Positions 1 through 64,000 of a stretch of DNA of 64,000 nucleotides are shown here, one piece after another. Under the pieces are notes generated by a model that made no database searches, was not told where the DNA came from, and saw nothing but the letters and a program-made list of their open reading frames with translations. Source of the stretch: Bugula neritina (Eukaryota > Animalia > Bryozoa); the NCBI GenBank assembly GCA_964035545.1, contig OZ037772.1, positions 5,646,233 through 5,710,232 of the forward strand, in the 5' to 3' direction. Each line of letters starts with the position of its first letter. Within the stretch, counting starts at the first letter, position 1. The position numbers and the translations under genes were made by a program.

Positions 1-379
1 AAGTGATTAAATTTTTTTTTCAGAGACTAAAGCCACTAATATAGCGTTATAATTTTCCTGATTATAATGTTTAGGGTGGATTCTTTATGCACTGTGTCCT
101 GTTTGATTTACAGCTCCAAACACTTCACAGATGATACGAGAAAAAGTTTATATTTAATTCAATATACAAGTATTAATAAAAATACATTCAAATCCTATAA
201 CACATTCACATGTCTACTATCTATCTCCACATACTATTCTCAACTGTTCTATATAAAACTGTCCGGAAGCATTCTGCTTCAAAGGGGGGGGGGGGGGTGG
301 CGGCGGCGGGTGATCACGTGCTTTCATTTGATTGGCTTTAATGCACGTGTATAAGTAGTACGCTTCGTTGGCCACTACC

Positions 380-1460
380 ATAGTTTGAGTGCAGGTAAAT
401 TAGCCTTTTTATCTCCAGTTTATTATTTAATTCGTTATTAAGTGATATTGTAAGCTGGAATTAAAGCTTTCACTAAAAAGCTCTCGCTACAAAAGATATG
501 GCAGCTGATATTTTTACAAACCTAAACTACTCTTCATTTGGCAAAAAAGCAAACAATTTCTATCTACAAAGTATTGACATACAGAAATATTATTCTTTTT
601 CAGTAAGTTATCTTTATATAGAATTTGAATGTTATATAATAAAAGCAGAGATGAAGCCAAAACAGTGTTTGCTGCACACAAGAAACAAGTTCCAGATAAA
701 GTTTTGTCAACCATCACATTCCGTTCACCAAAACTCTTTAAACATTTCTACAAACTCAAATTGATTTCCATGCAGCAACAACAATCAAACTGACATGCTA
801 TATATCAAGTTCTGCAGATCATAATATTATATAAACTTTAATGCTTTGATATAACTTTTTGCGTACCTCTTAAGTAACCAATTCCATCTCTACTAGTAAA
901 CATTGTACAAAGCATATTATCTCTACTAGCAATTGAAGTTGTATCCTGTGAAGAGTTACCTTTTTATATTATTGTAGGCAGAGCTGTTTAAGATGTGAGA
1001 TAGGAAGATCTTTAGTCTGAGTAGTTATAGAAATTTATTAGGAACCATGTTTTGTCTTTAATAGTCTTAACACTCTATTACATGCTACATGAGTTAGCCT
1101 ACAATATTCATGTACTTTCACTCAACATATACAAGCAACACTTTATGTAGCTGTATGGTCACTTGTTATAAATAAGACTAAACTAAATTAGAAATGATAA
1201 ATATCCTTGAGAGAGCTTTACTAGTAAATAAGTCATATTTTCTTGTATTGATGGAAAGAAAACAACATCATTCAATAGTTGGCAAATAATTGGGTTCTAT
1301 GTACAATAAGATCTATGAATGCTAATAATTAACCTATAAAAGAAATCCACTATTCTGATTGGACACACAAAAAGTGTGTTAATTAATAACTCCGCCTTAA
1401 TTGGATATTCCAGTTTCCTGCAATTAGGTAATGGGTTGTTTATAAAAGTTCAATTATTAA
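380..1460 (+). repeat. Conserved intergenic/upstream block of the TRIM tandem unit (copy 1 of 4)
   Basis: Aligns by eye with 13525-14385, 48500-49500 and partly 34340-34620 (shared strings such as aaagctttcactaaaaag, gttttgtcaaccatcacatt, caacatatacaagcaacactt). The distal end has ATTGG (reverse CCAAT, ~1358) and CTCCGCC (~1390). Confidence 0.8.
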
Positions 1461-1558
1461 GACTTGGCTTTGTAGCTTTCACGCTGTCGATTTAGGGTAT
1501 ACGCACACTTACACTCTTTTTTCCTTGATTTTTACAATAATTGTGCTCATAATTATAG

Positions 1559-1684
1559 AGAAGTTACTAACTAAGACATCTACTGAAAAAAACAACATAC
1601 CTCATCTAGATTGGCTCTACTCTATAGTAGTTCCAGCAAGCTCTTGTATAAAAGGGACAAGTTAAATTTCATCAGCTGAAGTGA
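1559..1684 (+). pseudogene. Orphan, frameshifted terminal exon of a deleted TRIM-like copy (copy 0)
   Basis: ttatag acceptor, then AAGTTACTAACT...GGACAAGTTAAATTTCATCAGCTGAAGTGA, homologous to exon 8 of copy A (12098-12225) and C (47483-47598). It is followed by a homologous 3'UTR-like sequence. No upstream exons are present, and the frame is shifted relative to the paralogs. Confidence 0.8.
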
Positions 1685-2795
1685 AAGTGAACTAATAGAC
1701 TGGATACTCTAAAAATGGTCAGTAATTTTTGTTGCAATATTTCCCCTTTTATGTATTTATAGTATCACTTTGCATATGGTGTTATATTGAATTGCGTCAT
1801 GTTATATATTATGTTATATTGCATTGTATTTTATTGTACTGTGTTATATTTGTGATCTATAGCCTATTGTATTATTGTGTCACATTCTAAACTGTATTAT
1901 ATTTTACTGATTTTGTATGTAATAAATGGTAGTAAACCAGTAGTGTACGAACTACCAGTTATCTCCAGTTGTTTATTTATCAACTGATAGTCAAATTATA
2001 AAGCAGCTGTTGACATTGTACATAATATGGTACACTAATGAATCATACTATTATACTAAATAATATACAATGTTATACTACATGTAGGACATTCCATATC
2101 TTCAACATACTAAAAGAGTTGCCTTCTTCCTATAAAATATGGTTATATCATAAGTAGACTTAGGACAGTCTAGTTTACACAATCTCATCGTATTACAAAA
2201 GCTATTGCACCTTTTTTGATTTATCAATTTTACATTTTCATACAAAGCATTTTAATCTGAAAGATTTATTTTACTGCATGTTTTAGTAATTATACATAAT
2301 GTCGTTAAGTTTACATAGTTTAATTACACACAATTTTTAACATGCATATGTATATCTTAGAATTTATTGCTATATGTTTATATTGGATATTCAGAAGAGT
2401 ACTGAATACCAATGTCAAACGTAGACAAATGATCCACTCTTTAAACTTGCGTTACAAACTAAACTTTCAGCCCTCCGCTGTTTTGATGAAAACACAAACT
2501 TTCAACTTTTTGTATATAGTTTTGTAACTTCAGGATGAAAGACTACAGGACAGTGCATGACTTTGTTGGAGTGAAAGACTTGATCATTATTACCTTTTTT
2601 TCAATTTATTGGGGTTCTATGTTTAATATTTCATTGCAAAGTTGTTTTATGTTTACAAGTGTATGAGTATTTGAGCTAATGTTAATGTGTTGTTTTTGGA
2701 AATATATATAATTACTCATTCACAAGGAGGCTGGCCTCATAATTGTTACCTTAGATTATGTTATATATGTTGATGCTGGGTAACTGTAATCCAAT

Positions 2796-2866
2796 GGTCC
2801 CTGTGGTGTAATGGTTAGCACACTTGCTTGCGAGCAGAAGATCTCTGATGCGAATCCCAGTGGGAG
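2796..2866 (+). mobile_element. Degenerate tRNA-derived (SINE-like) head; duplicate at ~4546-4615
   Basis: A-box-like TGGTGTAATGG and a degenerate B-box (gatgcgaatccc); no intact cloverleaf. Confidence 0.5.
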
Positions 2867-5761
2867 AAAAGTGTTATCGGACTAGCTTCATTTTACATAA
2901 AATAATTTTATTTACATGTCAAGTTTACTCAGGTTCCTCCCCCCAGCCCTATATACAATCACATACTTACCAGTAGTTATTTGCATTTTCTATAATTCTT
3001 GTTTGACAGAGCTGCAGCAATATTTGACATGCAGCCTTATAATTGTTTATGTATTAAAAACATTAAATTATTCTCTACTCAAAACAATATGTTATAAACT
3101 GTTGAAATATACATACTTATTTAAAGATATGAATACTTAAGACCCTAGCTTCACGTTTGGGGATTGAGAGATGCAGCAGAAAGTATGTGACCTTCACAGT
3201 TCACAGGTTTATCGCTAAGTTGCATGCATCTTATCACAGTCATAAATGTCAGATGACTCTTATCACACTTGGTAAACATTACGCAGGGCTTTAAAGCAGA
3301 TAAGGCTAAATAAGGGAGAAATAAAATTCCTTCGAATTAAAATTTTTGGCAAGTCAAATGTCAAGAATGATGAGAGTAGAATAGGGTCAGGTGGCCCAGT
3401 GTGCCCCATGCGCATGACCAACTTGAAAAACAAATGTATATGGTAGCTGAATGAAAATTGCTTTTAAACTTGCTATTATACTAGTTAATTAAGGCAGATA
3501 CAAGTGATGATGACAATATCTATATTAAAATAAACTTGGCTTGTTATCTTTGAGTTTAAAAATCTAAATGCTTGGATGACATCTTGGAAAGTTACAACAA
3601 GTCCTTAAAACAAAAATGGACTCACTTACTTAAAATGTAAGTTCACCAAGTGCTAAAAAACAATGGCTGAAAAATTATGAATTTTTTGTTATTGAAGACA
3701 AAAACACAACTTTAAGTAAACAATTTCTCTTGAGGTTCCACTGACTTTTTTTACCCCTATGACCACTGTGCCTGGTTACCCTTACTTTCTAAATTCACAT
3801 TTGTGCCTCTTAGAATTTATGCTCTTGTATTAATTATGCATTTCTATATATTTATGTATGTTATTTTTAAGCTTCATGTGTAAAGGTGAATAAAGTAAAC
3901 AATCACCATGGTAACCAAACATCCAAGCATCTTGTTGTATCAACTCCTTGAGGAGTTACTAACTGATGATGTTTGAGAATATCATTACAACAAATTGTCC
4001 TACAAATTCAACAGTCTGGCATTCTTGGTTGTTGTTTCAAATGCAAATACCTAGCTTACAGTATATAGCTTAATAACACGAAGATAAAAAATGTCAGTCG
4101 AAATGTAATGAGTAATCTCTGTTATAATTATGTTTTATATAATTTTACAATCATTATATTTTGAATAAGCTTTTTGTTTCAATGAATTAGGCATAATGGC
4201 TTCATTAATGCTGGCAAACAACAACTGAACCCTTGTATGTTTACTCAGCTTTAAAAGCAATCTCAACACACTAACCCTTTGTATGACAATGTTATCACCA
4301 ACTTCAGTGTATTTTGCAGCTATCATAAATACCAGGTGCTCTTTTATCACACTTGGTAAACACTATACATGGCTTTAAAGCAGATAAGGCTTAGTTATTT
4401 TATCTTTCCACATGTATGAGTATTTGAGCTAATGTTAGTGAGTTGTTTTTGGAAATATATATTACTCATTCACAGGAGGCTGGACTCATAATTGTTGCCT
4501 TAGATTATGTTATATATGTTGATGTTGGTTAACTGTAGTCCAATGGTCTCTGTGGTGTAATGGCTAGCACACTTACTTGCAGGCCGGAGGTCTCAGATGT
4601 GAATCCCAGTAGTAGAAAAGTATTATCAGACTAACGTCACTTTGCATAAAATAATTCTATATGTCAAGGTAACTCAGGTTCCCTGAGCCCTATATACAAT
4701 CACATACTTACCAGTAACTTGCATTTTCTATAATCTTTGTTTGACAGAGCTGCAGCAATATTTGACGTGAAGCCTTATAATTGTTTATATATTAAAAACA
4801 TTAAATTCTCTACTCAAAACAATATGTTATAAGCTGTTGAAATATACATACTTATTTAAAGATATGAATACTTAAGACCCTAGCTTCACGTTTGGGAATT
4901 GAGAGATGCAGCAGAAAGTATGTGACCTTCACAATTCACAGGTTTATCACCAAGTTGCATGCATTTTTTAACAGTCATGAATACCAGAAGACTCTTATCA
5001 CACTTGGTGAACATTAGACATGGCTTTAAAGCAGATAAGGCTAAGAAGGGGAGCAATAAAATCTCTTAAATAAAATGGGAGTGCATATTGTTCCCCACAA
5101 GGCCAACTTAAACACAAATGCATAGTTCAATGAAAATTTATTTTTGAACTTCCTATTATACTATAGTTGATTAAAGCAGTTACAAGCAATAACAACAATA
5201 TCTCTAAATTGTAACAAAACTAGGTTTGTCACTTTTGAGTATAAAAAGTCAAAACCTGGGATGACATCTTGAAAATATTGCAACAAGTATCGTTAAAACA
5301 GATATGGACTCGCTTATTTAAAATTTAAGTTCTATAAGTGTTGAAATACAATGATTGAAAAATTATATTATGTCATTCTTTTTTATTGAAGAAAAAGCAC
5401 ATCTTTAAGTCAATAAGTTCTTTTGCATTTCTACTGACTTTTTGTACACCTATGGCCACTGTACCTGGTTACCATTACTTTCTAAATTCACATTTGTGCC
5501 TTTTAGAGTTTATGCTCTTGCAATAATTATGCATTTCTATATATTTCTGTATGTTATTTTTAAGCTTCACGTGTGAAGGTGAATGAATGGTTGATACAAC
5601 AAAGTAAAAAATCACCATGGTAACCAAACATCAAGCATCTCGTTGTATCAGTTCCTTGAGGAGTTACTATCCGATAATATTTGAGAATATCATTACAACA
5701 AGTAGTGTTACAAATTCAACAGCCTGGCATTCTTGGTTCTTGTTGTAAACTGTGCAAATAT

Positions 5762-6067
5762 TGTGGTGGCTCGTGGAGCTACCAGCAGCACAACATGTGG
5801 GGTCGCGTAATTGACCCGGAACAATTGATAGCCAATTAGCGTGTTTAATAGTTAGCAGCAAGTATAGTTTCCCGCTGCTAACTCAGTCGAAGTTAGAGTG
5901 CTGAATAGACTAGATGTGTAACTTGTCAGATGTATTTGTATCGTTTTTGTAATGTATGGTTGTGTGTAAAATATATACTCGTTCACTCGACTTAACCTGG
6001 TGCAGTTCTATCGAATTAATTAGACTCTCTGGATAGCATATCAACCCTAAATCTGAAAAATATAACA
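5762..6067 (+). mobile_element. Solo LTR (306 bp) of the Gypsy family found at 34660-41636
   Basis: TG...CA ends, ATAT 4-bp TSD (5758-5761 / 6068-6071), colinear with the LTR at 41332-41636, and absent from the paralogous site in duplication unit 1 (~4050). Confidence 0.92.
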
Positions 6068-7211
6068 ATATATACTTAACTTACAATATATAGCTTTATA
6101 ACACCAAGATGAAAAATGTCAAGAAATGTAATGAGTAATCTCTGTTATAATTATACTTTAGCCTATATAATTTACGATCATTATATTTTGAATAAGCTTT
6201 TTGTTACAATAAAGTAGGCATAATGGCTTCATTAATGCTGAAAAACAGCAGCTGAACCCTTGTATGTTTACTCAGCTTTAAAAGCAATCTCAACACACTA
6301 ACCCTTTGCATGGCAATGTTATCACCAACTTAAGTGTATTTTGCAGCTATCATAAATACCAGGTGCTCTTTTATCACACTTGGTAAACACTAGACATAGC
6401 TTTAAAGCAGATAAGGTTAAGAAGGGGAACAATAAAATTCCCTCATCAACTATTTCAAGGTTTCACTGAAGAGCAGTTTCCACTTGAACCACCAGTTCCA
6501 CTTTCGAGTTCATAGAGGAAACTTGTAGGGAACATTTACCTTCAAATTGAACAGTCATTTATACTCACTCAACTCAAATTTAATCAACTAACTAGAGTCA
6601 CTGAGTGATTGCTAAGTGCTGGTAAGTTTTACATTTCTAGTTGAAGCAACTGCATGGTATTGTTAATCTTTACGTGCAAAAGTTTCACAGTTAATATCTT
6701 GTGAATTTGACTTGAGAAGATTATCAATCACTACTAAAAAGCTAGCACCACTGTTGCAGTTTTGCTATAGCTACTACAGGTGTGAGTTATAGTTTGTGTT
6801 TTAATGCACTGCTAGAACATAACTCTTATAGTTGGGTTTGTGAGCAAGAACCAAGTGTCAGTTATGGTTGAATATGCATTTAAAACACTAATTATAAAAA
6901 GAACTATATACATCAAAGTGAAAAGTACAAGAGAAAGATTCATGCAGTATTGAGCTTTGTAACAAGTCTGAAGGTAGAGTGAGTCTGAAAAGTTAAAAAG
7001 CTAAAGAGATAAAACAATACCTCACCATGCATGCAACCAACAATTTGGTTGGGAACATGAACTATACTTGTCATGGAATCTTATGTTCGATAAGTTAAAC
7101 CATAGCAGAAACTTGTTTATTTTCAACTTCATCACTGTGATAACTTTTATGATGAGTATGCCAATATCAATATATGATTGTGTCAACTCTTTTTAATATT
7201 TGTAGAACAAA

Positions 7212-10200
7212 ATGGCTTCTAAACCACAACAAATGGTGAGATGTACTATTTGTTTATCTAAACTCAATATAGAGGAATGTAAGGCACTGCCTTGTACTCA
7301 CCCACACTGTGACAAGTGTTTGAATGAATTCTATGGAAGGCTGAATGCTCTTAAATGTGGAATATGTCGGTGGGTGAATAATATAATAACATAATAATAT
7401 GTTACATAATATTCTATATTTCATAATATAATGTTCATAGTAACATAAATATCGTAGGTAGGTAGGTGAATAATATAATAATATATAATATAATATGTTA
7501 CATAATATTATGTAGGTATTTTATAATAATGTAAATTATAATATAAATAACATGATGGTATTTACTATATGTGTTTATGCTATATGTAGTATACCTGTAT
7601 TGCTATATCAGGTTATATAACAGATAGTGTTACACTGTAAACTTTTATATATAATTATTATACTTTATATACTATATAGCCTATAGTCAATAATCTATCA
7701 ACAATAAATCGATCATTTATGTTACAGACAAGTGTTCAATTCAACACCTGATAAGTTGCCAACAGCAGACCAAATGAATCAGATAGACAAGTCTATACTC
7801 TGTGAAGTCTGTACAAAGTCAGGAGTGAATAACACACCTGCTCTGATGTATTGTCTAGTTTGTTCCAAACTGTACTGTGCTAAACATGTCATTGTAAGTT
7901 AACACTATTTTTTGTGTTTTCTGTGTATATATCCCTATATGTGATATTTTGAAACTGAAAGCTTGAGATTTTGGTGATACTTTGCAGAGAAATAATTTAA
8001 TGGCTTTGCAACAAAGTATTTACAATATTTGATTTGGTTCATCAATCGAAATCATTCATTTAGTTTCACTTGTTTTCACTCATTTGCTTACATGAATTGG
8101 TTTTGTGTCTTTACCTCCTAACATTTATCGATCAGCATGCTGTAGTTTATTATACATTAGATAAAAGTTATGATCAAGGAGACATAACTCTCAAGATTGA
8201 TTTCTTACATCCATGCTTTTATTGTAATAGATTGTACAATATATCTTTAAATATTTTTAAATTGTATACTATTGCATATATACTTTAGGCATTATATGAT
8301 CATGACATTAGGACCATTATAATGTATATTATATGCAATCTTAGATGTAATATCGTTAGTAAGCCACAAACTCTTTTGTATATATTTGTCTTAGGACCAT
8401 GACAATCTGGCCGAAGAACATTCTAGAATAAATATGACAGAGTATATAGCTCGCGCTGCTAAGTTAGAGAGGAGAATGTGTGAGACACATGCAGACGTAG
8501 AGTATATTTTGGGTTGTAAAGTCTGTCTCAAACTATTCTGTACTAAGTGTGTACCTACAGCTGGGGTATGTGATGATGGTAAGTGTCTATTCTTCTGTTT
8601 ACTTGCTATATATATTACATGATTCAGGTACACAACAGCTTATACATTACTTTGTATATATTACTTTAGGTACATCACAGCATATACTCTTGACGTTGAA
8701 AGATTTAACAATGCAGCTGGTGGAAGTCACAAAGTTGAAGACAAGAGAAGACAATTTATCTGGTTATTACAAACAGATAGCTGCAAACATTGATGAGTTT
8801 AGAACTGAAACCAAGAAGCTACTGGGGATGCTATGGAAACAGCGTGATGATCAGGTGATTATTACATAGTTTTTAAATTTGATAATTATAAAGATCATAT
8901 AGAAACTGTAAAAGTTTGTTTATAGCTTTTCTATAATCATCTGAGATAAGTTAATTTTTTGGTATAGATGCAAGATGGTTATACGCTCAGACACTCCTCA
9001 AACTATTCTAACTTGTCTAACATTCAATGTGACTGTATTTAGATAGCAGCTATTCAACAGAAGTATGACAAACTGGAGAAAGAACTGGTGGAGAAGAGAG
9101 AAAAGACTGAGAGTCAAGCAGTGAACTTCATGGTAGAGGAAGTGGGGGCTAGATACTGTGAGCTGTATAATCACAGAACAGGAATAGAGGCTAAGTTAGA
9201 CCAAAGTCATGAGGTTAGTTGCAGAGCATATATAGTAGATGTTTGGATCTGTAGCATTTTTATATATTTCAATGTTTTTATATAAATTCTATATTCATTG
9301 TTGCTCTATATCTGTAAATAACATCTAAAGAGTACATAAGTAGAAAATGAATCAGGTAATAACCAATAGAGGCAGTAATGGAACTGTACTATAACATATC
9401 ATGCTGTATAACACAGGACTGTCCAACATTTATGCTACCCTCAAAGGCATAAACATAAAAAATGTTGCTCGATCAGATATATAAATTAGAGTGGAAAAAA
9501 TACTTTTTAAATACATGTATCTTTGTATGCATGCTAAAACATTCAGCCTGTAGTAGTTAATGGGACTTTATTGTGTAATGATTTATAAGAATTTGGAATG
9601 AAGTAATTAATAAAATACTGACACTGTGGTCACAGCTCAAGTTAAGTTTTACAGAGTGGCCTCCAGTCACCAGAGTATTCCATTTTATTTGCTGTCGGTC
9701 TGCAAGGTACCCAGTATACTAACACTATATGACACTGTATTATAATACCGTAGGATACTGTATAATACAATAATACCATAGTACTTTTAATATCATAGCA
9801 TACTGTATAGTACTAAAGGACACTACGCAACACTATATGATACTGTATAATACTATAAAAAACTGTATAGTATTGTAGGATACTGCAGTATAGTACTATA
9901 TGATACTGTATAATACTAGAAGATGCTGTATAATGCTATATTAGGATACTGTATTTAATAGCATAGCCCACCATACATTAGCGTCAGCTTTGAAATCTGT
10001 GCTCCCTTAAGGTACAGTTTATTAGAATAAACCTTACCCATTTATAGTTGGCAGTAGTCTGTTTCCCTAATACGGCATTGCAATCTCGATCAATCAGTCT
10101 TTTGCATTTCACTGCTGTTTTTTAGATGGTTTTGTTGGTGTCAAATATAGAATTGTTGTTGATTTTATTGTTCATACTAAACACTGCCATTCTTTATAAC

Positions 10201-12225
10201 TATAACTATAACTATATACCTTCCAAACACCTGCTACACGGTGTTACATTTTCTGTATATATAATATCGTTAGGTTGACATCATCAAGTCACATCGTGAT
10301 ATGAAGAAGGAGATTGATAGACTGTTGACAGAAGAGATTCCTAAGTTGGCATATTTTGATCTTGTAACATCTGTGGAGGTCAAAGGTCAGTTTTATAGAT
10401 GTTCTATCCATGCATAATAACTTAAAACAACATGTTGAATAGAAGTATAAATGTTGTTCACTTTTATGACACTTTTTATCTAACTGTATTCAAGTAACAT
10501 AATCAAGTAAGTATATTTTGACTTTTGAATTTGAGGTATATATGTATGTAAGCTATAGCTATGTTTCAAACTGTTACATTTTCATCATCTGGTATTTCAC
10601 TCTATTGATCTGTGTTATAAAAATACATTATAAAAAATATTTTAAATTAACATGATGAAGGCACTATTATTTTCAAAAACTAAGTTTGTATTATCGCCAC
10701 ACTACACCCCTACAATATCTTATTAAACTAAGTTATAAGGTAAATAATGGTAGTGGGAATCTTTAGTATGTATTTTACACTGAGAGGGAAAGTGGCCTAC
10801 ATCTCTCTCAAATCTGTCAGTTTCTCTCAACTACATTTCAGATTTACACACTTGTGCAATAGCTAATACAAGTTAATTGGTGAACATAACCTAATTTAAT
10901 ATAGTAATATATCACTAAATAGAATATCATTAGAACTGATTTTAATATTTTGTTGACATGAACACAGCTGCTGATTTTTTCTGCAGTAAATTTTTTTCAA
11001 TAGTTGATTCCCATAAAAATAATCTGGTCTAAAAGTCAAAATTATAATATTAATTGTTTAAATGGAAATTGCATGATCATTGCAGTGTTGCTATAGCACT
11101 GCTGTTTGTGTAGTGATGTGTAAATATATACCTGTATGTGTACATATCTGCTAGTTTTTCTGATTTATCAGCTGTTTTATATTATATTACCTTGGCATGC
11201 ATGTCAATATTTTATTACAGAAGAGAAAAGAGATACAGAGATTGAATTGACCAATGAAAAGAGAGCAAGTATAACTCCTGAACGAGGACTAGTTGTCTCA
11301 CCTCCACCACCCAAGTCTGTAGAACTGATAAACTCTGTTGAAGTTTCTCAATGCTGCGAGTCCGTCCACACCTATAGAGGTATCACATATGCTGGGTGTT
11401 ATGGAGGTGTACACAGGATAGATGAGAACAACAAAGTTACTAAATCATTCATCTCTATTGGAGGTAGCAATGTGATGAGTATCTCAGTACATAATGATAA
11501 AATATATACTCTGTCTACTGGCTCTGCTGTAAGAGTTTATGACCTTGAAGGGAGGTCCATTACCAGCTGGACTCAGGCAGATAATAAATCAAAGTGGCTA
11601 AATCAACTTGCCATCATAAACAATCAGATAGCTATTCCTGACAAGCTAAATAAAACTCTAGTATTTTACTCTCTGAATGGGGAGGTAGTAAACACTCTAC
11701 CCTGTCCTCTACTCACTGATACTGATGTACGTCTGTCTGCTGCAGATAACAACTCAATTATTATATCTCAGCGTCACTCATCTCTAGTATACAAAGTAGA
11801 CACCTCATCAGGTAACATCATCTGGCAGTGTAAGGAAGTGGCTAAACCTCGTGGAGTGACCTGCTATAGAGATGAGTTTGTACTTGTGGCTGATTATACT
11901 GAACTTACCTCGTTCTGTGTACTATCATTACATACAGGTTAGTTACTGTGTAGAATACATATAGTGTATGATATATATGTATTATAATTTGATGAAATGA
12001 GTTCATTCATATTTATAGTTATTTGCTACAAATAAACTGCACTCTCTTTATATTTTCTTTGATTCTTAAAAAAAACACTGTTTTTTTCTCTTCACAGGCA
12101 AGTTACTAACCAGGCTATCTACAGTTGAAAACAGTTTCATATACAATCTACACATCACTGGCTCTACTCTAGTAGTTCCAGTATACTCTTCTAATGGACA
12201 AGTTAAGTTCTATCAGCTCAAGTGA
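7212..12225 (+). CDS. TRIM-like E3 ligase copy A (RING, B-box1, B-box2, coiled coil, NHL-like beta-propeller), intact, 606 aa. Exons 7212-7369, 7728-7893, 8395-8578, 8670-8854, 9043-9213, 10274-10385, 11221-11937, 12098-12225
   Basis: All introns are GT-AG with compatible phases, giving a 1821-nt stop-free CDS. C3HC4 RING CTIC...CTHPHCDKC...CGIC; B-boxes CEVC...CLVC..YCAKH and CETH...CKVC..FCTKC; heptad-rich helix; propeller blades (VRVYDLEG, LVFYSLNG, KPRGV). A probable non-coding first exon ends at 6621 (g|gtaagt). Confidence 0.9.
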
Positions 12226-13524
12226 AGTGAGCTAATAGACTGGGATACTCTAATAAAGGTCAGTAAATGTTGTTGTGAGGTACTGAGTGCCTTTCTAATT
12301 CATCTTGCTAATGCTGCTTAGTATTGAATAGTTTTACATTGCATATTGTTGTATAAAATTGTGTGTTGCATTGCTTTTTATTGCATAGAAATATTATTAT
12401 GACTCTCTATAGTATTATAATAATATTGTTGGTTAACTAGTAGTGTGCACATTATTACCAGTTATCTCCCCTGATTAGTTATCAATCAATAGTTAAATTA
12501 TAATGCAACTGTTTACAATGCATATGATGTATACTAGTGTCTCATAGTAATATATATTATTATAACATGGCAGATATTGTATATACTAGACATCTCTGTT
12601 ATGCTTTGTAGAACACAAAATGTTGAGTAATACATAAGGAGTTACCTTCCCAGTACATCTCTGCTTCAATGAGTCAACTAAGTTAGTTCACTTCACTATA
12701 GACGTCTGTATGCTTAACTTCCTGCTTTACAGTGGACTACTAGACAGGCTATATAACCACTAAATTTTACAAGCACTATTTTTAATTCATTATTATCACT
12801 CAAGTTCTTGTACTGGTGCATTGTATACCGGAAAATCCAGGTTATTGTGCGTTATATCAATTATGCACAATGTATTTCTGTAATTAATCTGTAAACTTTA
12901 TAGGCTATAAAAGTTTTTATTGGTGGTGGCTACATATATATTATGTACTTTAAATTTGCAAAGTTTTCTTGAAATTTCCTATTGTTTTTTATCCTGACTA
13001 TATGAACTTTTGTTATTTGCAATTATCCAGCCAAATTAATTGTGTCTATGTTTGCTGTCTTAGAAATTACTAATGTATCAGATTTGTTATTAATATGAAC
13101 AGATTGCTGTGTTGGAGATTGAGATGTGACATGCTGTGAATCTGTTTTCAGTTATTATATGGAGTTATTATCAGTATAACAAGAAATAGCACATTATTCC
13201 CTTACAATAAGCAGTTCCTATATTTGATAAGATAATATTACTTTTTATTTAGCAGTTAATTCTTGATCTAATAAAGAGAAACCCAAATTTTTATCTAGTT
13301 TTATATTGAATACTCTGTAATAATTTTGTTATCACCTTCTATAAAATATCACACATCTATTAGACATGTTACGAATAGGAATTGGTCAGTAGTTCATAGA
13401 CAATTAATTTACATTTAGTATAAACTGTTTTTAGTACTCTGGAAAAATTCCTCTCTATAAAACAATGTGAAAAATATCTTAATACAAATGACTAGCTTTT
13501 TTTGCCACTAATAATTTGAATGCA

Positions 13525-14385
13525 GCTAAACTTGCCTTCTCCTCTCCAGCGCAGCTTATTATTTAATGCACTATTAAGTGATATTATAAGTTGAAATTAA
13601 AGCTTTCACTAAAAAGTTCTCGCTACAAAAGATATGGCAGCTGATATTTCTACAAACTTGAACTACCCTTCATTTGGCGAAAAAGTAAACAATTTCTATC
13701 TACAAAGTATTGACATACAGAGATAATTATTATTCTTTTTCAGTAAGGGATAGTTATTTATAATTTAAGTTTATATAATAAAAGCAGAAATCAAGCCAAA
13801 ACAGTGCCTGTTGCGCACAAGAAACTAAGTTTCAGGTAAAGTTTTGTCAACCATCACATTCTGTTCACCAAAACTCTTTAAATAACATTTCTACAAACTC
13901 AAATTGATTTCCATGCAGCAACAATTAAACTGACATGTTATATTATATATCAGACCATATGATATAGAATTTAATGCTTTAGTATAACCTTTTGTGTGCT
14001 TCTTGTAACCTTCCATCTCTACTATATATTATAGTAAACATTGTACAAAGCATAATATTATAGTTGCTATTAATTAGAGCTGTATATACTGTGGTGAGTT
14101 ATCTTATAATATTATAGGTCAGAGCTGTTCAAGCAGTGAGAAGGGAGTATATTTAATCAGAGTAGTTATAGAAATATTAGAAGACATGTTCTGTCTATTT
14201 AATAGTCAACACTGTTACATGCTACCTCTGCTACAATATTCATGTATTTTAAGTCAACATATACAAGCAACACTTCAAGGAGCTGGTCACATCTTATAAG
14301 TAATACTACAGTAGAAATAAAAAATATATTTGGGTGAGATTTACTATAGTAATTCACTCTCTCTTTCATTGGTGGAAGAAATTGA
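13525..14385 (+). repeat. Conserved intergenic/upstream block (copy 2), truncated before the CCAAT/GC-box end
   Basis: Homologous to ~380-1270 and ~48500-49300; similarity stops at ~14385, where (ATACA)-type low-complexity sequence begins. Confidence 0.8.
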
Positions 14386-14494
14386 TAAATACAATGCAAT
14401 GCCATACAATAAAACACAATGCAATGCTATACAATAAAATACAATACAATGCTATACAATATGATACTGCAGATAGTTATTGTTCTATAATAAG

Positions 14495-14799
14495 TTATAT
14501 TAGAGAAAACATATCAAGGAATGTCAAGTTTAACTTTTAGACTTTATAAAATGAATCCCCTGTGCTACAGCAGTGGAACATGGAGGGTGTAAAATTTTAC
14601 TTATCATGCAACAACTTTCTCAGAAATTTTTTTATTGAAAAATCAAAAAAGTATATGAAAGAGGAATGCAGGAGCTATCTTTTCATGTAAAATTTATTAA
14701 TGTGAGACAAAAACTGTTCGAGCTATCCCCTGGAAACCGTTTATATATAACGTAAAGCAGTGCCTGAACCTGGAAAGTAATGACCTTAAACTAACTGTG
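14495..14799 (-). mobile_element. One-ended fragment of the CACAGTTAGTTTAAGGTCA-TIR DNA transposon family
   Basis: Ends in ATGACCTTAAACTAACTGTG (14780-14799); reverse complement of ~59822-60120. Confidence 0.85.
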
Positions 14800-15138
14800 A
14801 ATGAACTATAATTACAATTTACAACTATAAGAAGTTTTAGTTTATTGGGATAATCTTACATCACACGGGAGCTAGTGCACTATTTGACTCGCCTCTGCGC
14901 AATTAAGAAGGAGTTATGCTCTACCTAAATGTGCGTATTACATAACACAGAACTATTTGCGTCTTTAAAGTCACCGGCTAGTTGCTAATATACTGGTGTT
15001 AAAAACGACCTTATTGTACTCTAAATAGCCTAAAGTTGCCTCTAAATATTTACCTAAGCCAGTTTCACAATTTGTAAGGGTAGAGTATTTATCAAGCGAA
15101 AGCTACTACAGCTGATCAAATTCGTACATTTAACAAAG

Positions 15139-18130
<2,992 letters not shown>

Positions 18131-18132
<2 letters not shown>

Positions 18133-18620
18133 GTAAGTGCTGTGATATAGTATTTACTAAGTAAGTACAGTGATAGAGTATATACTAAGTAAGTACAGTG
18201 GTATAGTATATACTAAGTAACTACAGCGGTATAGTATTTACTAAGTAAGTACAGTGGTATAGTATTTGCTAAGTAAGTACAGTGGTATAGTATTTACTAA
18301 GTAAGCACAGTGGTATAGTATTTACTAAGTAAGTACAGTGGTATAGTAATTACTAAGTAAGTGCAGTGGTATAGTATTTACTAAGTAAGCACAGTGGTAT
18401 AGTATTTACTAAGTAAGTACAGTGGTATAGTATTTACTAAGTAAGTACAGTGGTATAGTATTTACTAACTAAGTTCAGTGATATAGTATTTACTAAGTAA
18501 GTAGAGTGGTATAGTATTTACTAAGTAAGTACAGTGGTATAGTATATACTAAGTAAGTACAGTGATATCGTATTTACTAAGTAAGTACAGTGGTATAGTG
18601 TTTACTAAGTAAGTACAGTA
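18131..18620 (+). repeat. 28-bp minisatellite (AAGTAAGTACAGTGGTATAGTATTTACT), ~17 copies, starting at the PTGES2 exon 7 donor
   Basis: Directly visible tandem repeat with no unique spacers. Confidence 0.95.
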
Positions 18621-18762
18621 GTGCACTGTATTCGGTGTCTATCATCCCACCTATTATGTCGATTTTTGTTTCTGTTACATGCTTGTGAAGTGAGTGTTTT
18701 TATCACTCGACTGTATCGTTACTAGAATCACAGCAATATTCTGGTGTTCTGTATTCAATTAG

Positions 18763-20626
18763 AAGATCTCTCAGGGAAACATTTGTTATGTCACCTGTAT
18801 GACTACGATCAGTTTGTGAAGACGGAGAAGATTGGAGTTGTCCAACTGCGTTTAAATAGTCTACCACATGATGAGTCATTATAAGTAGAGAAACACATTG
18901 ACAGATGTCTACCTGAGTCACATGACCACGAAGAGGTGAATATGTTTCATTATTTAAAATCACAGTATACAGTGAATACAGTATTCTAAATAAAATAAAA
19001 CTACATATAATTATAAATATAACATTTAATGTTATAGTATTTACATTATGCATATGTAATGCACCTGTGTGTGTTGCATTCATCATAAATTAATATGTTT
19101 TTATGTAGTTAGATGAAATGTGTTTATAATGTATATGCAAAAGAAATGTAAATATATATTAAATGCAAGCAGCGAAGTGTATATGTGTACACGGCTTTAT
19201 TATCTATTTATTTATATTATTATATATGTTTTACAAATTATCCTTTAGAATTATGTCGGAGAGCTGCTGTTTTCCGTGAAGAGCACTAAGGCTAAAGATA
19301 ATCTTACGCTCACCTTTTTCTTTGCTAAAGCAAAAGACTTACACATAGAAGACGAAATCGCAGTACTGGGTAAGCAACTTCAAAGATAGCTGACGCTTTA
19401 AAAACTGTGTTAATATTCCATGCTTAACAGTCAGATTTTGAAATTGTTTTGAAGTGTCAAAAGGGTTTAATTTTGAAAGGATAATGAAAGAGAGCCCAAT
19501 GTGGTGCAATGGTAGCATACCTGCTTCCAACTCGGAGTCTTGGGTTTAAATCCTAGTGGGGGCAAAAGTTTTACATGTTATTTCGTAAAGTTTTATAGTA
19601 GTTATAGTAATCCGAGGTGATTGAAAGACCAGGGGGGGGGAAGGGGGGAGGCAGATGTCTAAGGCAGTAGTAGAAGAGCCAGCAAAGTTCTAGAGAACTG
19701 GGTGGGATATAGTTTTGTTGAGTTTACCCAGCAGCCCCTGTGGTGCAATGGTAGCGTGCCTGCTTGAAAACCGGCGGTGTGTGGTGCAACTCCTGCATGG
19801 CAGGGACTAATTTTTATAGAGATATGATATATTTTATAGGAATATGATATATTTTATAATTATCAGATGCTCAAACTCTTAATTTTTAATATTATTCTAG
19901 GCCTAACGGTAAGAGTGACGGTGCTAGAAGATGGGAAAAAGTTGAAGAAGAAACGTACTATAGATAACATCAAAGTGACTACTAATCCACTCTTCAACCA
20001 GGAGATAGTTCTAGCTCTGCCTCAACACGTGAACTTAGCTGATATGAGTATAGTCGTAGACTTGTGCAAAGTGAAAATCAGTAGTTATGAGGTGGGGGCG
20101 TCTATCAAGGAGTTCCGCTGTTCTGTAAATATTATTTCATATATCAACATTTCTATAGCATAACCTGGAAACTCGAGTTATGTTAAGGCTGAGTTTAAGT
20201 CATTTAGACTTGCTTGAACACCTGAGTTATATTGCTATGCTCGGTTGCCTTTTATCTAAGAATATGCTTTAAAAATAATTAGTGTTTAACTTTCATCTTC
20301 ATCAAAATTTTGGTGGAATTGGAAACTTTCGTCATAGTTAATATCTTGAACAAAAATGCTCAGTAACTTAGTCACTATTTGCTCAGTTTCTAATAATCAT
20401 CAGATGTTCTGTCAACTCCATCCATGGTACCTGCTAGACACCTGCTCACACACTATAAACACACACTGACACTTATACTTGACAGGTGGTTGGTAGAGTG
20501 TACATCAGTGCAGACGGTGACAAGAGAGGAGCTGAACATTGGAGAGAGCTTCAGCATTCTCTCAATACCAACAATAAAAGTTTGGAGTGGTGGCACCAGT
20601 TGAAGAAAGTAGCCAAGGGGAGCTGA
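18763..20626 (+). pseudogene. Synaptotagmin-like tandem-C2 gene fragment (end of C2A plus C2B), 5'-truncated, with in-frame TAA at 18882-18884. Exons 18763-18935, 19249-19369, 19901-20091, 20486-20626
   Basis: Spliced translation: LLCHLYDYDQFVKTEKIGVVQL...ESL*VEK...NYVGELLFSVK...GKKLKKKRT...TNPLFNQEIV...VVGRVYI...HW...WWHQL. This has the C2B polybasic stretch and the C-terminal WHxL motif; phases are consistent. Confidence 0.85.
19494..19808 (+). mobile_element. Dimeric tRNA-derived repeat (two degenerate tRNA-like heads with a G-rich spacer); related copy at ~27575-27880
   Basis: TGTGGTGCAATGGTAGC occurs at ~19500 and ~19739, and the spacer resembles that of the 27.6-27.9 kb pair. Confidence 0.45.
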
Positions 20627-23600
20627 GGCTATCTAGTATTGTACTGTACGAGTAACTTGTACCCGTCTCAACCTAGTCAGTGTGATAAACAGAGTGCACT
20701 AAGTCACTGCAGACATTGTGTCAAAGTGCTGAATAATTTATTATAGTTATATTATATAGCCTACTATAGTTTTTATCATTTAGAGTTTATGACTTCTGTA
20801 TTATTGTAAATAAATCTCAGTATTTAAATCAATTCTGATTGGTTTGTATTTAAACTGGGTCAAAGATGACAAATGACAATGATAAGCAAGTTTCATTCTA
20901 TTAGTTGTTGGTTTATAATGGTCTCCAGTATGTGACAATGATTGAGATATGTTAATAATATACTGGCAGGTTACATGATATGCTTTTGATATAAAAAGTA
21001 AAATACACAACTATAAAATACCTGTTTATAAATCTTATAAGCTTCTATATACCTTCGCCATCACATGCTACTCGTTATAGTCATACTATATCATTTGATG
21101 TGACTAAGCAAGAAAATATTTGCCATATAGAATGCAAAGCCAATTAAAGAAAATGATTTACTGAATCCACTCACTCTACAATTTATTTCAAGTCTATAAT
21201 ATAGTATAACTCATTACAGTAATAGAGAAAGGTGCAGATCAGTGTTATATGGTTAATGCACAGATTTGTGACTTTTTGGCCAAACATTTTACTCCTCTTA
21301 GGATATACAGGTGCCAATGCAATCTAATAAACAATTTTTACTGATGCTTAAGATTTTGAATAATGAAATGTGTAACCATCAGCTTTTAATAACTGATGGA
21401 TAATATTATTTGGCTGTCGATAAAAAATTGTAGTGTAAGAGTAGTCTGCTCTTTGCTTCGCCATGACAACAAATGCGTTATTATAATCGTCAGATATAAT
21501 ATCGGAATTGTTCTGAGATATAAGTGATCACATAACATCGCAGATTTGATCTACAAGCACGCAAAAATGTCCAACTCGGGAAATTTCTATTACTCATCTG
21601 TAGCGCAGTTTCATTTTCGACTTTCGTGCAGCAGCTTGCAGAAACAGTTTTGAGTAAAACTAGGTCAATCATCTTCACTCGATTAGCACGATTAGACCCC
21701 AAGTCACCCAGCAAACACTTTGTTGGTGAGAAAATTTTAATTTATCATATTCGACTTGAACCGATTAGGATTATGGTTATAACTGTAATCATCCATCACA
21801 CTATGATTATGATTTATTGGTTAAATGATTGAATTTGATGATAGCCATTGTCATTGTGATTGGCAGATTGCGATGCTTGGTCTCAGTCTCACGTAACTAA
21901 TACTAATACGAATGATAAAGTGATTGTCGTTGTAATTATTAATTAATGACTAACTTTAATAGGTTGACTGTCAATAACTCACTAACTTTAAGTTGGTTGA
22001 CATCACAATCGAAATGACTACAGCCTCAAACACAAAGTTACTACCAAGTCCAGTGTCAGCCCTTGTTAGATGTAGATGTAAATAATTCAATATTATTATC
22101 AGATAGTTGATGATGGAATTGTTTGCTGTTCTTGGAACTTGGGCAATGCCCAAATCTTTTTTTATTTCTCTTGTTATTCACTTGTATGGGTATTGGTAAC
22201 TGATGTGAAATCATTGTGATCAATATGATTGCGTCATCCTAATATGATGTAATTGTAGAACAAAATGTCATCTAAGCCACAACAAATGGTAAGATGTACT
22301 ATTTGTTTATCTAAACTCAAGTTAGAGGAATGTAAGGCACTACCTTGTACTCATCCACACTGTGACAAGTGTTTGAATGAATTCTATGGAAGGCTAAACG
22401 CTCTTAAATGTGGAATATGTCGGTAGGTTTATATCAAAGTATTTACTATGTGTTTTCGCTATGTACAGGATGTATTGCAGTTAAAATGATAATTTACCAG
22501 GTAGAATGGAGCACATTATGCTATGAACGTTGATTCATAAATCTTTTCTAACATGGATCTATCTATCATAAAGATATTTCTGTTACAGACAAGTGTTCGA
22601 TACAACACCTGATAAATTACCAACAGCAGACCAGATGAAACAGATAGATAAGTCTATACTCTGTGAAGTCTGTACAAAGTCAGGAGAGAATAATATACCT
22701 GCTCTGGTGTATTGTTTAGTTTGTTCCAAACTGTACTGTGCTAAACATATCATTGTAAGTTACCATTCTTTAGTTTCTTATCCGTGCGTGGATATTTATA
22801 GGTTGGATTGGACTGGTCACCAACTTTGGGCCAAAATTTTAGCAGATAGGTGAAGATCTGATTAGGTTAATCAAACAAATATATTCACTCATTTCTTCAC
22901 AAAAATTTGTTTTGTGCCTTTCGATCTTAACATGTATTGATCAGCCCACATCATGCTGTAGTTTATTATGTTATGGTCGAGGGGACATAACCCTCAAGAC
23001 TCACTTATTGCACTCATGTTTCTATTTTATTAGATTTTAAGATATAGCTTTATATTTTTAGAAGTAATCATGTACTATTGCATATATACATTAGGAGTTA
23101 TTTAAGATCATGACATTGAGGCCGTTATAATGCATACATGGGGTTTTATAAGTAATATTATCAGTAAATCACAAACTAATTTGTATTTATTTATATAGGA
23201 TCATGATATTGTGGCTGAAGAACATTCTAGAATTAGTATGACAGAGTATAAAGCTCGTGCTGCTAAGTTAGAGAAGAGAATGTGTGAGACACATGGAGAC
23301 GTAGAGTATACTTTGGGTTGTAAAGTCTGTCTGAAACTATTCTGTACTCAATGCGAATCTACATCTGGTGTATGTGATGATGGTAAGTGTTCGTTTGTCT
23401 TCATCACTCATTTCAAATATAATATATCTCAGAAACATCACAGAACACATTACTTAACATGTAGAATATATACATTACCTACCTCAGGTACATCACAGCA
23501 TACAATGCTTACATTGAGTGATTTGACAATGCAACTGGTAGAAGTTTCAAAGTTGAAGGCAAGGGAAGACAACTTATCTGATTATTGCAAGCAGATAGCT

Positions 23601-24391
23601 GCACGCATTGATGAGTTTAGAACTGAAACCAAGAATTTATTGGTGTTGCTATGGAAACAGCGTGATGATCAGGTGACTATTACATGGTTTTTAAATTTGA
23701 TAATTATAAAGATCATATAGAAATTGTGAGAGTTTGTTTATAGCTTTTTAATAATCATCTGAGATAAGCTACTTTTTTGGTAGATGCAAGATGGTTATAC
23801 ACTCAGACACTCTTCAAATCATTCTAGCTTGTCTAACATTTAATGTGACTGTATTTAGATAGCAGCTATTCAACAGAAGTATGACAAACTGGAGAAAGAA
23901 CTGGTGGATGAGAGAGAAAAGACTGAGAGTCAAGCAGTGAACTTTATGGTAGAGGAAGTGGGGGTTAGGTACTGTAAGCTTTATAATCACAGAACAGGGA
24001 TAGAGGCCAAGTTGAACCAAAGTCATGAGGTTAGTTGCAGAGCATAGATAATAGATGTTATGGTGTGTGTATCTGTAGCAGTTTGATGTTTCATATAACA
24101 TCTATGGATCATTTCGGCATAGAATAATATAGACATAATGTAATGAATTGCAAAAATGCCTTACCATACCCTACTACTATAACATGGCATACTGTATAAT
24201 ACATTAGGGTACTGTGTAATACCACAAAAGACTGTCTAAGAGCCCAAACTTTCTTTTTATAATGCTTTTTTGTAGTTGTATGTTGTTTGTGTTGGGAGCA
24301 AATTTACCTCACTCTTACAGATTTTCTTGTTTATCCACGAAACTTCTGTCTAATCAACAACTCCCAAACAGCTACTGCACAGTGTCACGAT

Positions 24392-25150
24392 CACCTGCTT
24401 TCCATGTACCGATCTCAGATCGATCTCAGCGAGATCGATCCATGGAAAGATGCCAAAGAATGATCTCCATCGATCTAAGCTGGTCGGTCTGTAGAGCTCG
24501 AACTCAGATCGATCTCATGTCAATAAGACCATGGAAAGACGCCATATCTATCGGAGAAGTAGAAAAAGACTGCGCGCTACAATGTTGTCTGCTAATAAAA
24601 ATGATAACTTATTGATAATTACTAAGCAAAGTAATAACTAATCATGATAACCACTTTTTCAGATGCCAAAACTTTGACTTTCAGTACAATTATATGCAGT
24701 AGAAGGTAAAAAAATGGGAAAATTTAAATTGAATTTAAATGACTATCAAAACTTAGTTTCATTAGCTATTTTTTTTGTAATTTTAAGCCTAACAATTCTG
24801 TAAGTTTATTAATAATCTGCAAGACAGCCATTAATGTTATATAAGCTGTCAAGCTAAAAAATTAAAATTAATTATTTTAAATTGGCCAAATTACCATACA
24901 CTGAAAGCTTTGCTGCGTATAGTTTATAGCTGGGATTAAATTTTAGACTAATACCATCTTGTTTTCAACAGTAGTAGCTTTAATCACTCAAATAGATGAA
25001 CAAATTATACTTTTAAAGTATCCTTCACTTAAGAGGAGGCAACTTCGCTAGATCGATCTGACACTCTCATGGAAAAACGATCGATCTGAGCCCATTTCTT
25101 AGATCGATCTCAGCGAGATCGATCTGAGATCGGTACATGGAAAGCCGGTG
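24392..25150. mobile_element. Non-autonomous TIR element (~760 bp, ~50-bp TIRs rich in GATCGATC)
   Basis: CACCTGCTTTCCATGTACCGATCTCAGATCGATC... / ...GATCGATCTGAGATCGGTACATGGAAAGCCGGTG, flanked by AT on both sides; absent at the paralogous intron 5 sites (~10245, ~45410, ~56068). Confidence 0.85.
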
Positions 25151-25154
25151 ATTA

Positions 25155-25505
<351 letters not shown>

Positions 25506-25640
25506 GTATGCTGATTGTCAATCTAGTTGGAGTTCCAGCGAAGTAAAGTGCTCGATATCACGGGTGACAGAGCTAATATAATGTAGTGTGTTCAGATTGT
25601 TAATGATACATATATTATATTTTTTTATTTAAAAAATCTC

Positions 25641-25685
25641 ACACGACTATATAGTTTCGTACAGTAAACTGCACTCGTCAGGTGT
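25641..25685 (-). ncRNA. Minimal type I hammerhead ribozyme (Penelope-associated)
   Basis: Minus strand reads ACAC-CUGACGA-GUGCAG(UUUA)CUGUAC-GAAAC-UAUAUA-GUC^GUGU: complete catalytic core, stem I ACAC/GUGU, 6-bp stem II, palindromic stem/loop III and a GUC cleavage triplet. Confidence 0.85.
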
Positions 25686-25899
25686 TAGACTAAAAATAAA
25701 TAAAATCTATGAAGCATACCGATTATTCAAATTTTTACATAAAGAAAACTATCATGCTAAACACAACGTAAAACGAAATGCAAACATAGTAGTGGATTTG
25801 GTGTTATCTATTAATTAATTAAATTGCTCTTTTTCTAAAGGATTAGACTATAAAAGCTAGATGTTTGATGGAAAGGGTAATTTATAATAGGTAGTACTA

Positions 25900-26205
25900 T
25901 GGTTGAGAATTGTTAGTATTGTTATGTGATGTTGCCCAGGTAGTGCTTGTGCATGTGGATAGAATCTCATTTCTGTTATTAAGGGAAGATTTGCTGGGCT
26001 GGTATATTATAAAATATTTTTCCCATAGGCAGAGGTTGCACCTTTTAGTGACTTTGTTGTATGAGTTGGTCTTTTTCATAATTTTCCATGTTATGTCAAA
26101 ATGGGTGTTCTTGTCTTTTAGTTTCCAGATATATTTGCTCAATTCAGTATGGTTCTTTTTTGTTTTGTTGTTAAAAGTTGATTTGTGGTTATAGTTTCTA
26201 TAATT
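25900..26205 (-). mobile_element. Penelope-like element fragment (GIY-YIG endonuclease C-terminal part)
   Basis: NHKSTF...TELSKYIWKLK...WKI...RCNLCLWEKYFII...LNNRNEILSTC. Confidence 0.85.
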
Positions 26206-26397
26206 AAAAAATGAATCAAAAGAACTCAATATTTCGAAAAATAGAGTATTTATATTTGGTACTGATACAATTTTGGATATAAAAATAAACTTATATATTC
26301 ATTTTATCAACTACAATATCATCAGGTCGTTGTGTGTACGGTTGAGTGATTTTGTTTTGAAATTAGCGTTGTTTGTGTATTGCTACGCTGGAATGTC

Positions 26398-29300
26398 TTA
26401 ACTAGCGTCTGTTAAATGCGCAAGTAAAAATCTACCCTTATGTCTGCACGTAGTGGAAAGCTCTTTTCGTTTGTTGAGGGAAGATAATTCCGGTTGTTTT
26501 AAAATTATATATTTCTCATAGCTGCATAAGTTACATCTGTTGGTTAGGTTTGAGTATGATTTGCATTTTTTAAAATGATCCATTTTAGGCTGAATTTTGT
26601 GTTGTTCTCTTTTAAATTTCAGATGTATCTGCTGAATTGTGTGCTGTTGGCTTTATTTGCATATAGGAAAGAGGCTTTATGGTTATTGAATCTGGTTTTG
26701 AAGGGAGTCGAACAGAGTCCTATGTATGAATGGCTGGAATTATTGTCATGTCTTGTCACAGTTGCTTGGTATATTATGTCTTTGTATAAGCATTTACACA
26801 GAGAGAAATATTAGTGTTAGAGTGAACATTAGCTGACAACTAAAACAGCTCGTTTTTTGGCTCCTAAATTGACCAGCAGTGAATAGAAATTAGTGTCAGG
26901 TACTGTTCACAGTGAGTAGTATGTTAGATCAATGTTGATATAAAGAGTTGTGAAGTTGATTCTTTGTATTTATCACAGTGAGCCAAGTTATGTTCAATGG
27001 TGATCTTATATATGTTCAATGGTGATCTTATTTATGCTCAATAGTGATATTATATATGTTTAATAGTGATCTTATTTATGTTCAATAGTGATATTATATA
27101 TGTTCAATGGTGAGCTTATATATATTCAATGGTGATCTTATTTATGCTCAATAGTGATATTATATATGTTTAATGATGATCTTATTTCTGTTCAATGATG
27201 ATCTTAGATATGCTCAATGCTGAACTAAGTTATATTCAAAGCTGAACTTATAAATGTTCCATGCTGCTCTAATTTTTGTTGAAAATAAGTTTCTGCAAAA
27301 ATTATTACTGATCACTCTGAACTAACTTGTCATAACTTTTAACCAGTATGAGAGTATAGTAATGTGGATTTTATTGTATATGATAGTTGAATATAAGAAA
27401 TGCAACAAAAAATAACTTCTAAAGATTAAAATAAGAAAAAAAACATGAAAATAAACATTTGCAGAATTTTTCTACGACTGTAAATTCAGTTAACTTTTCT
27501 CAATATTAGCAGAACCCGCTAAGACCATAGTGTGTGTCATTACATTCTTGCTCTGTAGTGTAGCGATAACCAAGTAGTTGTGGTGTGTAATGGTTAGCAC
27601 ACCTGTGTGCAAGTCCGAGGTCTGTGATAGTAACCCAAGTAGGGGAGGGGGGAGGGGAAGTTTTATAACTAATTCCAGCGGTTAGTAAAGTGTGGTAGAA
27701 CTCCGAGAGGAGTTGAGTGGTCAGGGAAACTTGAAGGAGTAGTATAAAAAAAGGCAGCTGAGTTCTTGAAAAGTGGGTAAGGTGTAGTGTCGAGAGCACC
27801 CAGTGACGCTTGTAATGTAATGGTGAGTGCGCCTGCTTGCAGGCTGAAGGTCTCAGCATGATTCAAAGTTTTGTAGCGGTCAAATTCTTTTTTGTGCTCC
27901 TATTCAGCATCTTTGAGTGCATGTTCTCAAAAAATGTTATGGGATCTACAACAAAAGATAAAATTTGGGTAATATTTAAACTGTATTAGTATGAACAGTA
28001 AACATTTGGTTAAGATATACAATCACAAGCAGCTTATAAATTAAGTTCAACTTTGAAGAAGCTGAAGTCTAAGGCCAAAACTAATAGTATCAATGATGTT
28101 AGCTATGAATCTTTCAGCATATTTTCAGCACCATCGTACCAATCGTTTGATTCTGAATAACCATACAGGCTTTGGCAAACTTATGATCATTATGTTGCGT
28201 AGGGTTTGGGTTAGTTTGAGCTTATCAAAATTTAGTAACAATTTTGGCCATCATTTTATTTTACTTCTTTCTTAATTACAAATGCAAAAGCTGTTGGGCA
28301 TAATTAGTTTAGTTAATAGAAGCTTCTCTGCATTAAAATTATCTCAAAATGTCTGTGAACCACAATTTAAGCTAGATTCAGCATTTTATATAGACCCCTC
28401 ATATCGAGATAACAGATATTGATAAGTTTCAGTATGTCTATAAATTGAAAAACAAATAAAGTCCTACCAAGAAAAATATTGCTACTTAAACATGTGTTTA
28501 TATTTAATTGTGCTGTGCAAAGACAAATAAAAGAATATACTAGTAGCACGGAAATTAATAAAAGATTTTGCCAACTTTGCCAACTCACCACTAATATTGG
28601 CATTTTGGTACTTAGCTATAAAACAAGAAGCTAGCTTGGCAGCTGCTTAAGGCTAATAACTACTTGTAGGCTGCTAAACTGCATTATTAACAATACTTCT
28701 ACAATGGGAGGGGGGAATTCAAATTAATGAATTTAGCACAAATTGCTAGAAGTTGAAGTGGAAATAAAACGCTAATTTTTTTGAAAATAGATTGTTACAG
28801 AAAAACTCGTATCAAATTGATATAGGAATAGAGTAGTTTGGGAAATATCAGTCAATGTGGTCTCTTAAAAGTTATAGTTGCACAAATTCAATTATCTGTC
28901 TACAGCAATAGTCATACTGATACTGTCATTGTGATATAAAATGACAACGTTAAGCAAATGATTGAGCTTACCTTTTGCTGCAATGACAACTTCAGTTACT
29001 AACTCTGAAAGAAAGTGATCATCTTCTATCTCTGAGAGGTAGCTGCAATCTTTACCCATGTGATGAAATGATTCAACGTTTTCCATGTTGTGGGGTTGTT
29101 TGGAAGCACAAATTCACTGAATCTCAAAGCACAACCTCTTAGTCTGAGCCTCTGGTGTTCACTATGCCCGCAGAATATTTCTTCTGTCAATAGCCGTGAA
29201 TGAAAACTATGTGCTGTTATGTAATAACATTTGTTTTGCTCTTTCGATGCTTGGTAAGCCAGTTTCTTGCCTTTGAATTACAATTTAAATATTTCCTCAC

Positions 29301-31010
29301 TATAGCTCTGTTATGCAACATCTTCTTTTGTTCCACCAGGTAGTTTACACAAGTTACTTAGGCTTTTGAAGTGGTTCACCTGATCCACTATTCAGTAGCT
29401 TGTTTCATTGTTAATTTTAAGCTTCTTGTTTGAAACGCATTTGCTGATAACTGAGTACATTGGAGTTTAATGGTGCATCTCCCTGATCTCTCTTTTACAC
29501 ACATTTTAAATTAGTTGGCTTTCCTTTCCATGGATGAAATTGACTAGTGAAGCTTAAACTACCCATGCAAGAGATATGTGCAGTTGAAGTTTTTTGTTGA
29601 TAAATTCAACTTAAGTCTTTGATAAACGGAGTGGGGCAATGTTTAGTAGTAGTCTGGTAACAAGCTATTTGAAAATGTCTTGGGTTCAAAAAAATTTCGA
29701 AATCATAAACAGCTAGTAGGTTGAAGGAGTTTCATTCCACTTATATGCTCCCCAGTTAGTTTGTAATTTTTGTTTTGGTACCAAGTATTGTATACCTATA
29801 TACCCTTATATAACTTTCATATTGATTGCTAAACATAAAATAACCATTAATATGATATATTTGCAATAATATTTAAATTTTCCCAAATTTGTGTTGAAAA
29901 AAAGCATTAAATGCATTAATAATAACATATTTTCAAAAAACAAAAAATATAGAAAATGCGAAATTAATAGGTTTATGCAGGGCAAAGAAATTTATTTGTG
30001 TGCCAATTATAAAAAGCAATTGACTCAAATTTATTTAAATACACATATATTTCAATAGTGTTCAAATAAATTGCACGTAAAATGTATAAATAGCATCTAA
30101 CTGGGAAGCACCAATTGAAATGACCCAAATGTAGGGTTCAACTTCATCCTAGCTTCCTATAAAGGTTTGTGATCATCATTAGGGCACATGTGAACGAATA
30201 ATGTTGTTAGGTGAACAACTGCCAATTGTTCCATAATTCTTATGTAAATAAAATTTTGCTTGAACATATGTAGTTGTAGCATTGATCTCACTTTCTGCTC
30301 CTATCAACTACTGTTTAGCTTCATTCAGACCTAGGGATGATGATTACGTAATACTTGTGAAAAGTAGTGTTGACTTAACAACTAAGTGGTTTCAGAGCTA
30401 CTACAAAATATTTTTCAGCTTACACTAATCGGATTAATTTTCAATTTCATCAAAATAAGTGCAGGTCTAACAACTATTAGAGGTGTGGTGCAGGCTATAC
30501 GGACAATAAAAGGCTCTTTGAACAACTTTAGTGCAAGCGCTGCACTAATATTTCTCTCTGTGTACCATTTAATGGACATTGGGAAGGTTGTTTGCAGTTA
30601 CATTGTGTGTCATTTAGTTTAGTAGCTGTAGTAGGGATGTGTGCGGTTTTAAGTTTGTGTTGGTTCGAGCCATCAATAATATTTTTCCTGTTGGGCATGC
30701 ATGAATAACTAATTTTTATAGTTTTCCTATTACAAATTTTACTTAGTTGGTTGGATGGTGGAAAGGATTTGTCAATGATTTGAAGAAATTTTTTCCCTAT
30801 TTTGGTTTTTACTGTTGAACTAAAAGGTGGGTTGTACCACAATATATTTCTATTTCTATTTTTATTATTGTTGTTGGATTTAGGTGTCGGGTTATATTTT
30901 AATTTATAGTCATATCCACTGTTTGATAGTGCTTCTTGGTATGGTTTTATGGTGCTGTTAAACTCCTCCTCATTGGAGGATAGTGAGCTAAGTCTTTTTT
31001 ATATTTTCTG
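26398..31010 (-). mobile_element. Second Penelope-like fragment (RT thumb/linker plus GIY-YIG), split by a 3.77-kb DNA transposon into ~30563-31010 and 26398-26796
   Basis: WYNPPFS...IGKKFL..IDKSFP...KISYSCMPN...CNC...CPLNG|KCLYKDIIYQATV...YIGL...FKTRFNNHKASF...RCNLCSYEKYII. The frame is restored exactly when the insert and one TA copy are removed. Confidence 0.88.
26797..30562. mobile_element. Non-autonomous DNA transposon, 20-bp perfect TIR CACAGAGAGAAATATTAGTG, 2-bp TSD (TA); probably CMC/EnSpm-like
   Basis: TIRs at 26797-26816 and 30543-30562; internal ~22-bp tandem array (~26990-27250); no intact transposase ORF. Confidence 0.85.
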
Positions 31011-34000
31011 GTAGGTATATATATGTGTGTGTGTGTGTATATATGGTGTATCAGCTGTATTTATTTTACATTATGGCGTTATATATATACATGTTAATAT
31101 TTACATGACAGGAAAAAGAAGAGATATAGATATTGGACTGACCAATAAAAAAATAACTAGTGTAACTCCTGAACAAAGACTAGTTGTCTCACCCCCACCA
31201 CCCAAGTCTATAGAACTGATAAACTTTGTTGATGTTTCCTCAAATTGCCTTACTGTTCACACCTATAAAGGTGTCACATATGCTGGGTGTGATGGAGGTG
31301 TAGACAAGATAGATGAGAACAACAAAGTAACTAAATCATTTATCTCTATTAAGGGTGGTGATGTGATGAGTATCTCAGTACATAATGATATAATATGCAG
31401 TTTGTCTGCTGATTCAACTGTAAGAGCTCATGACCTAGAAGGAAGGTCTATCACCAGCTGGACTCATACAAAGTACTCCCAGAGCCAAAATCAGCTTGCC
31501 CTCATAAACAATCAGATAGCTATTTCTGACAGGTTGAATAGGACTCTAGTCATTTACTCTTTGAATGGGGAGGTAGTAAACACTCTAGCCTGTCCTTTGC
31601 TCACTGATACTCCTGTACATCTGTCTGCTGCAGATAACAACTCAGTTATTATATCTCAACCTAACTCATCTCTAGTATACAAAGTAGACATCTCATCAGG
31701 TGACATCATATGGCAGTGTAAGGATGTGGCTAAACCCCATGGAGTGACCTGCTATAGAGATGAGTTTGTACTTGTGGCTGATGATACTAAACCTACCACA
31801 CTCTGTGTGATATCATTACATACAGGTTAGTTACATGTGTAGATAACTTGTGTAATCTATATAAGCAATACAAGTCAATGCAGTGTTTTATTTGTATTTA
31901 TTTATATTTATTTCTATTGAATTACACCATTTATAATTAAAATGCATATATGATTTACACGAAATTCAATACAATCAGTTATACTGCATGCATTTACCTG
32001 AACTTATTAAACTACACAACTTATATAATTTATTTTGTTGATTTATACACTCAACGTGTCATACATACAGGGAGGTTACTAACCGGGATACCTATTCAGT
32101 ACAGTTCTGATATACACTTCACTGGCTCTCATCTAGTAATGTTAAGAAGAGGCTTCTTTTGGTCATGTGTTGATTTCTATCAGCTGGAATAGAATTGGAC
32201 TGGTAGACTTAGATACTCCAACAACGGTTAGTAGTTTTTGTGGAAGGTACCGAGTCCTTTCCTACTTCATGTTTGTAGTATACTCCTTGACTGTAACAAG
32301 TTACCCTGCATTTTCCTTACTCCGCACACTTATTACCATTATGCCCATTGAACTATAACCTATATAGGAACCAATTGGATCCTGAATTAAACATCACATC
32401 CAACATCTATCAATATTTAGCCATTCAATGCTAAGCTTATTTAGAACTCACTCGTGCAGTTTTTTTAAAATTTTGCTTTTTTATTGTCAGTGTGCCTTGC
32501 AAATCTATTGTAACATATTATCTTTTCGAACAATAATTACTTCCAGCATTGTATCGTTTACCAGTCATCTCCACCTATTTGTAAGCACAATCTCTTCCTG
32601 TTTGTTTATCACCTTAAAGTGTATTTCTCAAACAGCTATATATAATTATTATGTTAGAGACTATATGTTGGGTAGCCTAAACTGCTTTCAGACAACATGT
32701 CAGCTAGAAAGTTAGGTTGGTCAAATATCTCCCCATATGTTAGTAGAGACTGTTACGGGAGCTTTTTGTTCTAGCTTTTAGTAAATATTGTTGATGAAAG
32801 CTTTTTTGTGAAAGCCTTTGCAATAGCTTTTTTACTGGTAGCTTTTTGCTGTTTTATGAGAGAGTACAGTTCAAGAACTGAAAGAGGAAAGATTGCTGTG
32901 ATCATTTGCTGTTATAGTTTTCCTTTTGTTAAATATACAAACAAGTTATAGACTGTGTTGCCCAAATATTTGTTAATGCATTGTATGAAATATAAACTGT
33001 TGGCATTAAGCAAACAGTTGATTCGTATCCTGCATCTGTGCATCCAGCATTCGGCATCCGTGCTATCACAACAAATAGGTATCGGTGCCATTCAGCATCT
33101 ATGATGTCACAGAGACCTTTTGGTAGTAGATTGACTTAAAGATTGCATACTCTGCTTTTAATTTTTCTGTATATCATATTAATTGTATATTTACACACAT
33201 TGTATTGTATCTTTTGTATATTATTATTGTCATTTCCTTTGTATTACATTTTGTAGAACGAAATTCATACATTAGTAGTTTCCCACCACCCAAAGTGCGC
33301 CACCACACCGTCAATCTTAAATAATTAGTCTGATCACTTTCCTTAATCACTATAGACGTCTAAATGTTTTAACTTCCTATTTTACAGTAGACTATAGAGA
33401 CAGTCTATAGAAATGCTCTTAACATGTAATATTGTCTATTCTATTCTTTTATATTCTATTTTGTAATTATTTATTTAATTATTTTAAACTATCTTGCATT
33501 GATATGTCTATTGCTTATTTTTGTAATTAAACGTAATATGTTATATCCATAAGTAAATCCGTGAACTTAAAATTTCAAGTTAGTAGTGGCTAAATACATA
33601 TAAGTTGTAGATTTTAAAAAATAGTTATCTAGTTTGTTCTTTTTCTTGGCTATATCTTTTCTAAGCTCTTTTCTTTTCTAACTATCATGAGCATTTTATT
33701 TTCTGATTTTGTTATCAAAACAAAAGATGTATCAGATTTCCTTGATCACATGAACAGGTTGCTGTGTTCTCATGTGACTTGTTTTTTATGAGGCTGTTTA
33801 AAGTCGTTTTCAGTAATACCAAATAATATATTTCCTTACAATAAGCATATTCCTCTGGTGACTGTTTACTAAATAAGTAGAAAAAACTTCATTTGGTCTT
33901 GTTTTTTTAATACTTTCAAATTTTAGGGGTTTTTTCAAATTAAAAGTTGCACTACTATCAGACATGTTACAGACAGTAACATATATATAATCAGTAGTTT

Positions 34001-34670
34001 AAAAGCATGCAATCTATTATGTTTTAGTTTCAAATGTTTTTATTAATCCGCAAAAAATTCCATATTACCAGGTGATTTGGATATTATCTTGCCGTTCAAG
34101 TATCTTCCTTGTGGTGATAGATTGATCTCAGGATGAGCAATAAAATTTTCCTGCCATAGGAGTTCTATTAAAATTACAGATTTGCTTAGAGTTATCTTTC
34201 CCAATAGATTGGCTGCACAATAGTATATACTGCAACTAGAAGGTCTACTGTTGCTAACGGGTATATTTTTAATATGCAAATTGTACCAATAAGTTGAAAA
34301 TGATGTACCTAATCTCCTCAGAGAATAAAACCATTAATTATTTGAGTGCAGCTATGAGCTTGCCCTCTCTCCTTCAGCTTACACGAGCTGCACTATAAAT
34401 GATATAAGCTATATAATTGTAGTTAGTTTACCACAAAGCTCTATTTTTACAAAAATTGCCAGCAGTCAGGTCTTTCGCTAAATATTGCTAATATTTTTAC
34501 AAAACTGAACTACGTTACAGTATCTATTTGGTGAAAGATCGTAAAACTTTCTACAAAGCACCTGCACTCATAAATAGTATATCCATTTTCAGGTAAGTCA
34601 TTATTTGAAGTTTAAAAGTAATATATATATATAATTAAAAGTAATATATATATATATAATTAGCGACGTA

Positions 34671-35420
34671 ATGGACGTCGCTCAGTGGCCCCCTAGGGTG
34701 GCCTTGCTGAAGCTTAGAATGGCATTGATGGACAAAGCCAAGCCCTATGGGCTGGGCGTAGACATTGATAATATCTTTGCTTCTCTGCGGGCCCGCTTTG
34801 GCCTCTCTGCTACAGATGCCAGGGCCCGATTGCAGAGGTTGCGGCGTGATCCCCGCACCCCGCTGCGGGAGCATGCCGCCGCAGTCATGAAGCTGGCACA
34901 GATCGCGTACAGCGACTTGCCCCCAGTCAACCGCGAGAGGTACACCCTCGACGCTTTCATAGCATCTGTCGACGATCTGGGTCTCCACCACCAGTTTCTA
35001 GCTAGGGGAGTCACCACCGTTGAAGATGCTCTGACTGAGGGGGAAGCTTACCTCCTAGCTAATCAAATGCATAAAAGTCGCGGAAGCTCCCGCCAAGTGG
35101 AGATAGACCGCGCAGACACGGCCGCGGGACAAGGGGAGGAAACCCCCGCCGCGGCTGCCGTGTCCCAGTTGGCGACGGCATCAAAAGTCACTCAACTGAC
35201 GGACATGCTAGCCAAGCTGATAGCAACACTGACACCACAAAACCCAGTGAGTACCGCCCCTGAGCCCATGCGGCCATCGGCGCCGCCACAGGGAGAAACA
35301 GTCAGTTTTTGCTGGGAGTGCGGAAATCAAGGACATTTCCGCCGATATTGTCCCTTCCTAAATCAGGGGTTAAACTACCGCGGCCCGCAGATGTTCCCAC
35401 CTTCCGCGGGCCGACGATGA
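34671..35420 (+). CDS. gag: Gypsy Gag (N-terminally truncated) with CCHC zinc knuckle
   Basis: CWECGNQGHFRRYC knuckle and a capsid-like helical region; begins right after a (TA)n breakpoint. Confidence 0.85.
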   Translation: MDVAQWPPRVALLKLRMALMDKAKPYGLGVDIDNIFASLRARFGLSATDARARLQRLRRDPRTPLREHAAAVMKLAQIAYSDLPPVNRERYTLDAFIASVDDLGLHHQFLARGVTTVEDALTEGEAYLLANQMHKSRGSSRQVEIDRADTAAGQGEETPAAAAVSQLATASKVTQLTDMLAKLIATLTPQNPVSTAPEPMRPSAPPQGETVSFCWECGNQGHFRRYCPFLNQGLNYRGPQMFPPSAGRR

Positions 35421-38400
35421 AACCTCCAGGGAAGAAGAAACGCAGGTCACCCAGACGGGTACCGCGTACTGGCAACCAACAGTGGCAACAGCCACGACGG
35501 ACCAGCAAGGGGCTTCGCCCCGCGGCTGCCTTTTCTATGCCTCTTCACAACAGATTCACAGGGCTACAAGTCCAAGAATCTGGATGGGAGCACACAAAGG
35601 TAGCTGAGAATCTAGCCTCGGCACCCCCGAGGCCTACCTACCACCGCTCCAAGAGACCTCCTTCGCGACCCAAAGCGAGGGAGGTACTCCCTGCGAGAGT
35701 AAGGCCTGAAGGGAGAGTTCAGGTGCAGCCCCATGGGAACAGCTATTTCTTGCCCGGTAAACTGGAAGGCAAAGCTGTTACTTTTCTCATTGATTCGGGC
35801 TGTACCACAAACCTCTTAAGCCGCCAACTCTTCGACACCCTCAGCGCTAGGGTCAGGGGCGAGATGGAAGCATACGAAGGGGAATACGGCACCCTAGCTG
35901 ACGGGTCGTGCCTTCCCTTCTATGGTATAATTGAGCTGACGGGACGAGTCCGCGATCAAACGATCCAAGAGACGTTCATCGTCAGTCAGCTCAAGGAGGA
36001 TGCTATCCTCGGGATGCCGTTCCTTAAACGGCACGGATGTCACATAGATTTTAGCAGATCTGCAATGATGATGTCCGGGCGGGAACTCGCCTGCGTCGAC
36101 AAGTTCGGCCGCCCTTTAGTGGGAGGTGTGCAAGTGGTACGCAACCGTACCATACCAGGCCGCTCCCGGGCTACCATTCACTGCAGGGTGAATAGTAGCC
36201 GGATCTCTGGACTCGGGGTGGTTGAAGGCGCGCACGAAAAGATCCAACTTGCCAGCAGTCTGAATCAGCTGACTGAGCAAGGGGAGATCTTAGTGCAGTG
36301 CGTCAACCCCTTTACCGAGCCTATCAAGCTCCCGGCTGGGTCGATGCTGGGCCGTTTTCACTCTGTTCAAGAGGGAGACGTAGGCCCGTCGCTGGGTGAT
36401 GCGACAGAGGCACTCCCTCGACACCCTATTCAGGGACGAGGGGCAGTCCCAACACATCTCCGGGAGTTATATGAAACAGCCAGTGGCGGCTGCGCGAGTA
36501 ACAGGGAACGCCAAGCTATGGCTAAGTTACTACGCGACTACGGTGATGTGTTCAGCAGCGAAGAGCATGACGTGGGACTGACTGGAATTGTCAGACACGA
36601 AATACCGCTGACTGCAGGGACAGTCCCTGTCCGGCAGCCCACCCGCAGGTTGGGGCCGGAGAAAGAGAAGGAGGTTAGCCGACAAGTACGGGATCTTCTG
36701 GACCGGGGACTGATAGAGCCCGCCCATAGTGCGTGGAGCTCGCCAGTCGTACTGGTCCGGAAGAAAGACGACAGTTGGCGGTTCTGTGTGGACTACCGCA
36801 AACTCAATAGCGTAACCATACAGGACGCCTACCCTCTACCTCGTATTGACGAGTCATTGGACGCCCTAGCCGGCAGCAAGTACTTCAGTACGTTAGACTT
36901 GCTAAGCGGCTATTGGCAAGTTCCTCTGAGTCCTGACGCCCAGGAGAAAGCGGCGTTTATCACACGGGACGGTTTGTGGAAGTGGAAGGTGCTGCCCTTC
37001 GGGTTAACCTCCGCCCCAGCCACCTTCCAGAGGCTGATGGAACAAGTCCTTAGCGGACTCCATTGGAAGACACTGCTGGTCTACCTCGATGATGTCATCG
37101 TAATCTCTCCAGACTTCGAGACACATGTCAGTCGTCTGCAGGAGGTTTTCGAGAGACTCCGAGGTGCCGGTCTTAAGCTCAAACCTTCCAAGTGCGCTCT
37201 ATTGCAGCCGGAGGTCAAGTACCTGGGGCACGTTGTCGGTCGAAACGGCGTGGCAACGGATCCCGAAAAGGTACGGGCAGTAGAAGACTGGGTCACCCTC
37301 CAAGACTTGACCGGACTCCGGGCTTTCTTGGGGCTGGTAGGGTATTACAGGCAATACATACCAGACTTTGCGGGCATAGCCCAGCCGTTAAACTGGCTCA
37401 CCGCAAAGGGAGTGACGTGGCAGTGGACTCCAGTCGAACAAGAAGCGTTCAACCGCCTCAAAGGCTGCCTACTAACGGCGCCCATCTTGGCCTACCCAGA
37501 CCCCACTCTGGAGTACATCCTAGACACGGACGCCAGTGACCAGAATGTTGGCGCTGTGCTGTCACAAGTGCAGGAAGGCCGAGAGGTAGTAGTAGCCTAC
37601 TACAGCAAGTCTCTCTCACCCGCTGAACGAAATTACTGCACTACCCGCAAGGAGCTGCTGGCAGTAATCAAGTCAGTGAAGCACTTCAGACCATACCTAT
37701 ATGGCAGGAAGTTCCGGCTGCGTACGGATCATGCCTCGCTGATCTAGTTGTGCAGGAGAGCAGAGCCCTCTAGTCAGGTCGCCCGGTGGCTCGAAATCCT
37801 AGCTGAATTCTCATACCGGATCGAACATCGACCGGGCAAGAGACACAGCAATGCGGACGGGTTGAGTCGCCGACCTGACGGAGGTTGCAAACAGTGTCTC
37901 AACATCGAGAGGAGGGATGGAGGTCCCCCACGATGCGAGTTGGAGACGCTGGCTCATCACGGAGCACCGTTTGACTGGGATCAAGGTCAACTCAGGCAAA
38001 GAGTTGATGAGTCCCCGGAGGATGTACAAAACCTCCGCGCCAACCCTGTACTGGCCGGTAATGTTCGAGAGCTGAAGAAGCTCCAAGAAGAGCTGCCTGG
38101 AGTCGTGGCAGACATATACCGGGCCAAAAGGGAAGGGCGACGACCCAGCGAGGAACACAGACGACAGGGATGCGCCGAGTTCCGGCTATACTGTCAGCGT
38201 TGGGACTCGCTGCGGATCGGGCAGGATGGGTTGTTAACCATCTCTCTAGCTGCCAGCGGCAGACACCCGGAAAGGAAGAGGGTAGTCTGCCCCACAGCCA
38301 TCCGCCGTGAGTTGATTTGGGATACTCACAAGCAGGCTCACGCAGGGGTCAAGCGAGTGATATCCAAATTACGACTCCGGTGGTATTGGCCGCAGATGGA

Positions 38401-39940
38401 GCGTGACGTCCGGCTCAGAGTCAAACAGTGTGAGATCTGCCAGGCCAGTAAGCATAGCCGCCCCCCTGGTGAAGCAGGACGGCGGAGGCTATATGCTGGT
38501 AGGCCCTGGCAAGTAGTCGCTGTAGACCTGGTCGGACCCATGCCCCTGACCCCCAGAGGCAATAATTGGATCCTAGTACTAACCGACCACTTTACTAGGT
38601 GGGCGGATGCTCTGGCTATTCCAGATGCATCAGCCCCAACAGTGGCCAGGGCACTAGACCAACATGTATTCTGTTATTTTGGGCTTCCCGAACAGATACA
38701 CTCTGATCAAGGCGCTCAATTCCAGTCTCAACTGATGAGCGACCTTTGCCGCCTCTGGGGAGTAAATCAGAGCAGGACCACCCCCTACCACCCTCAAGGT
38801 AACGGGGTGGTGGAGCGCAACAACTGGATGCTAGGTGATGCACTCCGGAGTCTCCTCCTTGGACGAGGTCAAGAGGAATGGGATACGGTGTTGCCGCAAG
38901 TCATGCGTGCATACCGTAGCACCCCACACACCAGTACTGGTGAGACCCCAAACCTCTTGATGCTCGGGAGAGAGACTCGTGTCCCCGACCATCTCACCTA
39001 TCACGTTCCAGAGCAAGATAACTCAGTCCACGAGTATGCCAGTGAACTAGTGGAACGGATGAAGGCCGCACACGATATACTGCGCCAACAGCAGTGGAAG
39101 GTGCGGCACGAAGATTCCGATGAACCACCCCTCTATCAAAGGGGAGATAAGGTGTGGATGGTCAATTACCGTAGGCGCCGCGGACAGGCTGATAAGCTGA
39201 AGCCTAAGTTCGTAGGCCCCTACGTGGTCGTCGAGGCTATGCCCAATCATACGTACAAGATTGAGCGCTCAGGACAGGTGTCTATCCAGAATGAGTCTCG
39301 CTTGAAACCGTATTGGGCTAGCCCCGACGGAGTGGGAGAAGCCCCCCCGTTGTTAGAGCCCAGGAGGCAGACAACAACGCGCGGGCGACGGCGGCATGGA
39401 CCTGAATACAAAGTGGTCATACCGCGGGAAGAAAACTTGGTGAGAGAGGAGCGGCAGCTTTTGTCAACAGAAGCGTGTCCGCCACCGCCAAGTCTAATTC
39501 CATCACTTCCAGAAACCGAGCCGGTTCCGGAAGTGCAAACCCCCACGGAGGGAGGGGCTCCATCCGGAGAACAAGAAGAGGTGACCGCTGACGGTGAAGT
39601 AGAGACGCCATTAGAGGCCCCTACTAACAAACCGGCAAGCGTGTCACCCACCCTAGAAAGGGGACAGCGTACGAGACAACCCCCCGCATACTTGAAGGAC
39701 TTCGTATGTGACTGCGTTAAAAGCGGCACACATGAAAGTCTAGGGGAAAACCGTACGAGAAAAGAATCGAGCAAATGTGGGAGTTGTCAACACCACGGAA
39801 ATATCAACTTTTGTATCGGCGGAAATAGAAACAAAATTCATCCGCCGGGTGCACAAAGTCTTAATCACGCACCCCAACCACGTTGCTCGATCTTTTCATA
39901 CGCTGATGCAGTCAGGAGTAGACGTGTTTCTAAGCAGTAG
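35309..39940 (+). pseudogene. pol: Gypsy Pol (protease, RT, RNase H, integrase) with one in-frame TAG at 37745-37747
   Basis: LIDSG protease, YLDD RT, DASD/TDH RNase H, HHCC plus D-D-E integrase and GPY motif. The two ORFs (35309-37747, 37748-39940) share a frame, and the stop falls where Trp (TGG) is expected in TDHASLxWL. Confidence 0.92.
35369..35413 (+). promoter_or_regulatory. Predicted -1 ribosomal frameshift signal (G_UUA_AAC plus GC-rich stem-loop)
   Basis: Pol is in the -1 frame relative to gag. The heptamer at 35369-35375 is in gag codon phase, followed by a 5-nt spacer and the stem CGGCCCGC (35381-35388) / GCGGGCCG (35406-35413). Confidence 0.65.
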
Positions 39941-39964
39941 TTCAAACCATTTCACACATTCAGT

Positions 39965-41042
39965 ATGTCTTACGACAACAGATCGTGGGGTGAGTTAACT
40001 ATATCTTAATACGAAACTAGATTGCATCGCTCAGCTCTGACTCACTGAGTCAATCGAGCTGGAGATAGGTTAGTGAAATACCGTAGTAAGAACTCAGTTT
40101 GACTTAGAGATTTTTATAATCTCATTGCAATACGTGTTCTATCTGACTATTCACTACCATTAATCTCTACGAGGTAACTGAATTAGGAGTTGCCAAGCTG
40201 TTCAAGCTGACAACACAGCAGTGTACTGTATTAACACTGTTGAAACTTTTTCAGATTACACTCGACCCGCTACAACCAGGGTACGGGATAGAACACTTCC
40301 CGCTCCGTATCCGGAGGAGTATGCTAGTGGTGACCGGCCTGAGCCACTACGCCGCCGTTGGCGGTGGGTGTCTCCACAAACAGAGGAAGAAATAGAAACG
40401 GCCTGGGGGTCCAGAGGACGGACGAGATGCCAGATCTGTGGTGAAGATTGCGCCTCTCACCGCTCCCTTAAACTACACGTCAATGCTCATCTCCTACTAA
40501 CATTCTGCCCCTGCGGGTACAATGATGTGTATCCCTACCCCGTCACCAGACACCGAGCGGCGGGCTGTTTCCCTGGAGAAAGCTACGTGGTCGACGCTAA
40601 GCTATACCCGGAGTTCCTCACACTTATACGACCTCTGGTGAAGAAGGCCATGTTGTTAGCCGTTTTGTCCTCGGGGTTCCAACGTGTGTTAGACAACGCC
40701 CGCCAACAATCCCCGTTGGTGTCTGACCGTCCTCAAATTACATACACCCCCGAGGAAATTACATATCCAGAAGAAGGAGAGATCTCCCCCGCACCGGCGA
40801 AGAGACGAACCAGGTCCCCCAGTCCACCCTTGCGCCGCAGACGGACACCGTCCCCAGACCCAGTACGCCTGGCTACAGTAGAAGAACGCCTCCTACGATT
40901 ACAAGAAGAGTTCACCCAGCTGGCACCAGATCTACTTAACACTACAACAGGACTCTTCCAGCTAAAGGGATCCGTATGCCGTATGAAACGGAAACTGCGT
41001 ACATGCCAAGCCAAGCACAGGCGTGCCCAACAAGGACTCTAG
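39965..41042 (+). CDS. Gypsy ORF3: predicted two-exon (39965-39989, 40255-41042) 270-aa protein with C2H2 and C2HC zinc fingers, an Arg/Ser-Pro-rich basic region and a leucine zipper
   Basis: ATG TCT TAC GAC AAC AGA TCG TGG G|GTGAGT donor and tttttcag|AT acceptor, both phase 1. Motifs are Cx2Cx12Hx3H, CxCx12Hx4C, PAKRRTRSPSPPLRRRRTPSP and six a/d heptads. Confidence 0.75.
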
Positions 41043-41320
41043 TTAGGCTACCCAGAATACTCCGCGACTTCACATCTTGTGAGGAACCAAGATCGTGCAA
41101 ATGCTTAACTGCTAGACAGGTTATTCCTTGTCTAATACCACAGCTAGCTAGTATTCCTCGTCTATCTACAGCTGGCCAATTGTATGCAACGGATCGTTAT
41201 AATGACTCTGTCTATTATTATGTCTCTTCCTGTATATTATGTATTATTTTTGTCCACTGATGTATGCAATTACTATTGAATGTTTTTTTTATATATATAT
41301 CAGAAAGATGGCTTTCTGCT

Positions 41321-41331
41321 GGTGGGGGCGG
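41321..41331 (+). promoter_or_regulatory. Polypurine tract of the Gypsy element
   Basis: GGTGGGGGCGG immediately 5' of the LTR TG. Confidence 0.7.
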
Positions 41332-41636
41332 TGTGGTGGTTCGTGGAACTACCAGCAGCACAACATGTAGGGTCGCGTAATTGACCCGGAACAATGGATA
41401 GCCAATTAGCGTAGTTGATAGTTAGCAGCAATTGTAGTTTCCCGCTGCTAACTCAGTCGAAGCTAGAGTGTGAAATAGATTAGATGTGTAACTTGTTTGG
41501 AAATAATGTATCGTTTTTATAATGTATAGTTGTGTGTAAAATATACTCGTTCACTCAACTTAGCCTGGTGCAGTTCTATAGTAGATAAATAGACTCTCTG
41601 GATAGCACATCAACCCTAAATCTGAAAATCTTAACA
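41332..41636 (+). repeat. 3' LTR of the Gypsy element
   Basis: TGTGG...TAACA, colinear with 5762-6067; the right flank resumes TRIM 5' intron sequence homologous to ~7062 onward. Confidence 0.92.
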
Positions 41637-41776
41637 CTATATACTTGTCATGGAATCTTATGTTCTATAAGTTAAACCATAGCAGAAACTTGTTTATTTT
41701 CAACTTCATCACTGTGATAACTTTTATGATGAGTATGCCAATATCAATATATGATTGTGTCAACTTTTCATAGTAT

Positions 41777-42185
41777 TGTAGTGAATTTTGCCAGTTCACT
41801 ATTATTATGTGTGGGTCGACTTAATCAAAGCCACTGCACCAGGTTGTTTACGCTAAGATACTTTATTATTTACACAAATACAAGAAGGTTATTTACTGCT
41901 AACATGAATAGAAAAACGATTACATAATTAGTGAGCTTTAATACACAACTACTCTAAATGAAGTCCCAAGCTGCTCTGCCGGCTAGCTACTCAGCGCACT
42001 GCAACTATGAGTAGCTAGCTCCACCTGCTATCAATTAGTGTGACTGTCCTGATTGGTGGTTACTAGTGGTGCCACTGCTGTCCATAGCTACAATCCGACA
42101 GGGTCGAACTCACAATATAATAAACAATATAAAGTGAACCTTTTCGATTAATACAATAATAATTGCACCACTAAAATCTACCACA
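41777..42185. mobile_element. Solo LTR of a second family (409 bp), probably antisense
   Basis: TGTAG...CCACA ends, GTAT TSD (41773-41776 / 42186-42189), absent from the near-identical copy A site (~7197). TTTATT near 41862 suggests a polyA signal on the minus strand. Confidence 0.8.
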
Positions 42186-42201
42186 GTATTTGTAGAACAA
42201 A

Positions 42202-45200
42202 ATGGCTTCTAAACCACAACAAATGGTGAGATGTACTATTTGTTTATCTAAACTCAATATAGAGGAATGCAAGGCACTGCCTTGTACTCACCCACACTGT
42301 GACAAGTGTTTGAATGAATTCTATGGAAGGCTGAATGCTCTTAAATGTGGAATATGTCGGTGGGTGAATAATATAATAACATAATAATATGTTACATAAT
42401 ATTCTATATTTCATAATATAATGTTCATAGTAACATAAATATCGTAGGTAGGTAGGTGAATAATATAATAATATATAATATAATATGTTACATAATATTA
42501 TGCAGGTATTTTATAATAATGTAAATTATAATATAAATAATATGATGATATTTACTATAAGTGTTTATGCTATATGTAGTATACCTGTATTGCTATACCA
42601 GGTTATAGAACAGATAGTGTTACACTGTAAACTTTTATATATAATTATTATACTTTATATACTATATAGCCTATAGTCAATAATCTATCAACAATAAATC
42701 GATCATTTATTTTATAGACAAGTGTTCAATACTACACCTGATAAGTTACCAACAGCAGACCAGATGAAACAGATAGATAAGTCTATACTCTGTGAAGTCT
42801 GTACAAAGTCAGGAGTGACTAACACACCTGCTCTGGTGTATTGTTTAGTGTGTTCCAAACTGTACTGCGCTAAACATGTCATTGTGAGTTGGCACTCTGT
42901 AATTTTTAGCTGTGTGCAAATGTAGTTTTATTTGTCTCTAGACTCTGGAGTAAATTAGCTGCCATCAGGTAAAAATATTTATTGTGTTATCTGTGTATGT
43001 CTCCTTATATTTTGTATAGATAGATTGGGGTAGCCAAACTTCCAAAAAGCCGAATATATATTCGTATTTTGGTGTTATTTCACAGAGAAATAATTTAATA
43101 ATTTCACAATACAAAATCCAAAGTATTTGAATCCATTGATCAAGTGAAATCATTTGCTTATTTCCACTCATCTCTTCATATGGATTGGTTTTTATGCTTT
43201 TAGAACTTAGCAAATTTTGATCAACATACAATTCCTCATATGGATTGGTTTTGTGCTTTTAGAGTTTAGCAAATATCGATTAGCATACATTATGCTGTAA
43301 TTTAGAATACCCTGGATAAAATATATGATTAAGGGGACATAACTCTCATATTTCACTTGTTGCATTCATGATTCAATTCCACTATAAATTGCACGGCACA
43401 TAGCTTTTAGTATTATTCTAAATATATCATATAGCATTGCATATATACTTTACGCAGTATAAGATTATGACATTGAGGCAATTATAACGTGTAAATGCAA
43501 TCTAATATATACAATATCATTAGTAAAATGCATACTACTCTGCATATATTTATTGTAGGATCATGACATTGTGTCTGAGGAACATTCTAGAATTAATATG
43601 ACAGAGTATAAAGCTCGCGCTGCTAAGTTAGAGAAGAGAATGTGTGAGACACATGGAGAGGTAGAGTATTCTTTGGGTTGTAAAGTCTGTCTCAAACTAC
43701 TCTGTACTCAATGTGTACCTACAGCTGGGTTATGTGTCCATGGTAAGTGTCTATTCTTCTGTTTACTTGCTATATATATTACATGATTCAGGTACACAAC
43801 AGCTTATACATTCTTTGTATATATTACTTCAGGTACATCACAGCATACATTCTTGACATTGAAAGATTTAACAATGCAGCTAGTGGAAGTCACAAAGTTG
43901 AAGGCAAGAGAAGACAACTTATCTGGTTATTACAAACAGATAGCTGAAAACATTGATGAGTTTCAAACTGAAACCAAGAAGCTACTGGGGATGCTATGTA
44001 AACAGCGTGATGATCAGGTGATTGTTACATGGTTTTTAAATTTGATAAATATAAACATCATATGGAAACTGTGAGAGTTTGTTTATAGCTTTTTGATATT
44101 TATCTAAGATAAGCTACTTTTTTGATAAATGCAAGATGGTTATACACTCAGACACTCTTCAAACAATCCTAGCTTGTCTAATGTTTAATGTGACTGTGTT
44201 TAGATAGCAGCTATTCAACAGAAGTATGACAAACTAGAGAAAGAACTGGTGGAGAAGAGAGAAAAGACTGAGAGTCAAACAGTGAACTTCATGGTAGAGG
44301 AAGTTGGGGTTAGATACTGTCAGCTGTATAATCACAGAACAGGAATAGAGGCTAGGTTAGACCAAAGTCATGAGGTTAGTTGCAGAGCATATATAGTAGA
44401 TGTTAGGATCTGTAGCAGTTTTATGCAATATTTCAGTGTCTTTATATAATTTATATATTTCTTGTTTCTCTATCTGTAAATAACATCTAAAGATTATATA
44501 AGTAGAAAATGGATCAGGTAATGACCAATAATAGGACTTCTATAATATAGGGCTGTCCAACATTTATGCCACCCTCAAAGACATAAAGCAAAGTTTTTTG
44601 CTCAGATATGCTAATTAAAGTGGAAAAACACCCTTAATTAAATGCCTTTTTGTGTACATTGCTAAAACATACAGCCTGTATTAGTTAATAGGACTTCATT
44701 GTGTAACGATTTATAAGAATTTTGAATGAAGCAATTGAAAAAATACTGTCACTGTGTTCACAGTTCAAGCTAAGTTTAACAGACTGGTCGTTGTCATTAG
44801 AATATTTCACTTTATTTGCCCTCGGTCTGAAAAGGTTTGACACCCAGTACTATAACGCTATATGACACTGTATTATAATATATAGGATACTGTATAATAC
44901 AATAATACCCTAATTAATACTTATAATATCATAGGATACTGTATATAGTACTATAGAACATTATATAATACTATACGTTACTGTATAATACCATAGAGTA
45001 GGCTACTGTAAACTACTGTATAGGATACTGCAGTATAATAGTTAATACCATATGATACAGTATAGTGTATAATCGTATAGGACACTTCACAATATACTAT
45101 AGGATAATGTTTTATAATACTATATTAGGATGCTGTATTTATTACCATATAGCACACTGTCAAATTTGAAATCTGTGCTTTCTTAGGGTACAGTTTATTA

Positions 45201-47598
45201 GCTTAAACTTTACCCATTAGTTTGTAGAAGTCTGTTTCCCTTATACTGCATTGCAATCTCTATCCTTCAATGTTTTGCTTTGCAATGCTGCTCTTTAGAT
45301 TTTTTTGTTAGTCTCAAACACAGCATTGTTGTTGATCTCATTGTCCATACTCAACCCTGACATGCTCGATAATAGCAAACAACTCCCAAACACCTGCTAC
45401 ACAGTGTCGCATTGTCTGTATATTTAATATTGTTAGGTTGACATCATCAAGTCATATCGTGATATGAAGAAGGAGATTGATAGACTGTTGACAGAAGAGA
45501 TTCCTAAGTTAATGGATTTCGATTTTGTAACATCAGTTAAAATCAAAGGTTGGTTTTATATGTTATCCATGCAAAATTATTTGAAAACAACATATTGAAT
45601 AGAACTAGAATAAATGGTCATTTTATGACATTTTGTTATGTCTTGTCGTATTTAAATAACATCATCACGGAAGTATATTTTGACCTTTAGATTTCGGGTA
45701 TATTATGTATGTAAGCTATATGTTGCTAACTGTTACATTTTCATTTTCATTTTCCTCGTTTGGTATTTCACTCAATATAAAAAAACTCTTGCAAGTCTAT
45801 AGTCACCATCTCTGTGAGAAACCCCTGAGGTTTTTGTTAAAGAGGGCTAAGGACTTATTCAAATGAGGCACAAGAGCAATTATGACTGGATGCTTTTTCT
45901 AACATCACCAATAGCCTTTTTTAGGAGCAGCCTCAGTTTAGGAGTTAGCGCGTTTGACTAGTATTTCACTTTATATATTTGTCTTATAAAAATACAATAT
46001 ACATAATAGTTTAATTTGACATGATGAAAGCATTACTATAATGATATTTTCCAAAACTGGGTTTATACTATTGCCACACTACATCCCTACAATATACTAT
46101 TACACCAAGTTTTGAAGTAAATAATGTTAGTGGGAATCTTTAGTATTTAATCTACACTGAGGAGGAAGTGGCCTACATCTCCCCCATCTGTAAGCTTCTC
46201 TCAACTATATTATAGACTTACACACTTGTGCAATAGCTGTGCTTACTCTTGGAGAATACTAATACAAGTTGTTGGTGAACACAACCTAATTTAATATAGT
46301 AGTATATCACTAAATAGAATATCATTTAAATTGATTTTAATATTTTGTTGACATGAAGGGAGCTGTTGATTTTTTAAATTTTTTTAATAATTGATTCCCA
46401 TAAAAATAATCTGGTAGGGAAAGCAAAATTGTAATAATAATTTTTTAAATGAAAAATGGACGGTCATTGCAGTGCTGCTATAGCACTGCTGTTTGTGTAG
46501 TGATGCACCAAAATATACATGTATATGTTTATATATCTGCTATTTTTTCTGATGTATCAGCTGTTTTATATTATATTACCATGTCATGCGTGTTAGTATT
46601 TTATTACAGAAGAGAAAAGAGATACAGAGATTGAGTTGACCAATGAAAAGAGAGCAAGGATAACTCCTGAACAAGGACTGGTTGTCTCACCTCCACCACC
46701 CAAGTCTATAGAACTGATAAACTCTGTTATAGTTTCTTCATACTGTGAGTCTGTTTACACCTATAAAGGTATCACATATGCTGGGTGTGATGGAGGTGTA
46801 CACAGGATAGATGAGAACAACAAAGTTACTAAATCGTTCATCTCTATTAAAGGTAGCATTGTGTGGAGTATCTCAGTACATAATGATAGGATATATACTC
46901 TGTCTTGATTCAACTGTAAGAGTTCATAACCTTGAAGGGAGGTCCATTACCAGCTGGACTCATACAGATAATAAATCAAAGTGGCTAAATCAGCTTGCCA
47001 TCATAAACAATCAGATAGCTATTCCTGACAGGCTGAATAAGACTCTAGTATTTTACTCTCTGAATGGAGGTAGTAAACACTCTACCCTGTTCTCTGCTCA
47101 CTGATACTATTGTACGTCTGTCTGCTGCAGATAACAACTCAATTATTATATCTCAGCATCACTCATCTCTAGTATACAAATTAGACACCACATCAGGTGA
47201 CATCATATGGCAGTGTAAGGATGTGACTAAACCTTGTGGAGTGACCTGCTATAGAGATGAGTTTGTACTTGTGGCTGATATTACTAAACCTACCTCACTC
47301 TGTGTACTATCATTACATACAGGTTAGTTACTGTGTAGAATGCATATAGCGTATGAAACATAAGTGTTATAGTTTGATGAAATGAGTTCATTCATATTTA
47401 TTTTTATGCTGCAAATAAATTGCACTCTCTTTTTATCATCTTTAATTCCTAAAACAGAAATTTATGTATTTTATCCCGGCAGGCAAGTTACTAACTAGGA
47501 TACGTACTAAAGACATGCTTCATTTACACCTTAATGGCTCTACTCTACTAGCTTCAAGATTATTTTGTAGGTCAGTACTGTTCTGTCAGCTGAAGTGA
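42202..47598 (+). pseudogene. TRIM-like copy C with two 2-nt deletions in the propeller exon (TGA at 46906-46908). Exons 42202-42359, 42718-42883, 43559-43742, 43833-44017, 44204-44374, 45437-45548, 46610-47322, 47483-47598
   Basis: Exon structure matches copy A. C has TCT TGA TTC where B has TCT GCT GAT TCA, and aatggaggta where A and B have aatggggaggta. Confidence 0.87.
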
Positions 47599-48499
47599 AG
47601 TGAACTAATAGACTGGGATTCCCCAATAAGGGTCAGTAAATGTTGTAGAGGGTTTTGACTGCCTTTCTAATTCATGTTTGTTATCTCGCTTTGCATTGAT
47701 TGGTTGTGCATTGTATGTTGTTGCACAACAAGTTGTGCTGTATTGAATTTTATTGCATGGAAATATTATGCATATTTAATTAAATTAAATAAATGTTGTT
47801 AAACCAGTAGCGTGTAAATTACTACCAGATATCTCCCTTGATTATTTATTAACTGATAGTCAAATTATAAAGCAGCTGTTTAAAATACACATAATTTATA
47901 CTAATTTATACTAATTTTATATTATACTATGTCAGATATTGTGTACTGGACATATCTTCTATGGTTTGTAGAACACATCATGTTGAGTCATACATATAAG
48001 GAGTTACCTTCCCAGTACATCACTATTCTTTATTCAGTCCACCATGTCAATTACCCCCCCCCCCTCCCTAAGAGTGTTTGCATGTTTTTGCTTTACAGTG
48101 GACTACAGACAGGTTATAACCACACCATTTGCCAACATTTTACAAGCAATATATCTGATTAATTAAATCACACTATTCATTGTATTATATACAATGAGCA
48201 GTTCATTTGAGAAATATATGATTTCTTTTTATTAAATAATTGATCTTGAGCTAATAAACTAAAATTCCAAAATTGCATCAACTCTTATTTTAAATACATT
48301 CAAATTTTATGGTCTGTATTTTATACTACAGATTTTCTTGGAGTTATCTTTCTGCATAAAGTAAGACTGCACAATAACTTCAACTAGCTATAGAGCTTTT
48401 ACATAGTCATACCTTTCCTGTGATATAATATAAACTGTAACAATTAGGTATATTATGCGAATATATTTTTCCTAGAGTATTAAACCATCAATAATTTTA

Positions 48500-49556
48500 G
48501 TACAGCTAAGGTAATTGCCTTCTCTGTTACAGCTTTTATGCTTGCACTACAAATGGTGCATACATATAAGCTAAACTTGAAGCTTTCACCAAAAACCTTT
48601 TGCTACAAAAAATGCCAACTGTTGGATTTTTGAGTAAGTATTATGCTGCTATTTCTCCAATTAAAACTTAGCTACTCTCCATTTGGTGAAATAGCATAAG
48701 CATTTGCGATAAGAAATATTCTTTTTCAGTAAGTAATTATTTGAAATTTGAATGTAATATGATGAAAGAAGCGATCAAGCCAACACAGCGTCCTGCTGTA
48801 CGCAAGAAACTAAGTGTCCCGGTAAAGTTTTTTCAACCATCATATTCCGCTTACCAAACTCTTTAAGCATTTTTACAAACTAACCTTTATTTCTATGCGA
48901 TACACAACAATAAAGCTGAGATTTTATACATTAACCTATGCAGACCGTATTATACAGAAAATTAGAGTTTTATTATAACTTTCTACAGGCCTCTCATAGT
49001 CTTACCTCTTTACTAGTAAACATTGCACAGGGCATGGCTACTTACAATTATAGTTTTTGTATACTGTGATACGTTATAGTTATAGAAATATTAGGAGACA
49101 AGTTCTGTCTATTTAATAATCAACACTGTTACAAGCTACCTCTACTACAATATTAATTTCCTTTTACTCAACATATACAAGCAACACTTTATGGAGCTGG
49201 TCACATGTTAGTAATACTTAAGTAGACATAACGAATATCGTTGGATGAGTTTTACTAGTAGCTAAGTCACTCTCTATTTCATTGGTGGAAGAAATCAATA
49301 TCTCTCAATAGATTAGCAAATAATTAAGTTCTATGAATACAATAAGATCTATGAACGCTATGAATGAACCTATAGAACAAATACACCATTCTGATTGGAC
49401 ACACAAAAGAAAATTAATAACTCCGCCCTAGTTGGATTTTCCAGTTTAATTCCTACAATGAGTCATGCAGTTTCATTTAGGTTAAGACCTGCTTATTGTA
49501 GCTTTAAGAAGAGAATTCGGATACAGCAAAATACTTCATTGATCATAAGATACTGG
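48500..49556 (+). promoter_or_regulatory. Full-length conserved upstream block and probable promoter / non-coding first exon of copy D
   Basis: Homologous to 380-1460; ATTGG (reverse CCAAT, ~49394), CTCCGCCC GC box (~49421), GGATTTTCC kB-like site (~49434), possible donor g|gtaatt at ~49556. Promoter function is inferred. Confidence 0.45.
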
Positions 49557-49916
49557 TAATTAATCTAAATATTTTATAATTTTAACTTATTGTCACTTTT
49601 CAGCTGCTGCGGTATTGATTTATTTTATTTATTTATTCATTTACAGTAAAATAAATTTATTGTCTCTCAAAAATAGTTTTAAGTATTCTCACTTTTTAGC
49701 TTTTGTACATTTCACCATGTGAAACTTACTATAAGTGATCTGGATGAAATATTATAGTAACTGTCATGAATATTTGTATGCTTTATGTTCACACAAATAT
49801 ATAATAGGTAGTTGCAGTTCAAAAAATTAACTTCATTAAAACACAATCTACTTTTCCTGCTCAATTTATTAAGATTACTTCAATCTGTAACACTATATAT
49901 ATAAGCATCTTCCATA

Positions 49917-50126
49917 AAAAAACTCACACAAGTTTATAGTCACTATCCCTGTGAGAAACCCCTGATGGAAAGGGTTTTTGTTAAAGCGGGCTAATGACTT
50001 ATTTAAATGAGGCACAGGAGCAATTATGACTGGATGCTCTTCCTAACATCACCAATGACCTTTGTCAGGCTCGAACCCATGACCTCGTGTTTACTAGGCA
50101 AATGCTCTAATCCCTAGACCACGGCT
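49917..50126 (-). mobile_element. tRNA-derived SINE (a partial second copy lies at ~45780-45920)
   Basis: Minus strand: A-box-like TGGTCTAGGGATTAG and B-box GGTTCGAGCC; the body (gtgagaaacccctga...gagcaattatgactggatgc) is shared with ~45815-45915. Confidence 0.75.
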
Positions 50127-50611
50127 GTTCAAATATATAAGCATTTTCAATAGATATACAACGCATATTTAGCATAATAATAATAATGACAGCAGCTTCA
50201 ACAATAGCACTTTTCAACTAATCGAAAAAAAAGTATTTCACAAGTTGAATATGTAAGTAAAGTACTTGAGGCTGTATTGTAAAAAAAAGACTTCTAATTA
50301 AAATACAGTGAATGTCATATAGATTTGTGTTAGCTGAATTGTGCAGTTTAATAACTTTCCTGTGTATTTATGTCTATCGTAGATGAACACCATGACTCTG
50401 GTTATCCTAGGCTGTATTCTTCTATTTATGTATTATGTTACACTGTATAGCATACATTGTACCCTGTATACATGGTATATGTTATATAATACAATATGCT
50501 TGGATATACTATACTTTTACTGGTTATATTATGCAATAAGTAATGCATGCTATTGCAATGTTTTAATGCCACAAAATAATAAAACATACACTATTCTACT
50601 TGTAGGACAAG

Positions 50612-56528
<5,917 letters not shown>

Positions 56529-57640
56529 TAGTAACCTTTGGTCACCTTTCACCGCCATGGTCCTGTGAGGGTGGCGAGTCTTTGCTTGATACAAAGTTCT
56601 ACCAGACTTCTCTATCGCTCTCAATTTTCAGCATCTGCACCATCTAAATCAAGCCATCTTAAGTCTGAGATTATTGTATCACCCCATCTCCAACTGTCAT
56701 CTCCGACACTTTCCGGATGTCATCTTCTCTTTCTTTCTGTCTAGCATGCCCATACCACTGCATTTGTCTCCTCCTCAGCAGGTCTTTAATCGGCATCATC
56801 TTGGCCTCTGCTGTTATTTCCTCATTTGGCTTACAATCCTCTAAACTGACATTCAAGCAGTATCGCAACATGCACATCTCACATGATGACATCTTATCAG
56901 CCAGAGATTTTGTGATGGGCCATGTCTGATTTCCATATAGCAGGGTTGGTCTGACAGCTATTCTTTAAATCAGAAATTTCAGTTTTGTGGGCATCTTTGT
57001 CTTACAGAGCACACCAGACAGCTCTCTCCACTTATTGCAAATCTTGGTTATATTCAGCTCAACCTTCTTTTGGCAGCCTCCATCTCGATGCATTGTCGTG
57101 CCCAAGTGCTTTAATTTAGACCACTTTGGCATGCTTTCCATATCTTGACTACTCTACTTCTTTATCTTGATATTTTCTTGGTCTCTAACTGCTGGCAAAT
57201 GCTCTGTTTTCTTTCGCTCTATCCTCAATCCCGCTGCTTCTATTCCCTCTCTCCAGATCTCTAACCTACTTTTAAATTTGTCTTTATTACTATCGCAAAG
57301 GACCAGATCGTCAGCAAATAGCATTGCCCATGGACTGTACTCATTGATCTTTTCTCCTAGAACATCCATAATTATAATAAATAGCAGCAAGCTTGATGCC
57401 AATCCTGATGTGATCCAACTTCAATTTGGATGTTGCTTGTCTATCTGGAGTCTGTCCCAACACTAGTGCTGCAGTATGTTACATGTTTTTTTATGATGTT
57501 GATGTACTGCTATTGAACCACTTGCTTTCGTAAGCAATACCATACGGTATGGTGTCGTAAGGTTTTTCAAGGTCTACGAACACCATATGAAGCGCTTTGC
57601 TGTGCTCTCTGTGTTTGTCCTGCAGTATTCTGAGGCAGAA

Positions 57641-58448
57641 CAGAGTTAGTTTAAGGTCATAACTTCCCAGATTCAGGCACTGCTTTACGTTATATATAAA
57701 CGGTTTCCATGGGATAGCTCAAACAGTTTTTGGTTCACATTACCAAATTATATATGAAAAGATAGCTCTCACATTCTTCTTTCATATGTTCTTTTTATTT
57801 TTTCAAAAAAAAAATTTTTTTATAAAGTTGTTACACAATAAGTAAAATTTTACACCCTCCTTGTTCCGCTGCTGTAGCATAAGGGATTAATTTTATTAAG
57901 TCTAATATCCAAACTTGACATTCGGTGATATGTTTTCTCTGATATACTTTCTTTGTTCATGCGCATCGCAATTTGGCCGAATCATACACCATTTTGCAAA
58001 CTTCATTGCAGTTATGTACATTCTTTATATGGTGGTTCTAGCTACGCTCCTGTGACCAACTATAACTTTCCCAGTACATTTGCAGCAGTGGCACTTGTAG
58101 TATAAGTAAAGTATAGTATAAGTAAAGGCAGAGTTAGTAAAGCTAAACTAACGAGCACTCAAATACAAGGCATATTAGGATACAATAACAAGTCAGGAGT
58201 GTGTAAGTTAGGAAATAGTTGAAAGGGGGACAATGTTTTTCAACAAGCTATAACTTGAAAATGAAAGGGCTTTCGACAAAATTAAAAAAAGTATATTGAA
58301 AAACATAATTTGCTTTTTTTTTCGTATTTTTGTTGTTGCTGTAACACTCGACCTGTTTGAGCTATCAGTGCAACATTGTTCATATCCAATGAAAAGCACC
58401 TGGCAAAGAGCCATAAACTGAAAAAAGCATGACCTTAAACTAACTGTG
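57641..58448 (+). mobile_element. CACAG-TIR family non-autonomous DNA transposon (808 bp), 2-bp TSD AA
   Basis: CAGAGTTAGTTTAAGGTCAT ... ATGACCTTAAACTAACTGTG; removal restores the LINE frame ELMF|CLRIL. Confidence 0.88.
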
Positions 58449-59821
58449 AACATGAGTTCTGTAGTTGATTTCCCCTTATGAAATTTGCACTGGTTTTGCT
58501 TGAAAGTTACAAGTTCTTTGATTCTCTGTTCAATGATCCTCTGTAATAGTTTGAGGCAGTGGCTTAGCAGTGTTATTTCCCGATAGTTTCCGCAGTCTAG
58601 TGGGTCTCCTTTCTTTATATATATTTGTGTTATCATACTCTTTCTCCAGTTTGGTGGTATCCTTTTGGGAATGACGTGTTTCAAACAAGCTGTCATCCAA
58701 GTGTTTTCTTTCTTGTTTAGCAACTTTATGATGTTGATTGGTAGTGAGTCTAGCCCAGTGGCTTTGTTAGTTTTAATTTTTCCTATCTGGGTGCTGACTT
58801 TGTCTTCATGGATTTTGAGTATTGGTCCTTGCACTGGTAACTACTGTTTTCATTTAGTAGATCAATGAAGTAATTTTTCCATCTCTTTTAATTTGCTCAT
58901 CTTAACACAGAATCTTTCTGTCTAGGTATCTCCTTGACAAAAGGTGTTCTGTCAATATCCTTAAATCTCCAGTGTCTAGTTTTAGCTAGACGGTGGATGA
59001 TCTCTGGTCCATTTTTGTCTGATTCATCATAGAAGCTTTCTGATGCTGCTTGCTTTGCTATGTCTGCATTCTCCTTACTTGTCTTGTTCAGGTAGGTGTA
59101 TAGTTCTCCTGTTTCTTCTTTGTTATCCTCACTTTCCCTTTTCCATTCTTTCCATGCATATCTTTTCTTTTTTACTGCTGACAGTACTTTCTCATTCCAC
59201 CATTGCCTCCATAACCGTTGGATAAGTCTCTGTCCACTGGAATTTCTTTTCAGTATAGATTTCATCTGGATTTTTACTCAGTTTCTCTAAAAGCTCTTTT
59301 CATCCGGTATTCTAAGTTTCCACCAGCTAGTTTTGCTTTCTTTTTTTTTGGGTCTTCTCTTCTTATTCTTGGCTAAAATTTCATCTACCAGGAGCTGGTG
59401 TGGTGATGCTGCAGATTTTTGCCCAGGATCACTTTACTTTCTCTTCTAATTCTGATGCAGTCAATCACGGTTTGATTTGGTCTCCTCTTCAAAGTGCACG
59501 TCTAGGCATCATTGATAGTGAAGAATTTATTTACCAATACCAGGTCACACTACCAAGCAGAGTTCAAAATTTGCTCTCCTTCTGCATTGATGGTTCTATG
59601 TGTTTTGTCACCATTCCATTTTTCAAAAGAGTCTTTCTCTACTCCAACATGTTCATTGAGATTGCCGGCAACAATCGGTTCTTCTGATACAGGCTTACTG
59701 TCCAATATCGCCGAGTTGTGTCCAGAATTTGTCCTTTTCTTTTTCTTCACATCCTTGTAGGCTGACATAATGTTATAAGTCTGCCGAGGCGTCATTAGCT
59801 TCATACTCATTATTCTATCTG

Positions 59822-62800
59822 CACAGTTAGTTTAAGGTCATTACATTCCAGATTCAGGCACTGCTTTATGTTATATATAAACGGTTTCCAAAGGATAGCT
59901 CGAACAGTTTTTGTCTCACATTAACAAATTATATTTGAAAATATAGCTCTTTCATTTCTCTTTTATTTACTTTTTTAATTTTTTAAAAAATAATTTTCTG
60001 AAAACGTTGTTGCATGATAAGTAAAATTTTACACCCTCCATGTTCCACTGCTGTAGCACAGAGGATTCGTTTTATGAAATCTAAAATTTAAACTTGACAT
60101 TCCTTGATATGTTTTCTCCAATATACTTTCTTTGTTTTTTCAAAATTCTATTTATGCTCTTCGCATTTTGGTCAAAACATACACAATTTTACAAGTTTCA
60201 TAGCAATTATTTAGATTCTGCATATGGTGGTTCAAGCCACGCTCCTGTGACTAATTATAATGTTCCTAGTACATTTGCCGCTCTGCACGCTATCACAATA
60301 ACATAGTACCCTCTCGCACAAATTGGCAATCTATTGGATTTCTGCCAATATAATGTTCCTTATTTTACAATAGCACTTAGCTGCATCTTCTCACTATGTT
60401 ACAATCTATTAAAAATGCCTCAGCAAAACACATTTCTTCTTTTGTTTGGCAGAGTTAATTTCAGCTAAATCACTTCACCTCACTTTGCAGTCTTGTCAGT
60501 AAGGGTCTGTCTATAGTGTAGCAGGTGTACTTACAGTTTCTCTAATTCATATATGATTGTTTTAACTACATTGCATTCCATAAAATCAAATTAAGGTTTA
60601 ACCCAGTGTTCAGTATCTAATTAGTATGCATGTATGTTGTCCTACTGTCGAATAATGTTTCGAAAGTTGAAGAAATTCTACAGCTATAGCCATATTTATT
60701 ATACATGCGTAGAATTTTCATGAGTTGGAAAAAGAAAATTTCACAGCAAGACACCATGACGCGAGCTAATTTCCAACTGGTGCTCTTAACCTCTGGACCA
60801 CACAGTCATCGTAAATGACTTGTGCACTATACGAGTAACTATTATTACATAAACATTTGGAGTTGCAAATAAGTTATAATTATTAGGCTGCCAATTCATG
60901 TTGACTAGCAGAGGCTAGCTGTTTTCATGAACTGTTGCAAAAGCCTAAGGTTACTAGCAAAGGTAATGGTTTTGAACAAATAACCCAAAAGTTTAAAAAC
61001 AAGTAGCTTGCGTATTACTAGCTACAAAAACAGGTCTGAAATAAACTGGTAAAGCATGCTCTTATTGTAGAGTTTGCAGATGTGCTCCAAAATAAAAAAT
61101 AAACTGTATGTTATTACATAAGTATTTGTATGCAAAAGAGTGATGGACAATACTGAGTTTTTGGAAAACGATATACTTGAAGTAAACTTTGACAATGGTG
61201 TGTTTTTTCTTCACACACTAGCACAGTTAGGGCCTAAAGCATAAATCTCTAATCATATGAATCTTTATGAAGCCCACAGTTTTTGTAAGGGTAGCAATGT
61301 AATTTGAAACTAAAAATTATGTTGCTGCATTGTGTTTAAGTTTTATTATGGAGCAAAATTTAGTTTTGGTAGCCTACCCCAATGGCGTTCTACAATACAG
61401 CTCATATGCTAGCAGTTGTAATAAGTACTGTCAATAGCAAGGTTACTATCACTGCTAGCTCTGTGCAGTATGTAACCTCTTGAATGATTGCCCCGACTTT
61501 AAACTCTTGGAAGTTGGCCAAGTTATCATATCGCAGCCAGCCACCGGAGACAAAACATCATAGCTAATTATATAATATTATACTGATGCACTTGGTAGCA
61601 GAGTGGCTAATCTATCATAGTTCATTATAGTTCAACACCCTTTACTTTGGGAATACAGCTTCTTTTTTTAAGTTTACCTAACAAACCATGAAAATGTCTA
61701 AACTAATATTCCGATAATTTAGAGGTACATTTGTCCAATAACAATAATAAAATATATATAATGCAATATAATAAAAAACACATAATGCTATATAATATAT
61801 TATAATGATAATAATATAATGTTATAGGTACCATTACTGCATTTTATAACTCGGATGGTTGCCAAAAAATGTATCACACTAATTCTGTAATCACATCAAA
61901 GATCATGATAAGAAAATAGAACTCGCTAGGCAGCAAGTTGGAATAGAGTAGATTCCTAAAACATGAAATCATAATTTGACAATTGTTTTATTTAGGCCAA
62001 CCAACATAGGAATACAAGTTTGGGTTTTATCTGACAGTTTATCCCCCTGTTCACACATTGCCGCACCGTACGCCGTAGCAGAACAAACAAAATGGCGTCA
62101 CTGTTGCATTTTGTCAACAGGCAGTCACAGACGTCAAAGTACAATGCATGATGATGAGCTGTGACCAATCATAATAAAGCTAACTCTTGACTGTGGTAAA
62201 TTGTACACCTTTGGATATTATTTACAAATTGTTCGCAACATTCTGATCAAAAGATGTTATATAAATGCTATTGACTAGATAAAAGCAATTACATAAAAAG
62301 AATCTCTCTTTTAAGTATATTCGTTTTTAAAATAATTGTGCAAACTAATTTAAATAATGAATATTTAAGCGGTCCAAATAAGTTTTAAGTTTTTGGTTTG
62401 CGAGCTTTTGTAATTAGGGAAAGCTAGATTTTTAAGCTGAGTTAATTTAAGCAAGCCGGATACAAAATTTTTAACCTTTCAAAACTTTTGAATTTGTTAA
62501 ATTAACTAAAAAAACAAAGAAATTAAAATAAACTAGTGAAGATGTTTTTTCAATTTTAATACCAGATCAACTCTACCCAATGTGAGCCAGCCGTGCTTTT
62601 TTTAATCCAGCACTGATTGATCAACGACGCAGCATATACCAGAGTACGATTCAGCCCGGATGTCACCAAAGATGGCGAATATTTGCTGTTACGGCGTACG
62701 GTGCAGCTATGTGTGAACAGGGGGTATAACAATTAGCTTTTGAGCCAGCAGCACTAGCACTCGTGAAGTATAAGCAAAGTTAGTGAAGCGAGACTAACAA

Positions 62801-63083
62801 GCGCTCAACTACAGTATATTGAGATACAAGTCAGGAGCGTATAACTTAGAAAGAATGTGGAAGGGAGACTGTGTTTTTCAACAAGCTATAACTTAAACAT
62901 GAATTGGCTTTTGAAAAATTAAAAGAGTATATCGGAGAAGGTAAGTATCCTTATCTTTTCATATTTTTTTTATTCCGGTGACATTCAACCTGTTTGAGCT
63001 ATCAGTGGAATATTGTTCATATTGAACGTAAAGCACCTGGCATAGAGCCAGAAACTGAAAAACATGACCTTAAACTAACTTTG
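59822..63083 (+). mobile_element. Longer CACAG-TIR family element (3262 bp), 2-bp TSD TG
   Basis: CACAGTTAGTTTAAGGTCAT ... ATGACCTTAAACTAACTTTG; removal restores the LINE frame VEKS|DRIMSMKL. Confidence 0.85.
62043..62724. mobile_element. Nested MITE (possibly PIF/Harbinger-like)
   Basis: TIRs CCCCCTGTTCACACATTGCCGCACCGTACGCCGTA / TACGGCGTACGGTGCAGCTATGTGTGAACAGGGGG. Confidence 0.8.
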
Positions 63084-63135
63084 TGACTTCTCTACTTCAA
63101 AAACCTTGTTTTGTCATTCTTCTTTCAAGCAAATG

Positions 63136-64000
63136 CACAGTTAGTTTAAAGTCATGTTTTTTTTCAGTTTCTGGTTCTTTGCCAGAATAAATATGGCTAT
63201 AGCTGTAGCATTTCTTCAGATTTTGAAACATTATTCAACAGTAGGACAACATACATGCATACTAATTAGATACTGAACACTGGGCCAAACCTTAAATTGA
63301 TTTTATGGAATACAATGTACTTACAACAATCCTTTGTGAATTAGAGAAACTGAGAGTATACCTGCTGCACTATAGACAGACCTTAACTGACAAGACTGCA
63401 ATGTAAGGTGAGGTGATTTAGCTGAATTTAACTCTGCCAAACAAACAAAGAATTATTTCGTGCGGAGGTATTTTCAATAGATTGTAACAAAGTGAGAAGA
63501 TGCAGCTAAGTGCTATTGTAATATAGGGAACATTACATTAGCAGAAATCCAATGGATTGCCAATTTTCGTAAGAAGGTATTATGTTATTGTGATAGCGTG
63601 AAGAGCGGCAAACATACTGGGAATGTTATAATTAGTCACAGCGTAGCTAGAACCACCATATGCAGAATCTATAGATAATTGCAATACAACTTACATAATG
63701 GTGTATGATCTGACCACATCGTAAAGTGCATGAACAGAATTTAAAAAAACAAAATAAGTATCTTAGAGAAAATATATCAAGGAATGTCAAGTTTGAATTT
63801 TAGACTTCATAAAATGAATCCCCTGTGCTACAGCAGTGAAACATGGAGGTTGTACAATTTTATTTATAATTATTTTTGAAAAATTAAAAAAGTATATGAA
63901 AGAGGAATGCAAGAGCTATATTTTCCTGTATAATTTGTTAATGTGAGACAAAACTAAACCAGCTATCCCCAGGAAACCGTTTATATAGTATAACATAAAG
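63136..64000 (-). mobile_element. Third CACAG-TIR family element, inverted, running off the window
   Basis: Starts CACAGTTAGTTTAAAGTCATG; ~63185-64000 is the reverse complement of ~59865-60700. Confidence 0.85.

Follow-up and report, generated by a model that had tools for sequence, protein, structure and literature searches.

Between pol and the 3′ LTR of a Gypsy element in the Bugula neritina genome lies a third gene, here called ORF3, which on the sequence comparisons below is a real, element-borne and lineage-wide gene. The element is found in the window, by which we mean the whole stretch of 64,000 nucleotides analysed (contig OZ037772.1, positions 5,646,233 to 5,710,232). Non-env third genes of LTR retrotransposons are already known, as is a spliced nuclear regulator of a Gypsy element (CERV). 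The notable and apparently new feature is an uncharacterised zinc domain, present across the clade and alternating between a tail of the integrase and a separate gene. Env-less Gypsy elements of animals are generally regarded as consisting of gag and pol alone, and here a large Gypsy clade retains a third, zinc-finger gene outside any Pfam family. ORF3 may provide the element with a transcription factor or with a tether for integration, and bryozoan hosts have likely drawn zinc-finger genes from it; the fused and separate families provide a natural comparison for the origin and splitting of retroelement regulatory or targeting genes.

The element occupies positions 34660-41636 as GC-rich sequence within AT-rich host DNA, and comprises the 3′ part of gag, pol, ORF3, a PPT and an LTR (Table 1). 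Its assignment to Ty3/Gypsy is based on the order protease-RT-RNase H-integrase found in pol by Pfam scan, on gag lying upstream of pol, and on the PPT and TG...CA LTR; the tree of the clade comprises unnamed elements. The copy is 5′-truncated, with the 5′ LTR and the start of gag missing: no 5′ LTR was found anywhere in the 64-kb window, the depth of family contigs starts near 34660, and the truncation junction falls within an (AT)n run. In this copy pol contains one premature stop, the true pol stop being at 39938-39940. The ATAT flanks of the solo LTR are likely a target-site duplication. Both LTRs share an identical 10-bp inverted repeat with a 14-nt spacer, which is not interpretable.

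Table 1 Features of the Gypsy element, of ORF3 and of the related solo LTR, in window coordinates.
Feature	Position	Strand	Remarks
Solo LTR, same family, 88% identical	5762..6067	+	flanked by ATAT on both sides
gag, 3′ part, CCHC knuckle	34660..35420	+	zf-CCHC E 0.11
pol: protease, RT, RNase H, integrase (H2C2, core, SH3), low-complexity tail	35264..39940	+	
Candidate upstream splice acceptor, CATTCAG^T	39957..39963	+	1 nt before the ORF3 ATG
Candidate first coding exon, 25 nt, MSYDNRSW plus one base	39965..39989	+	GTGAGT directly after
Candidate GT-AG intron, 265 nt	39990..40254	+	TTTTTCAG acceptor ending 40254
Main ORF3 exon, 788 nt: linker, zinc module, variable Pro/Arg linker, C-terminal coiled coil	40255..41042	+	
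Two-finger zinc module, residues about 56-177: N-terminal helix, C2H2 finger, CxC-H-C finger, helical cap	40347..40712	+	predicted fold
Arg/Ser/Pro-rich stretch	40797..40859	+	limited to the window's subfamily
Heptad coiled coil with basic end	40866..41024	+	best conserved part of the close family
PPT, purine-rich tract ahead of the LTR	41300..41331	+	
3′ LTR, 305 bp, TG...CA	41332..41636	+	

Read from stop to stop, ORF3 spans 286 codons (40182-41042) between pol and the 3′ LTR. An earlier note on this DNA, made from the sequence alone, had pointed out two zinc-finger patterns and a set of heptads in its product, and both were confirmed. Finger 1 (Cx2Cx12Hx3H) covers residues 83-103 of the 286-aa ORF and finger 2 (CxCx12Hx4C) residues 109-129, and each of the eight Cys/His ligands is conserved in 92-99% of the homologous modules that span it (123-140); the heptads L-L-F-L-L-V-L and V-L-L-T-L-M are predicted to form one helix spanning residues 227-285. 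Compared to the window protein, members of the close family averaged an identity of 0.59 in the zinc module and 0.76 in the coil, against 0.26-0.28 in the linkers. The Arg-rich stretch, which had been likened to those of Rev and Rex, did not hold up as a family feature and was rejected as such: it sits in a variable linker flanked by the conserved module and coil, and the motif is present in 4 of 63 close homologues. The reading of ORF3 as a protein other than Env, on the other hand, stands. The peak 19-residue hydropathy is 1.51, the N-terminus is hydrophilic and no membrane span is apparent by this measure, and ORF3 is therefore not an Env; among close homologues 4 of 53 reach 1.6, with a median of 1.22. 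An errantivirus-type Env, with signal peptide and transmembrane anchor, was also considered and came out negative.

Helix positions 1-5 of finger 1 are mostly R/K across the homologous modules, and finger 2 carries R and D at helix positions 1 and 2 in 41 and 39 of 74, respectively. The window protein is unlike typical base-reading helices in that its finger-2 helix starts Y-P-Y-P and its finger 1 is hydrophobic at position 6; C2H2 fingers bind RNA and protein as well. The first 60 residues of the presumed ORF3 contain 12-21 D/E in all seven other families examined, whereas the N-terminal linker of the window protein is not acidic (6 D/E, 8 K/R). Acidic segments with hydrophobic residues resemble acidic activation domains. 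Two loose NES-like patterns were found in ORF3, both inside the predicted folded module.

The module was further compared to known families and folds. No Pfam family scored above its cut-off for ORF3 or for members of the homologue alignment, with zf-C2H2 at E 0.14. Searched by sequence against the PDB, the module profile matched C2H2 proteins best (Aart, E 3.5e-7; HIC2 and SALL3, 1.1e-6), and finger 1 shares the canonical spacing of classical C2H2 proteins such as SALL, HIC2, ZBTB and Kaiso (matches at E 3.5e-7 to 1e-5). ORF3 differs from these proteins in having no TGEKP-type linker, in its CxC second finger, and in flanking helices that give a predicted compact domain of 120 residues. A model of the module only, built on 98 sequences, reached a pLDDT of 92.5 and a pTM of 0.85; the full-length ORF3 model was poor (pLDDT 61). 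The best structural match was Kaiso, at Z 3.5 and an rmsd of 3.0 across 57 residues. In the VIA comparison no match of the module reached Z 5, and a Foldseek search of PDB and viral models gave nothing at E 0.001, which does not in itself demonstrate a new fold. An Atlas search with the homologue P0066 returned only unnamed or generic C2H2 clusters (0.88-0.90).

Among 2224 candidates, 57 close homologues of ORF3 were identified at 45-97% identity, and 108 cluster representatives match ORF3 at E 0.001 or better. A search for ORF3 DNA with the alignment of homologues found nothing in the metagenome or viral contigs searched, and the pol of the element found nothing in the viral contigs searched. 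We gathered 80 loci with an integrase alignment, of which 26 were informative, defined by an integrase identity of at least 39% and at least 1.2 kb of downstream sequence; the remaining 54 were too short, truncated or more distant. The module was located 619-1054 nt past the integrase on the same strand in 16 of the 26 (1010 nt in the window) and on a permuted contig in a 17th, in eight loci the slot was taken by a different, related pair of tandem C2H2 fingers (seven recognised by pattern, one by eye), and a single locus had neither zinc module nor finger pair. With 57 close homologues and the module behind the integrase in 17/26 informative loci, the notion of a family-wide third gene that is not env is well borne out. 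Below 39% integrase identity, the module profile matched none of the 10 loci with enough flank, one of which (L049) belongs to a sister subclade. The clade carrying the module covers 47-68% integrase identity. Across 19 elements the distances of module and integrase correlate (Mantel rho 0.65, p 0.0001), a sign of vertical inheritance; the distances were taken from FastTree, and subclades account for part of the correlation.

The layout common to these elements is integrase, low-complexity linker, Met, acidic segment, zinc module, variable linker, coiled coil, stop, PPT and LTR. In the sister subclade (L007, L023, L030, L031, L032, L042, L045, L049 and L054), which has the other tandem C2H2 pair in the same slot, a long acidic-hydrophobic C-terminus replaces the coiled coil (13-18 D/E with hydrophobic residues in 3 of 3 C-termini examined), and the unit is fused to Pol in some members and separate in others. 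A protein with a related integrase, P0214, has a precomputed PF08719 match in its tail, representing another add-on domain.

The earlier note was right about the existence of a third gene but had overlooked that in sister elements the same module is an in-frame integrase tail. Ten of the 120 Pol relatives listed carry the module as an in-frame C-terminal tail (profile E 1e-7 to 4e-26), and these make up 10 of the 13 listed Pol relatives with tails of at least 394 aa. At the level of loci, 6 of the 16 module loci (4 families) show one unbroken Pol-module ORF, 5 (2 families) have a genuine pol stop followed by a separate ORF, and the other 5, all broken copies, were read as fused, two via an intact family member and three by inference; P0195 and L021 are the same element. 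Separate ORFs after a true pol stop were seen in the window, the L002 family, L018 and L001, that of the L002 family lying in another frame behind a 330-nt AT-rich spacer. Where fused, the module follows a low-complexity linker of 190-620 residues, and the acidic segment is opened by an internal Met. The two states are interspersed in the tree, and among relatives whose state is known, those nearest to the window's element are fused (moderate supports).

For the window's own ORF3, a spliced gene had been proposed, and its mini-exon, donor, 265-nt intron, acceptor and 788-nt exon were all located at the coordinates given for them. The phases match as well, both candidate intron ends being phase 1, and the spliced ORF3 would comprise 271 codons in total. 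The mini-exon is in the pol frame, 8 codons past the pol stop. The window's subfamily (3 of 21 rows) has no Met between the acceptor and finger 1, and the fingers therefore need an upstream start. The mini-exon ATG sits where fused relatives have their internal Met, in the pol frame, and 17 codons behind a SYADAV motif; similar motifs are found 12 and 21 residues ahead of the internal Met in two relatives. Among the family contigs on 39800-41400, indels occurred in the coding parts in 0 of 10 rows and in the intron in 5 of 10, an avoidance of coding parts with P 0.004 on six clusters. Furthermore, the 47%-identical homologue P0022 starts Val-Ser exactly 88 codons before its acceptor equivalent, corresponding to the same 265 nt; splice sites of close homologues were read from protein sequences alone, and N-terminal extensions were compared by eye on three-frame translations. 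All 23 proteins showing the motif by which they were selected have residues compatible with AG at the acceptor. The Met of 'MFSDY' was considered as a conserved start and rejected, as it is M in 13 or 14 of the 23 motif-bearing homologues and T or I in most others.

The need for an upstream start, the indel pattern and P0022 make splicing plausible, and we regard the junction 39989^40255 as probable. The part of the earlier proposal that did not materialise is the junction itself, which appears in none of the family contigs on 39800-41400; the single metatranscriptome run has a depth of 2-6 across the region and no contig over either splice site, too thin to count either way. With the gene itself real, it appears rather unlikely that the mini-exon and intron are products of chance, with ORF3 spliced from a 5′ donor to 40255 or using a nearby start, in a subfamily copy that is perhaps decaying. 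When the gap was shuffled 2000 times, a phase-1 ATG mini-exon with GTRAGT at its end turned up 80 times (a chance of 4-8%), and most subfamilies (18 of 21 close homologues) own a Met beyond the acceptor and may do without the mini-exon. Some copies (P0006) have an ATG within the proposed intron, and in residues 38-66 the listed differences are non-synonymous in 7 of 9 cases. A chance origin has to contend with the agreement of ATG position, frame and upstream acceptor with the ORF3 start in relatives, with the donor GT at the same 265-nt distance in P0022 (protein-read), and with indels that avoid both the mini-exon and the main exon. Among the 17 exon differences listed, the synonymous share is 8/17 against 30% for neutrality, a weak signal (P 0.11), as is the 6 of 8 beyond residue 100 (P 0.012), a subset picked post hoc.

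The CATTCAG^T just before the ATG, which had been noted as a possible second acceptor, is present, and comparable acceptor-plus-ATG arrangements exist in L012, L018 and L033, where the acceptor stands directly before the ATG with 9-10 pyrimidines of 12. The pattern is weaker in L002 and L008, while L003, L013, L021 and L037 show it faintly or not at all. Overall, a strong acceptor directly precedes the internal Met in 3 of 9 families compared to 17 of 511 background ATGs, an enrichment with P about 0.05-0.1 after allowing for several ATGs. The window's upstream acceptor may thus be the entry point of a subgenomic RNA.

Taking these features together, we tentatively propose that ORF3 could encode a nuclear DNA-binding regulator of the element's own expression, made from spliced RNA. 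A transcript from the 5′ LTR would be joined by splicing to the upstream acceptor next to the ORF3 ATG, and the window's family would additionally lose a second intron, of 265 nt. The fingers would bind DNA, probably the LTR or nearby chromatin, the protein would oligomerise via its coil, and it would raise or protect transcription in the manner of the spliced transactivators of complex retroviruses. The intron would be kept in the element because unspliced RNA would remain the template that is copied. The regulator is favoured by the occurrence of ORF3 as an ORF of its own in several lineages, the basic finger helices, the acidic segments and the conserved coil, and it is weakened by the window family, which has no acidic segment and has prolines at the start of its finger-2 helix. 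In addition, the fusion to integrase (4 families, 10 proteins) would fit tethering at least as simply.

The fusion in sister elements opens a tethering role, in which the module would dock the integration complex on host DNA or chromatin; we consider this rather unlikely. Chromoviruses carry a chromodomain at the Pol C-terminus, as described in PMC12440569, and the fused relatives resemble them in having the accessory domain as an in-frame C-terminal integrase tail. They differ in having a zinc module plus coiled coil and no chromodomain, which was absent from Pfam scans of the window pol and of five fused relatives, and in the separate ORF of the window element. Where the module has been split off, it would work in trans, or read-through of the stop combined with splicing would attach it to Pol. 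The uninterrupted Pol-module ORFs of 6 loci from 4 families and of 10/120 listed Pol relatives, the fused state of the window's nearest relatives of known state, a mini-exon in the pol frame behind a single stop, and the co-divergence of module and integrase are all as expected for a tether. Less easily accommodated are the separate ORFs in at least four lineages, including the L002 family with its out-of-frame ORF behind the AT-rich spacer, and the long low-complexity linker, internal Met and acidic segment that precede the module even when fused.

Cer1, a Ty3/Gypsy element of C. elegans, offers a known parallel: its CERV protein, the product of a spliced RNA, exports unspliced RNA as described in PMC10309623. 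As CERV is a spliced nuclear regulator of a Gypsy element (PMC10309623), a 'complex Gypsy' is not a new category. Like ORF3, CERV is an extra non-Env protein with a leucine zipper, a cysteine finger and a spliced RNA, the latter being a candidate only in ORF3 (PMC10309623). Unlike ORF3, it shares exons with gag, is 517 aa long, and has a C4-type loop and a G-protein-like domain (PMC10309623), whereas ORF3 follows pol, has a C2H2 plus CxC-H-C module, and is integrase-fused in sister families. CERV is moreover nematode-specific, without homologues outside nematodes according to PMC10309623. An export factor of the Rev/CERV type, a spliced product that would bind unspliced genomic RNA, oligomerise and export it, seems improbable for ORF3. 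An intron-bearing element must export its unspliced RNA, the coil of ORF3 has a basic end and CERV sets a precedent (PMC10309623); the Arg-rich motif is nevertheless confined to 4/63 close homologues, both loose NES-like patterns lie inside the predicted folded module, acidic segments would be unexpected in an export adaptor, and the gag-linked CERV of 517 aa, with its H, M and G domains, is unlike a C2H2 module (PMC10309623).

Other third genes bear resemblance to ORF3 in part. Bdelloid rotifer LTR retrotransposons have non-env ORF3s downstream of pol, typically expressed from spliced messages, which encode GDSL esterases, DEDDy exonucleases, and TM or coiled-coil proteins (PMC5408684). These are family-specific and shared between unrelated elements, in contrast to the zinc module here, which is clade-wide and diverges in step with the integrase, and the word 'zinc' is absent from the main text of that source (PMC5408684). 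The foamy virus Tas/Bel1 protein is a nuclear transcriptional activator whose gene is placed, like ORF3, just before the 3′ LTR (PMC8003144); it may serve as a functional model only, with no homology claimed, and it differs from ORF3 in belonging to env-bearing retroviruses with an internal promoter (PMC8003144). Neither 'zinc finger' nor 'ORF3' occurs in the main text of two surveys of the Gypsy clades of molluscs and annelids (PMC6238403, PMC8556966), and an ORF3-type gene is not described in the portions covered of PMC13524379, PMC3383448 and PMC2836005. A description of the ORF3 family was not found in the open literature searched, of which the supplements, as well as Repbase and GyDB, may annotate such an ORF.

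Homologues with a species assignment, among 30 proteins looked up, came from Watersipora subatra and Bugula neritina, and the window's ORF3 family groups with a Watersipora protein (support 0.98). P0066/P0164 and P0115 from Watersipora subatra and P0168 from Bugula neritina encode one or two copies of the module and no pol domains, with P0066 also having a C-terminal coil; they are candidate domesticated ORF3 genes. These three host-annotated proteins occupy three separate places in the tree among element-borne modules (low supports), and domestication or annotated elements consequently fit better than host capture. Recent capture of a host zinc-finger gene by the window's element, which the earlier note had named among the findings that would speak against it, was not borne out and is highly improbable, since the annotated homologues in the two bryozoans are set against a module that keeps its slot throughout a clade whose integrases are 47-68% identical, co-diverges with the integrase, and has its host-annotated members scattered (low supports). 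A broad reading, which we regard as doubtful, would see here a hitherto overlooked clade of 'complex' Gypsy elements from marine invertebrates, lacking env and having their own transcription-factor-like protein, whose new zinc domain, alternately integrase tail or separately spliced gene (with an intron of its own in the window), could both steer integration and transactivate the LTR and would have been domesticated by bryozoan hosts.

The host DNA of the window contains an array of tandem paralogous genes (7063-12700, 22250-24100, 31000-31830, 41640-47300 and 50600-55800), and the Gypsy element is located inside one unit of this array. The exons encode B-box (zf-B_box E 5e-4 and 5e-5) and beta-propeller-like segments (weak matches), and the genes are probably of TRIM/NHL type. 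A fragment of another reverse transcriptase lies on the minus strand at 58208-58840 (RVT_1 E 3.8e-6). Finally, two inverted repeats of 456 nt (60245-60700 and 63186-63641), 2.5 kb apart and 89% complementary, are related to repeats at 14489-14812 and 57641-57957 and possibly represent a DNA transposon.
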